Below are positions 1-64,000 of a stretch of 64,000 bases of DNA, piece after piece. Location of the stretch: contig CAZMGB010000003.1 in NCBI GenBank assembly GCA_964565775.1, forward strand, positions 139,957 through 203,956, written 5' to 3'. The translations under genes and the position numbers were made by a program. Every line of letters begins with the position of its first letter. Within the stretch, counting starts at the first letter, position 1. The DNA comes from an uncultured Dehalococcoidia bacterium. Its GTDB lineage: Bacteria; Chloroflexota; Dehalococcoidia; DSTF01; JALHUB01. The notes below the pieces were generated by a model that was not told the origin of the DNA, made no database searches, and saw only the letters and a program-made list of their open reading frames with translations.

Positions 1-4
1 CGCC

Positions 5-1288
5 ATGCTCCTCGCCCGGCACGGCCCGCTCCGAGGCAACACTCCCCGGCTGCTGCTCCAGCTCACTGCGGCGGCGTGCTTCGCGTATGCTGGATGGCTA
101 TGGGTGACCACTCCTGATAGCAGCGCTTTCCTCTACCAGGGTGGCTTCCTCCTTTCCGCGCTCGCGGTCGCGGTCGTGATCGCAGCCGTGGTCCAGCCAC
201 AGGCCGGGCCACTGAGCAGACTGCTCTCCGTCGAGCCACTGCGCCGGCTCGGCCTCATCTCCTATGGCGTCTACTTGTGGCACTGGCCCATCTACCTTGT
301 CCTGACACCCCAACGCACCGGCTTGGACAGCACGAGCCTCCTCGCGCCCAGGGTAGCGCTCACCCTTGCGGTCGCCACCGCCTCCTACTTCCTGCTCGAG
401 ATGCCCATTCGCCGTGGCGCCCTGCGGACGTGGCGACCGTCATGGGCGGTCGCGCCCGCGATGTCCGTCGTGATCGCGGTGGGGCTCGTCGTTTCGACGC
501 GCGGCGGAACACCGCTGCTCCAGTTTGGGAATTTGGTGACCGCGGCTATCAACGGAGACACTGCATCGGCACCCACACGTGTACTCATCGTCGGCGACTC
601 GATAGCCTACACGGTCTCGCCCGGCCTCTACTATCGGCAGGTGGAGCAGAACTTCGCGGTCCAGCGCGCGACGATCGTCGCCTGCGGCATCATCCGCGGT
701 AACGTGCCATACAACAGCAAACCGCGCTACAACGGTTGCAGGAAGCGCCTGGAACTCTGGCGCTCCGAGCTTAAGGAGTTCGACCCCGACGTAGTCGTCG
801 TGCTGAGCGGGTTCTGGGACGCCCGGAACCATGAGGTCGACGGCCGTACGCTCGAGTTCGGCACGCCGGAGGCAGACGAGTACTGGCTTAGCGAGATGAA
901 GGTCGACATCGACCTCCTTTCCTCGCGAGGCGCCCATGTCGTAATCCTTTCATCGCCCTACTTTCCGGAAGACAACCTCCCTGCCGAGCGTATCGATCGG
1001 CTCAACGACCTCTATCGCCAGGCGGCCTGCCAGAATCAGGACTCGGTCACCTTTCTCGACCTCAACCGCTTTCTCTATCCAACGGGTAAATACGCCTCCA
1101 CTATCGACGGCGTTCAAGTGCGCAGTGACGGCTTCCACTTCAGCCTCGAAGGGGCCGACATGGTAGGCGGCTGGCTCGCGCCGAAGATCAGCAGCATCGC
1201 CCATGGCGACGCTGGCACGGCGGGGAGCGTCCTCGCCGCGGACCAGTCGTGCGCTCAGCCCCAAGAGAAGGCCGCGAAGATACACTGA
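5..1288 (+). CDS. Acyltransferase-3 + SGNH domain O-acyltransferase (OafA/OatA-like), 5'-truncated by the window edge
   Basis: TM region with GLISYGVYLWHWPI and SYFLLEMPIRR motifs, then an SGNH domain (VGDS ... DGFH). Confidence 0.9.
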   Translation: MLLARHGPLRGNTPRLLLQLTAAACFAYAGWLWVTTPDSSAFLYQGGFLLSALAVAVVIAAVVQPQAGPLSRLLSVEPLRRLGLISYGVYLWHWPIYLVLTPQRTGLDSTSLLAPRVALTLAVATASYFLLEMPIRRGALRTWRPSWAVAPAMSVVIAVGLVVSTRGGTPLLQFGNLVTAAINGDTASAPTRVLIVGDSIAYTVSPGLYYRQVEQNFAVQRATIVACGIIRGNVPYNSKPRYNGCRKRLELWRSELKEFDPDVVVVLSGFWDARNHEVDGRTLEFGTPEADEYWLSEMKVDIDLLSSRGAHVVILSSPYFPEDNLPAERIDRLNDLYRQAACQNQDSVTFLDLNRFLYPTGKYASTIDGVQVRSDGFHFSLEGADMVGGWLAPKISSIAHGDAGTAGSVLAADQSCAQPQEKAAKIH

Positions 1289-1428
1289 CGGCTCGAGGCG
1301 TATTTCGATTCCTCGACAACGGACTGGGGCGAACGGCCATGCGCCGGAGCCCACCGCTGGCAGCGGCCGGGCGGCTCAGAGGGGCGTAAGCACCGGAACT
1401 TGGCGGATAGACGCCGTGAGCTTCGCCT

Positions 1429-2247
1429 TCAGTCTGGGCTCGCCTGTTCCCCGGCTTCCTTGGGCTGCCAGACGAACACGACGACGTCGGCAAAGCGTGG
1501 CAGACGTGCGGCGAGCAGGTTGAGGGCCCGAAGCGGGACGTTGGCCATCCTGCGGTGGGGTAGGAACGAGAGGAATCGTCCCCAGCCGGGGAAGAGCCAG
1601 AGGAGAGACACCCCGTAGCAGTCGACCTGGTCGAAGCACGGTTCACCCAGCGCGCGGGTGTTGTCGAACGTGCACTCGTACGTGTGGTGCATGGGCACGG
1701 GGCTGTCCCAGACGAAGTGCTTGCTGCGGGCCGGCGGCCACACTGAGCGAACGACACGATCGATCATCCGGCTGCACCGGGTGGAGAAGCTGGCGTAGTT
1801 GTTGACGCTGACAACCGCGCGACCCTTGGGGCGCAACACCGCAGCGAATTCTCGCATCGCCCTCTCGCGATCGACGAAGTGGTCGAGGGCCGACTTGCAG
1901 ATAAGCGAGTCAAACACTCCCGGCTTGAACGGGAGCCATTCGGCGACTCCTCGCACGAGGTTGATTCGCCGTCCTGCCTCTTCGGCGGCTTTCCTCGCCT
2001 CCCGTAGCTGCAGGAGCGATGAGTCCAGGCCCCATCCGTCCCAGGATAGGCCGCTAAGGTACAGGATGTCGCGCCCATCTCCGCACGCCACGTCGAGCAC
2101 ACGCCCCGGCTGACCAGCCGAGGCACTCAGCCGTACCAGCCGGTCCCACACTAAGAAGAGGAAGGCAGTGTCGGGAGTGCGAGGTATGCCGCCGGCAGCA
2201 TCTTCCGAGTGCCAGTGGGTCTGATAAGCCTCTACGTCAACCTTCAT
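1429..2247 (-). CDS. Class I SAM-dependent methyltransferase (type 11)
   Basis: VLDVACGDG motif I, GVAEWLPF, FDSL..ALDH, VLRPKG; start placed at ATG 2247 downstream of the promoter. Confidence 0.85.
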   Translation of the reverse strand: MKVDVEAYQTHWHSEDAAGGIPRTPDTAFLFLVWDRLVRLSASAGQPGRVLDVACGDGRDILYLSGLSWDGWGLDSSLLQLREARKAAEEAGRRINLVRGVAEWLPFKPGVFDSLICKSALDHFVDRERAMREFAAVLRPKGRAVVSVNNYASFSTRCSRMIDRVVRSVWPPARSKHFVWDSPVPMHHTYECTFDNTRALGEPCFDQVDCYGVSLLWLFPGWGRFLSFLPHRRMANVPLRALNLLAARLPRFADVVVFVWQPKEAGEQASPD

Positions 2248-2303
2248 CTGCTTCTCGGCACAGTCAAGGGGGGATGCTCTGATCAAGGCGAAGGACAAAC
2301 GAG

Positions 2304-2332
2304 ATTATACCGGCATCACACCGGTGAATCAA
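2304..2332 (-). promoter_or_regulatory. sigma70-type promoter
   Basis: TTGATT-17bp-TATAAT on the minus strand. Confidence 0.7.
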
Positions 2333-2408
2333 CGGCCGAGCACGGGCGTCTTCCTCAGCGCGCTGGCGGACGCCAGCAAGAGAGACTAAGATATCGACGG
2401 GGTGCACG

Positions 2409-3974
2409 ATGGCCAGCCATACAGCACCGAAGGTCGTAATCATCGGACTCGATGGAGCAGACTGGTCCCTCCTGCGGCCGCTCTTCGCCGACGGGGTCAT
2501 GCCCACCCTGGAGGCGTTCGTGAAAGCGGGCGCCTCGGCCCCCCTTGAGTCAGTGCTGCCGACGAACTCGATGGCGGCGTGGACCTCCCTCATGACGGGC
2601 GTCAACCCGGCCAAGCACGGCGTCTTTTCCTTTGTTCGGAGGTCTGATACCCCGTTCAGCAACCCGGTCACCAACTCCACCTGCATCCGCTTCCCCACCG
2701 TCTGCGAGACGCTGACAGGCGCCGGACTCCGCTCTTGCGTCATCGACATGCCGCCGTTCTATCCACCCTTCGAGATCAACGGCGTCATGCTGGGCGGAAT
2801 GGGCGTCCTGGGCCCGCACGCGCTCTCCTATCCGCAAGAGGCGGCGACCGCGCTGCTCGAGAAGGCCGGCGGTTATGCCGACGACGTGCCCTGGATGGAG
2901 TACCAGGGCCGCAGCGAGGAGCTAGTCGAGCGCCTCGTGGCGCTGACGGAGAACCGACTTCGCATTGCTGAGGTCATGCTCGATGAGCAGCCGTTCGACC
3001 TGTTCTGCGTGGTGTTCGTGGCCGCCGACCGCCTCCAGCATGCCTTCTGCCGCGAGCTGATGGAGCGCGGCCCGCACTACGCAATCGCCAGGCAGCTCTA
3101 TGCGGCCCTCGATGACGTCCTGGCCCGCCTTCTCGACCGCATCGACACCACGCAGACCGATGTGCTCATGGTGTCCGACCACGGCTTCAGGCCCGTGAGC
3201 AAGATGGTCGGCGTCAATCAGATCCTCGCCGAAGCCGGCCTCGTGCGCTCGACGTGGCTTGAGCGACTGGCGGGCAGCGTCATGCCCCTGGCACTCCGGC
3301 TGCCGGACCGCTTTCAGAAGCGGATCTTCAAGTTCCTGGAGCAGGCACGCTGGGGGTCTCAGCGAAGGCTCCTCCCGGGGAGCGCCGCCTACAGCGACAT
3401 CGCGGACACCGTCAACGTCAACCTCAGGGGAAGGGAGACGACGGGCTCGGTATCCGAGTCTGACTTTGAGCAGGTAAGAGACACCGTCGCCGCCAAACTG
3501 ACGGAGTTCCGCGACCCGTCGACGGGCCAGGCGCCGGTCAAGCGCGCGGTCAAGAGAGAGGACTACTTCCACGGGGAGTTCGCCGCTGAGGCACCTGACC
3601 TGACCCTGGAGTACGGAGACGGCTACGCGTATATCGGCGCCCTCGGCAGAACCCTCTGGGAGTGGCGCTGGCTGCAGGGAGTCCATTCCAGCAACGGCAT
3701 CATCGCGTGCCTGGGGCCACACTTTCGACGGGGAGCAGAGGCACCGACCGTGAGCATCCTCGACGTCGCACCGACGGTGCTATCGCTGCTGGAGGTGGCG
3801 CCACCCGCCGGCGTCGACGGGCGCGTCCCCGATGAGCTGGTCGCCCGCCCCGCACCGCCGGCCAGGCGCCGGGAAGCCCGCCCGCCTCAACCCAGAGAAG
3901 AGCCGACACCGTACAGCGAGGAAGAAGAGGCCCAGATCAAAGAACGGTTGCGCGGCCTCGGCTACATCGAATAG
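2409..3974 (+). CDS. Alkaline phosphatase superfamily (NPP/type I phosphodiesterase-like) protein
   Basis: IGLDGA, SVLPTNSMAAWTSLMTG, DRLQH, VSDHGF, GVHS, DVAPT; C-terminal YSEEEE..ERLRGLGYIE. Confidence 0.9.
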   Translation: MASHTAPKVVIIGLDGADWSLLRPLFADGVMPTLEAFVKAGASAPLESVLPTNSMAAWTSLMTGVNPAKHGVFSFVRRSDTPFSNPVTNSTCIRFPTVCETLTGAGLRSCVIDMPPFYPPFEINGVMLGGMGVLGPHALSYPQEAATALLEKAGGYADDVPWMEYQGRSEELVERLVALTENRLRIAEVMLDEQPFDLFCVVFVAADRLQHAFCRELMERGPHYAIARQLYAALDDVLARLLDRIDTTQTDVLMVSDHGFRPVSKMVGVNQILAEAGLVRSTWLERLAGSVMPLALRLPDRFQKRIFKFLEQARWGSQRRLLPGSAAYSDIADTVNVNLRGRETTGSVSESDFEQVRDTVAAKLTEFRDPSTGQAPVKRAVKREDYFHGEFAAEAPDLTLEYGDGYAYIGALGRTLWEWRWLQGVHSSNGIIACLGPHFRRGAEAPTVSILDVAPTVLSLLEVAPPAGVDGRVPDELVARPAPPARRREARPPQPREEPTPYSEEEEAQIKERLRGLGYIE

Positions 3975-4002
3975 CGCCGCCTCGGCCCGCAGCATGTGCA
4001 GC

Positions 4003-5370
4003 CTAGCCGAAGAGCCGTTTCCAGATGCGGTACAGCGGATTGCGTCTCAGGGCCCGCGCCAGCGACGCCGCCTCCGTGCTCTGCTCCAGGGCCTGCAGTT
4101 GCATCCGGGCCAGCTCCTCCAGCCGGGCCTCCGTTGCCTTGAGGTCCGCGTGAACGCCGTCGAACCCTGATCTGATGACGGACGCCAGGTAGCGTATCTG
4201 CTCCCAGCGCTGCTCCTCCGCCCGAGCGATAAGCGCAGCGGTCTCGTCTGCGCCCCTGCCCGCCGAAGGACCCGCGACGCGGAGGTCGGCTCCTCCGGGC
4301 GATTCCATCCTGGCCGCGAGCGACACCGCATCACGGGGCGAGCGACAGTAGACCTGAAAGCAGAGACTGCCTGCCGCTGGCTCCCCGTCGATAGAGAGCT
4401 GTCCCTCCTTGTAGACCGTCTCGTCGCTCGCCATGGCGGTCACACCCTGGCCAGGAACGCCATCGGGTGACTCCAAGGTCAGGACATAGCGGCGCCCCGC
4501 TGATTCGACCTGCGGGGGTACGGGAATGAACGTCCAGGCCTCATCTATGATGTGGGGGGCGAAGAGCCGGTAAGTCGCGATCTCCTCCTGCGACCCCTCT
4601 GCCTCGCGGACGCTGAACAGAACGTGGCAGGAGCTCACCCGCCCGAAGTTCGACATCTTGACATCGATGCGGCTCATGTTGCTGCTCGGGCAGACGAAGC
4701 TCTGCGCGATCGTCCGCCCCTGCTCCAGCTCCGGCAGACGGCGATCGGCGACCCTCTGGGCGACGGCAACGACGGACGCCTGCCACGCCAGGAGGGGACC
4801 TCCATACGTCATCTCGGGCCATCGGGTTTCGATCGCCTGCACGGCGGCCCGGAATGCCTCGCCGGGGCCATCGTCGTCGGACGCCCGCATCCCGATGCCG
4901 AGCACCGTGTGCGGGAACTCAGCGTCGCCCTGTGAGAAGACGGTGCGGGGAGCCAGCGTACAGAGCAGATAGTCGAAGGCCGCCGGCGTGAAACGCCAGT
5001 AGTCGGACGGAAAGCTGTGAATCGGAAAGTTCATCACGGACGTCAGCAGCACGATGCCGCCCGGCCTCACCACACGGCACGCCTCTTGCACCGCCACGAA
5101 GGGACTCTGGAGATGCTCCAGGGTATCGAGCAGGAGGACGGTCCCGACCGATGCGTCATGGAACGGGAGGCGGTGCGCGTCCACCAGACAGTCCACCCCG
5201 GCGCCCGCGCGCATGTCGCACCCGACGTGGAGACGCCCGGAGAACAGCGGCCTCGTGTCAGCGTAAGATTCCTGCCCCTCCGTCTGCAGCGCCCCGATCT
5301 CCACCACGGGTCCCGGTACATCGAGGACCTCGGTTAGCAGCTTCAGGAAATGCTTGACGTTGTCGCGCAT
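4003..5370 (-). CDS. Methyltransferase + beta-sandwich domain + C-terminal coiled coil (glycan capping/chain-length type)
   Basis: VVEIGA, GCDMRAGAGVD, TLEHL, HSFPSDYWRFT; IAQSFVC domain; heptad-rich tail ending RRNPLYRIWKRLF; real start MRDNVK at 5370. Confidence 0.8.
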   Translation of the reverse strand: MRDNVKHFLKLLTEVLDVPGPVVEIGALQTEGQESYADTRPLFSGRLHVGCDMRAGAGVDCLVDAHRLPFHDASVGTVLLLDTLEHLQSPFVAVQEACRVVRPGGIVLLTSVMNFPIHSFPSDYWRFTPAAFDYLLCTLAPRTVFSQGDAEFPHTVLGIGMRASDDDGPGEAFRAAVQAIETRWPEMTYGGPLLAWQASVVAVAQRVADRRLPELEQGRTIAQSFVCPSSNMSRIDVKMSNFGRVSSCHVLFSVREAEGSQEEIATYRLFAPHIIDEAWTFIPVPPQVESAGRRYVLTLESPDGVPGQGVTAMASDETVYKEGQLSIDGEPAAGSLCFQVYCRSPRDAVSLAARMESPGGADLRVAGPSAGRGADETAALIARAEEQRWEQIRYLASVIRSGFDGVHADLKATEARLEELARMQLQALEQSTEAASLARALRRNPLYRIWKRLFG

Positions 5371-5426
5371 CCGTACCCCCTTCCCCGGCCGACAGCATGC
5401 CCGGCGAGGGGAATGATACCAGTTCT

Positions 5427-7862
5427 TCAGGCCCGCTGGCGGACGGCCATCAGGCCCAGCGCCGCTGATGCCGCGGCATAGCAGAGACAACCCACCCAGA
5501 ACGCAGTGGAGATGCCCCAGCTCAGGGCGATGGCCACCGCCAGAACGGAGGCGCAGACGGACGTAGCGCCGTTGATCCCCCAGAAGAAGACGGTGGGCGA
5601 GTTCGGCCTCAGGGACGCCACCTTCATTCCAACGGGAAACGGCATGCCCATGACAAGCCCCATAGGGATCAGTATAAGGGCGGCGATCAGGATCCGAACC
5701 GTAGTCGTCGCGCCCTCGAAACGGTCGATCGCTCCCGGCGTTAGGAACCCGGTAGCTACCAGAACCAGCAGCAAGACGACAAAAGGCCACAAGAGCCGGG
5801 GTCGCAGACCCGGGTTGACCATCCGTTCGGTGGCCAGGCTCCCGACGCCGCTGGCGAGCAGGAGGGAAAACAGGACCACGGAGAGCGCGTAGGTGGGATG
5901 CCCCAAGAAGATGATGAGCCGTTGCATCTGCGAGATCTCGAGCAGCATGAAGCCCAGCCCGATGCCGGCGAAGAACACGAGCAGGGGCACCATGCCCTTC
6001 AGGGCCTGCCGCCTCGTAGACCTCAGGAGCGGGAAGACGATGCAAAGGGCCGTAAGCCCCAGCACCGCCAGGCTCAGGCTGAACAGCACGAGCACCGGCC
6101 GGGTTAGGTAGGCAATGCCGAGCGCATAGAGGGAGCTATCGAAGAGGTCCTGGAAACGGATCATCTGGAAGAAGAAGGGCCGGTCGTCCGTCGGCGGTGA
6201 GATGTCGGCCGGGAAGCCAAGCCGCACTGATCCCGGATCGTCGGTCTGCGCGATCTCGGCGAAGATGGGGTCGCTGCCGGAGTCGCCCGGCGCCAGCACC
6301 ACCTCGAACTGCATGTCCCGGGCGACGCTCTCGATCTCCATGACATCGGACGTACTGAAAGGCTCGCGGCTGACGAGAATGGTGCCTACGGCGATGTTGG
6401 TGCCCCAAAGCCTGGGCGCACTCTGGCTCTTGACCAGCATGATGTGGTCCTGGGGACGCTCAGCGCCGGCGCGGCGCAGTGCCTCGGCCGCCAGGGCCGT
6501 GAGGCGGTACGCTTCCAGGGGCTCCTTGTCGAGGTACCAGCGAGAGACGCTGAGAACTCCCCTGTCGGTGAGGTGGCGGAGGAAGGTATCCCACGCCTCG
6601 ACGGTGTAGAGGGAATTCTCCGAGAGGGCGAAGGCGCCGGCAGCGGTTGCAGCCCACGTGTCGATAAGGGAGACCTGTATGATATCGAAGCTCTTATCCG
6701 AGCGGGAGAGATAGCTCCGGGCCTCGTCGTGGACAAATCTAACGCCAGGTTGACGGTCCAGGTGGCCGGAGAAGTCACCAAAGTCTCCATTGACGGCCTC
6801 CAGGATATCCCCGTTCAGCTCGACAGCCGTAACGGACGGTTGGTCGAAGGCCAGTGCGGAGAGCACGTCTCTGCCTCCGCCGCTGCCGATGACGAACACG
6901 TCCGCGTTAGGCCGGATGTAGTGCACAAGATTGGTCACGTCATACTTCAGGTATTCGATGCTCTTGGGATCCCCGTTGTACGCGGTGATGACCGTACCGG
7001 CTGAGGCATCGATGCTGAGGAGAAGCTGCCGCACTTCGGCGCCGCCGGAGTAGCTGCTACTCATCCCCCAGCCCCAAGGCGGACCGGACAGCGACGGGTC
7101 TCCGGCGATCCTTATCCGTGAGAAGGCATTCCACTTCTCAAAGGCTGCGGTGTCCTCCGCAGACCCCTTCACCCAGCGCACGCGCAGGACGGGGTGGTGG
7201 TGCTGCGCCAGGGCAGCATTCCCGACGGCCATCCAGGCAAACAGGAGCATGGCACCAGTCGCAACGGCCAAGGCCCGCGAGCGGGCGGCGCTCTCGGCGA
7301 ACAACATGGCGCCGACCGCTGATACGGCCGCGATGGCAAGCACAGCCGATGGCGCGTCCTCGAGGCGGTCGAGGAGCCAGATCAGCGTCACTGTCCCCAG
7401 GGCCGCCCCTACCAGGTCGACGGCGTATAGCCTGCTGACCTGATGAGCGAACCTGGTCAATACCAGGCTGACGATGACGCCGCTGAATATGAAGGGCACG
7501 GAGATCACGAGGTACGTGAAGGCGACTGAGTACACACTTACCAGGGACCACTCGGGATCGAAGGGGATCACAAGTTGCGTCATGAAGCTGAGGACGATCG
7601 CGACGCTGAAGAGCAGGGAGGCCTGGGATAGCCGCTCCTTCGTCAGCTCGACAGGAAAGTGCTGCGGCGCCAGGTAGACGATAAGGGCTCCGACCGTCAT
7701 GCCGAAGAGGGCGACGGAGACGGCGACGAAAGCGAAGTGGTACCACATGGTGACGCTGAAGATGCGAGTCAGGAGGATCTCGTACATCAGCGTGCTGAGC
7801 GTGGTGAAGAACAGCCCGCCGTAGGTGCTCAGTCCTACCTGCTGGCGTTCAGCGATCGCCAC
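5427..7862 (-). CDS. Polytopic membrane protein with central spermidine-synthase-like SAM-binding domain
   Basis: N- and C-terminal TM bundles (LYAVDLVGAALG; MGMPFP; WGING) around VIGSGGGRDV, VELN, DEARSYL, FDII, TDDRPFF. Confidence 0.85.
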   Translation of the reverse strand: MAIAERQQVGLSTYGGLFFTTLSTLMYEILLTRIFSVTMWYHFAFVAVSVALFGMTVGALIVYLAPQHFPVELTKERLSQASLLFSVAIVLSFMTQLVIPFDPEWSLVSVYSVAFTYLVISVPFIFSGVIVSLVLTRFAHQVSRLYAVDLVGAALGTVTLIWLLDRLEDAPSAVLAIAAVSAVGAMLFAESAARSRALAVATGAMLLFAWMAVGNAALAQHHHPVLRVRWVKGSAEDTAAFEKWNAFSRIRIAGDPSLSGPPWGWGMSSSYSGGAEVRQLLLSIDASAGTVITAYNGDPKSIEYLKYDVTNLVHYIRPNADVFVIGSGGGRDVLSALAFDQPSVTAVELNGDILEAVNGDFGDFSGHLDRQPGVRFVHDEARSYLSRSDKSFDIIQVSLIDTWAATAAGAFALSENSLYTVEAWDTFLRHLTDRGVLSVSRWYLDKEPLEAYRLTALAAEALRRAGAERPQDHIMLVKSQSAPRLWGTNIAVGTILVSREPFSTSDVMEIESVARDMQFEVVLAPGDSGSDPIFAEIAQTDDPGSVRLGFPADISPPTDDRPFFFQMIRFQDLFDSSLYALGIAYLTRPVLVLFSLSLAVLGLTALCIVFPLLRSTRRQALKGMVPLLVFFAGIGLGFMLLEISQMQRLIIFLGHPTYALSVVLFSLLLASGVGSLATERMVNPGLRPRLLWPFVVLLLVLVATGFLTPGAIDRFEGATTTVRILIAALILIPMGLVMGMPFPVGMKVASLRPNSPTVFFWGINGATSVCASVLAVAIALSWGISTAFWVGCLCYAAASAALGLMAVRQRA

Positions 7863-8004
7863 GTGTGAACGTCCTCCGCTCAGCTACGTAGAACGCGCTC
7901 GACCACGAATCGCCACGGGACGCCAAGACCGTCGCTTCTCAAGGCGAGCGCGTCTGCAGCTCCCCGTGGCGCCATGGCGAGCGCATGACGGGGACGGATC
8001 CGGA

Positions 8005-9393
8005 TCAACCGATCGGCCGCCCTACCATCTGCGAGGGGATAGGGTACCCGAGTAGGTCAAGCACCGTTGGGCCACAGTCGACGAGGCGCAGACCTTCCAG
8101 CCTCCGGCCTCCCTCCAGCCCCGGCGCCCTCATAATGAACAGCCCTTCCTCGGCGTGGTTCGCCTCGTCGGGGCCGGTGTCGTTTTCGTAGGTGTGGATG
8201 GTGCCGGTGCCCACGCTGCCCACCGAACGCCAGCGCAGATCTCCGAAGTAGACGAGCAGGTCCGGTGGGATGTTCCGCTGCTCGCGATAGATCTCCTCCG
8301 GCTTGAACACGCGGGTTCCCAGGTTGTTGCCGTCTTCGTCGGGCATGGCGACGAGCTTGGCCGTCAGCTCATCGCGGAGCGCATCGTACTCCTCAGGCGC
8401 CACGATGCCTTCTGGCTCGCGGTCGCGGACGTTGAGGAAGATGCGAGCGTAGTAGCCGCCTTCGCCCCACGCTCTCGTCCGGCTCCAGTCCACGTTCTCC
8501 ATCGAGAGGCGTGCCCGCTCCGCCGGCGCGCTCCTCAGGGTGAGGTAGCCCTCCTGCATGAGCCACTCGTTCACGCAGATCCCGCCCTGCATGACCTTCG
8601 CGCCGTGGTCGGAGTAGACCAGCACGGCCGCCTCGTCGTCCAGCTCCCGAAGAACCGCGCCGACTTCCTGGTCCACCAGCTTGTAGTAGTCCCGGGTAGC
8701 GTTCTCGAAGGGGTTACCGGGCCGGTAGAGGCGGTGAGCCTCGTCGAAGTACTGCCAGAATCCGTGGTGCATCCGGTCGATCCCGATCTCGACCATCATG
8801 GCGAACTGGCAGCGGCGGGTCTTCAGGAGGTGGCGGAAGAGAGCGAACCGGCGTTGCGTCATGTCCCGCACCTGGGCCAGGAGGCGCTCCTTCTCCTCCG
8901 TCCGGAAGTTGTCGACGTCGACCGCGTACTCCCCCACAGTGGCGCGGATCTCGTCCCGCAGCTCAGAGGGGTAGGTATAGTTGCTGCTCGTGCTCGGGGT
9001 GAGGAAACAGCCTACCATACAGCCGTTGACGGCCCGCGGCGGGTAGCCGGGCGGAACAGCCAGCACGATCACCTGCCCGCCGGCCTTCGAGACAATGTCC
9101 CAGACGGCTTCCTCACGCACGGACGCGGAGCTGGCGATGCCCAGCGCGCCGTAGGAATAGTCTTTGCGATTGCGAAACCCGTAGATGCCAAGCTGGCCAG
9201 GGTCACGACTCGTCGTCGAGCAGGCCCACGCCGGAACGGTGATGGCGGGCACCACGCTCTGAAGCTCGCCCCAGACCCCCTCCGCCATCAGCCGTGGGAG
9301 GTACTCAAGATCGCCCGCAAACCGGTCGAAGACGAGCTGGGGCGCCGCGCAGTCGAGCCCCAGAACCACTACGCGCCGTGCGTTGCCCGACAC
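8005..9393 (-). CDS. Alkaline phosphatase superfamily (NPP-like) protein
   Basis: LGLDCA, SVVPAITVPAW, DRMHH, SDHGA, GPDEANH. Confidence 0.9.
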   Translation of the reverse strand: MSGNARRVVVLGLDCAAPQLVFDRFAGDLEYLPRLMAEGVWGELQSVVPAITVPAWACSTTSRDPGQLGIYGFRNRKDYSYGALGIASSASVREEAVWDIVSKAGGQVIVLAVPPGYPPRAVNGCMVGCFLTPSTSSNYTYPSELRDEIRATVGEYAVDVDNFRTEEKERLLAQVRDMTQRRFALFRHLLKTRRCQFAMMVEIGIDRMHHGFWQYFDEAHRLYRPGNPFENATRDYYKLVDQEVGAVLRELDDEAAVLVYSDHGAKVMQGGICVNEWLMQEGYLTLRSAPAERARLSMENVDWSRTRAWGEGGYYARIFLNVRDREPEGIVAPEEYDALRDELTAKLVAMPDEDGNNLGTRVFKPEEIYREQRNIPPDLLVYFGDLRWRSVGSVGTGTIHTYENDTGPDEANHAEEGLFIMRAPGLEGGRRLEGLRLVDCGPTVLDLLGYPIPSQMVGRPIG

Positions 9394-9446
9394 AATTCAC
9401 CACCGGTTCAACTGGTCGAATCGGCGCCTGCCGCCGCGCAATTCGA

Positions 9447-9475
9447 AGTGTAGGCACCGCACTATGGCAAGTCAA
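9447..9475 (-). promoter_or_regulatory. sigma70-type promoter
   Basis: TTGACT-17bp-TACACT. Confidence 0.6.
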
Positions 9476-9522
9476 GCATTACCCGCGCGCTCGGGGAGGA
9501 GACCGCCGGCATCGCCGCGTCG

Positions 9523-10743
9523 CTAGCGAGGCTGGCTATGGGGACCGGCCGGCCCAGCATCGACCGGCTGGAGATCAGCAGCTTCGGCCTCTGCGGGGGC
9601 GCCGGGCCCGCCCGGCCTTCGATTGAAGAAGTGCTTGAAGCCGTCGTTGCTCGTGAAGCGACCCCTGAACGACTCCCTATCGTGACCCTCGGCGAGGTGT
9701 CGAAGATAATCCTCTCGGGTGAGGGTCTCGGGGCAGTCGTAGCAGATGAGGCTCTTGCCCTTCTCGGACGCCTGCCGTGACCTGAAGAGCTTTCTCGCCT
9801 CCTGGAAGCTCTCGTTGTTCCAGACCTCCCTGAAGCTCTTCTCGGCGACGGAGCCGAAGTCGTCCTCTTTGTAGAACGTGCCGCAGCAGGGAGCGACTCC
9901 GCCGTCGACGCTGACGACGGCCCGCTGCCACAAGAACGTGCAGCCGTCCGCAGTGGGAGCCACGAAGAACTTGAACGGACCGTCCGGGTCCCACTCCGGG
10001 CCCGCTACCCAGCCCTTGGAGATGTCTATGTCCATCCCGAGCTCACGGGCCATCGCCTTCGCCGGTTCGACTTCGTCCTTGTTGTGCTCGAATACGTGGT
10101 ACTCCCAGATGAGCCTCGGGGTGGAGGAGCGGAGCTTCTGCTTGGCCTCGTTGACGAGCCCGATGTTGCTCAGGACTGTATCGAGCTTGCCCCTAACGCG
10201 ATACTGCTCGTACGTCTCCTGCGTCACACCGTCGATCGAGACCCCGAGCTGTGCGAGACCGGCGGCGACCAGCGCCTCCGCACGGGAGCTATCGAAGGGA
10301 AAGCTGAAGTTCGTGCTCAGGGTGGTACTGATGCCCCGACTGCTGGCGATGCGGACCAGCTCCGCGACGTTCTTGTTGAGCAGCGGTTCGCCCCAGTTGT
10401 GGAGCTCGACCTCGAAGAGGTATTGCCCTAGCTCGTCGATGAGCTTCTTGTACAGAGGGAGCGGGAAGTGCGACCGTTCGCGACTCCTCGCTCCAATGCC
10501 CGTGAAGCAGTATGGGCAGCGCAGGTTACAGACGTTCGCCGCCTCAATGGTGAGGATGGTGGGGTAGCCCCACAGCTTGCTGTGCCCCCGCATGCGCTGG
10601 AACCGCACCAGGTAGAGATTGAGCCGCCTTTTCAGGGTTATCCTGGCTCCCGGGTACGGGGGAAGGCGAAAGAACTCCCGCACATCGTACAATGCGAAAT
10701 TGGGTTTGATCTTGGACAGGAAGCTGCGCGGCATGCGGGTCAC
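9523..10743 (-). CDS. Radical SAM protein with SPASM/Twitch domain
   Basis: CNLRCPYC, NWGEPLL, STN, SIDG; C-terminal CTFLW...DGGVAPCC...G...CYDC. Confidence 0.9.
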   Translation of the reverse strand: MTRMPRSFLSKIKPNFALYDVREFFRLPPYPGARITLKRRLNLYLVRFQRMRGHSKLWGYPTILTIEAANVCNLRCPYCFTGIGARSRERSHFPLPLYKKLIDELGQYLFEVELHNWGEPLLNKNVAELVRIASSRGISTTLSTNFSFPFDSSRAEALVAAGLAQLGVSIDGVTQETYEQYRVRGKLDTVLSNIGLVNEAKQKLRSSTPRLIWEYHVFEHNKDEVEPAKAMARELGMDIDISKGWVAGPEWDPDGPFKFFVAPTADGCTFLWQRAVVSVDGGVAPCCGTFYKEDDFGSVAEKSFREVWNNESFQEARKLFRSRQASEKGKSLICYDCPETLTREDYLRHLAEGHDRESFRGRFTSNDGFKHFFNRRPGGPGAPAEAEAADLQPVDAGPAGPHSQPR

Positions 10744-10772
10744 GATGAACGGCGGGCTAAACTGGTCACAAG

Positions 10773-10801
10773 AATGTATTACAGCACTCCCCGCCTGTCA
10801 A
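10773..10801 (-). promoter_or_regulatory. sigma70-type promoter
   Basis: TTGACA-17bp-TACATT. Confidence 0.6.
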
Positions 10802-11138
10802 GCAACTTCGACTCGAGGTGACCGCCGATGCCTTGCGGCCCGTGGCATTCACGTCTCGCCCCTGGATACGCCGGGCGGTATTCTAGGCGAGACGGCAAGA
10901 CCCCAGCGTGAACGCTGGGGCATCAGAAGACGAATCTATGCCCTCGCCTTCAGGCGGGGGTAGGGGATCCCTCACCAATGACGAGCCGGTCACAGGAATG
11001 TAGCGTCGCTTGGCTTGACTGAGGCGCTCGCTCAAGCAAGGCTTATGCTGGCCAGAAGACCTATTTCTTGGCGGTCATGGCATCCGCGGCCGCCCTTCTC
11101 GCCAGGGCATCGGATCAAGCCCTGAGGAGCTTCGCGAA

Positions 11139-12950
11139 ATGACGGCGATTGTCAGGAATGTACGGGGCCTGATCGGCGAGACGTTCCTCGACAGCCCGGG
11201 ACTTCTGGTGCTGGTGCCGATGTGGGCGGGCCTCTTCTTCAGACTCCAGAGGGCCTGGGCCGACATCCCTACCATCGTCCTCAAGGACACCTCGGATGAC
11301 GCCTTCTACTACTTTCAGATCGCCCACAACATCGCCGCCGGCCACAACGTCACCTTCGACGGTGAGAATCTGACCAACGGATTCCACCCTCTCTGGATGG
11401 CCATCCTCACTCCGCTCTATCTATTCGGCAGCGACCGGGACCTCTCCGTACACCTGGGGCTGACGATAGCGTCGCTACTCTCTGCGGGGACCGTGTTCCT
11501 CGTGTACGCCATCGTCAGGACGCTCACCGACAATTTCTGGGCGTCCCTCGCTGCCGCGACCGTCTATGCCCTCCACCCCTACCTCATCGTCGAGGCGCTG
11601 AACGGCATGGAGACCGCGCTGACGGTGTTCATGGTGGCGTTGACCACGTTGCTCTTCCTGCGGATCGCGCGCCGCAGCGAGCGCGCGTCGCTGGCGGGGT
11701 ACGCGTGGCTTGGTGTCTCGGCCGGCCTGATGATCCTTGCGCGCACCGATACGGTATTCATCCTGCCGCCCCTGCTCTTGTTTCTCCTCGTACGAGAACG
11801 CGGCTCGTACCGGTGGACGAGCACCCTGGCAACGGGCGGGCTCGCTCTCCTGGTGATAGCGCCGTGGGTGATCTGGAACCTGGTGAACTTCGGGACGATT
11901 GTTCAGGTGAGTGGGATCGCCGTGTCGGACATGGAACGCCAGGACTACCTCGCCACCCACGGCAGCTCCTTTCTGACTCAGCTCCACCATTCGCTGGCTG
12001 TCACCAAAGACCAGTTTCTCGAACGGCTGCCGCACCTCTATTTCGTTCCTCCCCACGGCCCAAGGGTACCCATCTTGCTCACGATGGCCGGGCTGTTGGC
12101 ATTCATGCTACTGGCGCCACTTGCCCCGCAGCGGCGGCAGGCGACCCGACAGATCGGCCTGCTGCTGGTTCCGACAGTAGGCATCGTGGCAACCCTTCTC
12201 TTTCACACCGCCATCCGATGGCACGTGCGGGAATGGTATTTCGCGCCCGTCGCCCTGATCGCTGCGGCGTTCCTCGGGGTCCTCGTCAACTATGTGCACA
12301 GCGTAGCGCGAGGGACTCGTCTCGCCTGGAGTACGGAGGGCCGCCGCCTCGATCTCTCACGCTTCAGGTTGCCGCTCCCTCCGCCGATGGGGCGCCTTCG
12401 GACACTGGCAACCCCTGCTCTCTACGGGATCATTGTCCTCGGCCTGGCCACCTGGTACGGTCCCTATCGGTCTGGAGATTGGGTGCCGCAGCTATGGCAT
12501 CGACTGAACATGCTGGAGGCGGCGCGATGGCTCGAGGGGAATACGGACCCGCAGGCGAGGGTCGGCTCGCTCAATGCCGGCATCATCGGCTACTTTAGCG
12601 ATAGGACAGTCATCAACCTGGACGGTGTGGTGAACGAAGAAGCGTACGAGGCCAGACGCGACGGCCGCCTGCTCGAGTATGTCCTCTCGAAGGACATCTG
12701 CTACCTAGTCGACCTGCAAGGCGCCCTCGCATTTGCCCGGCCCAGAGATAACTCACCCCCGGACTTCACGGTCGTGGCCACCATCGGAAGGCGGCTCGCC
12801 TATTTCGGGGGCGGCCAGCTAGACGTCCTCGAACGCGTACCGGGGGCGGCCGGCCCCTCCTCCCAATGCGGAGAGATCTCGGGCGAGGGCCAGGAGTCCT
12901 CGGGCTTGCATACCAGCACCAGCGGCGATGCGCCCGGCGGTCAACACTGA
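11139..12950 (+). CDS. GT-C fold membrane glycosyltransferase (PMT/ArnT-like)
   Basis: DDAFYYFQIAHN, TNGFHPLW, NGMET, LARTD, many TM helices, C-terminal NAGIIGYFSDRTVINLDGVVN. Confidence 0.8.
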   Translation: MTAIVRNVRGLIGETFLDSPGLLVLVPMWAGLFFRLQRAWADIPTIVLKDTSDDAFYYFQIAHNIAAGHNVTFDGENLTNGFHPLWMAILTPLYLFGSDRDLSVHLGLTIASLLSAGTVFLVYAIVRTLTDNFWASLAAATVYALHPYLIVEALNGMETALTVFMVALTTLLFLRIARRSERASLAGYAWLGVSAGLMILARTDTVFILPPLLLFLLVRERGSYRWTSTLATGGLALLVIAPWVIWNLVNFGTIVQVSGIAVSDMERQDYLATHGSSFLTQLHHSLAVTKDQFLERLPHLYFVPPHGPRVPILLTMAGLLAFMLLAPLAPQRRQATRQIGLLLVPTVGIVATLLFHTAIRWHVREWYFAPVALIAAAFLGVLVNYVHSVARGTRLAWSTEGRRLDLSRFRLPLPPPMGRLRTLATPALYGIIVLGLATWYGPYRSGDWVPQLWHRLNMLEAARWLEGNTDPQARVGSLNAGIIGYFSDRTVINLDGVVNEEAYEARRDGRLLEYVLSKDICYLVDLQGALAFARPRDNSPPDFTVVATIGRRLAYFGGGQLDVLERVPGAAGPSSQCGEISGEGQESSGLHTSTSGDAPGGQH

Positions 12951-12982
12951 AGCATCGGCTGGGAAGCACAGAGGAGGAGAAG

Positions 12983-13990
12983 GTGAGGGAGCCTCCACCC
13001 CCGGATATCTTTCACGTGACCAGGAATGACGACTATCTCCGCCAGCTCCGGGCCGAAGAGGAGTTCTGGGACAAGCGTATCGAGACGCCCCTGAGCAGGA
13101 CGCCTCCACCAATGGTGCAGGAGTACTACAATGAGCGGCTGACAGGCCGGGTAGACCGGCAGTGGTTTGAGATGATCGATGACTTCGGCGACTTTCGACA
13201 AGGATGCGTGCTAGGCGCTGGCCCCGGCAAGGTCGAGAGCTACCTGCTGGACCGCCATAAGCAGTTGCGCCTGACGTTCTACGACATCAGCGGTGAAGCC
13301 CTCGCCAGGGTGCATGGTCGGCTGGAGAAGGAGTTTCCCGGGCGAACCGACACTCGCCAGGAGGACCTCAATTTCGTGACTCTGCCCGCAGAGACCTACG
13401 ATCTCATCATCGCCAACTCGTCCATCCACCACATCTTGAACCTCGAGCACCTGGCGTTTCAGGTCAGCGAGTGCCTGGCCCCCGACGGCTACTTCTTCAT
13501 GTACGACACCGTGAGTGAGTCGTACTTTCAGTTCAGTGCGGAGAAGAAACGGCTCTTCGAGGCGCTGGCGCAGGCGACGATGGACTATCCGGGAAGGTCT
13601 GCCCCGATCCAGTGGCCGGACCGCAGCAACTGGACGTTCAGTCCGTTCGAGAGCGCGCGTTCGGAGGAGATCCTGAACGTCTTCGGGCGCTATCTGCAAG
13701 AGGTGCGCGTGCGCACGGTTGGCGCGTTACTCTCGCTCACCATGTTTGCGCAGGGTGGGTCGGCTCCTCCTCAGAGCTGCGCCGCCCTATCGAGCAGGTT
13801 GAGACGCCTGCGCAGCGCCGCCGCACTCCGCGCCAGGCTCCGGCGGCGGAAGATAGATGTCGACCGAGCCAGAGCTCGAACCGAACTGCTCTTCATGCTG
13901 GACCGGATCGTGACTGAGACAGGCTATTTGAAGCCGGGACTGGCGTTCGCAATCTACCGCAAGCGCGGCACCGGCGACTCGTCGGGATGA
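12983..13990 (+). CDS. Class I SAM-dependent methyltransferase
   Basis: VLGAGPG, DIS, DLN, YDLI..SSIHHI, LAPDG, SPFESARS; GTG start at 12983 after GAGGAGG. Confidence 0.8.
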   Translation: MREPPPPDIFHVTRNDDYLRQLRAEEEFWDKRIETPLSRTPPPMVQEYYNERLTGRVDRQWFEMIDDFGDFRQGCVLGAGPGKVESYLLDRHKQLRLTFYDISGEALARVHGRLEKEFPGRTDTRQEDLNFVTLPAETYDLIIANSSIHHILNLEHLAFQVSECLAPDGYFFMYDTVSESYFQFSAEKKRLFEALAQATMDYPGRSAPIQWPDRSNWTFSPFESARSEEILNVFGRYLQEVRVRTVGALLSLTMFAQGGSAPPQSCAALSSRLRRLRSAAALRARLRRRKIDVDRARARTELLFMLDRIVTETGYLKPGLAFAIYRKRGTGDSSG

Positions 13991-14126
13991 ACCGCGGGCA
14001 TGATTCGGGCACGGCCAGCCGACCGCGCCCCAGGGCAGCGACCGGCAGGCGCCTAGCATCGGTCCCGCCTCCGCGGCTGCGGGCTTCGCACGATTCGCCA
14101 CGGGAGAATCGAGGGCAACGGCAATA

Positions 14127-15659
14127 ATGCTGGATCCTCAGGGCGATCACCTCCAGCAGGCCACCGGGCAGCGGAGTCAAGACGCCGGCTCCGCAAACGG
14201 TCGCGGCGCTCGTGAGCTGCGAGGCACCTGGGCCGGCGTGCTCTCGTCGCCTCTGCTGCTGCCGGCCATCCTCCTTGTCGCCTTCGCTCTCTACGCTCCG
14301 ACCCTCGGCGACTGGTTCTCCGGCGACGACTTCTGGTTCCTGCGCTCCTCGCAGGCCACGCCCATCGGCGAGTACGTGGCCAAAGCCTTCGACTTCCGGC
14401 AGACGGGTACGCTGCCGGAGTTCGACCGTTACCGACCTCTCTACCCGGTCGTCTGGCGTCTCGAATACGCGGTGCTCGGCTTGCACGCGTGGGCCTACCA
14501 CGCCGTAGTGCTGGCCCTGCACCTGGGCAGCACCGTATTGGTCTGGTTCATCGCCCTCCGATTGACAAAGCTACGGTGGGCGGCCGGCCTGGCAGCCCTC
14601 ATCTTCGCGATCCATCCCGCCTACGCCGACGCGGTGGCATGGATATCGGGAGGCAACAGGGTGTTTGTTACCTTCCCTTACCTCCTCAGCCTCCTCTTGT
14701 TTATGAGGTACGCCGACGGCGACCGCAGGAGAGGGGCCTACTACGTGGGCTCGTTCCTGGCCTTTCTCGCCGCCATCCTGCTTCACTCCACAGCGCTAAC
14801 CCTGGCCGCCGTGCTGCCGGCCTATGCCTTTCTGGTCGCCGGAACGCCGGCCGACGCGCTGCGGGTGCGCGCCTGGCTCCAGTTCGTGCCGTTTGCGCTC
14901 GTGACGATGGCCCTGCTTGGCATCCAGATGTGGACTCGCGCCCATTTGGGCGTAGAGGAGCAATTTCGGTTCGGCTGGCACCAGTACAGCAACTACGGAA
15001 ACTACCTGGGCTTGGCGCTGTTTCCGGTGTTTCCGCTGACCACTGATCGCCTCGCGGAGCCACTGACCAGACTTCTCGAAGGGCTCGAGGGAGCGGCCTC
15101 CGTAGTCATGATCCTGCTGAGCGTAGTCTTGCTGACTCAGCGCAGATGGCGCTACCTGGGCATATTCGTCGTCGGGTGGCTCTACGTATCGCTATTCCCT
15201 GACTCCACTCTTCGCTTCACCACCATGGGCCGCGTCCTCTACATGCCGGGTGCCAGCCTGTCGATTCTCCTGGCGCTGGCCGTGCTGTGGCTGAGCCAAA
15301 CGCTCTCAGCCCCCCTCCTGCGGTTGGGCACCGCCGCGGCTCCCTATCTCCTGGTGGCCCTTCTGGTGCCGACCGCCTTCCTCACCGTGCACCACGCTCA
15401 GCGCGACTCACAGAACGCCGCCGATAACGAAGCGTTTATCTCGCAACTGCGGGAAAGCGTTCCCAGCATGGATGCGGAGGGCGTGTTGTACGTGGTGAAC
15501 GCGCCGACGAACATCGTCGCCTTCGACGATACGCGCCTCGATGCCCTCGTGGAGCTCTACTACGGCGAGCTTAAGGTGCGCTCGCTGTCGGCCGATCAGG
15601 CAGCGCGGGTCGCCCTGTCCCTGGGCGAGAAAGACCGGATCTTTCGATTTCGCCGTTGA
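14127..15659 (+). CDS. GT-C fold membrane protein (glycosyltransferase family 39-like)
   Basis: WFSGDDFWFL, YRPL, YH..LALH, FAIHPAYADAVAWIS, multiple TMs. Confidence 0.75.
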   Translation: MLDPQGDHLQQATGQRSQDAGSANGRGARELRGTWAGVLSSPLLLPAILLVAFALYAPTLGDWFSGDDFWFLRSSQATPIGEYVAKAFDFRQTGTLPEFDRYRPLYPVVWRLEYAVLGLHAWAYHAVVLALHLGSTVLVWFIALRLTKLRWAAGLAALIFAIHPAYADAVAWISGGNRVFVTFPYLLSLLLFMRYADGDRRRGAYYVGSFLAFLAAILLHSTALTLAAVLPAYAFLVAGTPADALRVRAWLQFVPFALVTMALLGIQMWTRAHLGVEEQFRFGWHQYSNYGNYLGLALFPVFPLTTDRLAEPLTRLLEGLEGAASVVMILLSVVLLTQRRWRYLGIFVVGWLYVSLFPDSTLRFTTMGRVLYMPGASLSILLALAVLWLSQTLSAPLLRLGTAAAPYLLVALLVPTAFLTVHHAQRDSQNAADNEAFISQLRESVPSMDAEGVLYVVNAPTNIVAFDDTRLDALVELYYGELKVRSLSADQAARVALSLGEKDRIFRFRR

Positions 15660-15736
15660 CCCCCGGATGTTGCGAACGCACTGGAAGAGACCTGCCGGCC
15701 CCTCTATCAGCCGGCCGTGGGCGTAAGCGCCGAGCG

Positions 15737-15860
15737 CTATTCGATGTAGCGGAGGCCGCCCGGTCTCTTCCTCACCAGCTCCTCCTCGCGGCGGGCAGAC
15801 GGCCAGTAGGCGCCGGCGCACGGACGCAGCTCCTCGGCAATGTTCCCATCAGTGCCGTCC
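15737..15860 (-). pseudogene. 3'-end relic of an AlkP paralog
   Basis: Reads DGTDGNIAEEL...REEELVRKRPGGLRYIE* versus EGTDGRVADEL...EEEERLVRERLRGLGYIE* of 17704..19275; no start codon, in-frame stop upstream. Confidence 0.75.
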
Positions 15861-16065
15861 AGCCAGTGCTGAAGGCACCAGATGCTGCGCTCACCGTGAA
15901 TTCATGTCGACTATTCCAGAGGAGCACAGGCCTCAGAAGACCGGAAGTCGCAGACCGGAGCGAGACGTCTGGGTGGCGGCCTCTAAAGCAGGCTATGGTA
16001 GACTTGATGTTAGAGCCCCCACAGGGAAAGGGGACGCGTCGCCGGATGGGAGTTGACCTAGAGAC

Positions 16066-17640
16066 GTGAAGCCGCCCGCGTTCCGCGTTCCGAGCTGCTC
16101 GGGCGTGCCAGCCGCCGAGACGGGCAGAGGTGGAGGATTCCCCCTTAGCGCTAGCTCACTCATCTCGTCGGACAAGCTCTGGATCGTCGCCGTCGTTGCC
16201 CTCACGCTGGTGCTGTTCGGGCCCAGCCTCAACGATTGGTTCATGACCGATGACTTCATCTTCCTGAGAGCCGCGCGCTTCGCTTCTCCACTGACCTACG
16301 TCCGAGACGCCCTCGACTTCACCGGCTACGGCCGCCACCAGAGCACCCTTGCCGTCCTGCGCGACACCGACATCGCCCTGCCGTTTCTGGCTTACCGGCC
16401 CCTTTATTTCCTGAGCCTGGAGGCGCAGTACCTGGTGTTCGGCGAGAATCCGGTAGGATATCACGTGGTCAGTCTCATAGTCCACCTCTCGAACGTCTTC
16501 CTCGTCTGGGCGATCGCGTCCCGTCTCCTGCAGTCCAGACTGGCCGCGCGCATGGCCGCCACGATATTCGCGCTGCATCCCGCCTACGTGGTGGCCGTAT
16601 CCTGGATATCGGACATTGCCACCCCGTTGGCGACCTTCATGGCGCTCTTGTCGTTCCTCCTCTTTCTGAAGGCCACCGATGCCTCTCCGACCCACCGGGG
16701 CTGGCACGTTGCCTCTATCCTCTGCTTCGGCGCATCCACGCTGTTCCACCAGGAAACGATCTCCTGGGCGGCAGCCTTTGTCGCGTTCCACTTCCTGGTC
16801 AGGCATCGCCAACGACGGGAGGTCCTCCAGCCGGCGGCGTGGGGCGTCCTCGCGCCCTATCTAGCGGTGGTGGCCGGTTCACTGGGGCTCAACGCGTGGA
16901 TCGTGAGCCATACCCCTGTCCACAGCGGGGAGTACACGATAGGCCCGCACATGCTGCTCCAGTTCAAGAACTTCGCCAGCGCCGCCCTGTTTGCGGTGAC
17001 GTCCGGCAACCTGACCGCCCATTTCGTCGCCTTCGTTGGCCTGCTCATCATGGTGGCCACGCTCCCGCTCCTGAGCCGCGCCGTCCGAAAGAGCCTGTGG
17101 CAGCCTCGCACCGAAGTGTTCGTCGTCGTGTGGTTCTTCGCGTCCCTGTTCCCTCTGCTGACGCTCAACAAGTTCTTCGGCATCGGCGAGTTGAACCGCA
17201 AACTGTACTCGGCTGGCCCTGCCCTGGCGATCCTCCTGGTGATGTACGGCGCCTCGCTCCTCAATCTGGCGCCGATGCGGCTACAGGTCCCCGTGCGGGC
17301 GCTCGCGGCGGCGCTGGTGCCCCTCGCGCTCGTAGGCGTGATGGCTCAGGCGAGGCAGAACGACCAGCAAGTGAGCGCACCGGCCGTGGAATCGGAGCGC
17401 TTCGTCCAGGCACTGCGCGAGACGTATCCGTCCCTGCCCCAGGGCAGCACGCTCTATGTGGTCGGTGCTCCGCGCGTCATGGCGGGCTTTGCTTTTGGGG
17501 AGATCTACCTGGTGGGCTCCGTGCAGGCCTTCTACGGCAAAGTAGACCCCTACGCGGTGAGCGAGCAGGAGGCGGCGGCACTCGAAAAGTCACTGGACGA
17601 AGGCGAGTACATATTCTCCTACAAGGCCGCCTCACAGTAG
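16066..17640 (+). CDS. GT-C fold membrane protein, paralog of 14127..15659
   Basis: WFMTDDFIFL, YRPL, FALHPAYVVAVSWIS; similar C-terminal soluble domain; start uncertain. Confidence 0.75.
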   Translation: MKPPAFRVPSCSGVPAAETGRGGGFPLSASSLISSDKLWIVAVVALTLVLFGPSLNDWFMTDDFIFLRAARFASPLTYVRDALDFTGYGRHQSTLAVLRDTDIALPFLAYRPLYFLSLEAQYLVFGENPVGYHVVSLIVHLSNVFLVWAIASRLLQSRLAARMAATIFALHPAYVVAVSWISDIATPLATFMALLSFLLFLKATDASPTHRGWHVASILCFGASTLFHQETISWAAAFVAFHFLVRHRQRREVLQPAAWGVLAPYLAVVAGSLGLNAWIVSHTPVHSGEYTIGPHMLLQFKNFASAALFAVTSGNLTAHFVAFVGLLIMVATLPLLSRAVRKSLWQPRTEVFVVVWFFASLFPLLTLNKFFGIGELNRKLYSAGPALAILLVMYGASLLNLAPMRLQVPVRALAAALVPLALVGVMAQARQNDQQVSAPAVESERFVQALRETYPSLPQGSTLYVVGAPRVMAGFAFGEIYLVGSVQAFYGKVDPYAVSEQEAAALEKSLDEGEYIFSYKAASQ

Positions 17641-17703
17641 GAGGGTCGTGCCCGGCGCCTCGCGGTCATCGCCCCGGCCGGCACTGCGACCAGGAGCCGG
17701 ATG

Positions 17704-19275
17704 CTACTCGATGTAGCCGAGGCCCCGCAACCTTTCCCTGACGAGCCTCTCTTCCTCTTCGCTGTAGGCGGACGGTTCCTGCTGGCGCTCCGGTGGCGGC
17801 GCGGGCGGACCGCCGGTGGGCGCCGGCGGGCCGATGAGGAGCTCGTCGGCAACGCGCCCGTCGGTACCTTCCGGCGAAGGGACGCCGAGCAACGAGAGAA
17901 CGGTGGGTGCAACGTCCAGGATGCTGAGCGGCGGGACTTCGGCGTTCTGCCGGAAGTGAGGGCCCCGGCCCGCGATGACGCCATTCAGGGAGTGAACGCC
18001 CTGGCAGTACGTCCACCTGAACATGAGTCTCCCCAAGCCGCTGTTATAAGCGTAGCCTTCGTGCCACTCCAGGAGCAGGTCGGGCGCCTCAGCGGCGTAC
18101 TTTCCGTGGAAGTAGTCCTCCCCCTTGATGAGTCGCCTGACGACCTGCTCGCCCGTCTCCGGGTCCCGGAACCCCAGCAGCTTGTCGGCAACCAGGTCTC
18201 TCATCTCGTCGAACTTGTCCTGCGGGACGCGGCCGGTGGACTCCCTTCCCGCAAGGTTCACATTGACGCTGTCGACGATATCGCTATAAGCAATGGATTC
18301 AGGGAGCAGAAGCCGCCGCAATCCATATCGCGGCCTTGCAAGCATCTTGTCGATCCGACCCGACAACGGCCTCAAGAACCTCTTCGTCAGGCGCAGTGCC
18401 CTCGCGACGGGCGGGCTCTTCCACCTGCAGCGCATCAGGCCGGCCTCCATAAGGAACTCGTTGACGTCGAACGTCTTCTCGAAGCGCCTGAACCCGTGGT
18501 CCGACACCACAAGGACATCGGTGGCCGTCAGGTCGATGCGCTCGAGCAGGCGCGCCAGGGCTTCATCGAGGGCCGCGTAGAAGCTCCGGGCGAGCGGGTA
18601 CTGCGGCCCCTGCTCATTGATGTCCTGCCAGAGGATGTGCTGAGCCCGGTCCGGCGCCACGAAAACTATGCAGAAGAGGTCAACCGGAGGGTCACCGAAC
18701 AGAACCTCTGCGACCCGCTGCCGGTTCTCCACCATGCGGATCAAGTCCGCGACGACCTCGGGCTGCCGGCCGGCTTTGCCCACCCAGACTACGTCGGGCA
18801 GGAACTCGCCGACCGCACTCTCCACCTTCGCCGCTGCCTCCGCCGGCCAGGCATAGGTCTGACCGACGGGTTTCACCGCTCCGATGCCACCCAGCATGAC
18901 GCCGTTTATCTGGAACGGCGGATGGAGCGGTGGCATGTCGATGACGCAGGAGCTGAGTCCGCTGCCGGTCAGCGTCTCCCAGATCGTCGGGAATCGAATG
19001 TCGGAGGAATTAGTCACGAACGTCTTGAATGGGGTGTCCGTCTTGCGCACAAAGTCGAAGATGCCGTGCTTGCCGGGGTTGACGCCCGTCATGAAGGAGG
19101 TCCAGGCGGACATGGAGTTGGTCGGCAGGACAGATTGCAGAGGGGCGCTGACGCCGCCGTCCACGAACGCCTTCAGGGTCGGCATCACCCCGTCCGCGAA
19201 CAGCGGGCGAAGCAGCGTCCAGTCGGCGCCGTCCAGGCCGATGATCACGACTCTGGGTGCCGCTTCCTTTGTCAT
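17704..19275 (-). CDS. Alkaline phosphatase superfamily protein, close paralog of 2409..3974
   Basis: Near-identical N-terminus (VVIIGLDGADW.LLRPLFADGVMPTL) and the same tail motif. Confidence 0.9.
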   Translation of the reverse strand: MTKEAAPRVVIIGLDGADWTLLRPLFADGVMPTLKAFVDGGVSAPLQSVLPTNSMSAWTSFMTGVNPGKHGIFDFVRKTDTPFKTFVTNSSDIRFPTIWETLTGSGLSSCVIDMPPLHPPFQINGVMLGGIGAVKPVGQTYAWPAEAAAKVESAVGEFLPDVVWVGKAGRQPEVVADLIRMVENRQRVAEVLFGDPPVDLFCIVFVAPDRAQHILWQDINEQGPQYPLARSFYAALDEALARLLERIDLTATDVLVVSDHGFRRFEKTFDVNEFLMEAGLMRCRWKSPPVARALRLTKRFLRPLSGRIDKMLARPRYGLRRLLLPESIAYSDIVDSVNVNLAGRESTGRVPQDKFDEMRDLVADKLLGFRDPETGEQVVRRLIKGEDYFHGKYAAEAPDLLLEWHEGYAYNSGLGRLMFRWTYCQGVHSLNGVIAGRGPHFRQNAEVPPLSILDVAPTVLSLLGVPSPEGTDGRVADELLIGPPAPTGGPPAPPPERQQEPSAYSEEEERLVRERLRGLGYIE

Positions 19276-19417
19276 CCTGTCACCAACCTCAGCATCGGAT
19301 GAGGGGCCGGCGTGCGACTACCAGCCCTTACAGCTTCGAGCACTTCCATCCGTCTCCCAGGCACAGCCACGCTCGATATAGCTCGGCTCTTCCGCCGAGA
19401 GCACGCCGACCACCGAA

Positions 19418-20299
19418 TCACTCCAAGAGCGCCGCCTCCGGAGTGTCCTTGTATGCCTCGTACAGCTCGTCGTAGTTCTCGATGAGCTCCCACAGGGGCT
19501 CGGGGTTCTGCTTGCGCATTGTGACCGCGAGCGGTCCCGGCTCGACCCCCAGGAACGACTGCGTTTCCCCGAAGACTTCGTCGCGGCGGTCGAGCAGGTC
19601 CTCGTAGAACACGGGCAGATTCCGGTGCTCGCGAAAAAGCTCCTCATGGTTCGCGGCCCGCATCCTCGTCTTGACGATGAACTCGAACAGCTCCTCCTCC
19701 TTGACGGTCACCCGGGCGCGAGGGGCTTCGCCAGTAGCTCTTCGCCGCCGCAGGCGCTGTGGCAGTCTCGAAGCCGCCTTCAAGGGGTGATGGGCCGCGG
19801 CTAGCAGGTTAACGGTCGTGGCTTTCGGTCTTGTGTCCTCCAGGTAGACACCCGTCGTCTCTGCCAGTTTCAGCGAAACGAACATCCGCAGCAGGTTCCG
19901 TCGCCTGAGGTGAAGCACGCGGATCTCCTTATCCCCGGCGAGCCGCTCCGGCAGGTCCTCGAATCCGAGTAGCTGGCCGTAGTGCAACTTGAAGCCGACG
20001 GCACGGACGTCTTCGGGGTAGGGACAGAAGATTCGCTCCTCCAGGAAGCGAATGGGGTCTTCGCTTCGCAGCGACAGGTCCCGTGCGCTGAAGTTGTCGT
20101 AGCCTTCCACCTCGAACTGGACGAAGTTCTGCAGGAAGTTGAAGACCTCACGAAAGCACGTGATTTCGGAGCTGGAGTTGAGCGCCTGGGCCAGCATGTG
20201 TGAGCCGGTTCGAGGCCCGCTCAAAATGATGAACCGAACGTAGTTGGTCGAGCTGCCAGCAGACCCCCGCCCATCGCGGCCTGCGCTTGCTTCCTGCAT
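19418..20299 (-). CDS. PAPS-dependent sulfotransferase (Stf0-like)
   Basis: 5'-PSB FIILSGPRTGSHML, GFK, 3'-PB LRRRNLLRMFVS, YEDL, FLGV, KQNP..IENYDEL. Confidence 0.85.
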   Translation of the reverse strand: MQEASAGRDGRGSAGSSTNYVRFIILSGPRTGSHMLAQALNSSSEITCFREVFNFLQNFVQFEVEGYDNFSARDLSLRSEDPIRFLEERIFCPYPEDVRAVGFKLHYGQLLGFEDLPERLAGDKEIRVLHLRRRNLLRMFVSLKLAETTGVYLEDTRPKATTVNLLAAAHHPLKAASRLPQRLRRRRATGEAPRARVTVKEEELFEFIVKTRMRAANHEELFREHRNLPVFYEDLLDRRDEVFGETQSFLGVEPGPLAVTMRKQNPEPLWELIENYDELYEAYKDTPEAALLE

Positions 20300-20533
20300 C
20301 CTCGTCGACGCCCCCTTGCGTTCTATCTACCTCAGCAGCAATGCGGGAATAGCACCGGCACCGTGCCGCCTCCGGCTCCATCGGCCGCTGGCGCACGATC
20401 CCGAACCTCCCACTTCGACCCAGCGACCCCAAGGCGGCACCGCTCGCGACGTCGGAGGCCGTTAGTCCCGCATCCCCACAGAGATCGTGCGGCCGGTGCG
20501 TCTCAGGCCGTCGCGTCGCCGCGCGGCCGAGCC

Positions 20534-21388
20534 TCAGGCGCCGGTGTAGCTATCGGCCTCCCCGGCGCCCGGCGCGACGAGCCCCCTCTCCTCCAGGGCA
20601 CGCCGGAAGACGCGGCGAGCAGCGGGCGACGCCTGAAGTCGACCGCGCACGTATTCATTCACGACGTCCGTCGGCTCGCCGTCTCGCACCACCTGCCCAT
20701 GCTCCAGAAGGATCACGCGGTCGGCGAACTCGCTCAAGGTGCTCACGACGTGCGTGACCAGGACTATGGTTGTGTTGCTCTCCTTTAACGTGGCGAAATG
20801 TTCGAAGCACTTCTGCTGGAACTCTGCATCGCCCACCGCGAGGACCTCGTCGATTACCAGGATCTCGGGCCGGACATGGACGGCCACTGCGAAGCCAAGT
20901 CGCACATACATTCCTGAGGAGTAGGTTCGCATCGGCTGGTCTGCGAACTCCTTGAGGCCGGAGAATTCGATGATCTCCGGCACCTTCTCCTTGGCCTCCC
21001 TCTTCGGGAGACCCATGAAGAGGGCGTTCAGGTAGGCGTTCTCGCGCCCGGTCGCCTGTGGGTGAAAGCCAGCGCCCAGCTCCAGGAGAGCGGCGTACCT
21101 CCCATGTATGCTCGCCTTCCCCCTCGTGGGGGGAGAGATCCCCACCAGAATGCGCAAGAGCGTGCTCTTCCCCGAACCGTTGGGCCCTATGATGCCGACG
21201 ATCTCGCCCCGCTTCACGCTAAGCGTTATGTCGCGCAGCGCCCAGAAAGGCTCGCGCGGCCGGATCTGGCGCAGGAGCGTCCGCGGCCGCGCCATCAGGT
21301 CGCGAAGCTGCCAGGGCCTCTTCGGGTTCAGATAGAACCGTTTGGAGACCCCTTCCAGCCGTACCGCGTACTCATTGTCATAGCGCAT
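20534..21388 (-). CDS. wzt: Polysaccharide-export ABC transporter ATPase
   Basis: FWALRDI, GPNGSGKST, ELGAGF, YSSGMYVRLGF, DEVLAVGDAEFQQKC; start MRYDNE at 21388. Confidence 0.92.
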   Translation of the reverse strand: MRYDNEYAVRLEGVSKRFYLNPKRPWQLRDLMARPRTLLRQIRPREPFWALRDITLSVKRGEIVGIIGPNGSGKSTLLRILVGISPPTRGKASIHGRYAALLELGAGFHPQATGRENAYLNALFMGLPKREAKEKVPEIIEFSGLKEFADQPMRTYSSGMYVRLGFAVAVHVRPEILVIDEVLAVGDAEFQQKCFEHFATLKESNTTIVLVTHVVSTLSEFADRVILLEHGQVVRDGEPTDVVNEYVRGRLQASPAARRVFRRALEERGLVAPGAGEADSYTGA

Positions 21389-22217
21389 CAGCGAAGTATC
21401 TCTCCAGCGCGCGAAAGACGCCCAGCCCCACGACGAGGAACACGGCCGTGATGACGATAGTCGGCCAGAGCTCCGTGCCGGGAGCCGAGCCTTCGAGGAA
21501 CAGCGCACGCCAATCCTCTATCAATGGCACCATAGGGTTCAGCATCAGAACGGGCTTGAACTCCGCTGGAACGCGGTCGAGCGGGTAGATGATCGGCGTG
21601 CCGTAGAACATGAGGAGAAGCACGACGCCCAGCATCGGTCCAAGATCTCTGAAGAAGACGTTCAACGAAGCGACGAGTGTGCCCAATCCAACCAACAGCA
21701 GCAGTTGGAGCGCAAACAGAACCGGTATGCCCGCGACCCAGGCGACGGTGGGCTCGATGCCGGAGACGACGAGGAAGAGAGTAAGCACGGGCAGCGCTAG
21801 GAGGAACTGGACCGTATTGTAGAACACTGACGCCAGCGGCAGGATCAGCCGTGCGAACTGCACCTTTCGGAGGAGGCCGCCATTTGCCACGAAGGCGCCT
21901 GCCGATTGCTGGACGCCGCCCGAGAACCAGAACCAGGGAAAGAGCGCAGAGAGGAGGAAGACAGCGTAGTTCGGGACGTCCAGCCGCAACACTCGGCCTA
22001 GCGCGAAGTACATCACGAAGCCCATCGCCAGGGGACGAGCGATCCACCAGACGTAGCTGAGGACAGTGCCCTGGTATGTGACCTTCAGGTCTCGTGCGGT
22101 GACGGCGATGAGTAGGTCCCACGCGGTAGACGTTGATCTAGCCGCTGCCGCCAGACTGAAGTGTCTCGTCGCTGAGGCTTCCACTGCTCTCCAGACCCCG
22201 ATCCCACACCCGGTCAC
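21378..22217 (-). CDS. wzm: Polysaccharide-export ABC-2 permease
   Basis: RDLKVTYQGTVLSYVWW, NVFFRD, TPIIYP, LNPM, FADAL; overlaps wzt; start uncertain. Confidence 0.9.
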   Translation of the reverse strand: MTGCGIGVWRAVEASATRHFSLAAAARSTSTAWDLLIAVTARDLKVTYQGTVLSYVWWIARPLAMGFVMYFALGRVLRLDVPNYAVFLLSALFPWFWFSGGVQQSAGAFVANGGLLRKVQFARLILPLASVFYNTVQFLLALPVLTLFLVVSGIEPTVAWVAGIPVLFALQLLLLVGLGTLVASLNVFFRDLGPMLGVVLLLMFYGTPIIYPLDRVPAEFKPVLMLNPMVPLIEDWRALFLEGSAPGTELWPTIVITAVFLVVGLGVFRALERYFADAL

Positions 22218-22264
22218 CTACGTCGTCGCAGCAGCACACGTCGGAGGCGACCGGTGCTACGACA

Positions 22265-22963
22265 TTACTCCGCGAGAAACTCAAGCATCTCCTGACCGCG
22301 AGGATGTCCCCAATCGCCAATGTATCTGGCCTCCCACCCGGCCTCCCGACCCAGGGCGAGAATCTCTTCCGCATTGTACTGGAATGGGATGTAGTCATTT
22401 GAACGCCTGGGGTTCTTGTAGCTCTCCTCGAGCAAGCCCTTCGGGATGAAGGTAGCATAGAAACGACCCCCAGCGCTGATCTCAGCCCTCAGTTTCACCA
22501 AACAGAGGAGGATGTCGTCCTCAATGAGATGGCTGAAGAGAGACTGCGCGATGCCGTAGTTGGGACGCTTCCCAAACTTGTGAAACTCAAACCGCTCTGA
22601 GGTGACGAACTGCGGTCGTTTCTCCTGCCGCAGATCCTTCGAGATTTCGTGCTTCAGTCCCGCTTTGATCAGCCACGGCGCATGATCGATCCCGAGGTAG
22701 TGCTCCGGCTCGAGATACGCGATGAACAGTCTGCCCCCTCGAAGGCTGCCGCAGCCGACATCGACGAGGATGTCCTGCGGTTTCAGGCCCTGACGTACCA
22801 TGAAATCAAATTGGGCTCTCCCGACCGCCTCCCACAAGCCCCCGACTTCACCCCGGTGCTTGTCCGGGTAACGGAGGAGCATGTAGCGGAGGCCGCGATA
22901 TCTCCGCAGCAGCCGGTCGCCGCCCGGCCACGCTTCGAGGGTGCGTCTCACCGTGGCCCGCAT
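22265..22963 (-). CDS. Class I SAM-dependent methyltransferase
   Basis: VGGLWE, VDVGCGSLRGG, YLGID, AQSLFSHL, WGHPRGQEM. Confidence 0.8.
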   Translation of the reverse strand: MRATVRRTLEAWPGGDRLLRRYRGLRYMLLRYPDKHRGEVGGLWEAVGRAQFDFMVRQGLKPQDILVDVGCGSLRGGRLFIAYLEPEHYLGIDHAPWLIKAGLKHEISKDLRQEKRPQFVTSERFEFHKFGKRPNYGIAQSLFSHLIEDDILLCLVKLRAEISAGGRFYATFIPKGLLEESYKNPRRSNDYIPFQYNAEEILALGREAGWEARYIGDWGHPRGQEMLEFLAE

Positions 22964-23304
22964 GTAAAGTCCCTCACGTTCTCGAAGTTGCCCGCCTCTC
23001 CAGAGGCGGGTGTCATCTCGCTCTCGGTCTGAACCCCATAGATGGTAACACAGATTATGAGTCTGCCGTTTCACTCTGTAAAGCCTGCGGAAGCGGGGCG
23101 GGGGCCTCCTCAGCCAATCGCTACCGCTTCCAGTTTGGGCGGCGCCGCCGACGGCCGGCTGGGGAGAAAATCACACAACGAGCGTCGATTTCCCGAGGGC
23201 TACACTACGCGCGGCCTGTGTTATGATTGGCCCGGCCGGGCCGTTGATCAAACGGGCAGTCTCTGCCCATACGACGATCAGAGTCGAGCTCCGGCCAGCT
23301 ATCC

Positions 23305-24300
23305 GTGCCTAAGCCAGCCGCACCGGCCGCCTCTCCCTCTGTCGCCGTCCTGACCGTGAATACCGACGGTGCAGCCTTCATGTCGGAGTTCGCACAATCG
23401 TTCGCCGAGGTGACCTACCCCAATCTCCGTCTCATCGTCGTCGATAACGCCTCCACCGACGATTCACTCCAGATCCTCGAACGGTTGCAGCCCGAAGCGG
23501 TGATCCTTCGGAACGAGACCAACCTGGGCTTCACCGGCGCCTGCAACCGGGGCCTCGCCTATTGCCTCGAGCAGGGCTTCGACTACGTGCTGCTGCTCAA
23601 CAGTGACGGCATCATGGAGCCAGACTTCCTGGACCACCTGGTGGCCGCCGCTGACGAGCGTACCATGACTGCACCGAAGTCGTATCTCTATCACCACCGT
23701 GGACGTCTGGACGACTCGGTGGGCCAGTTCGACTGGACGCGGGGTGTCTGGAAGAAGCGCATCCTTGGCAAGGCGCCGACCGCCGACTTCGACCAGCCGC
23801 GTGCCGTGGACAACGCTAACCTCTCATGCCTGCTCGTACCCAGCGGCCTGCTGCGGGACGTGGGCCTGCTGGACGACAACTTCTTCCTCTACTACGACGA
23901 TACCGATTTCGTGCGGCGCGCGCGGGATAAGGGGTACCGCCTCTGGTTCGTGCCGGCCGCGGTGGTCTATCACCGGAAGGGCGGAACCATCGGCGGTTCA
24001 GACACCCCCTTCGGGCTCTACTACCTAGCGCGCAACCGGCCATATCTCATTCGCAAACACGTCCATTCGCCCTTGCGCCTCGCCCAGTTCTGGGTCTACT
24101 TCCTGAGCAGCCGTCTCATACAGCTCATCGCATTTCTCGCTCGGGGCCGGCCCGATCTCGCCAAAGCGATGCTGCTGGGACTCATGGACTACTGGCGAGG
24201 TCGCATGGGGAAGACGATAGAACGTGACCGGTGGCGGAGCAGAACACAGGCCGCCGACCCCGGCCTCAGGATGCGCGGCGAACCGGGTGCCAAGGCTTGA
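23305..24300 (+). CDS. GT2 glycosyltransferase (rhamnosyltransferase-like)
   Basis: VVDNASTDDS, NLGFTGACNRG, LLNSD, FFLYYDDTDF. Confidence 0.9.
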   Translation: MPKPAAPAASPSVAVLTVNTDGAAFMSEFAQSFAEVTYPNLRLIVVDNASTDDSLQILERLQPEAVILRNETNLGFTGACNRGLAYCLEQGFDYVLLLNSDGIMEPDFLDHLVAAADERTMTAPKSYLYHHRGRLDDSVGQFDWTRGVWKKRILGKAPTADFDQPRAVDNANLSCLLVPSGLLRDVGLLDDNFFLYYDDTDFVRRARDKGYRLWFVPAAVVYHRKGGTIGGSDTPFGLYYLARNRPYLIRKHVHSPLRLAQFWVYFLSSRLIQLIAFLARGRPDLAKAMLLGLMDYWRGRMGKTIERDRWRSRTQAADPGLRMRGEPGAKA

Positions 24301-24381
24301 CGCCGCCGCGAGGCATCACGTAGTCTGAATTCGCGCGAGGACTGGCGATAATCGTACTGTCGCTGGAGCAACGATGACACG

Positions 24382-25413
24382 ATGACCACTGTACTCGTCA
24401 CCGGCGGCGCTGGCTACATCGGCAGCGTCCTGGTCCGCAGGCTCCTCTCCCAGGGCTTCGCGGTGCGGGTGCTGGACCGCCTGTACTGGGGCCGAAAGCC
24501 TCTCCAGGAGGTGATGGACCGGATCGAGCTGATCCACGGCGACGTCCGTCAGCTCCGCGACGAATGGCTCCAGGGAATCGACGCCGTGGTCCACCTGGCC
24601 GGTCTCTCCAACGACCCGACTGCCGAGTACGACCCCCAGGCGAACTGGGAAATGAACGCCCTGGGCACCGAGCGACTGGCCGTTGCCTGCAAGCGGCTGG
24701 GCGTGCCCCGCCTCACCTTCGGCTCCAGTTGCTCGATCTATGACGGGCTGCCGCCGGGGATTGAGTATCGCGAGGACCAGGAGGTGCAGCCCAGGGGCGC
24801 CTACGCCGAGGCGAAATTCTACGCTGAGAACCGGCTCCTGGAGCTGGCAGACGAGCACTTCTGCCCCGTGATCCTGCGTCAGGCCACCGTATTCGGCTTC
24901 AGCTCTCGCATGCGCTACGATCTGGTGGTAAACACCTTCGTCAAGGACGCTCTCCAGGCGGGCCGGCTAAACCTTCACGGCGGTGGCTGGATGTGGCGGC
25001 CCCTGGTCGACGTGGAGGACACTTCCGAAGCGCACATTGTCTGCCTCCGGGCACCCGAGGACAAAGTGCGGGGGCAGATCTACAACGTGGTCCAGGACAA
25101 CTACCAGATCCGGGCGCTGGCGATGATGGTCGCCGGCACCTTGCGGATGGAGAATCGCGACGTCCGCTTGGAGGAGGTCCCGGCGCCCCCCCGCGTGCGG
25201 GACTATCGCTGCTCCAACGCGAAGATGACCTGGGGGCTCGGCTTCACGCCCCAGATCACGGTCCTGGCCTCCATCGCAAACATGGTGGCCTGCATCACCC
25301 GCGACGGCTTCACCGAGTTCGATCACCCCTGCTACTACAACATCGACTGGATGGAGCTGCTGAGCGAGGTTCACGAGAACCTTAGGCCGTTCCAGAGCGT
25401 CCTGGGCGAGTAG
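24382..25413 (+). CDS. NAD-dependent nucleotide-sugar epimerase/dehydratase (extended SDR)
   Basis: TGGAGYIG, HLAGLSND, SSCSIY, YAEAK. Confidence 0.9.
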   Translation: MTTVLVTGGAGYIGSVLVRRLLSQGFAVRVLDRLYWGRKPLQEVMDRIELIHGDVRQLRDEWLQGIDAVVHLAGLSNDPTAEYDPQANWEMNALGTERLAVACKRLGVPRLTFGSSCSIYDGLPPGIEYREDQEVQPRGAYAEAKFYAENRLLELADEHFCPVILRQATVFGFSSRMRYDLVVNTFVKDALQAGRLNLHGGGWMWRPLVDVEDTSEAHIVCLRAPEDKVRGQIYNVVQDNYQIRALAMMVAGTLRMENRDVRLEEVPAPPRVRDYRCSNAKMTWGLGFTPQITVLASIANMVACITRDGFTEFDHPCYYNIDWMELLSEVHENLRPFQSVLGE

Positions 25414-25423
25414 AAGCAGCTCC

Positions 25424-26314
25424 ATGCGCACCCTCCTCATCGGCAGCCGCGGCCAGTTGGGCAGCGACCTCTGCCGCGTCTGGGCCGACGAGCTCATCGC
25501 CCTCGACCAGCCGGAGCTGGAGGTCTGTGACGGCGACCAGGTGCACTCCATCATCCGCAGCGAGGCGCCTCGCCTGGTCATCAACACTGCCGCCTACCAC
25601 CGGGTCGATGAGTGCGAGAGCAACGTCATGCGCTCCTTCGAGGTGAACGCCCTGGGCGCCAAGAACGTGGCCGACGCGTCACGCGAGGTCGGCGCCGCCG
25701 TGATGTTCATCAGCACCGACTACGTCTTCGACGGCGAGAAGGGCAGCCCCTACGTCGAGGAGGACGTCCCGCGCCCCCTCAGCGTCTACGGCACATCCAA
25801 GCTTGCCGGGGAGCATTTAGTGCGCCAGAGCAACCCCCGGCATTTCATCGTGCGCACCTCCGGGCTCTTCGGGGTGGCCGGGGCTATGGGCAAGGGGGGA
25901 AACTTCGTGGAAACGATGATCCGAAAGGCCCGGCAGGGCGAAGCGCTGCGGGTAGTCGACGACCAGGTGCTCGGGCCCACGTTTACCTGGGACCTGGCCA
26001 CCACACTACAAGAACTGGCGGCCACAGGGCGCTTTGGCACCTACCACGCGACCAGCGCGGGCCAGACATCCTGGTATGGCTTCGCCGCCAAGATCTTCGA
26101 ATTGACGGGGTTGCGGCCCAGCCTCACGGCCATCACGAGCGATGAACTGGCCGCCGCCGCTCGTCGTCCCCGCTTCTCCGTCCTCGAGAATCGCGCCCTG
26201 GCGGCGGCCGGCGTAACACCTCTCCGGCCCTGGCAGGAGGCGTTGGAGGCCTATCTGAAGGAGAAGGGCCACCTCCAGCCGGCCCGACCGCCCGGCGCTA
26301 CCGGCACGGCGTAG
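25424..26314 (+). CDS. rfbD: dTDP-4-dehydrorhamnose reductase
   Basis: GSRGQLG, NTAAY..VD..E, ISTDYVFDG, YGTSKLAGE, VVDDQ..PT, RP..S.L. Confidence 0.92.
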   Translation: MRTLLIGSRGQLGSDLCRVWADELIALDQPELEVCDGDQVHSIIRSEAPRLVINTAAYHRVDECESNVMRSFEVNALGAKNVADASREVGAAVMFISTDYVFDGEKGSPYVEEDVPRPLSVYGTSKLAGEHLVRQSNPRHFIVRTSGLFGVAGAMGKGGNFVETMIRKARQGEALRVVDDQVLGPTFTWDLATTLQELAATGRFGTYHATSAGQTSWYGFAAKIFELTGLRPSLTAITSDELAAAARRPRFSVLENRALAAAGVTPLRPWQEALEAYLKEKGHLQPARPPGATGTA

Positions 26315-26427
26315 CACGGCACAGCATCGACCTGACGGAAGACCTCCCTTACGTGGTCGCCGGGGCGATGGTCTGCCGTGAGACTGCGTTCGAGCGCGGC
26401 GACCGCGAGGCGCTGCCGCCCTCCCTC

Positions 26428-27063
26428 CTACCGCGCGGGCTCGGGCGAACCTGACGGGGCCGTATCCTTCGTCGCTCTGAGCACGAGCTCCACCTCCTCG
26501 ATACCGACGATCGGCCCCCAGAAGCGCTCGCAGAAGTACTGAGTGCGGCGGCTGCGGTTGGCGAAGGCGTTGAAGAGCATGTTCCCGAGGCGGCGCGGCC
26601 ACGACAGGTTGAGCGTCTCGTTGCGGGCGCTCATCGTGAGGTTGAGCTTCGCCCGCTCGATGCGGAAGCGAGCCTTCGAGTAGTAGGCGAAGGCGAACCC
26701 ATCGAAGTAGGTGTCGTCGAAGTAGGCGAAGGTGGCGATGGAGAGGCCGCGCCGGTGGGTGGGGTCCTTCCACGTGACGAAGCTGGAGGAGGCGTGGGGC
26801 GCCTTCACGAAGACCAGGGCGCCCGGGCGGCATACCCGCCAGATCTCATTCATGGTGGCGAGGAAGTCATCCATGTGCTCGAGGATGTGGTAGGAGTAGA
26901 CCCCATCGATGGAGCTTTCCCTGAACGGCAGACCCTGGTTGACGTCCGCCACAACGTCCACGCCCGGCACCGGCAGCGTGTCCACTCCAATGGCGCCCTT
27001 CACTTTCCGGTTGCCGCACCCGAGGTCGATCCTGAAACGGCGTTCGCGGTTTTCGTCAGTCAC
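26428..27063 (-). CDS. Methyltransferase type 11
   Basis: IDLGCG, GVD, HILEH, EIWRVCRPG, DPTH. Confidence 0.85.
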   Translation of the reverse strand: MTDENRERRFRIDLGCGNRKVKGAIGVDTLPVPGVDVVADVNQGLPFRESSIDGVYSYHILEHMDDFLATMNEIWRVCRPGALVFVKAPHASSSFVTWKDPTHRRGLSIATFAYFDDTYFDGFAFAYYSKARFRIERAKLNLTMSARNETLNLSWPRRLGNMLFNAFANRSRRTQYFCERFWGPIVGIEEVELVLRATKDTAPSGSPEPAR

Positions 27064-27277
27064 TGGCAGATGCTCCCCAAAGTCTTATCGTCCCTGGACG
27101 TAATTATACACAAGGGTTCTTCGTTTATGAGGCTGGAGATGCCGCCACATTGAACGAAGGGAAGGGCGGCTGCTATCATGAGGCAGCCCTGAATCGGGAC
27201 CCTGAGGAGGCGCCGGAGGTCTCCATCGCTGGTTGTGGCGCGCACCCGACGCGAGGCGGAGCTCAGCGGAAAGTAGT

Positions 27278-28582
27278 GTGAAGCGAATTCTCATACTGAG
27301 CCGTGGTGCCGTCGGCACATACATGTCGAGCCCGGGCATCCGCGCCTACTACATGTCGCAGGTGCTGGCGAAGGCGTTGCCGGACGCCCAGGTGACCCTG
27401 GGCGTACCCAACCCGACGGACCAGCCCGAGCACCTCCCCGGCGTGCGGGTGGTCCGCTACGGGCCGCTCTCCTCGATGCGCCTCGTCTCTCAGCACGACA
27501 TCATCATCACCTCCGGCTTCTCGCCTCACCTCGCCCCTCTCTTCCCCAAGAAGACGTTCGTAGCAGACCTCTTCAGCCAGTACTTCATGGAGTGGATGGA
27601 GCTCACGAAGGCCGAATCGCGGGGCACGAAGCGGGACATCTGGATGAACAAGAACCGCGCCTACCTCACCATGCAGCTCACCCTCGCCGACTTCATTCTC
27701 TGCGCCAACGAGCGCCAGCGGGACACCTACATCGGCATGCTCAGCGCCCTGGGGCTCATCGACCCGATGGCATATGACAACGACGACACGCTCCGGCGGT
27801 GGATCGACGTCGCGCCGCACGGCATTCGGCCGGACGAGCTCAGCCACGACCGCCAGGTTGTCAAGGGCGTCTACGCCGGCATCCGCGAGGGCGACACGGT
27901 ACTGCTCTGGAACGGTGGCACCGTCTCCTGGTACGACCCCGAGCCCTTCCTGCGGGCGCTCCATCTCCTCTCCCGGGAGCGGGACGACATCAAGGCGCTG
28001 TTTCTCGGCACCTTCTACCCCGGTCTCGGCGAGTTTCTCGGGTACGGCCACCGGTTCAGGTCGGCCTTCCAGCTCGCCAAGGACCTGAACCTCTACCAGC
28101 GATCCGTCTTCTTCGAGTTCGGCTGGGTGCCCCACCGCGACGTGAAGAACTACCTGATGGAGTCAGACATCGGCGTTTGCACCTACTTCGACAACCTGGA
28201 AACCCGCTACTCACAGCGTACGCGATTCGTGGACCTCATGTGGGCGGAGCTCCCCATTATCTGCACCCGAGGCGACGTGCTGGCCGAGATGGTCGAGGTA
28301 CACGGGCTCGGCGTGGTGGTCCCTGAGGGCGATGCCGCCGCTATCGCCGAGGCGATCAGGCGCCTCGTCGACGACAAAGCCTTCTACCAGCAGTGCCGCG
28401 AGAATCTGCGCGTCCTCAAGCCCAGCCTGTCCTGGGAGGTGGCGCTGGAGCCGCTGGTGCGCTTCTGTCGCGACGGAAACTCGCTCGCCGTCGCCAAGCG
28501 CGACCGCTTCCTCCCCGTCCTCTCTCGAACCAGCGAGTACCTGCTGGCCCGCGTCCGGGACACCTTCACCCCGAAGCGATGA
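27278..28582 (+). CDS. GT4-like glycosyltransferase (copy 1 of 3)
   Basis: MSSPGIR, CANERQRD, LWNGG..WYDP, ETRYSQRTRFVDLMWAELP. Confidence 0.85.
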   Translation: MKRILILSRGAVGTYMSSPGIRAYYMSQVLAKALPDAQVTLGVPNPTDQPEHLPGVRVVRYGPLSSMRLVSQHDIIITSGFSPHLAPLFPKKTFVADLFSQYFMEWMELTKAESRGTKRDIWMNKNRAYLTMQLTLADFILCANERQRDTYIGMLSALGLIDPMAYDNDDTLRRWIDVAPHGIRPDELSHDRQVVKGVYAGIREGDTVLLWNGGTVSWYDPEPFLRALHLLSRERDDIKALFLGTFYPGLGEFLGYGHRFRSAFQLAKDLNLYQRSVFFEFGWVPHRDVKNYLMESDIGVCTYFDNLETRYSQRTRFVDLMWAELPIICTRGDVLAEMVEVHGLGVVVPEGDAAAIAEAIRRLVDDKAFYQQCRENLRVLKPSLSWEVALEPLVRFCRDGNSLAVAKRDRFLPVLSRTSEYLLARVRDTFTPKR

Positions 28583-29880
28583 CGAAGATCCTGGTGCACG
28601 CCCGGGGAGCCGTGGGCAGCGCTATGGCGAGCACCGGCATACGTTGCTACCACATAGCCCGCGTCCTGGCCGAGCAGATCCCCGACGCGCACGTCACCCT
28701 CGCCGTTCCCAACAAGCCGGATATCCCCTCCCCCCATCCGCGCCTCCGCATCGTCCGCTGCTCGAACCAGTGGACCAGCTTCCTCCAGATGATCCGCCAC
28801 GACATCATCATCTCCCGCAACTTTCCGCCGCCGCTCGTACTGCTCTTCTTCCACAAGCGGCTGGTCCTGGACTTCTACTCGGCCTTCTTCATCGAGTGGA
28901 TGGAGATCTCCAAGCGCATCCCCAATCCCGGGCGGCGGAAGGTGTGGACGGCCTCCAACCGCCACTATCTCAACTTCCAGCTTACCCTTGCCGACTACGT
29001 CCTTTGCTCGAACGAGCGTCAGCGCGACGTCTGGGTGGGTTCACTCAGCGCCCTGGGACTCATCTCTCCCCAGGTGTACGACCGGGACACGACGCTGCGC
29101 CGCCTCATTGAGGTGGCACCATACGGGGTGCAGCCTGGCCGTCCCGAGCGCGCCCGGCGGGTCCTGAAGGGAGTCGTGCCGGGCATCCGCGAGACCGACA
29201 AGGTGCTCATCTGGAGCGGCAGCATAATGGAGTGGTTCGACGCTCAGACCGTCATTCGGGCCATGGCCGAGGTGAGCCGCGTCCGGGACGACGTCAAGCT
29301 CTACTTTCTGGGCACTGAGCATCCCGACTTCGTCACCGGCCTGCTCTTCGATCCGCCGCGGGACGCGATCACCCTCAGCACGCAGCTTGGCGTGTACAAC
29401 CGCTCCGTCTTCTTCCACGTCGGCTGGGTCCCCTACCAGGACATCGGCAACTTCCTCGCCGAAGCCGACATCGGCGTATGCGCCGGCTTCGATAACATCG
29501 AGGCGCGCTACGCCTTCCGCACCCGCTTCGTCGACCTTTTCTGGGCGGAGCTGCCCATCATCTGCACTCCTGGGGACGTTCTCGCCGAGCGGATAGACCG
29601 CGACCCTCTCGGTATCGTCGTCCCCCCCGGCGATCCTCGGGCATTCGCCGACGCCATCCTTCGCCTCGTCGACGACCAAGACTTCTATCAGCGCTGCCGC
29701 TCCAACATGCTCGCAATCAAGGAGGAGCTGAGCTGGGAGCGGGCCCTGGCGCCCCTGGTTGAGTTCTGCCGGAGCGGCCAGAGCTTCGCTTCTCCCAAGA
29801 GGCAGCGCCTCCTGCCGCTTCTCCGACACAGCGGCAAATATCTGCTGACCCACGTGAGGCAGATGCAGATGCGCTCGTGA
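28579..29880 (+). CDS. GT4-like glycosyltransferase (copy 2 of 3)
   Basis: Paralog of copy 1; ATGA overlap with the upstream stop. Confidence 0.85.
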   Translation: MTKILVHARGAVGSAMASTGIRCYHIARVLAEQIPDAHVTLAVPNKPDIPSPHPRLRIVRCSNQWTSFLQMIRHDIIISRNFPPPLVLLFFHKRLVLDFYSAFFIEWMEISKRIPNPGRRKVWTASNRHYLNFQLTLADYVLCSNERQRDVWVGSLSALGLISPQVYDRDTTLRRLIEVAPYGVQPGRPERARRVLKGVVPGIRETDKVLIWSGSIMEWFDAQTVIRAMAEVSRVRDDVKLYFLGTEHPDFVTGLLFDPPRDAITLSTQLGVYNRSVFFHVGWVPYQDIGNFLAEADIGVCAGFDNIEARYAFRTRFVDLFWAELPIICTPGDVLAERIDRDPLGIVVPPGDPRAFADAILRLVDDQDFYQRCRSNMLAIKEELSWERALAPLVEFCRSGQSFASPKRQRLLPLLRHSGKYLLTHVRQMQMRS

Positions 29881-31169
29881 TGACAAAGATCTTGATACTG
29901 AGCCGCGGCGTCGTTGGGCGGGGCATGGCCAGCCCCGGAATTCGCTGCTACCACATGGCCCGCGTCCTCGCCGAGCAGCTCCCGGAGGCACAGGTCACCC
30001 TCTCCATTCCCAACGAGCCGGAGATCCCCTCTCCACACCCACGCCTGCGCATCGTCCGCTACCGCAGCCAGTGGGCCAGCCTCCTGCAGATGCTCCGCCA
30101 CGATGTCATCATCTCCCGCAACTTCCCGCCCCACGTCATACCCGTCTTCCTCCACAAGCGGCTGGCCCTGGACTTCTTCACCGCCTTCTTCATCGAGTGG
30201 ATGGAGCTCTCCAAGCGTTTCCCCAGCCTCGCGCAGAGAAAGCTCTGGATGGCCTCGAACCGCCACTACAGCGATGTCCAACTGACGCTGGCCGACTACC
30301 TGTTCTGCTCCAACGAGCGTCAGCGCGACCTGTGGGTCGGCGCCCTGGCCGCTCTCGGCCTCATCACCCCCCGCATGTATGACGAGGACACCACCCTCCG
30401 CCGCCTCATCGATGTGGTGCCCTACGGCGTCCAGCCCGGCAGTCCCCAGCACGACCGGCAGGTCCTGAAGGGAATCGTGCCGGGCATCCGCGAGACCGAC
30501 AAGGTGCTCATCTGGAACGGTCTGCTCGTCGAGTGGTTCGACGCCAAGACCGTTGTCCGGGCCATGGCCGAGGTGAGCCGCGTCCGCGACGACGTCAAGC
30601 TGTTCTTCCTGGGCCTCCAGCACCCCGACTACGTTACGAGCGTGGAGGCGCAGCCGGTGCGCGAGGCTATGGACCTGTGCAAGGACCTCGGCGTCTACGA
30701 GCGGTCCGTGTTCTTCAACGTCGGCTGGACGCCCTACCACGACATCGGCAACTTCCTCGCCGAAGCCGATATCGGCGTCTGCGCCGGCTTCAACAACATC
30801 GAGGCGCGCTACGCCTTCCGCACCCGCTTCGTCGACCTCTTCTGGGCGGAGCTGCCCATCATCTGCACGAGCGGGGACGTCCTCGCCGAGCGGATCGAAC
30901 ACGAGCCACTCGGCATCTCCGTTCCGCCCGGCGACCACCAGGCGTTCGCCGACGCCATCCTCCGCCTCGTCAACGACCGCGACTTCTACCAGCGCTGCCG
31001 CTCCAACATGCCCGCCATCAAGGAGGAGCTGAGCTGGGAGCAAGTTCTCGCTCCCCTGGTAGAGTTCTGCCGCAGCGGCGAGAGCATCGCGGCTCCCAAG
31101 GGTCAGCGCTTCCTTCCCCTCCTTCTCCGCTCCGCGGCCTATCTGGTGGAGAAGACGCTGGCGCGCTGA
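29880..31169 (+). CDS. GT4-like glycosyltransferase (copy 3 of 3)
   Basis: Paralog sharing long identical DNA stretches with copy 2; TGATG overlap. Confidence 0.85.
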   Translation: MTKILILSRGVVGRGMASPGIRCYHMARVLAEQLPEAQVTLSIPNEPEIPSPHPRLRIVRYRSQWASLLQMLRHDVIISRNFPPHVIPVFLHKRLALDFFTAFFIEWMELSKRFPSLAQRKLWMASNRHYSDVQLTLADYLFCSNERQRDLWVGALAALGLITPRMYDEDTTLRRLIDVVPYGVQPGSPQHDRQVLKGIVPGIRETDKVLIWNGLLVEWFDAKTVVRAMAEVSRVRDDVKLFFLGLQHPDYVTSVEAQPVREAMDLCKDLGVYERSVFFNVGWTPYHDIGNFLAEADIGVCAGFNNIEARYAFRTRFVDLFWAELPIICTSGDVLAERIEHEPLGISVPPGDHQAFADAILRLVNDRDFYQRCRSNMPAIKEELSWEQVLAPLVEFCRSGESIAAPKGQRFLPLLLRSAAYLVEKTLAR

Positions 31170-31193
31170 GCGCAGCTAGCGCAAGGAGGCTCG

Positions 31194-31577
31194 ATGTATC
31201 TCCAGACCCTCGAAGAAAGCCCCCGCAACCGGCGCGGCGGTCAGGTCTCCTACCTCCTGCTGTCGAAGGGACAGTTCGGCTCCACGAACCTGGCGATAAC
31301 GTGGGTCGAGGGAGGACCCGACAGCGAACAGCCCCTTCACGATCACCCGCGGAACGAGCAGGTGTACGTTATCGTCAGGGGTCGCGGTGTGATGAAGGCC
31401 GGCGAGGAGGAGCAGGAGGTCAGGGCCGGTACAATGGTCCTCATTCCGCCGAGCACGAGCCACGCCATCCGGAACACCGGCGACGAGCCGCTTGTGTTCG
31501 TCTCGGCGACTGCGCCCCCATTCGATCTGCCGCCGGAGGGGTCAGCCTTCGCCTATGAGCCGCCAGCGCGAACCTAG
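31194..31577 (+). CDS. Cupin domain protein
   Basis: HDHPRNEQVYVIVRGRG and IPPSTSHAIRNTG motifs; AAGGAGG RBS. Confidence 0.85.
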   Translation: MYLQTLEESPRNRRGGQVSYLLLSKGQFGSTNLAITWVEGGPDSEQPLHDHPRNEQVYVIVRGRGVMKAGEEEQEVRAGTMVLIPPSTSHAIRNTGDEPLVFVSATAPPFDLPPEGSAFAYEPPART

Positions 31578-31617
31578 CGCCTGACGGTGCCGGGAAGTCT
31601 GGGCCCCGGCCCCGCCG

Positions 31618-32421
31618 CTATGTGCCGGCGAGGAACTCGTCTACCAGCCGGTTGAACGTATCCGGCCGCTCGAAGTAGACGGAGTGCCCGGCCTTGGGCA
31701 CGCGCTCCAGTCGCGCCCCGGGGACGAGTGAGGCGAAGACTTCGACTGCGGCCGGCGGCATCACGACATCCTCCTCGCCGGTGATACAGAGGACGGGCAT
31801 GGGTAGCGCCGCTACCTTCTCGGCGGGCGTCGTCCGCATCGCGATCAGGCCCCTGAGCACCGCATCCCGGTCCAGGTTCACGCTGAGCCCCGAGATCTCC
31901 TGGTAGAGGAAGTGCATTGCGGGCTGCTCACGCGCCATGCGCTCGCCGGCTGCGGGGTGGATGCCCCGCGCAAACAGCTCCGCCTCCGGGTTGCCGGTGC
32001 GCGCGGCGTAAATGCGGTCGATATCCGGATGGGCGAGGGTACCCGTGGTCGCCGCCATCACCAGCGCACGGACGCGCGACGGGCTGCCCGTCCGGCTGGC
32101 GGCCTCTCGCAACGCGTAGCCGAGGCAGGTCCAGCCGCCCATCGACTGCGCCACCAGCCGCACGTCCTCTAGCTCCAGGTGGTCGATGAGCGCCGCCAGG
32201 TCGTCGACGAAGGCCGCCGGGCCGGGGCCCTGCGCCTCCTCAACGGAAGGCGCGAAGCCTCGATGCGCGAAGGTGACACACGTATAGCGGTCGCGAAAGC
32301 AGGGGACCTGCTGCCACCAGGAGAGATGATTTCCACCCAGACCGTGCGCGAAGACCAGGGCCGGACCGTGGCCGCTCCTCTCGTAATAGAGGTCGCAGCC
32401 GTTGACGTGGAGAAATGGCAC
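31618..32421 (-). CDS. Alpha/beta hydrolase
   Basis: HGLGG, RGF, AQSMGG nucleophile elbow, GEED, GHSVYFE. Confidence 0.88.
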   Translation of the reverse strand: MPFLHVNGCDLYYERSGHGPALVFAHGLGGNHLSWWQQVPCFRDRYTCVTFAHRGFAPSVEEAQGPGPAAFVDDLAALIDHLELEDVRLVAQSMGGWTCLGYALREAASRTGSPSRVRALVMAATTGTLAHPDIDRIYAARTGNPEAELFARGIHPAAGERMAREQPAMHFLYQEISGLSVNLDRDAVLRGLIAMRTTPAEKVAALPMPVLCITGEEDVVMPPAAVEVFASLVPGARLERVPKAGHSVYFERPDTFNRLVDEFLAGT

Positions 32422-32458
32422 GACGACTACTCCTCGCAGGGCAATCGCATGCGCTGCC

Positions 32459-32530
32459 CTAGCCTCTATCCCACCTCACGTTGTACAGGCGCGCCGCGTC
32501 CTTGAAGGCGCGCGGCGCGACCGCGTCACG
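32459..32530 (-). pseudogene. Relic 1 of a class III nucleotide cyclase-like 3' end
   Basis: RDAVAPRAFKDAARLYNVRWDRG*. Confidence 0.6.
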
Positions 32531-32546
32531 CGGGCGGGCTGTCGGA

Positions 32547-33716
32547 TCATGTCGCCTTCTTGAAAGGAGTCTCAAGCAGGCGCTTTCGCACCCGCTCGTC
32601 AAGGGCGACGTCGATGGCTGTCCAGGCCATCGCCAGGGCACCGTCGATCACGGCCTTGTCGGCCTCGGCCGTGACGCAGTGGGCGGCGAACTCGGGCTGG
32701 TGGGGAAGCGCCGGCAGAGAGCCGATACCGATCATCGGGTGGATCGCCGGTATCACCAGGGAGACGTTGCCCATGTCCGTCGACCCCGCCCTCGACCCAG
32801 CGTCGACGAACGTGCGGCCGAGGGTCTCCGCGTTGGAGCGATAGGCCGCCGAAAGGTCGGGGTCGGCCTGCATCTGAGCGTACGGCCTGCCGCCCTCCCT
32901 GATCTCCAGCTTGGCGCCGGTGGCCACGGCCCCGGCCTCGAAGCAACGGTAGACCTTGGCGCGGAGCTCCTCCAGTCGCTCAAGCCTGCTCGCGCGGATC
33001 GCGTAGGTGGCGCTGGTGTGGGCCGGAATGACGTTGGGCGCGTCACCGCCCTTGGTGACAATGCCATGAATCTTGTCGTTGGGGCCGATCTGCTGTCGGA
33101 GGAGCCCGATGGCCACCTGTGCCAGAGTGAGGGCGTCGGCGGCGTTGATGCCGCGATCGGGGAATGAAGACGCGTGCGCCTCCTTGCCCGTGTATTCGAC
33201 ATCGAAGTCCTGAATGGCGATGATCGCCGGCTCCAGTATGTCGACAGGGGACGGATGCACCATCATAGCAGCGTGCACGCCGTCGAAGGCGCCGCGCTCC
33301 AGGAGAAGGATCTTGCCTCCGCCGCCTTCCTCGGCAGGCGTGCCGATGATGCGCACGGTGATTCCCAACTCATCCGCCACCGAGGCCAGGGCGATGGCCG
33401 CACCGACTGCGGCAGTAGCGATGATGTTGTGGCCGCAAGCGTGGCCGATCTCGGGGAGACAATCGTACTCGGCGCAGACGGCGACGTGCAGGGGGCCGCT
33501 GCCCGCCCGGCCGGCGAACGCCGTCGGCAGCTCGCATACGCCGCCCTCGACGGCCAGCCCTGCCTGAGTAAGGGTCTCGACCAGCCAGGCGGATGCCTTA
33601 TGCTCCTGGAACCCCAGCTCCGGGTTCGCGTGGATCCGGTGGCTGAGGTCGATGAGCGTGTCGCGGAACTCGTCCAGGCGTGCGCGTGCCTTAGCCTTCG
33701 TGTCTGTGCTAGCCAT
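32547..33716 (-). CDS. M20 family amidohydrolase (PM20D2/AbgB-like)
   Basis: HANPELGFQE, EYDCLPEIGHACGHN, GTPAEEGGGGK, GSTDMGNVS. Confidence 0.9.
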   Translation of the reverse strand: MASTDTKAKARARLDEFRDTLIDLSHRIHANPELGFQEHKASAWLVETLTQAGLAVEGGVCELPTAFAGRAGSGPLHVAVCAEYDCLPEIGHACGHNIIATAAVGAAIALASVADELGITVRIIGTPAEEGGGGKILLLERGAFDGVHAAMMVHPSPVDILEPAIIAIQDFDVEYTGKEAHASSFPDRGINAADALTLAQVAIGLLRQQIGPNDKIHGIVTKGGDAPNVIPAHTSATYAIRASRLERLEELRAKVYRCFEAGAVATGAKLEIREGGRPYAQMQADPDLSAAYRSNAETLGRTFVDAGSRAGSTDMGNVSLVIPAIHPMIGIGSLPALPHQPEFAAHCVTAEADKAVIDGALAMAWTAIDVALDERVRKRLLETPFKKAT

Positions 33717-33786
33717 GTGTCCTACCTCGTAAGGGCTTCGCTGCTCACCCCGTCGGCGGTCCCCGCGTACCGGATGTGGGGCTGCA

Positions 33787-33870
33787 TCATCCGCCTCCGG
33801 CGGACTGCCGCCGTCTCACCTCGTACAGCCGCACCCGGCCCTCGAACGCACGGTGCACAGCCTCGCCCCG
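33787..33870 (-). pseudogene. Relic 2 of a class III nucleotide cyclase-like 3' end
   Basis: RGEAVHRAFEGRVRLYEVRRRQSAGGG*, colinear with relic 1. Confidence 0.6.
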
Positions 33871-33878
33871 GCCGATTT

Positions 33879-34469
33879 CTAAGTGCGCCGTTGGAACAGG
33901 TACCAGTAGGAGGGGCTTCCTTGCTCCGCGCCGCCCCTAACCCACCGGGCCTCGAAGTCGCCAGCCAGCAAGCTCTTCATCTCATCCGGCGCCAGCCCCA
34001 CCGCACGTCCCAGGAACTTACGGGGCCCCCACGCGTAAAGCATGTAGTAGCCACCGGGGCGAACCAACCGCTTCAGCATCGAGCCGTAAGCCAGGCGGTC
34101 GGAGGACACCAGGGAGTGAAAGCAGCCGATATCCAGGGCCAGGTCAAAGGACTCGCCCACGAGCTGTCCGCCCGCCGCCCCCAGCTTTATGGCCTCGCCG
34201 GCATAGAAGGCGGCCACCACACCCGCCTCACGGGCCTTCTGCCGCGCCCTGCGGATGGCCAGCCAGGCGACGTCCGTCCCCACCACGTCGAAGCCATGTT
34301 GGGCCAGGTAGATGGCGTTGGTACCGGTGCCGCAGCCGATGTCGAGGGCTCGCCCCGGCGGGATGACGCCACTTTCTACCACCTCGACCACCTCCGGCGG
34401 CGTGATGCCGGTATCCCAGCGAGGCCGACCACGGAGATATTGCAGGTTCCAGAAGAGCTTGCTCAGCAT
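33879..34469 (-). CDS. SAM methyltransferase (TPMT/type 25-like)
   Basis: PRWDTG, ALDIGCGTG, DIGCFH. Confidence 0.85.
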   Translation of the reverse strand: MLSKLFWNLQYLRGRPRWDTGITPPEVVEVVESGVIPPGRALDIGCGTGTNAIYLAQHGFDVVGTDVAWLAIRRARQKAREAGVVAAFYAGEAIKLGAAGGQLVGESFDLALDIGCFHSLVSSDRLAYGSMLKRLVRPGGYYMLYAWGPRKFLGRAVGLAPDEMKSLLAGDFEARWVRGGAEQGSPSYWYLFQRRT

Positions 34470-34521
34470 GAATCGATCCCAGGCCCGTCCGGCCCGCAGC
34501 CGCGCTCGACGGGCGGCGGCA

Positions 34522-34578
34522 TCACCCGCCTCAGGCGCACTCCCGCGAGCTCACCTCATACGGCCGCAGCGGGCCCGC
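34522..34578 (-). pseudogene. Relic 3 of a class III nucleotide cyclase-like 3' end
   Basis: AGPLRPYEVSSRECA*GG*; the 61-nt stretch 34515-34575 has 12 mismatches against 33780-33840 (hand count). Confidence 0.55.
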
Positions 34579-34581
34579 CCG

Positions 34582-34878
34582 TCAGGACCGCCCGGCCCGT
34601 CCGCCGCCGGCGACGGCAGGGAAGACGTCCACCTCGTCGGCGGCGGTGACGCGGGTGTCCAGCCCGTTCAGGAAGTGAATCTCGCGCCCGTTCAGGAACA
34701 CGGCGACGTATCGACGCACCTCGCCGGAGTCATCGAGCAGGGAGCCGGCAAGGCCGGGGCGAAGCTTCTCGAGATGCCTCAGCATGTCGCCGACGGTGCC
34801 GGAGCGGGGGACGGCCACCTCGATCGCCTTGTCGCCGGCCCGTATCCGCAACATCGCGTAGAGCCTAACGAGCACCAT
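34582..34878 (-). CDS. MoaD/ThiS (SAMP-like) sulfur carrier with a C-terminal extension
   Basis: VRLYAMLR, TVGD, VFLNGREI, FPAVAGG then GRAGRS*. Confidence 0.85.
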   Translation of the reverse strand: MVLVRLYAMLRIRAGDKAIEVAVPRSGTVGDMLRHLEKLRPGLAGSLLDDSGEVRRYVAVFLNGREIHFLNGLDTRVTAADEVDVFPAVAGGGRAGRS

Positions 34879-34904
34879 CGTTCACCCGACGCGCGCCGCA
34901 AGGG

Positions 34905-36704
34905 TCAAATGATCTGCAGCGCTCGAAGCTTCTCCTCAGGCACGACGCCTTTGACCCAGCCGCGGGCGGCGTAGTACTCCTCGAGCATCAGATCCAGCTC
35001 GCATACCTGTCCCTGCGACCCGGGGCTGGTGGAAGGCTCCGTCAGGAACCGCTGCGGCAGCGTGTCGGAGCCCTCGCGGAAGCCGGCCAGGTTATTGTAG
35101 TGGCGCTCCAGATTGTAGACGCGCTCGCCGATCTTGAGGATCCCATCGCCGTCCATGGGCACTCCGACCACCGCCGAGTACTGCGCCGCGTAGTTGTCCG
35201 CGTTCTCGGCGAAGCTGGAGAACTTGCAGATGTCGAGGGAGTCGGACACGGCAGCGAGGTCCTGGAACGCCTTGAGGAGCTCTCCCTTGCCCTGCCAGGC
35301 CAGGGGGTCCACCTTCTCCGGTATGCCCATCGCCTCGGCGGCAAGAGTGTAGCCGCGCAGGTGACAGGCGCCCCGGTTGCTCGTGGCAAAGCCGAGCCCC
35401 ATGCCCTTCACGCCCCGCGGGTCATAGGCGGGGATCGCCTGGCCCTTGACGGTCATCGAAATGCTCTCATCGCCGAAGCCTCTGGCCGCGCGCTCCGTCC
35501 CCTCGGCGAGGGCGTCGCCGATCCCTTCGCGCAGGGCTATCTTGCGCACCAGTTCCACCATCTTGTCCGCATCGCCCCAGGCGATGCGCTCGCTGATGAG
35601 CTCCCTGTCGCTGGCCTCCATGGCCATCGAGAGGACGTTGCCCATCTCGATGGTGTCCATGCCGTATTCGTTGCACAGGTCGATGAGGAAGGCGATGGAA
35701 TCGCGGTCGGCGTTGAAACAGTTGGCGCCGAAGGTCCAGGCGGACTCGTACTCGTAGCTCTCCATGTGGACCTTGAACCTGCCGGGGCTGGTCTCGACCT
35801 CCTTCTTGCAGGCGACCGGGCAAGCGTGGCACGTCGGATCGTTGACCAGGATCGTCTCCTTGACGCGCTCGCCGCTTATCTCGTTCGCTTGCTCGAAGCT
35901 GGTGAGTTGCGAATTCTTGGTGGGCAGCGCCCCCATGGTGTTGGCGAGGTTCATCAACACGTTGGTGCCGAAGACGGAGAGGCCGCCCTTGCGAGGGCCG
36001 GTGACGTCGCTTTCCGAGAGGGCCTTCACCGCATCCCTGTGGGCCACCCGGAACGCATCCCGGTCCTGCGCCTTCGGCATCCGCTTCTTCGCCTTGATGA
36101 CGACGGCCTTCAGGTTCTTGCTCCCGGCCACCGCTCCCACGCCGCCGCGGCCGGAGGCGCGGTCGTTCTCGTTGATCAGGGAGGCGAAACGTACCTTGTT
36201 CTCCCCACCGCGGCCGATGGTCACCACGCTCACGTCGTCGCCGTGCCTGTCCAGGAGGAGCTTCACCGTCTCGTGCACGCCCTTGCCCCAGAGGTCTCGG
36301 GCATCCTTGACCTCGACGTTGCCGCCCTCGACGTAGGCGTAGACGGGGTGGTCGGCCCTCCCCTCGAAGATGACGCCGTCCAAGCCGGCCCACTTCAGGC
36401 GGGCGCCGGACCAGCCCCCGTGGTGGGAGTCGGTCACGGTGCCGGTGAGAGGCGACTTCGTGACGACAGCCACTCGGCCGCTCATGTTGACTGCGGTGCC
36501 CGTCAGGGGGCCCGTAATGAAGCAGAGGATGTTTTCCGGCGACAGCGGCTCCACCTGGGGGCCGTTGTCGAACACAAGCTTCACACCGAGGCCGCGACCA
36601 CCGATGTACTTGCGGGCATCTTCCTCGTTGATCTCTTCGTAGCGAACGTTGCCTTTGCCGAGGTCTACTCGCGCCAGACGATTGGCGTATCCGCCCAGTG
36701 GCAT
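34905..36704 (-). CDS. aor: Tungsten-dependent aldehyde:ferredoxin oxidoreductase family protein
   Basis: YIGGRGLG, KSPLTG, GRGGVGAVAGSKNLKA, CHACPVAC, EYES, GMDTI, RGACH, DSLDIC. Confidence 0.92.
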   Translation of the reverse strand: MPLGGYANRLARVDLGKGNVRYEEINEEDARKYIGGRGLGVKLVFDNGPQVEPLSPENILCFITGPLTGTAVNMSGRVAVVTKSPLTGTVTDSHHGGWSGARLKWAGLDGVIFEGRADHPVYAYVEGGNVEVKDARDLWGKGVHETVKLLLDRHGDDVSVVTIGRGGENKVRFASLINENDRASGRGGVGAVAGSKNLKAVVIKAKKRMPKAQDRDAFRVAHRDAVKALSESDVTGPRKGGLSVFGTNVLMNLANTMGALPTKNSQLTSFEQANEISGERVKETILVNDPTCHACPVACKKEVETSPGRFKVHMESYEYESAWTFGANCFNADRDSIAFLIDLCNEYGMDTIEMGNVLSMAMEASDRELISERIAWGDADKMVELVRKIALREGIGDALAEGTERAARGFGDESISMTVKGQAIPAYDPRGVKGMGLGFATSNRGACHLRGYTLAAEAMGIPEKVDPLAWQGKGELLKAFQDLAAVSDSLDICKFSSFAENADNYAAQYSAVVGVPMDGDGILKIGERVYNLERHYNNLAGFREGSDTLPQRFLTEPSTSPGSQGQVCELDLMLEEYYAARGWVKGVVPEEKLRALQII

Positions 36705-36882
36705 GGGTGTCCTCCCTTCCGTGAGTGCGCGACGTGCTGCCGCGGCTCACTATGGAACCTAAGATGTTCCGGCTCCCTCCCAGTCGTGGCCGCCTACATT
36801 CTTCCTCACGCCCGCGTTTTCCGCAAGAGGCGGCGCGCCGTTTCGGTCAGAGGCGAATCCCAGAATCGGTTAGCCGGGTATG

Positions 36883-36911
36883 TTGACAACGCGTCGGGCT
36901 ATGAGTAGTCT
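36883..36911 (+). promoter_or_regulatory. sigma70-type promoter
   Basis: TTGACA-17bp-TAGTCT. Confidence 0.6.
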
Positions 36912-36940
36912 GCTAGCGCGCGCACAACAAGCGGCCGGTC

Positions 36941-37333
36941 ATGAAAAACACACTATTCATGGCCGACCTTGCCGCTTCACTCCTCGCGGGCTTGGTAGCA
37001 CTCGCCGCGCTAGTATGGGCATCTCCATCCTCATCGAACGCGGCCGAGGAAGAAGTCACGGAGGCCCGGGTGTCACGATACGATGGACACGGTCACGAGT
37101 CCGCCGAGGCGGCTAGGGGAGCGGCCGTCGACGGGGCGGGCAACGTGTACATTCCAAACGGGAGCGAGTCGTCGGCGTGCCGTTACGACGGCCTTGACGG
37201 CACCAACGACTGTTGGCCGCCACCCGGGCACATGCTACGTGCGGCGGGCAAGGGCTGTCTACGAACCCGTTTACACCCAGGACATGGAATGGCTCGCATA
37301 AGGGGGTACTCGTACATGGCGAGAACGCGCTGA
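36941..37333 (+). pseudogene. Truncated secreted beta-propeller (SBBP-repeat-like) gene
   Basis: Signal-peptide-like N-terminus then one blade VSRYDG..ARGAAVDGAGNVYI; degenerate afterwards. Confidence 0.5.
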
Positions 37334-37397
37334 CATACGCAGCCCCGTTCACGGCTCGGGTAGATCCGGCAGAGCCGCCGAAGAAGGGAGGCCGACC

Positions 37398-38444
37398 ATG
37401 ACGGGAAACGAAAGCTCGCAGCGGCCGAAGACATGGGCGGAGGAGTTGAGGCGCCTCGGCGAGCGCCTCAACGAGCGCGTCAGGCAGAAGCTGCCGCAGA
37501 TGAACGTAGAGACCACGGCTCTGACACCGGGATGGGAGTGCAAAGAGAAGTGGCAGAAACTGCGCATCGAGCGGGATCGCATCCAACTCATGAAGGTGGA
37601 GCTCGGCTGGTTGTCGGTCGATGCCGCTGCCCGCGTCGACCGTCGCCTCAAAGCCGCAGGCGAAATCATCGATGCGGAAATCGAGGGCAAGACAAGCGAG
37701 GCCTTTCTCAAGCTATGTCAGGCCGAGCACATCATGCAGCGCGCCTGGTGGTCGCGCCACTGGAATAGCTGGCCGAGGGGTTGCTGCTTATGCTATCTCT
37801 GCCGCCTTCCGCTGTGGGTCTACCTATCGGCAATGCTCCTTGCGGCTCTCGGCGCGACGGCCTGGACCATTTTCGACCACGAGTTGTATCCCGGCGTCGA
37901 GGACATCGGGCGTCACGAGGCGCTGTTCGGCGCGACGCTCTGGGGCCTTGCTGGTGGCCTGGTGACCGCACTGCGAACCCTCCACCACCGTATCCAAGCC
38001 CAGCAATTCGAAAGGGAAAGGGTGGCCTGGTATGTGCTGAGCCCCATCCTTGGATTCGCCCTCGGCGCCAGCGCCTCACTGATCTTCTTCGCGGGACTCG
38101 TCAGCCTCGATCACGATCTGGGAGAGGCGGCGCCAGCGCCCCAAGCGACGAGCGAGATCGTCGCGACGCCAACGCCCCAAGCGACAAGTGAGATCGTTGC
38201 GACGCCAACGCTCACAGCGACGCCAACGCCCGCAGCGACGCCCGAGATCGTTGCGACGCCGACGCCCACAGCGACGCCGACGCCCCAACCGCCGGGGGAG
38301 ACGAAGAGGCCGATCGATCCTACCCCTATCTTCCTACTGGCGTTTCTGGCCGGTCTTGCCCAGAACGCCTTCTTCGGCTTCTTGCAGCAGACAGTGAAAG
38401 CCCGGTTCCGGGGAGCCGACGAGGAGGAGGAAACGGTACCCTAG
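37398..38444 (+). CDS. Uncharacterised 4-TM membrane protein with a Thr/Pro-rich loop
   Basis: GGAGG RBS; TMs with WGLAGG..AL, Y.LSPILG and AFLAG motifs. Confidence 0.7.
   Translation: MTGNESSQRPKTWAEELRRLGERLNERVRQKLPQMNVETTALTPGWECKEKWQKLRIERDRIQLMKVELGWLSVDAAARVDRRLKAAGEIIDAEIEGKTSEAFLKLCQAEHIMQRAWWSRHWNSWPRGCCLCYLCRLPLWVYLSAMLLAALGATAWTIFDHELYPGVEDIGRHEALFGATLWGLAGGLVTALRTLHHRIQAQQFERERVAWYVLSPILGFALGASASLIFFAGLVSLDHDLGEAAPAPQATSEIVATPTPQATSEIVATPTLTATPTPAATPEIVATPTPTATPTPQPPGETKRPIDPTPIFLLAFLAGLAQNAFFGFLQQTVKARFRGADEEEETVP
38139..38288 (+). repeat. Coding tandem repeats of 36 and 18 bp (PQATSEIVATPT / xTATPT)
   Basis: Three 36-bp units interspersed with two 18-bp units, read directly. 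Confidence 0.9.
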
Positions 38445-38452
38445 AGCTGGAC

Positions 38453-41400
38453 CTACCCGAAGTTGTGGGCCTCGGGCACTGACAGCGATTGGCCGCCCAC
38501 GGCTTCGTTCGTAGGCCCGTGGTTGCAGAAGTGCTCGTTCGCCTCGGGCGCGGCGAGTGAGGGCGGCATGCCGAGGGCCTGGAAGGCCTCGGCCAGCAGG
38601 TTTATCGTCCCGTCCCGCCGCTCGAGGCGGCCGCGCACGCGAACGAACGGCTCGGTTCGCACCAGCGTCCGGCAGCGGGCGTAGAGGTCCGGCCGGACGA
38701 CGACGTTCGCCATCCCGTACTCGTCCTCCAGGAGCAGGAAGACGAAGCCCTTGGCCGTCTCCGGTCGCTGCCGGCAGACCACCAGCCCCGCCAGGTCGAC
38801 CATCGACCCGTCGTCTATCTCCGACAAATGGGCGGTGACAGCGACGCCCTCACCCAGGTAGGGACGCAGGAACTGCACGGGGTGGTATGAGGGCGAGAGG
38901 CCGAGGACGGCGTAGTCGGCCTTGAGGCGCTCCCAGTCGGAAAAATCGGGCAACGCGATCTCGTCCTGGGCCGTGGGCAGGGGCAGGGGGAACTGAGGGC
39001 TGGGCGGGCGATATAGCAGGCCGAGCTGCCAGAGCAGCTCCCGCCGGTTCAATCCGAAGCCGTCGAAGGCGCCGGCCGGGATCAGGCTCTCGATGCCCTC
39101 TCGCTTCAGCGCCCCCTTCTCGTCGGAAAGCCCCAGCCGCCGCACCAAGTCGGTCAGCGACCGGTACTCGCCGTCTTTCGCCCGCTCCCGCTCGATGCGC
39201 AGGGCGGCGTCGGCGCCGACGTTCTTGGCGTAGGCAAAGCCGATGCGCAGCCCCTCGCGGCCCTCCGGCAGCAGCTCGACGCTGCACTTTGCGCGGCTCC
39301 GGTTAATGTCGGGCGGCAGCACCTCGATGCCGTGGCGCTTGGCGTCGTTGGTGAGCACGTGGGGCGGGTAGAAGCCCATCGGCTGAGCGTTGAAGAGGGC
39401 GGTGTAGAACTCGGTCGGGTAGTAGCGGCGCAGCCAGGCCGACTGGTAGGCGAGGATGGCGAAGGCGGCGGCGTGGCTCTTGGGGAAGCCGAAGGCGGAG
39501 AAGGCGAGGAGCTTATCGAAGATGGCGCGGGCCACCGGCTCCGGCACGCCCTTGCCGGCGGCACCCGCGCGGAACTCCTCCCAGAAGCCCGCCATGGCCG
39601 CGTGCGAGCGCTTGCGGCTCATGGCCCGTCGCAGCGCTTCCCCCCGGCCCGCCGAGAAACCGGCCAGGGCCATCGCCACCTCCAGCACCTGGTCCTGGAA
39701 GAGGACGACGCCCAGGGTGTCCTTCAGCACCGGCTCCAGCAGGGGGTGGTCGTAGACGGCGACGGGATCGCGCTCGTCGGGTGGCACGTCGGCCTGGTCC
39801 CGTTCGACCTGACGGCGGCGGACGTAGGGGTTAACGGCGCCCCCCACGATGGGCCCCGGCCGGATGATCGCCACCTGCACCGCCAGGTCCTCCAGGTTTC
39901 GGGGCTGCGTGCGCGGCAGCGTCTGCATCTGCGCCCGCGACTCGATCTGGAAGACGCCGACGGTGTCCGCCCGGCAGATGTCGTCGTAGACGGCGGCGTC
40001 ATCGTAGGGGATGCGGCTGAGGTCGACGGGCCGCTTGCCGTTCTCGACGATCAGCTCCAGGCATTCCTCCACGGCCGAGAGCATGCCCAGGGCGAGGAAG
40101 TCGACCTTGATGAAGCGGGCGTCGTCCACCGAGTCCTTGTCCCACTGGCAGATGTAGCGCCCTTCCCAGGCGGCGGGCTGCACCGGCACCAGGTCGACCA
40201 GCGGCTGGGAGGCGATGACCATGCCGCCCACGTGCTGCGAGACGTGTCGCGGCATCCCGGCGAGCTGCTCCGCCAGGTCGATGAGGTCACGCCAGAGGGG
40301 GGCGTCGACCCGGTCGCGGAACTCCGGCAGGAGCTCCATCTCCTCCCGCAGACGCCCGGCGCTGCCGCCCTCCGACCGCTTCGCCAGCTTGTCGAGCTCG
40401 GCATCCGGCAGCCCCAGCGCTTTGCCCACGTCGCGCACGGCCGAGCGGATCCTGTAGGTGGCGAAGGAAGCGACCAGGGCGGCGTGCTCATGGCCGTAGC
40501 GCTCGTAGACGCGGAGGATGAGCTCCTCGCGGATGTCGCGGGCGAAGTCGAGGTCGATGTCCGGCACCGAAGCCAGCTCCTCGTTCAGGAAGCGGCCCAG
40601 GAAGAGCTTGCTCTGCACCGGGTCGACGTGGGAGAGGCCGATGAGATAGCACACCAGGCTGCTCACCGACGAGCCGCGGCCCCGGCCCGGCGGCAGGTTG
40701 GCGAGGGCGCGGGCGCTGTCCCTGCCCCGCACCTCGGCCGCCACCTCCGTCGCCAGCTCCAGCAGGTCGCGGTAGACCAGGAAGAAGCCCGACAGCCCGT
40801 GGTGGCGGATCAGCCGTAGCTCCTCCTCCAGGCGTTCCTCCGCCTCCCGTCGCAGGCCCGGCTCCAGGGGGCCGTAGCGCTCCCCCAGCCGTCGACGGCA
40901 GAGACGCTCCAGCGCCTCGTCGGCCGACTCCCCTCGGTCGCCGGCGAAGTCGGGGAAGCGGTAGTCGAGGTCGCGGGTGAGGTCGAACTGGCAGCGCTCG
41001 GCGATGCGACGGCTGTTGGCGACGGCCTCCGGGTACTCTCGGAACAGCTCGGCCATCTCGTCCGGCGACTTGAGGTAGTACTCGGAGTTCTCCCGTCGCT
41101 CGCGGTGGCAGCCGTCGAGGGTGGCGCGGTGCTTGATGGCGACGAGCACGTCCTGGAGGCGGTGCCGCTCCCGCACGTGGTAGTGGACGTTGCCCGTGGC
41201 GACCGTGCCCACCCCCAGCGACGCCGCCAGCTCCGCCAGGCGCCGGTTGCGCTCGCGGTCGCCGTAGACCAGGTTGTTCTGCAGCTCGACGTAGAAGTTC
41301 TCCCGCCCGAACCAGCCGCGCAGCTCCTTCGCCCACGCCTCCGCCTCTCGATAGCGCCCCTCCGCTACCAGCCGCGCCAGCCGCGACCTGCGGCAGCCCG

Positions 41401-41890
41401 AGAGGCAGATCAGCCCGCCGGTGCCTGCCCTGAGCGCGCCGTCAGGCGCAGTCGAAGGGTGCTGCCCTGAGCCTGTCGAAGGGTGCTCCGCTAGCAGCGA
41501 CGGATCGACGGCGGGGTTCAGCCGGTCGTGGGTGTAGGCGTGAGTGATGAGGCGGCAGAGATTGCTGTAGCCCGCACGGTCGGCGGCGAGGAGGGTGAGG
41601 TGGTGGGCAGCCCTCACCCCCGGCCCCTCTCCCTCAGGGAGAGGGGTGGCCCTGAGCTTGGCGAAGGGTCGGGGTGAGGGCCCCAGGGTGAGCTCGGCGC
41701 CGGTGATGGGGCGGATGCCGTTGGCCTTGCAGAGCTGGGCGAACTCCATCGAGCCGTAGAGGCCGTCGTGGTCGGTGAGGGCGAGGGTATCGTAGCCGAG
41801 CTCGAGGGCGCGCATGACCAGCTCCTCGGGGGTGGAGGCGCCCTCGAGGAGGGACCAGCAGGAGTGCATGTGGAGCTCGGCGTAGGTCAT
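38453..41890 (-). CDS. dnaE2: Error-prone DNA polymerase III alpha
   Basis: YAELHMHS..S.LEG PHP domain, GRGS, PDIDLD, SQHVGG, QWDKD, GVFQIESRAQM, GFPKSHAAAF, NAQPMGFYPP, RQRP.TAKG. Confidence 0.95.
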   Translation of the reverse strand: MTYAELHMHSCWSLLEGASTPEELVMRALELGYDTLALTDHDGLYGSMEFAQLCKANGIRPITGAELTLGPSPRPFAKLRATPLPEGEGPGVRAAHHLTLLAADRAGYSNLCRLITHAYTHDRLNPAVDPSLLAEHPSTGSGQHPSTAPDGALRAGTGGLICLSGCRRSRLARLVAEGRYREAEAWAKELRGWFGRENFYVELQNNLVYGDRERNRRLAELAASLGVGTVATGNVHYHVRERHRLQDVLVAIKHRATLDGCHRERRENSEYYLKSPDEMAELFREYPEAVANSRRIAERCQFDLTRDLDYRFPDFAGDRGESADEALERLCRRRLGERYGPLEPGLRREAEERLEEELRLIRHHGLSGFFLVYRDLLELATEVAAEVRGRDSARALANLPPGRGRGSSVSSLVCYLIGLSHVDPVQSKLFLGRFLNEELASVPDIDLDFARDIREELILRVYERYGHEHAALVASFATYRIRSAVRDVGKALGLPDAELDKLAKRSEGGSAGRLREEMELLPEFRDRVDAPLWRDLIDLAEQLAGMPRHVSQHVGGMVIASQPLVDLVPVQPAAWEGRYICQWDKDSVDDARFIKVDFLALGMLSAVEECLELIVENGKRPVDLSRIPYDDAAVYDDICRADTVGVFQIESRAQMQTLPRTQPRNLEDLAVQVAIIRPGPIVGGAVNPYVRRRQVERDQADVPPDERDPVAVYDHPLLEPVLKDTLGVVLFQDQVLEVAMALAGFSAGRGEALRRAMSRKRSHAAMAGFWEEFRAGAAGKGVPEPVARAIFDKLLAFSAFGFPKSHAAAFAILAYQSAWLRRYYPTEFYTALFNAQPMGFYPPHVLTNDAKRHGIEVLPPDINRSRAKCSVELLPEGREGLRIGFAYAKNVGADAALRIERERAKDGEYRSLTDLVRRLGLSDEKGALKREGIESLIPAGAFDGFGLNRRELLWQLGLLYRPPSPQFPLPLPTAQDEIALPDFSDWERLKADYAVLGLSPSYHPVQFLRPYLGEGVAVTAHLSEIDDGSMVDLAGLVVCRQRPETAKGFVFLLLEDEYGMANVVVRPDLYARCRTLVRTEPFVRVRGRLERRDGTINLLAEAFQALGMPPSLAAPEANEHFCNHGPTNEAVGGQSLSVPEAHNFG
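41424..41483. repeat. In-frame 60-nt insertion of two tandem CCCTGAGC..GTCGAAGGG palindromic units
   Basis: Encodes PSTGSGQHPSTAPDGALRAG between LLAEH and TGGLICLSGC. Confidence 0.8.
41610..41681. repeat. In-frame 72-nt nested palindromic element
   Basis: 11-bp terminal IR GCCCTCACCCC/GGGGTGAGGGC, inner hairpin CCCCTCTCCCT-C-AGGGAGAGGGG and a nested CCCTGAGCTTGGCGAAGGG. Confidence 0.85.
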
Positions 41891-41934
41891 GTATAATCAG
41901 GCTTCAGATCGGATCCTCGAAAGGAGGCGTCAAG

Positions 41935-42201
41935 ATGCTCAAGGCCGAACAGGTGGATGAGTTCTCGCGTGAGCTGGCAGCGCTGAACGAGCTGGGTCAG
42001 GAAATAGCAAAGGTGAGTCAGGAGATAGCAAGACCCAGTGTGGATTTTGCAAGGGCTGGCTTGGAAGAAAAGCTGCGGGAGTACCTGGAACGTGCGAGAA
42101 AGCTGGCTGAGAAATTCGGCCCGGAGAGCTTCTCTGTTTCAGTCGGCTTCCCTCTCGGCGTGCAGGTGTCACTGACCTGGAGTTCGGAGGGTCGGTCATA
42201 A
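41935..42201 (+). CDS. Small hypothetical protein (helical N-terminus, beta-hairpin C-terminus)
   Basis: AAGGAGG RBS, TATAAT at 41892-41897, lower GC than the flanks. Confidence 0.65.
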   Translation: MLKAEQVDEFSRELAALNELGQEIAKVSQEIARPSVDFARAGLEEKLREYLERARKLAEKFGPESFSVSVGFPLGVQVSLTWSSEGRS

Positions 42202-42210
42202 GACGCTGCA

Positions 42211-42338
42211 TTAGTAGACCTGCTGGAACCATCTTCTCAAAGTCGAATCGCGACACACCGTCACCACCTGCCCGTCCTCCAGGGCGAGGCGCCAGTACAG
42301 GCGCGACACCGGTCGCTCCCGCCACACTCGCCGTCCAT
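42211..42338 (-). pseudogene. Duplicated, frameshifted 3' end of the DUF6504-like gene
   Basis: WRERPVSRLYWRLALEDGQVVTVCRDSTLRRWFQQVY* versus intact WRERPVSRLYWRLALEDGRVVTVHEDLVSGRWAKQSY*. Confidence 0.9.
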
Positions 42339-42341
42339 GTG

Positions 42342-42389
42342 TTGATACCATGAGCGATATCGTGTATACTGTTGTCGATACAGTTATAC
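42342..42389 (+). promoter_or_regulatory. TA promoter with an overlapping operator-like inverted repeat
   Basis: TTGATA-17bp-TATACT; imperfect IR GTATACTGT-N7-ACAGTTATAC over the -10. Confidence 0.65.
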
Positions 42390-42401
42390 GAGGAGAGCCT
42401 C

Positions 42402-42668
42402 ATGTCTGTCGTCAAGGTCTCCAAGAAAGGCTGGGTCGTAATTCCCAGAGACATCCGCCAACGTCACGGCATCCGGCCAGGTGACAGAGTCCACGTTATC
42501 GACTACGCCGGGCGCATCGCCATCATCCCTGCCTCCGATGACCCCATTGCGACCGGCAGGGGCATGCTCAAGGGAGGCCCTTCAATGACCAAGGCCCTGC
42601 TGGAAGAGCGGCGATGGGAGCTGGAGCGTGAGGAGCGTGACCTCCCGCCGCCACGTCCGAAGCCGTGA
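42402..42668 (+). CDS. AbrB/MazE/SpoVT-family antitoxin
   Basis: KVSKKGWVVIPRDIRQRHGIRPGDRV; GTGA overlap with the toxin gene. Confidence 0.9.
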   Translation: MSVVKVSKKGWVVIPRDIRQRHGIRPGDRVHVIDYAGRIAIIPASDDPIATGRGMLKGGPSMTKALLEERRWELEREERDLPPPRPKP

Positions 42669-43093
42669 GCAGCGACACACCCATCTTCGTCCTCGATAGC
42701 TTCGCGCTCCTCGCCTTCTTTCAGGACGAGCCGGCAGCAGATGAGGTGGAGAGCCTCCTGGGCCGTGCCCTCCGCGGTGAGGTGCGCCTGGCAATGACCG
42801 TCGCCAACCTGGGCGAGGTGGTCTACCGAACGATCCGCGAGCATGGATTCGAACGGGCACAGGAAGTCCTGGGGCATATCGAACAATACGACATCGACAT
42901 GGTGGACATAGACCACGAGCTGGCGCTGATGGCAGCATACGTGAAGGGGACACATCGCATCTCCTACGCCGACTGCCTGGCTACAGCCTTGGCGCAGCGA
43001 CTGGATGCGGCCGTCGTCACCGGCGACTACGACTTCGCCCGGGCGGAGGACGCCGTCCGCACCGAGTGGCTCTCCACGCGGGAGCCTCAATAA
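42665..43093 (+). CDS. vapC: VapC/PIN-domain toxin
   Basis: VLDSFALL, NLGEV, ISYADC, VVTGD.DF acidic PIN residues. Confidence 0.9.
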   Translation: MSSDTPIFVLDSFALLAFFQDEPAADEVESLLGRALRGEVRLAMTVANLGEVVYRTIREHGFERAQEVLGHIEQYDIDMVDIDHELALMAAYVKGTHRISYADCLATALAQRLDAAVVTGDYDFARAEDAVRTEWLSTREPQ

Positions 43094-43374
43094 CTCTGCT
43101 TCGCCCATCGACCGCTCACCAGATCCTCGTGCACCGTCACCACCCGCCCGTCCTCCAGAGCGAGGCGCCAGTACAGGCGCGAGACCGGCCGCTCCCGCCA
43201 CCACTCGTCGTCGATGCGCCAGACGTCCTGCACCTCAGCGACCCGCAAGCGCTCGCCTCGCAGCGTGACAGTGAGCGGCCTTCCCTCGGCGTCCGCCTCC
43301 ACGGCGACGGGCCGCGGCTCCCTCAGGGGTCGTAGTCGATGAGGGCGAGCCGGCGCTCGGGTATGCGTGACCAC
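43087..43374 (-). CDS. Small conserved protein of imuB-dnaE2 cassettes (DUF6504-like)
   Basis: PRPVAVE..GRP..V..DVWRIDDEWW..RLYW; GTG 43374 with GGAG RBS, overlapping the imuB 3' end. Confidence 0.7.
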   Translation of the reverse strand: MVTHTRAPARPHRLRPLREPRPVAVEADAEGRPLTVTLRGERLRVAEVQDVWRIDDEWWRERPVSRLYWRLALEDGRVVTVHEDLVSGRWAKQSY

Positions 43375-44534
43375 GGCTCCATCTCCACTACCTGATACAC
43401 GTGCGACTGCCCGAAGCGGGCGCGGAGCTGCCGCACCGCCTCCACGAGCTGCCGCCGCCGTCGCCCCTTCTCCGCGAAGAGGCCCGCCTGCTTCGCCACC
43501 TCCTGCGTGAGGCCGGAGAGCTCCAGCACCAGCTCCTCGACGGGGCCGGGCGGGGGCGTCGCCCGCAGGACCGACCTCACTATGAACAACATCTGCTCCC
43601 GGTCCGCCGTCGCCTCCCGGAAAGTCACGGCCCGCTCCCAGCTCCGGCCGTCGCTCAGGACGGCGCGCAGGTGCAGTCGCCGGGCCGCCCGCTGGCGCAA
43701 TCGCGGGTGCAGGCGCGAGAGAAGCTGCCGGCCGGCGACGACAAGGGCCTCGATGCTGACGAGCGGTGTCAGAAAGCCGATGCGCTCGCTCAGCACCTCC
43801 TCGGGCTGTCGCGGCCGCAGGGGCTCGCGGTCGATGCCGCGGGCCAGCTCCCACAGCCGCCTGCCCTCGCCGCCGAACTGGGCCTGCACCGGCCCCAGCG
43901 ACAGCGCCGCCAGGTCGGCCATCGTCCGCAGGGCGTACAGGTCGAGCCGCCGCAGCGTCTCGGACGACGCGGGCAGGAGGGAGACGTCGAGGGGCGCCAG
44001 GAACTTTCGCTCCTGGCCCAGGGGCACGGCCGTCACCTCACCCGGCGCGCTGACGGCGGCGGCCGCCCAGGCGGGGAACTTACCTTCGGCGATGCCGACG
44101 CTCGCCTCCAGGCCCACGCCGTCGCGCACGGCCTGCCTGCCGGACAGGCAGGCCCGCACCAGCGCCTCGCCCAGGGCCATCTCGTCCTCGTAGTGGCCCT
44201 GAAGGCCGTCGACGCCAACGTAGGCTACGCCGAGATCGCCCGCCTCGACGAGAGGGCTTATGCCGACGAGGGTGCGCAGGAAGGCCTCCGACGCTTCGTG
44301 ATAGCGGACGGGGTCGGGCGGCAGGAAGACGGCGTCGCGGCAGAGGCCGAGTGCCACGCGCACGGGCATGCCGACCTGCACGCCCTGAGCCTCCACCTCC
44401 GGCGAGCAGTCCAGCACCGCCTTCCGCCCGTCGGCCGCCTCACCAATGACCACCGCTCGCCCACGTGAGGCCCGGCCCGAAGCGAGCTCGACGGCGAGTG
44501 GGAAACGGGGGATGAAGACACAGGCGATGCGCAC
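43323..44534 (-). CDS. imuB: Catalytically inactive Y-family polymerase ImuB
   Basis: Y-pol fold motifs lacking the N-terminal catalytic Asp (IACVFIPRF), GVQVGMP, QAGLF clamp motif, PWSRIPERR tail; upstream of dnaE2. Confidence 0.85.
   Translation of the reverse strand: MRIACVFIPRFPLAVELASGRASRGRAVVIGEAADGRKAVLDCSPEVEAQGVQVGMPVRVALGLCRDAVFLPPDPVRYHEASEAFLRTLVGISPLVEAGDLGVAYVGVDGLQGHYEDEMALGEALVRACLSGRQAVRDGVGLEASVGIAEGKFPAWAAAAVSAPGEVTAVPLGQERKFLAPLDVSLLPASSETLRRLDLYALRTMADLAALSLGPVQAQFGGEGRRLWELARGIDREPLRPRQPEEVLSERIGFLTPLVSIEALVVAGRQLLSRLHPRLRQRAARRLHLRAVLSDGRSWERAVTFREATADREQMLFIVRSVLRATPPPGPVEELVLELSGLTQEVAKQAGLFAEKGRRRRQLVEAVRQLRARFGQSHVYQVVEMEPWSRIPERRLALIDYDP
44130..44154. repeat. In-frame palindrome inside imuB
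   Basis: GGCCTGCCTG-CCGGA-CAGGCAGGCC with perfect 10-bp arms; adds CLSGRQA. Confidence 0.75.
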
Positions 44535-44569
44535 AGGCGTCTCCAGGATGCGGCGGGGAGCGTAGTCAC

Positions 44570-44599
44570 AGTCTAACAGAACAGATGTTCTTCTGTCAA
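44570..44599 (-). promoter_or_regulatory. imuB promoter with LexA (SOS) box GAACAGATGTTC at 44579-44590
   Basis: TTGACA-18bp-TAGACT with GAAC-N4-GTTC in the spacer. Confidence 0.88.
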
Positions 44600-44637
44600 T
44601 AGGGGGTGCGGCCAGGAGTCGGTCACTTTCCTGGCGA

Positions 44638-45201
44638 TTATCTCTTCCCTCGGCGCTCCAGTTCGAGGAGCAGTCGCTTCCGCTCCAGACCGCCGCCGTA
44701 GCCGCCCAGCGTGCCGTCGGAGGCGAGCACGCGGTGGCAGGGGACGATGATTGGCACGGGGTTGTGCCCCACCGCCTGTCCGACGGCCCGCGGCCCCCTC
44801 GGCCGGCCGACCTCCGCAGCGAGGCTTGCGTAGGTCGTCGTGGCGCCGTACGGCACCAGCTCGAGCCGGCGCAGCACCAGGCGCCGGAACTCGGTGGTCA
44901 GGCGCAGGTCCGTCATCAGATCGAAGGCCCGGCGCTTGCCCAGGAAGTACTCGTCGAGCTGGCGCCGCACCTCGGCGGTCTCGCCCCGCGCCGGGCAGAT
45001 GCGAGGCCCCAGTGCCGCCGCCACCTCCTCCAGAACCTCTTCGTCATGCTCCGGGAACGCAAGGGCGCAGACGCCTGCATCGCTCGTGACGACGGTGAGC
45101 AGCCCGATCGGCGTCGGCTGGCGCCAGTACCAGGCATCGACCAGGCCTTCTTTCGCCGCGGCGGCGGTGGCTCTCTCCAGCGCCTCCAGCACCTTTCTCA
45201 C
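44638..45201 (-). CDS. ogt: Methylated-DNA--protein-cysteine methyltransferase
   Basis: QLDEYF.G.R..FDL, VPYG..TY, RAVG.A...NP.PI.VPCHRV, GGY.GG. Confidence 0.93.
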   Translation of the reverse strand: MRKVLEALERATAAAAKEGLVDAWYWRQPTPIGLLTVVTSDAGVCALAFPEHDEEVLEEVAAALGPRICPARGETAEVRRQLDEYFLGKRRAFDLMTDLRLTTEFRRLVLRRLELVPYGATTTYASLAAEVGRPRGPRAVGQAVGHNPVPIIVPCHRVLASDGTLGGYGGGLERKRLLLELERRGKR

Positions 45202-45425
45202 CTCTCTGCCTCCCTCACTCCACCGACGCCCGCTCGGACCCGCGCTCGCTCAGCGGGCTCCAGCGCCGAGCCGTCGGTCAAGTCGAGCACCGCCTCGGCG
45301 AATGCGGCCGGCACCGGCTGACGCGGCTCCGTCGCCTCCACCAGCCGGTCGAGCCACTCGCTTCCGGCCAGCCAGCTCCGGAGGTAGCGGAACTCTTCCT
45401 CTTTGCCGGGCGTTATCTTAAGCAT
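45198..45425 (-). CDS. Small hypothetical protein between ECF sigma and ogt
   Basis: GAGGAG RBS, GTGA overlap with ogt. Confidence 0.5.
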   Translation of the reverse strand: MLKITPGKEEEFRYLRSWLAGSEWLDRLVEATEPRQPVPAAFAEAVLDLTDGSALEPAERARVRAGVGGVREAER

Positions 45426-45476
45426 TGGTCTCCTCGCGTTGGTCCAGTCGATTCTCCAGCGGCACCCGCGTCCTTC

Positions 45477-45941
45477 TCACCCGAGCGCCTTTCGCAGCCG
45501 CCGGATGCCCGCCGACACCCGCGCCCTCGCCGCCACCTCCGAGCACCCCAGCCGACGCGCGATCTCAACGTACGGCATGTCATCGATGTAGCGCGCCACG
45601 ATCGCTTCCCGTTCGCGGGGGGTGAGTGGAGCGACCAGCGGCTCGATGGAGTAGCCGCCGCCTGACTCCGCAGCGATGGCGGCAGCCTGCTCGAGAGGCA
45701 CCCCGTGCGGTCGCCGCGCCGAGCGTCTCGCCGCGTCGCGCGCGACGGACGTGGCCACCGCGAAGAGCCAGGATCTGAGATTCGTGGCCCTCTCCAACCC
45801 GCGATAGCTTCGGAGGGCCTTCAAGGCCATCTCCTGGAAGAGGTCCTCCGCCTCCGAACGGTCGAGGCGGCGCAAGTAGCGCAGCAGCGCCGCTCCGTGC
45901 TGCTCGATCAGGGGGCCGAAGGGCGGAAGATCGCTCCTCAT
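45477..45941 (-). CDS. ECF sigma-70 factor
   Basis: AEDLFQE, RSWLFAVA (region 2), LTPREREAI..Y.EIA..LG.S (region 4); ATG at 45941. Confidence 0.88.
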   Translation of the reverse strand: MRSDLPPFGPLIEQHGAALLRYLRRLDRSEAEDLFQEMALKALRSYRGLERATNLRSWLFAVATSVARDAARRSARRPHGVPLEQAAAIAAESGGGYSIEPLVAPLTPREREAIVARYIDDMPYVEIARRLGCSEVAARARVSAGIRRLRKALG

Positions 45942-45950
45942 ACCTCTTAT

Positions 45951-45975
45951 AACGAGATCGCGAGAGCCGATGTGA
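45951..45975 (-). promoter_or_regulatory. Candidate ECF autoregulatory promoter
   Basis: TCACA-16bp-CGTT ending 9 nt before the sigma ATG. Confidence 0.5.
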
Positions 45976-46265
45976 GGTCTGGACTGCTCTCGGACGAGGA
46001 CAGGGTACGTTGAGGAGGGACGCCGCGTCCAGCCGGAGCCTGCGAGCGGCCCGGCCGCGATCTGAAGCTGTTGTAATAGGCTCCGGCGCTCGTCGTTATC
46101 AGAGTAGGCTTCGCGCACCCGAGCGCATCAGCCACTCGTTTGGGAAATGAGGTCTTCACAGGCGTGCTAACATGTCGCAAAATAGGTGCTACCGGCAGTC
46201 GCCGGCCGCTGGTCTTTCCTCGAGGCGGCCACGAGTGACCAGCGGCGAATGGGAGGGATACAGCC

Positions 46266-46622
46266 ATGCCTGCTCAACCGCATGTCCACGAATCTGCCTT
46301 CGACGAACTCCTGAGCAACATAAGGCACGATCCCCTTGACCCTCAGACGGGTGAGCGCGTACGGCACGCTGTGGAAGCCGGCTGCCCGACGGTTGACGTC
46401 GCCAGAGCCGTGTACGTCGGACTGGAAGGCGTCCTCGCCACCTACTGGGTGGCACTGCAGGAAGGAAGGCTACAGGACAACGACGACGACTTCTACAGGG
46501 TAGTCGGGATGCGCAGATTCGTCAGGACGTGTCACGAAGACAAGGACCGGCTGCTGAAGTTCCTGGAGAAGGACGCCGACTTCTTCGAGATGCTGGGCCG
46601 GATGACCTCCTGGACATACTAG
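46266..46622 (+). CDS. Hypothetical protein
   Basis: GGAGG RBS, GC3-rich codon usage, no recognised motif. Confidence 0.65.
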   Translation: MPAQPHVHESAFDELLSNIRHDPLDPQTGERVRHAVEAGCPTVDVARAVYVGLEGVLATYWVALQEGRLQDNDDDFYRVVGMRRFVRTCHEDKDRLLKFLEKDADFFEMLGRMTSWTY

Positions 46623-46720
46623 CCCTTCTCCCCGTCCGCCTCTCAGGCCACGCACAGATCACTCCAGCGACATCGACAACGAGGACTGTGCGCTGCTCAA
46701 CGCGGTGAGGAAGTCGATCG

Positions 46721-46747
46721 CGGGCGGGGGCAGAGCCCCGCCCCTAC
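46721..46747 (-). repeat. GTAG-type REP element
   Basis: GTAGGGGCGGGGCTCTGCCCCCGCCCG: GTAG plus hairpin, between convergent genes. Confidence 0.7.
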
Positions 46748-46763
46748 GGCTGAAACGGCGGCG

Positions 46764-48011
46764 CTAGCCGCCGAAGCGCTCCTTCACGGACTTGAAAGCC
46801 ACCTCAGTGACATCCAGCGCCTCGTCGATGTCGTCCTCTTTGTGAGCCGCCGAGAGGAACCAGTTGTGGTGCGGGTTGAAGAAGACGCCGCGCCGCGCGC
46901 ACTCGCCGGCGAAGACCCGGCTCCTCTCGAACCCCGGGTCGCCCACGAACGTCATGAACGGGAGCGCCGGCGGACCCGACTGGTAGATCGCCAGACCCAA
47001 CGACCGCGCTTGCTGGTCTAGCCCCTCGCGGAGGCGCCTGCCCATCGCGTCCATCTGCTCGATGCCGCCCTCGTCCCGCAGCGTCTCGATCGTGGCGATG
47101 GCGGCAGCCATGGGAACGTAGGCCGTCCAGAAGGAGCCCGTGAAGAAGACCTGCTCCGCCGCCGACCGCAGGAACTCGCGGCCGAGGCCCGCCGAGAGGG
47201 CGTAGCCATTGGCGATGGCCTTACAGTAGCAGGTGATGTCCGGCTGCACCCCGAAGTACTCGCCGGAACCTGACAGGTGGAGACGGAAGCCGGCCCGCAC
47301 GTCGTCGAAGATGAAGACGATGCCCTCCTCGTCGCAGAGCGTGCGGACGCTCTTCAGGAAGCCGGGCGCCGGCATCTCCGAGTCGTGGAACGCCTCGTGG
47401 CGGAACGGCGTTAGGATGATTCCCGCGACCTCTCCTCGATGCTCGCCAACGACCCGCCTCAAGTCGTCGAGATCGTTGTAGGTGAACGTGAGGACGTCCG
47501 CCTTCTGCGCTGGGGGAATGCCGGCGTTCCCGGGCGTACACCAGGAGCCGACGCCATGGTAGGTGCCAGCCGCCATCACTATCTTCGGCCGGCCGGTATG
47601 GGCGCGCGCGACGGCCAGCGACCAGGTCGTCGCATCGGAGCCGTTCTTGGCGAAGACGGCCCAATCGGCGAAGGGTGTGATGCCGACGAGGAGCTCCGCC
47701 AGCTCCACCCACACCTCACCGGGGAGGTTCAGGCAGTCGGCCTTTTCGGCCTGTGCCCGCGCCGCCGCCTCGACGCGCGGGTGGCGGTAGCCCAGCACCA
47801 TCGGCCCGTAGGCACACATGAAGTCGATGTATTCGTTGCCGTCGACGTCCCAGAAGCGGCAGCCCTCAGCGCGGGCGAGGAAGCTGGGGAACTCGCCCGG
47901 CGTCAGTAGCTTGGGGCTCTGGTGGCCGTAGATGCCATGAGGCACAACCTTCTCGGCGCGGGCGATCAGGGCTTCGCTGCGGCTAAATACGTGGAGCTGT
48001 TTGCTCAGCAT
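46764..48011 (-). CDS. Class III PLP aminotransferase (HemL fold, FumI-like)
   Basis: WDVDGNEYIDFMCAYGP, KNGSDAT, YHG, FDDVRAGFR, KAIANG, FTGSF. Confidence 0.88.
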   Translation of the reverse strand: MLSKQLHVFSRSEALIARAEKVVPHGIYGHQSPKLLTPGEFPSFLARAEGCRFWDVDGNEYIDFMCAYGPMVLGYRHPRVEAAARAQAEKADCLNLPGEVWVELAELLVGITPFADWAVFAKNGSDATTWSLAVARAHTGRPKIVMAAGTYHGVGSWCTPGNAGIPPAQKADVLTFTYNDLDDLRRVVGEHRGEVAGIILTPFRHEAFHDSEMPAPGFLKSVRTLCDEEGIVFIFDDVRAGFRLHLSGSGEYFGVQPDITCYCKAIANGYALSAGLGREFLRSAAEQVFFTGSFWTAYVPMAAAIATIETLRDEGGIEQMDAMGRRLREGLDQQARSLGLAIYQSGPPALPFMTFVGDPGFERSRVFAGECARRGVFFNPHHNWFLSAAHKEDDIDEALDVTEVAFKSVKERFGG

Positions 48012-48148
48012 GGACACACCTCCAAGTCAAGCTCACGAACTGAGCAGCCCCTCCGCAGACTCCTGCGGGACGGGCACGGACGGAAATGGAGCCCGCCTAG
48101 AGAGGGATGCCCGGACGGGCACGCCTGCGCCGACTCCGGATAACTAGC

Positions 48149-48177
48149 ACTGTAGACGCGTTGGGCACGCCTGTCAA
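48149..48177 (-). promoter_or_regulatory. sigma70-type promoter
   Basis: TTGACA-17bp-TACAGT. Confidence 0.6.
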
Positions 48178-48255
48178 TCCGCCCGCTTCCCACCGAGCCG
48201 TGCCAGTACCGCTCAGTCGCGCCGTTCGACGGCGTCGCGGCTGGGCGTCACGACT

Positions 48256-48284
48256 TTGACCGTCGGGCAGGCGGGCCATAAAAT
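48256..48284 (+). promoter_or_regulatory. sigma70-type promoter
   Basis: TTGACC-17bp-TAAAAT. Confidence 0.65.
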
Positions 48285-48367
48285 GGTACGAGCGTCTTTC
48301 AGCCGACCCGCTCCGCTAGCGACACGGCACCGACCAGCTATAAGGAGATCGCAACCGCGGCCCATCC

Positions 48368-51346
48368 ATGAACAGCCTCTTCGGCCTCTCGATGAACGTC
48401 ATCATGGTCGCGATGCTCGTGCTGCTGGGCATCAGCCTCAGCACCGTCGTCTTCGTCGCGCTGCGCAACCGCCTCCTCTTCATCATCGGGCTGCGCAACA
48501 TCCCCAGACGCGTCGCCCAGACCGTGCTCATCATCATCGGCCTCATGCTCAGCACTCTCATAATCTCCGCCGCCTTCACCACCGGCGACACCGTCGATCA
48601 CAGCATCACCAGCTATGTCTACCAGAGGGCGGGCTCCGTGGACGAAACCATCCAGTTTGAGAGTGGGGACAGTGGCTTCGCATCGTCGGACGTCAGTATA
48701 CCGATGTCGGTGGTGCAAGAGCTGGAGACGGCCCTGGCCGGCGACCCGGAGATCGACGGCATCGGCGCCATCCTGACGGAGCAAGTGCCGCTCGTGAACC
48801 CAAAGACCCGCCAGAGCGCCCCCTCGGTCAACTTCGTCGGCGCCGACCCGACGCGGCTCAAGGGCTTCCCCGACATCGAGAACCTGCAGGGCAAACAGCT
48901 TGACCTGGGCAGCCTCGCAGCCAATCAGATGTACGTCAACGAGGACGCCGCCAAGGAGGTCGACGCCCATCCCGGCGAGACGCTCACGGTCTACTACCAG
49001 AACCAGCCCCTGGAGTTCGAGGTAGTCGACATCGTCAAGACGCGCGCCCTGACGGGCGGCTTCGGCACTGAGAACGACAAGGGAATGGTCACCCGTCTCG
49101 ATACCCTCCAGAAGCTGTTCCACCGCGAGGGGGAGGTCGACTTCATCGGTATCTCCAACCGGGGCGGCGTCCGCAGCGGGCTCGCGCTCAGCGACAGCGT
49201 GACGGCCAAGGTAGAGGCGGTCATCAAAGAAAAGGGGCTTAACCTGTCGGTTGACCCCTGGAAGAAGGACGGCGTGAACACAGCCGAACAGATAGGCAAC
49301 GGCATCATGACCTTCTTCCTGGTCATGGGGCTGTTCTCCATCGCCGCAGGGATCCTGCTCATCATCATGATCTTCGTGATGCTGGCTGCGGAACGGAAGA
49401 CGGAGATGGGCATAAGCCGCGCCGTCGGCACGAAGAGGCGCCAGTTGATCCAGACATTCATGTCGGAGGGCATGGGCTACAACATGATGTCCGCCCTGGT
49501 CGGTGTTGGCCTGGGCGTCCTTGTGTCGCTGGTGCTGACCGGCATCATGGCCGCGATCTTCGGGCAGTTCTTCTCCATCTCGCCCTACGTGACAGGACGC
49601 AGCCTCATCATCTCCTACTCCCTTGGCGTCGCCCTCACCTTCCTGACGGTAGTCTTCTCCTCGTGGCGCGTCAGCAACCTGAACATCGTGCGGGCGATCC
49701 GCGACATACCGGAGCCGCCGTCGCGCCCGCGACGGCGCTCCCTCATCATCGGCATCATCGTAGTGGCGTTCGGCGCGCTGCTGATACTGACGGGCGCGTC
49801 CTCCCGCCTCCAGTTCCCGTACGCTCTGGGCGTCTCCCTGGTATTCTTCGGCTCCGCCGTCGCTCTACGCTATCTGGGCGTACCAGAGCGACCGCTGTTC
49901 ACCGTTACCGGCCTGGTTCTCCTCGTCTTCTGGCTGCTGGGAGCGGGTGCGCGTATCCCGCCGAAGCTGCATGGGGATGTCGAGATGTTCTTCCTCAGCG
50001 GCATCGTCATGGTGGCGGCCGCCGTCTTCGTCATCGTCTACAACGCCCAACTGCTCCTCACCCTGGTCCTCCGCGGCGGAGCGCGGCTCGGGCGCATCCT
50101 GCCTGCGGTGAAGACGGCCATCGCCTACCCCCTGGCGAGCAAGTTCCGGACGGGCATGACGATGGCGATGATCTCTCTTGTGGTCTTCGCTCTCACGATG
50201 ATGTCGACCATGAACGCCAACTACAGTCAGCTCTTCCTCAGCGAGTCCGCCCGCGGCGGCTGGGACATCCGCGTGGACGAGAACCCCAACAACCCCATCA
50301 AAGACCTGCGCAAGGCCCTCGACGAGGAGGGGTCTGTGGACACGAGCCAGTTCCTCGCCGTGGGTAAGCTGGGCTGGGCGCGGCCCACTGCCACCGACAT
50401 GAGACAAGGCCCCGACAAGGGATTCCAGGACTATCTGGTCCGCGGCGCTGACGACGACTTCCTGGCACGGAGCAACATCCCCCTCCAGAGCAGAGCCACC
50501 GGCTTCAAGGACGACCGGGCGGTCTGGGAGGCGATGCGCTCCAACCCTAACCTGGCGGTCATCGACGCTTTCGCTCTCGGGGGCGGTGGCTTCCAGATCG
50601 GACCAGAGGCCTTTACCCTCGAGGGTATCGAGCCGGACCAGAAGGTGTTCGATCCCGTTTCTGTAGAGATACGCGATCGCGCCACCGGTAAGACGGGCAC
50701 CGTGCAGATCATCGGCGTCATGGAGTTTGGAGCGAGCACCACCTTCTTCGGCGTCATCGCGCCCGAGAAGTTCGTCGACGACGTGTTCGGCGGGCCCCAG
50801 TTCTCCACCGACTTCATCGAGCTGGCCGACCCGAGCACCGCCGACCGTACGGCCAAAGCCATCGAGGCGGCCCTCTTCACGAGGGGAGCTCAGGCCAGCT
50901 CCATCAAGTCCGACATCGAGAAGAACAACCGCCTCTTCCAGAGCTTCTTCTATGTACTGCAGGCGTTCATGGGCCTGGGTCTCGTGGTGGGCATCGCCGC
51001 CGTCGGCGTCATCGCCTTCCGAACGGTGGTCGAGCGGCGCCAGCAGATCGGCATGCTGCGGGCCATCGGCTACACCAGGGGCGCCGTCGCCCTGAGCTTC
51101 CTCATGGAGTCGTCCTTCGTGACGATAATGGGAATCCTTTCCGGGCTGGGCCTCGCCATCGCCCTGGCCTACTTCCTTGTCACGAGCGACGAGCTCTCGA
51201 ACACGGGGATCAGCAGCTTCTACATACCGTGGGTGCAGATCTCGTTCATCGCCATCTTTGCCTACGTGGCGTCGCTGGTGATGACCTGGATCCCCTCGCG
51301 CCAGGCCGCGGGCATCCCCATCGCCGCGGCGCTCCGCTACGAGTAA
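48368..51346 (+). CDS. FtsX/MacB-like ABC permease (duplicated)
   Basis: Two FtsX motifs ERKTEMGISRAVG and ERRQQIGMLRAIG, two extracytoplasmic domains, ALRYE end. Confidence 0.9.
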   Translation: MNSLFGLSMNVIMVAMLVLLGISLSTVVFVALRNRLLFIIGLRNIPRRVAQTVLIIIGLMLSTLIISAAFTTGDTVDHSITSYVYQRAGSVDETIQFESGDSGFASSDVSIPMSVVQELETALAGDPEIDGIGAILTEQVPLVNPKTRQSAPSVNFVGADPTRLKGFPDIENLQGKQLDLGSLAANQMYVNEDAAKEVDAHPGETLTVYYQNQPLEFEVVDIVKTRALTGGFGTENDKGMVTRLDTLQKLFHREGEVDFIGISNRGGVRSGLALSDSVTAKVEAVIKEKGLNLSVDPWKKDGVNTAEQIGNGIMTFFLVMGLFSIAAGILLIIMIFVMLAAERKTEMGISRAVGTKRRQLIQTFMSEGMGYNMMSALVGVGLGVLVSLVLTGIMAAIFGQFFSISPYVTGRSLIISYSLGVALTFLTVVFSSWRVSNLNIVRAIRDIPEPPSRPRRRSLIIGIIVVAFGALLILTGASSRLQFPYALGVSLVFFGSAVALRYLGVPERPLFTVTGLVLLVFWLLGAGARIPPKLHGDVEMFFLSGIVMVAAAVFVIVYNAQLLLTLVLRGGARLGRILPAVKTAIAYPLASKFRTGMTMAMISLVVFALTMMSTMNANYSQLFLSESARGGWDIRVDENPNNPIKDLRKALDEEGSVDTSQFLAVGKLGWARPTATDMRQGPDKGFQDYLVRGADDDFLARSNIPLQSRATGFKDDRAVWEAMRSNPNLAVIDAFALGGGGFQIGPEAFTLEGIEPDQKVFDPVSVEIRDRATGKTGTVQIIGVMEFGASTTFFGVIAPEKFVDDVFGGPQFSTDFIELADPSTADRTAKAIEAALFTRGAQASSIKSDIEKNNRLFQSFFYVLQAFMGLGLVVGIAAVGVIAFRTVVERRQQIGMLRAIGYTRGAVALSFLMESSFVTIMGILSGLGLAIALAYFLVTSDELSNTGISSFYIPWVQISFIAIFAYVASLVMTWIPSRQAAGIPIAAALRYE

Positions 51347-51347
51347 G

Positions 51348-51560
51348 GTGATGAGCATCACCTTCGACGACATCGGCCCCGAGCGCATTCACCAGTTCTA
51401 CGACCCCGGCGGCGGCATGAGGGCGGCGCCGGTCAAAGATACGACGGTCTTCCTGTTCTCCGGCGGCGGCGTCAACGTGGTGCTGGAGTCGGAGGCGGCT
51501 GAGGCGCGCCGCTACGTCGGCCAGCGAAAGAACCGGGGAAAGGTGCTTCCTGTTCCCTGA
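51348..51560 (+). pseudogene. Chimeric relic: Glu/Leu/Phe/Val dehydrogenase-like N-terminus fused to a quinone oxidoreductase-like C-terminus
   Basis: DDIGPERIHQFYDPGGGMRA..KDTT..GGV plus SEAAEARRYVGQRKNRGKVL.VP*. Confidence 0.5.
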
Positions 51561-51621
51561 CCGGCGAGGCAACAGATACGATTGACGGGGTCAGCGCCCG
51601 GCGTCCACGGGAGGAGACAGC

Positions 51622-52392
51622 ATACCCACCGCTTCCATCAACGGCATCGAGATCTACTACGAGGACCATGGGAAGGGGTACCCTATCCTCCTCTCCCACG
51701 GCTACTCGGCGGCCGCGCAGATGTGGCAGCCCCAGGTGGACGGCCTCGGACACAAGTACCGCGTCGTCACCTGGGACATGCGCGGCCACGGCCAGACGGA
51801 CAGCCCCGAGAGCCAGCAGGAGTACTCGGAGGCGCTCAGCGTGGAGGACATGCGGGGCCTGCTCCGGCAGCTTGGCATCACCGAGGCCGTCGTGGGCGGC
51901 CTCTCGATGGGCGGCTACATGTCACTGGCCTTCCACCTCAAGTACCCCGAGATGGTGCGCGCCCTGATCCTCTGCGACACCGGTCCCGGCTACAAGAGCG
52001 AGGAGCCACGCGCCGGCTGGAACCGCATGGCCGAGGGCTACGCGAAGGCCTATGAGGAGCAGGGGCTGGAAGCCCTCGGCTCCGGCAGCGAGGTCAGGGC
52101 CACGGCCCGCTTCCATCGCTCCGCCGCGGGGCTGGTGAAGGCGGCGCGGGGGATGCTCACTCAGTTCGACTCGCGCGTCATCGAGAGCCTGCCCCACATC
52201 CGCGTGCCCACCCTCATCATCGTCGGCGAGCAGGACAAGCCCTTCCTGGTTCCCTCGGACTACATGGCGGCCAAGATCCCCGGCGCCCGCAAGGTCGTGA
52301 TCGAGGGCGTCGGCCACGCCTCCAACATCGAGGGCGCCGCCGCATTCAATGCGGCCGTCCTCGAATTCCTCGACGGGCTGGGTCTGGCCTAG
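51622..52392 (+). CDS. Alpha/beta hydrolase with an apparent ATA start
   Basis: GGAGGAG RBS then ATA-PTASINGIEIYYEDHGKG..HGY in frame with DMRGHG, GLSMGG, GHASN. Confidence 0.8.
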   Translation: MPTASINGIEIYYEDHGKGYPILLSHGYSAAAQMWQPQVDGLGHKYRVVTWDMRGHGQTDSPESQQEYSEALSVEDMRGLLRQLGITEAVVGGLSMGGYMSLAFHLKYPEMVRALILCDTGPGYKSEEPRAGWNRMAEGYAKAYEEQGLEALGSGSEVRATARFHRSAAGLVKAARGMLTQFDSRVIESLPHIRVPTLIIVGEQDKPFLVPSDYMAAKIPGARKVVIEGVGHASNIEGAAAFNAAVLEFLDGLGLA

Positions 52393-52421
52393 CACGGCAC
52401 AGCGTCGACCGGGAGGAAACT

Positions 52422-53198
52422 ATGCCAGTCACCTACGAGAAGAGAGACCGCATCGCCTACATCACGCTCAACCGCCCGGAGGTGCTCAACGCCTTCAACC
52501 GAGAGATGCACCGCCGCCTGCGGGAGGCCTGGCTCGACTTCCGGGAGGACAACGACGTGTGGGCGGCGCTGATCACAGGCGCCGGCGACCGCGCCTTCTC
52601 GGCCGGCCAGGACGTCAACGAGATCGGCGGCGCGGCCGCTGATGCCGCACGCCGCAGCTTCTGGGAGACCTGGTTCGGCGACGACCTCCAGTCCGGCCTC
52701 GAGGTGTGGAAGCCGATCGTGGCGGCGATCAACGGCTACTGCCTGGGCGAGGGGCTGACCCTGATCCTCGCCTGCGACTTCCGCGTCGCCTCCGAACGGG
52801 CCAGCTTCGGCTTCCCGGAGGTGGGGCTGGGGCTCGCCACCATCGTCGGCGCCGTCCGGGCGCCGCGCGTCGTGGGCCTGGGCAACGCCCTCGAGCTGCT
52901 GCTCACCGGCGACCGCGTCGACGCTCAGCGCGCGTTACAGATGGGCCTGGTGCACCGCGTCGTTCCCCACGATGAGGTGAAGGCGGAGGGGGAGCGGCTG
53001 GCGCGGCGGCTCTGCCGTAACGGCCCCCTGGCGATGCGCTGCACGAAGGAGGTGGCCGTGCGCGGCCAGAACATGCCCTTCGCCGACGCCGTGCGCATGG
53101 GCGAGGGGCTGCGGCGCATCGCGTCCCAGAGCGAGGACGTGCGGGAGGGCATCCTCGCCTTTCGGGAGAAGCGTGAGCCGCGCTTCACCGGCCGCTGA
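52422..53198 (+). CDS. Enoyl-CoA hydratase/isomerase family protein
   Basis: ITLNRPEVLNA, AFSAGQD, KPIVAAINGYCLG, PEV, EGILAFREKREP.F.G. Confidence 0.9.
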   Translation: MPVTYEKRDRIAYITLNRPEVLNAFNREMHRRLREAWLDFREDNDVWAALITGAGDRAFSAGQDVNEIGGAAADAARRSFWETWFGDDLQSGLEVWKPIVAAINGYCLGEGLTLILACDFRVASERASFGFPEVGLGLATIVGAVRAPRVVGLGNALELLLTGDRVDAQRALQMGLVHRVVPHDEVKAEGERLARRLCRNGPLAMRCTKEVAVRGQNMPFADAVRMGEGLRRIASQSEDVREGILAFREKREPRFTGR

Positions 53199-53249
53199 CG
53201 CCCTCGTCTTGCCTCTCTGCCGCCCCTTGTGCCACACTCGTCTGCGGCC

Positions 53250-54314
53250 ATGACCCGTCGCATCATCCACGCCGACCTCGACGCCTTCTTCGCCTCCGTA
53301 GAGCAGCTCGATAGCCCGGAGCTGCGGGGCCGGCCGGTCGTCGTCGGCGGCCCGCCGGACGCTCGCGGCGTCGTCGCCGCCGCCTCCTACGAGGCGCGCG
53401 CCTACGGCGTCCGCTCCGCCATGCCCATGGCGACCGCGCTCCGGCTCTGCCCGGAGGCCGTGCGGGTGCCGCCTCGCTTCGAGCGCTACGGCCAGGTGTC
53501 GCGCCGCGTGATGGAGATCTTCCGCGAGGTCACAGCCCTGATCGAGCCGTTGTCCCTCGACGAGGCGTTCCTGGACGTGAGCGACAGCGCCCTGCCCGCC
53601 GAGGAGATCGCGGCGGCGCTGAAACGGCGCATCCGGGAGGAGCTGGGGCTCACCATCTCGATAGGGGTCGCTTCCTCCAAGTCCGTCGCCAAGATCGCCT
53701 CCGACTTCCAGAAACCGGACGGCCTGACGGTAGTGCCGCCGGGCGGCGAGCGGCAGTTCCTGGCGCCCCTGCCCGTGCGCAGCCTCTGGGGCGTCGGGCC
53801 GAAGACGGCGGAGAGTCTGGCACGGGAGTCGGTCAGCACGATCGGGGAGCTGGCCGCGAAGCCGGAGGAGTGGGCCCGGAGCCGCTACGGCCAGCGCGGG
53901 CTCTATCTCCTACGACTGGCCCGCGGTGAGGACACGAGCCCGGTGACGGTTGAGCACGAGACCAAGTCGGTGAGCTCGGAGACGACGTTCCCGACCGACG
54001 TCTCCAGCCGTCATGAGCTGGAAGCTGCCCTCCACGACCTCGCCGAGCACGTTGCGCGTCGCCTCAAGCGCGGCGGACTGAGGGGAAAGACGGTCAAGAT
54101 CAAGCTGCGGCTGGCCGACTTCACTACGTTCACGCGCCAGACAAGCCGCCCGGCGGCCACCGACGACCTTGCCGTGATCTTCGAAGAGGCGTCGCGGCTG
54201 CTTGCGAAGGAGGTGCGGGAGGGTCGCCGCTTCCGCCTGCTGGGGGTAGGCGTCTCCGGATTCGCGCCCGAGAAGGCGACGGCGGCGCAGCCCAGCCTGT
54301 TTCCGGACCTCTAG
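53250..54314 (+). CDS. dinB: DNA polymerase IV
   Basis: HADLDAFFASVEQ, AASYEAR, SLDEAFLD, AKIASD..KPDG, RLLGVG, QPSLF clamp motif. Confidence 0.95.
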   Translation: MTRRIIHADLDAFFASVEQLDSPELRGRPVVVGGPPDARGVVAAASYEARAYGVRSAMPMATALRLCPEAVRVPPRFERYGQVSRRVMEIFREVTALIEPLSLDEAFLDVSDSALPAEEIAAALKRRIREELGLTISIGVASSKSVAKIASDFQKPDGLTVVPPGGERQFLAPLPVRSLWGVGPKTAESLARESVSTIGELAAKPEEWARSRYGQRGLYLLRLARGEDTSPVTVEHETKSVSSETTFPTDVSSRHELEAALHDLAEHVARRLKRGGLRGKTVKIKLRLADFTTFTRQTSRPAATDDLAVIFEEASRLLAKEVREGRRFRLLGVGVSGFAPEKATAAQPSLFPDL

Positions 54315-55201
54315 GCCCCGACCTGCACGCCCGCCAACTTCTCCACCGCCTTCACCAGGCTTTGGGTCCCCTCGGCACCGAGACCGTCGGCCTCGATGGC
54401 GGCGAAGAGCTGATGCACGAGACTCGTCCCCGGCAGGGGCACGAACCGCTCGCCAGCCACCTCCAGCGCCAGTCTCAGGTCCTTCTGCTGGTGGGCCACC
54501 TTGAAGCCGGGCCGGAAATCGCGCTGCAGGATGCGGGGCGCCAGGTTCTGGATCGCCCACGAATTGCCGGCACCGGCGCTTACGGCGTCGATGACGACGG
54601 CCGGGTCGATTCCCGCCTTCACCGCAAGGACCAGCGCCTCACACATGGCGAGGTTGTTCAACCCGACCACGATCTGGTTGCAGAGCTTCACCGTCTGCCC
54701 CGCCCCGCTGGGCCCGCAGTACACGAGCTTGTGCCCCAGGACCTCCAGGACGGGCCGGCAGCGCTCGAAGGTGCTTTGCCGGCCGCCCACCATTATCGAT
54801 AGGGTACCGGAGATGGCCCCGTGCTCGCCGCCGCTCACCGGCGCGTCCAGCATCTCGACGCTCTCCTCGGCCAACTGCGCGGCGACATGACGGGTGACGT
54901 CGGGCGAGATCGTTGACATGTCGATCACCATGAGCCCGTGTCGCGCCCCTTCGATGATCCCGTCCTCGCCCAGGGCCACCCGTTCCACATCGGGCGAGTC
55001 GGTCACCATCGTGATTACCACGTCCGAGTGCTCCGCCACCTCGCGGGGAGAAGAGGCTGCGGTAGCGCCGTCCATGGCCAGCTCCTTGATCGGAGGGCGG
55101 CTGCGGCTCCACACGGTGACAGGATAGCCGGCCCCAAGCAGGTTTCGCGCCATGGGCCGGCCCATGATTCCCAGTCCTATGAATCCGATTCGATCGCTCA
55201 T
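54311..55201 (-). CDS. NAD(P)-dependent beta-hydroxyacid dehydrogenase (GarR/GlxR/MmsB family)
   Basis: IGFIGLGIMG, DMSTI, DAPVSGG, KLCNQ, KDL. Confidence 0.9.
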   Translation of the reverse strand: MSDRIGFIGLGIMGRPMARNLLGAGYPVTVWSRSRPPIKELAMDGATAASSPREVAEHSDVVITMVTDSPDVERVALGEDGIIEGARHGLMVIDMSTISPDVTRHVAAQLAEESVEMLDAPVSGGEHGAISGTLSIMVGGRQSTFERCRPVLEVLGHKLVYCGPSGAGQTVKLCNQIVVGLNNLAMCEALVLAVKAGIDPAVVIDAVSAGAGNSWAIQNLAPRILQRDFRPGFKVAHQQKDLRLALEVAGERFVPLPGTSLVHQLFAAIEADGLGAEGTQSLVKAVEKLAGVQVGA

Positions 55202-55422
55202 GGTCACCTCCTGCCGACACCCGGCGTAACTATCATATCCGAACGCTGAGGCGCAGGGTATCCTCCGATCCCCTACGCGAGCAGCGCAGGAGCACCCCAG
55301 CCGGATGGCCGCAGGCGTCGCCGAGCCATTTACCGAAGCCGTGGGACTCTCAGACGGGACCGCCCGGGCATTTCGCGGAGGGAGCAACTGTCACGGGCAC
55401 CTTGTGGCCTGAGACTCGACCA

Positions 55423-55452
55423 TTGACAGCCGACCACTTGTCGGTCGAGAAT
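55423..55452 (+). promoter_or_regulatory. Promoter-like site containing a CCGAC-N5-GTCGG palindrome
   Basis: TTGACA-18bp-GAGAAT with the palindrome in the spacer. Confidence 0.4.
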
Positions 55453-55523
55453 GGGCCGTCTCAGCCACCGACCGCGAGGAGCCGGCACGGCGTCGAACGA
55501 AACAGCCGGGAACGCACGAAGCT

Positions 55524-55700
55524 TGTAGCTGCGGTATGTAGCTGCGGCCTGTAGCTGCAGACCTTCAGGTCTGCCGCATGGAGCAGGGCTGAAGCCCTGC
55601 AGCTACGGTCAATGCCGTACGGAGCAGGGCTGAAGCCCTGCAGCTACGGTCAATGTCCGCTACGGTCAATGTCCGCCTTGTGGAGCAGGGCTGACGGTCA
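55524..55700. repeat. Cluster of GTAG-type REP elements (BIME/REPIN-like)
   Basis: GTAGCTGCAGACCTTCAGGTCTGC (55551-55574), two inverted GCAGGGCTGAAGCCCTGCAGCTAC (55583-55606, 55624-55647), plus partial copies. Confidence 0.85.
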
Positions 55701-55938
55701 TTGACGATCAGACTCGAAGCTGAGGGATTCGACGTAAGCCTGGCGCCGTGCCAGCCTGAAAACTGGCACTTCAGAGACCCGGCGGGCGGCTTCCCCTGCG
55801 TCGGTCTATCTTGCTCATCGATGGGCCTCGTCCCGCCCGCCTACGGCCTCCCGCCCGACAAGCTCCTCCCGTACGCGATGATGGTCGCGCAGACTTCCTG
55901 CACCTAACGCGCCGCTAGGAGCGCCACGGCGCCACGGC

Positions 55939-57822
55939 CTACGCCGGACGGCCCTGGAACTGCGGGTCGTTCTGGTCGAGCCAGACGTTGGCGTGCCAGT
56001 AGCCGACGCCGAACCACGGCCAGACCCGCCCATTCTTCAGGTAGGGACGCTCCACGGTACGCGCGATGTCGTTGAAGAAGCGGTAGCCGTTCAAGATCTC
56101 GGTCAGGACCCGGTCCTGGATCTTGAAGCCGATCTCGCGTCGCTTCTCGTAATCGAACTCCGCGCGCTGGTCCTCGAGCCACTGGTCTAGCGTCGGGTCC
56201 GACACCCGAGAGGCGTTCAGTCCCCCGTTGGTGTGGTCATAGGCGTAGAGCCAGTCGTCCAGGTCCGTGAAGCCGTTGTCGAAGCTCCAGGTGAAGACAC
56301 AGGCCTCCGCCGGTGCGCCGCCGATAGCCCGGGAGAGGCAGGAGATGATCTCCGTGTAGCCGGTGCGGTCCACGTCCGTAATGATCTCCGCGCCCAGGGC
56401 CTGCTCCAGCTCCCGTTTCACCTGGGGCAGGATCTTCTCAGCGATCCAGGGCGGGACGGTGGAGAAGAGGATGCGGATGGGGCCCACGCCATCACGCCCG
56501 CCGGCCGCCTCGAAGAGCTGGCGCGCATCGGCGAGGTCTGCCTCGCGCTCGCCGGGGCCGTAGCGGTAGCCGGGGTAGGTTGCCAGTTGCTCCTGAGGAA
56601 GAGCCCAGCGCACGATCGGCCAGCAGACGGGACCGCTGAGGAGGACACGGGGGTGGCCGGGAGCGGCCGGATATGCCTGCTCACCCAGAGCCAGACGGTC
56701 CTGGGCCTGGTTTATCGCCTTGCGCACGCGCAGATCGTTCAGCGGCGGACGGTCGATGAGTATCGAAGAGGCCAAGCCGCCGGAGGTGCCGATCTCGGTT
56801 AGGATAAGCCCCGGGACCTCGTCGTATATCCGGTAGACGTTGCCCTGGTCAGTGAAGCCGGCGACGTCGACTTGCTTCGTCCTGAAGGCCGTCTCCACGA
56901 CGCTGTCGCTCTCCGGTGGATAGGTGACCTCGATCGCATCGAGGAAGGGGCGCCCCGCCCCCATGTTCTCCGGGTTGTCATCGGCGGCGTACCAGTCGGG
57001 GTTTCGCACCATCCTCAGCAGCTTGAGCGCCTCCAACTTGTCGAGGATGAAGGGGCCGGAGCCCACCATCTTGTTGTCCGCGTTCATGTCGTCGGTCTCC
57101 GGGTCGACGAGCTCGGGTGGGATGATGAACGCGTTGCGGTCGGCCATGAAGTGGATAAAGGGGGAGCAGGGCTTCTTGGTGGTGATCTGCAGGGTATGGT
57201 CGTCTATGATCTCAATCTTGTCGACGGTCTCCCACTGGTAGCGCCGGTAGTAGAGAGCACTCTTGGGACTATTGGTGTTGAGCTGGCGTTCAATGCTGTA
57301 CTTGACGTCCTGAGCAACGACGGCGCGGCCGGCGGTGTCGGGCCAGTTCTTCCGGATCTGTGGCGTGTCGTGGTAACGGGCCGTCGGGCGCAGGCGAACG
57401 ACGTACGTAAGGTCATCGACCTGTTCTGGCATCGCCGCGTTGCCGTGGGCGTCTGACGACAGGTCAGGCCACATGATCTGCTGGATTTCGTCGAAGTAGT
57501 TGAGAATCTTGCTGAAGACTCGCGACTGGACGTTGTACATGGGGCCCAGTCGGGTCTGATGGGGGTCCCGCGTGTCCAGTACGAGGGAGTCATACTGGAA
57601 GCTATGATCGACGCCGCCGCGCGTGACCACGGTGGTCAGGGGTGGCTGGCCGGGCGCGGCCTCCTCGGGCGCCGGGCCCTCTTCTTTCCCTCCTCCGCCG
57701 CCGCCGCAGCCGACGACTGCCAGCCCGGCAGCGCCGGCTCCTGCGGCTGCAGCCCCCGCGAGCAGTCGGCGACGGCTCAGCCTGTGCGCCCGCAGTCTTG
57801 TCCAGTAATTGTCCTCTTTCAT
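55939..57822 (-). CDS. Family-5 (peptide/nickel) ABC substrate-binding lipoprotein with Tat signal
   Basis: SRRRLL Tat motif, VVGC lipobox, DVKYS, GSGPF, RNPDW, D.RVRKA. Confidence 0.9.
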   Translation of the reverse strand: MKEDNYWTRLRAHRLSRRRLLAGAAAAGAGAAGLAVVGCGGGGGGKEEGPAPEEAAPGQPPLTTVVTRGGVDHSFQYDSLVLDTRDPHQTRLGPMYNVQSRVFSKILNYFDEIQQIMWPDLSSDAHGNAAMPEQVDDLTYVVRLRPTARYHDTPQIRKNWPDTAGRAVVAQDVKYSIERQLNTNSPKSALYYRRYQWETVDKIEIIDDHTLQITTKKPCSPFIHFMADRNAFIIPPELVDPETDDMNADNKMVGSGPFILDKLEALKLLRMVRNPDWYAADDNPENMGAGRPFLDAIEVTYPPESDSVVETAFRTKQVDVAGFTDQGNVYRIYDEVPGLILTEIGTSGGLASSILIDRPPLNDLRVRKAINQAQDRLALGEQAYPAAPGHPRVLLSGPVCWPIVRWALPQEQLATYPGYRYGPGEREADLADARQLFEAAGGRDGVGPIRILFSTVPPWIAEKILPQVKRELEQALGAEIITDVDRTGYTEIISCLSRAIGGAPAEACVFTWSFDNGFTDLDDWLYAYDHTNGGLNASRVSDPTLDQWLEDQRAEFDYEKRREIGFKIQDRVLTEILNGYRFFNDIARTVERPYLKNGRVWPWFGVGYWHANVWLDQNDPQFQGRPA

Positions 57823-57888
57823 GCAGTCACCGTCTCCTTTCCCGCCGCACGGTTCCGTTCCGGCTTCCTGCTTCCGATCCCCACTCCC

Positions 57889-58836
57889 TCACGCGCGCAG
57901 CCTTGGGTCAAGGACGTCCCGAAGGGCGTCTCCGGCCAGATTGAACGCTAGAACCGCCAGGCTGATGGCGAGGCCGCTGAAGACGGCCTGCCAGGGCGAG
58001 GTATAGATGAGGTTGCGACCCTCGTTCAGCATCTGGCCCCACGAGGTTCCGGGCGGAGCCAGACCCAGGAAGGACAGACCGGCCTCGGCGATTATGACTG
58101 AGCCGAGGCCGATCGTGAAAATGACGATGATGGGCGCCGCCGTATTGGGCAGGATGTGCTGGATCATCGCCCGCAGGTCCGAAGCCCCCACGACCTTCGC
58201 CGCCTCCACGAACGGCATCTCACGAACGGCGAGCACCGTGCCGCGCACGATGCGGGAGACCTGGGTGATACCCACGATGCCCAGGGCTATGATGAGGTTC
58301 TGAATGTTCGGTTTCATGTACGTGGCGAGGAGGATCAGCAGAAGCAGGGCCGGGAACACTTGAAGAGAGTCCATGAGGCGCTGCAATAGGGTGTCCACCC
58401 AGCCGCCGAAGTAGGCCGAGACGACCCCTACCAGCGTGCCCGCGAGAATGGAGATGGTAAGGGCGCCCACCCCCACACTCAGCGAGCGCCGGGCGCCCCA
58501 GATGATCCGCGACCAGATGTCGCGCCCGGAGCTGTCAGTGCCGAACCAGTGATCGGCCGAGGGCGCCGCCGACCTGTCTAACGTCGTCGGCGTAAGAGCC
58601 TCCGGGTTGAAGGAGCCGGGCTGGTACAGGGGATTCGGGCGCGCGAACGTTAACTGCGGGTCGTAGCGGCCGATTAAGGGCGCTCCCAACGCTGCCACGA
58701 CAAGAAGGACAATGACCACAAGCCCGAAAGTGCCCAGAGGCTTTCGCACGGCCATCCGTCCGGCGACCACCCAGAACGAGGGCCGGTGCGGCAGCCTCCA
58801 CTCCCGTTCGAGGACAGCGCCCGTTTCAGTGGCCAC
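57889..58836 (-). CDS. Peptide ABC permease (DppC-like)
   Basis: HWFGTD..GRDIWSRI, EAA loop FVEAAKVVGA, HILPN, GDALRDVLDPR. Confidence 0.92.
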   Translation of the reverse strand: MATETGAVLEREWRLPHRPSFWVVAGRMAVRKPLGTFGLVVIVLLVVAALGAPLIGRYDPQLTFARPNPLYQPGSFNPEALTPTTLDRSAAPSADHWFGTDSSGRDIWSRIIWGARRSLSVGVGALTISILAGTLVGVVSAYFGGWVDTLLQRLMDSLQVFPALLLLILLATYMKPNIQNLIIALGIVGITQVSRIVRGTVLAVREMPFVEAAKVVGASDLRAMIQHILPNTAAPIIVIFTIGLGSVIIAEAGLSFLGLAPPGTSWGQMLNEGRNLIYTSPWQAVFSGLAISLAVLAFNLAGDALRDVLDPRLRA

Positions 58837-58851
58837 TCCGTATCCTCATCG

Positions 58852-59811
58852 TTATCGATAGCGGATGCGCGGATCCAGCCAGGCGTAGCTCACGTCCACC
58901 ACGATGTTGGTCATCACTAGAGCGATGGCCACCAGGAGCACGATTCCCTGCACCATGGGCAGATCATTCTGCTTGAAGGAGAGGACGACGAACTGCCCGA
59001 TCCCCGGTAGTGAGAACATGCTCTCCAGGATCACGTTGCCCCCGAAGAGTGTCCCCACCAGGAGGCCCAAGACCGTGAACACGGGAATCATGGCGTTCTT
59101 CATGGCGTGGCGTATGATCACAGTCCGCTCTCGCAGGCCCTTGGCCCAGGCGGTACGCACGTAGTCCTGCCGCAACACTTCCAGGAGCTGCGAGCGCAGC
59201 AGGCGCATCATCACCGCTCCCATGGCGAACCCACCCGCCAGCGCCGGCAGGACCATCGCCTGAAGGTTCGCGCTGGGGCCGTGGAAGAAGCTCTCGTACG
59301 TGGTGATCGGCGGACTCCAGCCGAACCAGTTGAAGGCCACCAGCAGCATTAAAGTCGCCAGGTAGAACGAGGGCACTGCTAGGCCGAGCACGGCTAAGAA
59401 GCGCAGCACGTAGTCCAGCCACGTGTCCTGGCGGATGGCGGAGATTACGCCGATGGGGATGCTGATGACAAGGCCCACGATCATCTGGAGAATGCCGAGC
59501 TCTACGGAGGCACCCAACCGCGAGCGGAGCTCGTGGAACACTGTCTTCTGGGAGACGAGAGATGTCCCGAAGTCGCCCTTGATGACGTCCAGCAGATAGT
59601 GGCCGTACTGCTGGATGAGGGGCTTGTCCGTGCCCAGGTCGTGGCGGATGGACGCTACGGCTTCCTCATACTCGAGTCCGCCGACGAAGCCCTGTGCGGC
59701 CCGTTGCTCGGCGAAATCGGCGCGCACGTGCGAAACCAGGAAGACCAGCGTCACCACCAGTACGACGACGGGGATGTTGAGGAGGATGCGCTTTATTATG
59801 TACTGCTGCAC
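58852..59811 (-). CDS. Peptide ABC permease (DppB-like)
   Basis: GDFGTS, QDYVRTAWAKGL, HAMKNA, ESMFSLPGIG, LDPRIRY. Confidence 0.92.
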   Translation of the reverse strand: MQQYIIKRILLNIPVVVLVVTLVFLVSHVRADFAEQRAAQGFVGGLEYEEAVASIRHDLGTDKPLIQQYGHYLLDVIKGDFGTSLVSQKTVFHELRSRLGASVELGILQMIVGLVISIPIGVISAIRQDTWLDYVLRFLAVLGLAVPSFYLATLMLLVAFNWFGWSPPITTYESFFHGPSANLQAMVLPALAGGFAMGAVMMRLLRSQLLEVLRQDYVRTAWAKGLRERTVIIRHAMKNAMIPVFTVLGLLVGTLFGGNVILESMFSLPGIGQFVVLSFKQNDLPMVQGIVLLVAIALVMTNIVVDVSYAWLDPRIRYR

Positions 59812-60053
59812 CTATCGCCCCTCGCGCGCAAAACGCGAACCGTCCGAGCAGCGCCCCGGGTCCTCTGGCGGCGCTCGGAATCGGCCCGCGCCCTTCGCCC
59901 TCGGGCTCCTCCAGCCGGCACCAGGATGGGCGCCCGCTGAGCTACCGGCCGGTGATGGGTGGCATAATTATTGCGCTCGGAGAGTGGAAAGGCAATAGGC
60001 CGACCGTACAGAAGGGACGTCCGTGCAGCGGGGGCCCGCCTGAGGCGGGCGGC

Positions 60054-60956
60054 CTACGGCTCTCCGTCCTGCTTGCGGCGGAGCCTCAGGAACTCCTCCA
60101 GGTCGCGGATGACGGCGTCGCTGGGGGGCAGCTCGGGGCCGCCCAGGGAGGGCTCCGCCTCGCCCTCGACGGCCGCGTCGATGCGCCTCTCCAGCTCCTG
60201 CACGTATGCGGCGATCTCCGGGCTACCTGCTACCACTCCGGCCACCTGCTCCTCAAAGACGCGCGACGCCTCCTCCAGCTCGCCTATATCGAACTGGAGG
60301 CCGAATAGCGAATCGACAAGACGGAGCAGCGCCGCCGCCGCCTTGGGGTTCGCGGTCACCCCCAGATAGTGGGGAACGCTCGCCCAGAGGCTTACGACGG
60401 GCAGACCCCGGCGCCGGCAGGCGTCGTGCATGACGCCGACGATGCCGGTAGGCCCTTCGTAGCGCGTCGACATGACGCCTAGCTGACCGAGCTTCGCGGC
60501 CAGGGCCGGTTTGCTGGCGTAGCCGGCGACGGGGACGGGGCGAGAGTGAACGGCGTCGGCGAGAAGGGCGCCCACGGTGACCACCAGCGAGACGCCGCAC
60601 TGCTCAGCAACCTCAAGCACCTCCGAGGCGAAGGTGCGCCACCTGAGGCCGGGCTCTGTGCCCAGGAAGATGAGAACGTCGTGGTCAAGGGAAGGTAGCT
60701 GATGGTAGTAGAAGTCGTTGGCGGGCCAATCGAGCTGGCGGGCACCCTCCGTCCCGATCTTCACGATCGGCCGCGTACTGGTGAAATCGAAGAACTCCTC
60801 CGGGTCGACGCTGGCGAACCGAGCCGCCGACCACGTGCCGACCAGGAAGCGCGCGGCCATCGTCGCCGACTGGGCAGCGTCGTTCCAGCCAGCGAAGGCC
60901 ATGACGAGGAGCGGCTTACGAAGGCTCGGTCGCTCTTCGAACGTCATGTGCTTCAT
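60054..60956 (-). CDS. PAC2 (proteasome assembly chaperone) family protein
   Basis: AFAGWNDAA, EEFFDF..RP, G.EP.LRW, HSRP, YEGPTGIVG, WASVPHY, ELE.FLR. Confidence 0.88.
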   Translation of the reverse strand: MKHMTFEERPSLRKPLLVMAFAGWNDAAQSATMAARFLVGTWSAARFASVDPEEFFDFTSTRPIVKIGTEGARQLDWPANDFYYHQLPSLDHDVLIFLGTEPGLRWRTFASEVLEVAEQCGVSLVVTVGALLADAVHSRPVPVAGYASKPALAAKLGQLGVMSTRYEGPTGIVGVMHDACRRRGLPVVSLWASVPHYLGVTANPKAAAALLRLVDSLFGLQFDIGELEEASRVFEEQVAGVVAGSPEIAAYVQELERRIDAAVEGEAEPSLGGPELPPSDAVIRDLEEFLRLRRKQDGEP

Positions 60957-61143
60957 GCTGCCGGACTCCCTCCACCGACAGGGTAGACCCTGACGGGAGA
61001 GGTTGCAAGCACCGGCGGGGGCCTGGAGAGTCGACTGCACGGGCCCTCGCTTGCCAGCAAACGGCCCTAAGACGTAATATCGATTTCACCATTCCCCAGT
61101 TGCCAAATCAGCCGACCGACTGTCGGCCGGAAGGGACGAGCAT

Positions 61144-62829
61144 ATGGCCATGCGCTCCGACACCATCAAGCGGGGCTTCGAGCGGGCTCCCCACCGCAGC
61201 CTTCTCCGCGCCACCGGCGTCATCCGCGACGACGGCGACTTCGAGAAGCCCTTCATCGCCGTCGCCAACTCCTACATCGATATCATCCCCGGCCACGCCC
61301 ACCTCCAGGACGTGGGGCGCATCGTCAAGGAGGCGGTGCGGGAGGCCGGCGGCGTACCCTTCGAGTTCAACACCATCGGCGTCGACGACGGCATCATCAT
61401 GGGCCACTTCGGCATGAAGTACTCCCTTCCCAGCCGCGAGCTCATCGCAGACTGCGTCGAGACGGTGGTGGCAGCCCACTGCTTCGACGGCATGGTCTGC
61501 ATCACTAACTGCGACAAGATAGTGCCGGGAATGCTGATGGCCTCCATGCGCCTCGACATCCCCACCATCTTCGTTAGCGGCGGCCCCATGAGGGCCGGCC
61601 GAATGGCAGACGGCAGGTCCGTGGACCTCATCTCCATCTTCGAGGGCGTCGGTGCCTACCGGGCCGGCAAGATCGACGCCGCCGGGCTGCAGGAGCTGGA
61701 GCTGCAGGGCTGCCCCGGCTGCGGCTCCTGCGCGGGCATGTTCACCGCCAACTCCATGAACTGCCTCTGCGAGGCGCTGGGCATGGCCCTGCCCGGCAAC
61801 GGCACCATCCTCGCCGAAGACGAGAAGCGCAACGACCTCTACCGGCGGACGGGCCAGCAGATCCTGGAGCTGGTCGAGGCGGGGCTGACGGCGGGCCAGG
61901 TCGTGACGCCCAAGGCCATCGACAACGCTTTCGCGCTCGACATGGCGATGGGCGGCTCCACCAACACGGTGCTGCACACGCTGGCCCTGGCGAACGAGGC
62001 GGGCCTGGACTACCCCCTCGCCCGCCTGAACGAGGTCGCGGCCCGCGTCCCCTACGTCTGCACCGTAGCGCCCTCCGAGCCCAGCGTTCACCTCGAGGAC
62101 GTGGACCGGGCGGGAGGCGTGAGCGCCATCCTCAAGGAGATAAGCAAGAGGCCCGGCGTCCTCGACCTGAGCCAGAGGACCGTAACGCTCAAGACGTTGG
62201 GCGAAAACATCGAAGGCGCGCGCGTGCTCGACCACGATGTCATCCGCCCCGTAGACAACCCGTTCGACGAGCGGGGCGGCCTGGCCGTCCTCTTCGGCAA
62301 CCTGGCGCCCGACGGCGCGGTAGTGAAGGTGGGCGCCGTCGATCCGTCGATGATGACGTTCAGCGGCCCCGCCCGCATCTACGAATCACAGGAGGAGGCC
62401 GGCACCGCCATCCTCGCGGGCGATGTGCGGGAGGGCGACGTGGTGGTGATCCGCTACGAAGGTCCCAAGGGCGGGCCGGGCATGCAGGAGATGCTGGCCC
62501 CCACGGCCAACATCGTCGGCATGGGGCTGGGCACCAAGGTGGCCCTGATCACCGATGGCCGTTTCTCGGGGGGTACGCGGGGCGCCTGCATCGGCCACGT
62601 GTCGCCCGAGGCGGCGGCGGGCGGGCCCATCGCCGCCCTCAGGAACGGCGATACGATCCACCTCGACATACCCGGCCACCGGTTGGAGGTCGACCTCTCC
62701 AGCGCCGAGATGGAGCGGCGCCTGGCCGAGGCGCGGCCGCCCGAGCGCGAGCTCCCGTCGCGCTGGCTGCGGCGCTACGCCTCGCTGGTGACGAGCGCCA
62801 ACACCGGCGCCGTCCTCCGCGACGCCTAG
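61144..62829 (+). CDS. ilvD: Dihydroxy-acid dehydratase
   Basis: [51 protein letters not shown]. Confidence 0.97.
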
Positions 62830-62960
62830 TCGCGCGCCGCGAGCGCACCAGCTCCCATCGGGGTCATTGGCCCCCGGTTGAGGTCGAGAGAGCGGGACGC
62901 CGCCATGAGAGGCCACGACGGCCCCAATGCTGCCTGGCGCTGACGAGCTGCGCTCCAACC

Positions 62961-62989
62961 TTGACAACCGCGAATCAGAATCGTACCCT
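62961..62989 (+). promoter_or_regulatory. sigma70-type promoter
   Basis: TTGACA-17bp-TACCCT. Confidence 0.5.
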
Positions 62990-63051
62990 TCGACCATTGT
63001 AGGCAGCCCGCCGTCGCTTGCATAAGCAGAGACTATCGGGGAGGTGCACTG

Positions 63052-63867
63052 ATGTGTGAGTTCTGCACTCAACATGGGGAGGGGAAGAAGTGGTATCTGG
63101 AGGCGAAGAACTACAGCCAGGAGCTGCTCAATGAAGAGCGAAAGCGCTTCATGAGGGACTTCTTCGACAACTTCGAGGGTTTCGTTCGCGACAGGCTTGG
63201 CTCGGTGGACAACGCCCTCGCCACCGACCCTGCTGCTGCCAGGGCCATGTTCCCTGCCGTGATCGAGGAGGCGAAAAGAGACCACTACGGGCAGGTCATC
63301 CCCATAGAGGATGTCGAGAAGATCCTTGACATGAGCCTTTCGGTGGTAAGGCTGCCCTGCGCCTGCCGGAGCACTCTCCACGGCTTTCGTGACGCCAGAT
63401 TCTGCTTCGGAGTGACCACCTTTCAGTCGGACTTCGTGCCCGTAGGTCCAGATTTCTCATCAGGCCTGGAACTGCTCGACAAGGAAGAGGCGAAGAAGGC
63501 CATCCGGAAGCTCGACCGTAACGGCCTCGTGCACACGGTGTGGACCATGATCACCCCCTATATCAGCGGCATCTGCAACTGCACGGTCAACGATTGCATA
63601 GCCCTGAAGACCCGCACGCGGCTCGACCTGCCGGTGTTCTTCAAGGGCGAGTACGTCGTCACCATCGATTGGGACGAGTGCAACGGCTGCCGCGACTGCA
63701 TGAAGGCCTGCAACTTCGGGGCCATCAGCTACTCTGCCTATGTGGACAAGTGCTCCATCAATCAGCTCCAGTGCTACGGCTGTGGCGTCTGCCGCGCAGA
63801 ATGCCCTCGAGAAGCCATAACCCTGTCGGATAGAAACGCGATTCCCGCGCTGGCGAACGTGTGGTGA
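63052..63867 (+). CDS. 4Fe-4S dicluster-binding protein
   Basis: MCEFC..HG, CACR, ICNC...C, two ferredoxin-type Cys clusters (CNGCRDC...CN, CYGCGVC...CP). Confidence 0.85.
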   Translation: MCEFCTQHGEGKKWYLEAKNYSQELLNEERKRFMRDFFDNFEGFVRDRLGSVDNALATDPAAARAMFPAVIEEAKRDHYGQVIPIEDVEKILDMSLSVVRLPCACRSTLHGFRDARFCFGVTTFQSDFVPVGPDFSSGLELLDKEEAKKAIRKLDRNGLVHTVWTMITPYISGICNCTVNDCIALKTRTRLDLPVFFKGEYVVTIDWDECNGCRDCMKACNFGAISYSAYVDKCSINQLQCYGCGVCRAECPREAITLSDRNAIPALANVW

Positions 63868-63871
63868 TGCG

Positions 63872-64000
63872 ATGATACAGATAACGTGGGATGAGAAAGA
63901 ATGCACCTCTCCCCAGGACTGCCGCAAGTGCCTTGACGAGTGCCCGCAAGGGGTATTTCACATCTATCCCCGGAACGGGCGCAAGCCGGGGCAAGCCACG
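63872..64000 (+). CDS. Small ferredoxin, 3'-truncated by the window edge
   Basis: Manual translation MIQITWDEKECTSPQDCRKCLDECPQGVF. Confidence 0.7.
   Translation, partial: MIQITWDEKECTSPQDCRKCLDECPQGVFHIYPRNGRKPGQAT

Follow-up and report, generated by a model that had tools for sequence, protein, structure and literature searches.

Remnants of hydrolase–cyclase gene ends in consecutive spacers of a Dehalococcoidia gene run

Introduction

The window analysed here, a 64,000-nt stretch of an uncultured Dehalococcoidia genome, contains a run of minus-strand genes of unrelated function in which three consecutive spacers each carry a short, startless coding fragment. A sequence-only reading had assigned the three fragments to the C-termini of class III cyclases and regarded a ~70-bp tail as the recurrent junction through which unrelated genes had been stacked, the tail serving either as a recombination anchor or as an att-like site. 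The question raised by this locus is how the ends of one gene family came to lie between genes of other families, and whether they mark a route of gene capture or the remains of genes that formerly stood there. Our literature search turned up no account of this phenomenon, nor of the source family in Dehalococcoidia, referred to below as family X.

Gene run and spacer content

The co-oriented run begins with an aldehyde:ferredoxin oxidoreductase gene (AFOR) and continues with genes for a ThiS/MoaD-like small protein (MoaD), a SAM-dependent methyltransferase (MT), an M20 peptidase-family protein and an alpha/beta hydrolase (Table 1). Pfam searches bear out the order and identities previously given for the last four, all on the minus strand. 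The ThiS/MoaD ORF extends six codons beyond Gly-Gly. Spacer A denotes the gap between MoaD and MT, spacer B that between MT and M20, and spacer C that between M20 and the hydrolase.

Table 1. Genes and family X relics of the run, in window coordinates, listed in the direction of transcription
Feature	Position	Strand	Evidence or remark
AFOR	34905-36704	-	Pfam AFOR_N E 1e-75, AFOR_C E 4e-131
ThiS/MoaD-like small protein	34582-34878	-	Pfam ThiS E 1.3e-12
Tail relic A, final ~16 codons of family X in decayed form, RAGPLRPYEVSSRECA and stop	34531-34581	-	nhmmer
Head relic A, 19-codon upstream ORF, MPPPVERGCGPDGPGIDSC and stop	34463-34522	-	TGA overlaps MT start (ATGCTGA)
MT, 'cassette' 1	33879-34469	-	Pfam Methyltransf_25/11/12
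Tail relic B, final ~27 codons of family X, RGEAVHRAFEGRVRLYEVRRRQSAGGG and stop	33787-33875	-	nhmmer, tblastn
Head relic B, 21-codon upstream ORF, MQPHIRYAGTADGVSSEALTR and stop	33722-33787	-	head profile
M20/M25/M40 peptidase-family gene, 'cassette' 2	32547-33716	-	Pfam Peptidase_M20 and M20_dimer
Tail relic C, RDAVAPRAFKDAARLYNVRWDRG and stop	32459-32530	-	nhmmer, tblastn
Possible last head trace, 7-codon mini-ORF MRLPCEE and stop	32427-32450	-	by eye only
Alpha/beta hydrolase, 267 aa, 'cassette' 3	31618-32421	-	Pfam Abhydrolase_1 E 1.7e-26

The three startless peptides are present as they had been read. A nucleotide profile built from nine intact family X tails and run with nhmmer over both strands of the whole 3.12-Mb genome recovered all three spacers, ranking four true gene tails first, followed by spacer B, one divergent cyclase gene, spacer C and spacer A. 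The match in spacer B (33803-33871) reached E 2.5e-8 genome-wide and 5e-10 within the 64 kb, and that in spacer C (32469-32522) reached 5.1e-4 and 1e-5; tblastn gave 74% identity over 27 aa and 63% over 19 aa, respectively. The tail in spacer A (34538-34573; E 0.27 genome-wide, 0.0056 in 64 kb) is weak alone and is backed by a 78% match to spacer B running on through the stop/start junction. This match between A and B had been noted as 49/61 nt; it is real, although the ungapped alignment measures 54/69. Tail relic B begins a few bases past the MT stop, out of frame with MT, and in general the tail relics retain 16-27 codons, have no start, differ in frame from the upstream gene and do not include a complete catalytic domain. 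Their assignment to class III cyclase C-termini holds, as the match of intact paralogues to PF00211 extends to position 179 of the 183 in the profile, and the tail corresponds to that stretch. It is also correct that the window contains no cyclase gene, all nine genomic PF00211 matches lying outside it, the nearest (C3:133142-133621) ~6 kb before its start.

The first codons of the next family X gene are also present in spacers A and B, and perhaps in C. Head relic B is matched by the head profile at 33739-33787 (E 1.3e-5 genome-wide); its ATG overlaps the TGA of the tail (TGATG), 5 nt separate its stop from the M20 ATG, and its homology to intact heads stops at 33742, which is also where paralogue contigs diverge in all four metagenome runs compared. 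Head relic A is more decayed than head relic B and is visible in alignments. In spacer C, the mini-ORF ends 5 nt before the hydrolase GTG and is not significant with the head profile, either genome-wide or within the 64 kb. The ~70-bp tail is thus a genuine but incomplete description of the repeated unit, since the whole tail/head junction recurs; this unit is the junction of two tandem family X genes and therefore indicates a former tandem array. Spacer B aligns with an intact junction elsewhere in the genome (C8:84508-84612) at 84% over 105 nt. Relics A and B and this intact junction are equidistant (54-56/69), so that A and B, considered as mutual closest relatives, were rejected as such, each being equally close to the intact junction.

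Beyond the three spacers, the profiles supported neither a family X head relic nor a promoter upstream of AFOR, and no tail relic downstream of the hydrolase. A resemblance at ~36790-36830 was picked out by eye and discarded for want of profile support.

Source gene family

Family X proteins are ~450 aa long and combine an N-terminal Abhydrolase_1 domain with a C-terminal Guanylate_cyc domain (Pfam; L001:3205-4557 and L002:3116-4465). Both halves match PDB structures, the cyclase half matching Ma1120 (4wp3) at E 3.5e-31 and LipJ (1ybt) at E 1e-25. The hydrolase of the window is distant from the family X hydrolase domain (23% identity over 268 aa, E 0.03). This genome encodes three intact family X genes and one truncated copy, and one family X copy bears an extra LuxR-type tail. 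In relatives, the genes occur in arrays of 2-4, with up to ~20 junction matches per genome. Stop and start overlap as T(G/A)ATG in eight of the nine family-gene junctions read, an arrangement kept in spacer B, and in intact arrays the last tail codons contain the Shine-Dalgarno sequence for the next gene. Across 69 distinct intact genes, the ends are the most conserved parts, with codon identity somewhat above that of the middle; as for DNA-level conservation peculiar to the ends, the alignment of these genes gives only a modest excess of codon identity, like that of the rest of the cyclase domain.

Orphan gene ends in other loci

Homology of spacers A to C to family X gene ends, in tail-then-head order, is part of a pattern that recurs elsewhere. 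This genome carries at least six orphan heads (one on contig C18, two on C13, one each on C1 and C8, and that of spacer B) and at least four orphan tails (the three spacers and C1). On C1 the order is head, isochorismatase-like ORF, tail and P-loop kinase, and on C8 it is head, DSP-phosphatase and a cyclase half followed by a family X gene. A genome of another family (G021, locus L026) shows head, SDR and tail followed by two family X genes, and in G019 (L027) a head is fused in frame to an ABC ATPase, followed by a permease and then a tail/head junction. At the P-loop kinase locus, an intact family X gene stands directly upstream of the kinase in G034, a head relic in G028, a tail relic in G019 and in this genome, and X-like hydrolase-only genes in G031; nothing family-related was found in 7 of the 12 loci examined.

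The public metagenome-assembled genomes (MAGs) sampled (74 loci, 1.03 Mb, Dehalococcoidia/Chloroflexota) contained 7 orphans among 64 heads and 8 among 87 tails, all co-oriented with a neighbouring family X gene. In L053 the orphan tail carries the same rare 'ELHW' variant as the adjoining gene, and in L059 and L060 family X genes are interspersed with other ORFs. Loci with a family X gene, a foreign ORF and a tail (L053, L056, L071) showed a clear head relic in none of three cases, and loci with a head, a foreign ORF and a family X gene (L055, L066, L078) showed a tail relic in none of three. Orphan tails at the borders of unrelated, variable genes, as had been anticipated, thus occur in this genome and many relatives, and the synteny comparison showed that relatives differ in the gene order surrounding the spacers. 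The expected common 5' breakpoint did not materialize, relic breakpoints varying from case to case, with lengths that nonetheless cluster: heads comprise at most 42 of 450 residues, and the start of most tail relics falls within the final 40-80 nt. Both heads picked out by eye in G006, and one before the tyrosine phosphatase gene in G021, did not reach significance with the profiles.

Age and variation of the locus

MT and both flanking relics are shared with G021, where they lie in a second relic-punctuated array: its MT is preceded by a head-relic upstream ORF ending in ATGCTGA, as in the window, and followed by a tail relic right after its stop. Relics occupy several consecutive spacers in both loci, and the neighbours of MT differ, the order being MoaD, MT, M20 and hydrolase in the window as against a 277-aa MT-like gene, tyrosine phosphatase, MT and a 352-aa ORF in G021. 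The two MT proteins are identical at 148 of 196 residues (75%), similar to the 73% identity of AFOR between the same genomes. Head relic A matches the spacer upstream of MT in G021 at 38/60 nt without gaps (5000 shuffles, 17.4 +/- 3.3), and third positions of MT codons for identical residues agree at 85/140, from which it follows that the relic drifts at roughly the synonymous rate and the MT unit is correspondingly old. Global gapped identity of the two spacers was set aside as uninformative, shuffled controls being equal at 0.63.

Among 80 metagenome loci with MT orthologues (39-74% identity), no head or tail match adjoined MT at E <= 0.5; two weak matches were both on the other strand, and the six closest loci were also read by eye. 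This distribution indicates that MT entered a family X array once. M20 orthologues (45-69% aa identity) in loci of nine relatives (L010-L017, L019) have other neighbours, with a profile-significant relic in none of the nine; a tail-like stretch seen by eye in L011 was not significant. The AFOR-MoaD pair is kept in relatives without relics downstream: relics were absent from the AFOR-MoaD loci of all six relatives, in which the downstream genes differ.

Related strains in metagenomes show local variation at the relics. A ~92% identical contig from another sample (run X3) has 16 other letters in place of tail relic A, related-strain contigs carry indels at 34584-34596 near the MoaD end, and contigs matching the 5' part of the hydrolase cease to match at 32436. 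None of the four runs compared contained a relic-to-relic joint that would delete a cassette, and a single joint from 33783 to 32470 is read as a paralogous junction.

Expression signals

Head-relic ORFs stop at, or no more than 5 nt from, the start of the following gene in spacers A and B, in C13a and C13b, in L026 and at the G021 MT. The arrangement expected of a coupled upstream ORF is found as an ATGCTGA overlap in spacer A and at the G021 MT, and as stop, 5 nt and ATG in spacer B. This geometry suggests that such ORFs may be coupled to MT and M20, although open frames of ~20 codons are cheap in DNA of 65% GC. Array-first and orphan heads have TAGAAT/TAGGAT-like boxes ~9 nt before the ATG and no Shine-Dalgarno sequence. 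A terminator scan of spacers A to C found no terminator-like site, and a consensus promoter scan returned only generic promoter-like sites.

Searches for mobile elements

The proposed att-like or integron-like accretion found no counterpart in the locus, from which both a recombinase and attC-like structure are absent. The Pfam scan of 49 of the 51 called window ORFs detected no recombinase or transposase, and none of the five genomic tyrosine recombinase matches (PF00589; on C11, C16 and C26 and at C3:30130) lies near the array, all being on other contigs or ~140 kb away. As single-stranded DNA, spacers A to C folded no better than 200 shuffles on either strand (z -1.19 to +0.07), no long inverted repeat was present within any spacer, and an Rfam 15 scan of 31000-37500 gave two chance-level matches only (E 0.86 and 0.99). 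A dispersed repeat of REP/MITE type was likewise rejected, as genome-wide profile matches fall only at family X gene ends or relics and there is no palindromic fold.

Origin of the arrays

The explanation that we prefer, with a probability of roughly 0.55, is that array members had their bodies replaced by unrelated genes and that their short end-pieces survive as ordinary spacer with a ribosome-binding site, a start codon and a short coupled upstream ORF. The three spacers would then be fossils of a tandem family X array in which an unrelated enzyme gene (MT, M20 or a different hydrolase) took the place of the interior of each member within the window, leaving the member's first 7-21 codons as head and its last 16-27 as tail, so that each spacer would read tail, then head. 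Ordinary recombination, whether illegitimate or homology-assisted, may have placed the new genes, by insertion or replacement, in a target that was both redundant and tolerant, after which deletion would have trimmed the dead pieces to normal spacer length. The pieces retained would be those with expression signals, namely the Shine-Dalgarno sequence and start of the junction; the remnant could now be read as a short upstream ORF ending at or near the new gene start, making termination-reinitiation coupling possible, and at array starts the kept piece would be a leaderless-type promoter with its ATG. Against body replacement, the array pattern is suspiciously regular, and independent random hits on every member seem unlikely unless family X arrays are strongly preferred targets. 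The clustered relic lengths oblige it to invoke erosion, and the one-ended public MAG cases (3/3 and 3/3) fit duplication of a gene end around an insert at least as well.

A less likely alternative is that the tail/head junction (~130-200 nt) serves as portable homology for RecA-type, integrase-free accretion and exchange of cassettes. A junction-flanked gene would loop out as a circle and re-enter any junction between two family X genes, either in its own cell or in another reached by DNA transfer; each entry would duplicate the junction, and arrays of unrelated genes would accumulate. The two relic-punctuated arrays, which share the MT unit only and differ in its neighbours, would fit such traffic, as would the single-end duplications flanking inserts beside intact family X genes in the six public loci named above, the conservation of the gene ends, the abundance of the genes and their junctions in relatives, and the 80 metagenome loci in which MT orthologues lack relics. 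However, no event appears recent, given the equidistance of relics A and B and the intact C8 junction and a divergence close to that of synonymous sites; the similar identities of MT and AFOR between the two genomes fit vertical descent; and a cassette-deleting joint was absent from the four metagenome runs. With a length of 45-80 nt and ~80% identity, the relics would be poor substrates for RecA, and the first relic-flanked cassette would still require an illegitimate event. The specific proposal that the family X stop/start junction acts as an integrase-free cassette site, from which general homologous recombination would loop out junction-bounded genes and return them to any family X junction as arrays accrete, we regard as rather unlikely.

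Alternatively, the unrelated genes may always have stood between family X genes that were later deleted from one side, with nothing inserted into family X at all. Interspersed arrays do exist (L059, L060), and one deletion would account for both types of one-ended locus without any insertion. Each spacer of the window, however, keeps tail then head. For erosion alone, every such spacer would require two family X genes and two deletions, both sparing the junction that the genes share, and this would have to have happened in spacer A, in spacer B and once more in G021. At the P-loop kinase locus, moreover, a head, a foreign gene and a tail follow one another within a single family X position. 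Erosion alone is therefore improbable.

Site-specific, integron-like capture with the tail or junction as att site for a recombinase encoded elsewhere is very improbable and largely refuted: single co-oriented genes each followed by a related element of ~70-130 nt resemble an integron superficially, whereas the recombinase and structure searches were negative, breakpoints differ from case to case and the element clearly consists of coding sequence from a gene family.

Returning to body replacement, we lean, at slightly better than even odds, towards the view that new genes use the expanded family as a landing site, and we find no trace of integron-like machinery. The locus gives a tangible, datable view of how genes turn over in the compact genomes of uncultured Dehalococcoidia, where redundant tandem paralogues may act as settling places for new enzyme genes and dead gene ends may be reused as spacers carrying translation signals. 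For annotation, it accounts for short conserved 'ORFs' and odd N-terminal extensions, exemplified by the ABC ATPase of G019 and the 352-aa ORF of G021, both of which start with a family X head of MEPRIQYA type, and the head and tail profiles provide a probe for recently remodelled loci. Were the junction instead a recombination anchor, it would constitute a new recombinase-independent route of gene capture; were it a cassette site, each gene would arrive with a ready ribosome-binding site, start codon and coupled leader ORF, and family X would provide the chromosome with a gene-capture platform whose effect resembles that of an integron.

Comparison with known systems

Family X has the architecture of LipJ (Rv1900c) of Mycobacterium tuberculosis and Ma1120 of M. 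avium, with an alpha/beta-hydrolase domain ahead of a class III cyclase domain. It differs in being hugely expanded and tandemly arrayed in Dehalococcoidia/Chloroflexota MAGs, with at least 589 confirmed relatives. Integron arrays (IntI, attI, attC) likewise consist of co-oriented, mostly single-gene, unrelated units bounded by a related short element and vary in content between relatives; in contrast, the array described here shows neither an integrase nor an imperfect-palindrome element nor precise boundaries, and what recurs in it is the coding end and start of genes from one paralogous family.

Like ordinary pseudogene scars, the relics are startless, colinear, decaying gene pieces with intact paralogues elsewhere, drifting at about the synonymous rate, and one has been lost in a related strain. 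Unlike such scars, both ends of family X recur as tail/head in consecutive spacers, framing different unrelated genes, and do so in two genomes of different families as well as in public MAGs. In Rhs/CDI orphan modules and in tRNA 3' end duplicates at islands, a piece of a conserved gene is kept or duplicated beside new DNA and can provide homology for later exchange. The window, too, keeps a short piece of a conserved gene beside newly arrived DNA; it differs in having neither toxin/immunity logic nor an integrase-made precise repeat, its pieces being instead the outermost 5' and 3' portions of a gene for a signalling enzyme.

Origin of the spacer relics

Five co-oriented genes, encoding an aldehyde:ferredoxin oxidoreductase (AFOR), a ThiS/MoaD protein, a SAM methyltransferase (MT), an M20-family peptidase and an alpha/beta hydrolase, form one run on the minus strand of the window, and the spacers of this AFOR-to-hydrolase run contain no terminator-like sites. 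The sequence-only reading had quoted cyclase-like peptides from three of these spacers (A, B and C), and these were read correctly. The three are mutually alignable (A against B, 54/69 nt identical, ungapped). In a whole-genome search, spacer B matched C8:84508-84612, on another contig (C8) of the source genome (G000), with 84% identity over 105 nt. Two genes of a LipJ-like family, here X, meet in this stretch; the upstream gene ends ...GDAVLRGFEDPVRLYEVRWRESAGGG* and the next begins MEPGIQYARTADGVSIAF... on an overlapping TGATG. Intact X genes encode ~450 aa, an alpha/beta-hydrolase domain plus a class III cyclase domain aligning to PF00211 as far as position 179/183; the best-matching solved structures are Ma1120 (4wp3) and LipJ/Rv1900c (1ybt). 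Since the spacers match the ends of genes whose cyclase domain fits PF00211, the suggested tie to cyclase C-termini was correct, as was the statement that the window lacks a cyclase gene (nine PF00211 matches in the genome, none inside the window).

The proposed repeat of gene tails holds, but the real unit is larger and consists of tail, junction and next head. Spacer B comprises the 3' end (tail, 27 codons) of one X gene, a stop/start overlap and the opening 15 codons (head) of the next; spacer A carries the same tail, junction and head in more decayed form, and spacer C a tail with no more than a vestige of a head. The spacer relics are real and extend beyond what was first described.

Among relatives, X occurs in most genomes, often as arrays of 2-4, and in 8/9 family junctions read a gene's stop codon overlaps the ATG that follows, the lone exception having a promoter-like box in the spacer. 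One X paralogue (L003, G000:C30:13000-19410, about 2462-3950), directly downstream of a cyclase-only gene, appears from its translation to extend beyond the cyclase domain with a LuxR/GerE-type helix-turn-helix tail, which would combine hydrolase, cyclase and putative DNA-binding domain in one protein. In L024 (G009:C17:154000-164000), two of four tandem X genes are frameshifted near the tail (extra base in ...CGCGGGCTTCGAGG...); array members therefore appear to be undergoing inactivation in place.

Features of the window array, orphan heads and states of the kinase site
Feature	Position	Strand	Profile match or state
AFOR	34905-36704	minus	
ThiS/MoaD	34582-34878	minus	
MT (SAM methyltransferase)	33879-34469	minus	
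M20-family peptidase	32547-33716	minus	
Alpha/beta hydrolase	31618-32421	minus	
Spacer A	34470-34581		tail, E 0.27 (directly after spacer C)
Spacer B	33717-33878		tail, E 2.5e-8; orphan head, E 1.3e-5
Spacer C	32422-32546		tail, E 5.1e-4
Orphan head	C18:51600		E 6.5e-16
Orphan head	C13:11043		E 8e-16
Orphan head	C1:152298		E 4e-6
Orphan head	C8:85580		E 1.6e-5
Orphan head	C13:29394		E 6e-3
Kinase site	G034		intact X directly upstream
Kinase site	G028		head relic
Kinase site	G031		three X-like hydrolase-only genes
Kinase site	G019, G000		tail relic

Genome-wide and comparative distribution

The complete 3.12-Mb genome was searched by nhmmer with profiles built from nine intact tails and nine intact heads. 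The tail profile ranked four real tails first, followed by spacer B, one divergent cyclase gene, spacer C and spacer A, while the head profile recovered three intact heads and six orphans, spacer B included. The same framing of unrelated genes recurs elsewhere in G000: contig C1 carries, in this order, a head (32-codon ORF), an ORF read from its sequence as putatively isochorismatase-like, a tail relic and a P-loop kinase gene, and on C8 a DSP-phosphatase gene stands between a 13-codon head and the C-terminal half of a cyclase domain, with an intact X gene next in line. Genes for a carboxylesterase and a ferredoxin-nitroreductase, and one read in the same way as putatively glycosidase-like, each follow a further orphan head. 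In the relative G021, a head, an SDR gene and a tail lead into two X genes; in G019, an ABC ATPase gene begins with a head fused to it in frame, and behind it come a permease, a tail-head junction, a zinc-ribbon cyclase, a GYD gene and a tail, ahead of the P-loop kinase also seen on C1.

With this kinase as anchor, the orthologous site was located in 12 loci (among them L034, G000:C1:148000-158000, 4299-5714, with L027, L036, L037 and L040), seven of which hold no X gene or relic there. As read from these sequences, the site records stages of X-gene dismantling; holding an intact X gene, X-like hydrolase-only genes, a head relic or a tail relic depending on the genome, it is direct evidence of dismantling in place.

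A public-genome scan with an alignment of nine X proteins confirmed at least 589 relatives, those among the matches listed being mostly from Chloroflexota/Dehalococcoidia MAGs, going by titles. Across the 74 loci kept (1.03 Mb), 57/64 heads and 75/87 tails (51 on full X genes, 24 on cyclase-only genes) are attached to genes, and four tails are partial, three of them at contig ends. The orphans, seven heads and eight tails, are all co-oriented with a neighbouring X gene; foreign ORFs typically lie between X and a tail (L053, L056, L071), between a head and X (L055, L066, L078) and between a head and a tail (L060).

Age and variation of the relics

The MT orthologue in G021, which belongs to another family, is identical to the window MT at 148/196 aa. 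A tail relic directly follows its stop (RVLRNLEKPVWLCRARRSEDG*), then TGATG and a head joined to a non-X ORF of 352 aa without a Pfam family; upstream, the end of a 20-codon ORF overlaps the MT start through ATGCTGA, an arrangement that spacer A shares. Between the two genomes, the 60 nt preceding MT agree, ungapped, at 38 positions, against 17.4 ± 3.3 in shuffles (n=5000, none reaching 38) and 17-23 with six other MT orthologues. As MT third positions at identical residues agree at 85/140, the relic has drifted at about the synonymous rate. Relics A and B and the intact C8 junction are mutually equidistant (54-56 of 69), and A and B are therefore not recent copies of each other.

This G021 locus (L023, G021:C4:295000-301000, minus strand, about 2560-5600) is a second relic-punctuated array. 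It comprises a promoter-like TAAGAT box and ATGGAGCCG (the first three head codons) fused to a 277-aa MT-like gene, then a junction-like relic, a tyrosine phosphatase (Y_phosphatase3), another relic, the MT unit and the head-fused 352-aa ORF; these relics were recognized by eye and fall short of significance with the profiles. No relics were found in 80 metagenome loci of MT orthologues (39-74% identity) or in six AFOR-MoaD loci of relatives, and no significant ones in nine M20 loci of relatives. In G006, the closest relative, M20 lies between a CoA-transferase and a DinB-family gene, and inspection by eye shows head relics ahead of it and ahead of another hydrolase.

In another sample (sequencing run X3), an organism with ~92% identity yields contigs that span relic B, MT and head relic A and have 16 other letters in place of tail relic A; over the 5' part of the hydrolase gene, the match of contigs ends 15 nt upstream of its start. 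The MoaD-like ORF runs six codons past its Gly-Gly (window 34582-34600), where related-strain contigs show indels at 34584, 34588 and 34596 and replacement of 34538-34603 by 16 letters; its product's C-terminus is evidently unstable where it adjoins tail relic A, as these alignments read.

Neighbouring regions of the window

A few kilobases from the array lies a damage-tolerance neighbourhood (38453-44534 and 53229-54314). Its first part has a MazE/PIN toxin-antitoxin pair flanked by genes for a 1145-aa DnaE-type polymerase and an ImuB-like protein of the Y family (IMS), next to genes for an Ogt-type methyltransferase and for a sigma factor; another Y-family polymerase, DinB-like, is encoded at 53229-54314. 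At 2409-19275, PMT_2 glycosyltransferase genes and one radical SAM/SPASM gene are interspersed among three paralogous genes for type I phosphodiesterase/nucleotide pyrophosphatase, and glycosyltransferase and sugar-nucleotide genes continue to 31169; the region looks like a cell-envelope glycan island.

Proposed origin of the array

We favour by a modest margin over even odds (probability about 0.55) the reading that the window array is the remains of a tandem X array with unrelated genes in place of the gene bodies. The tail-then-head order cannot come from internal deletion of one inserted X gene. Unrelated genes would have taken over the places of X bodies, leaving relics of ordinary spacer length that carry signals needed by the next gene: from their geometry we infer that the last tail codons could act as the Shine-Dalgarno (SD) sequence of the junction, and that the head could provide a start codon and a coupled ORF. 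Head-relic ORFs end at, or at most 5 nt from, the new gene start in spacers A and B, at C13a, C13b and L026, and at the G021 MT, and two heads run on in frame into the new gene.

Array-first and orphan heads lie ~9 nt behind TAGAAT/TAGGAT-type boxes and have no SD. The motif recurs (for example at L001:5582-5621, L004:4601-4640, L005:3004-3043 and L059:7902-7941) as a TAGAAT/TAGGAT/TAAGAT-like box, a gap of ~9 nt (often AGTCCCGCC) and ATG without SD, and suggests leaderless transcripts from a putative promoter; in L015 and L016, similar TATACT boxes precede GTG starts by 6-7 nt.

That the conserved junction also served as homology for RecA-type exchange or cassette accretion seems rather unlikely, though the two arrays have only the MT unit in common and single-end duplications flank inserts adjoining intact X genes; against current activity of this kind, the relics are old and decayed and no recent event was found. 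The integron-like accretion first suggested is not supported: neither recombinase nor transposase is encoded among the 49/51 called window ORFs scanned, the five tyrosine-recombinase matches in the genome are all far from the array, single-strand folds of the spacers are no better than shuffles, Rfam gave no match for the spacers, and breakpoints vary (heads of 13 to 42 residues; orphan-tail matches with starts from position 24 to position 81 in the 123-nt profile). Erosion alone, without insertion into X genes, is quite improbable, as it requires two deletions per spacer, both sparing the junction.

Gene scars at remodelled loci are of a known kind, and the window relics, as remains of a tandem X array, would be of that sort.
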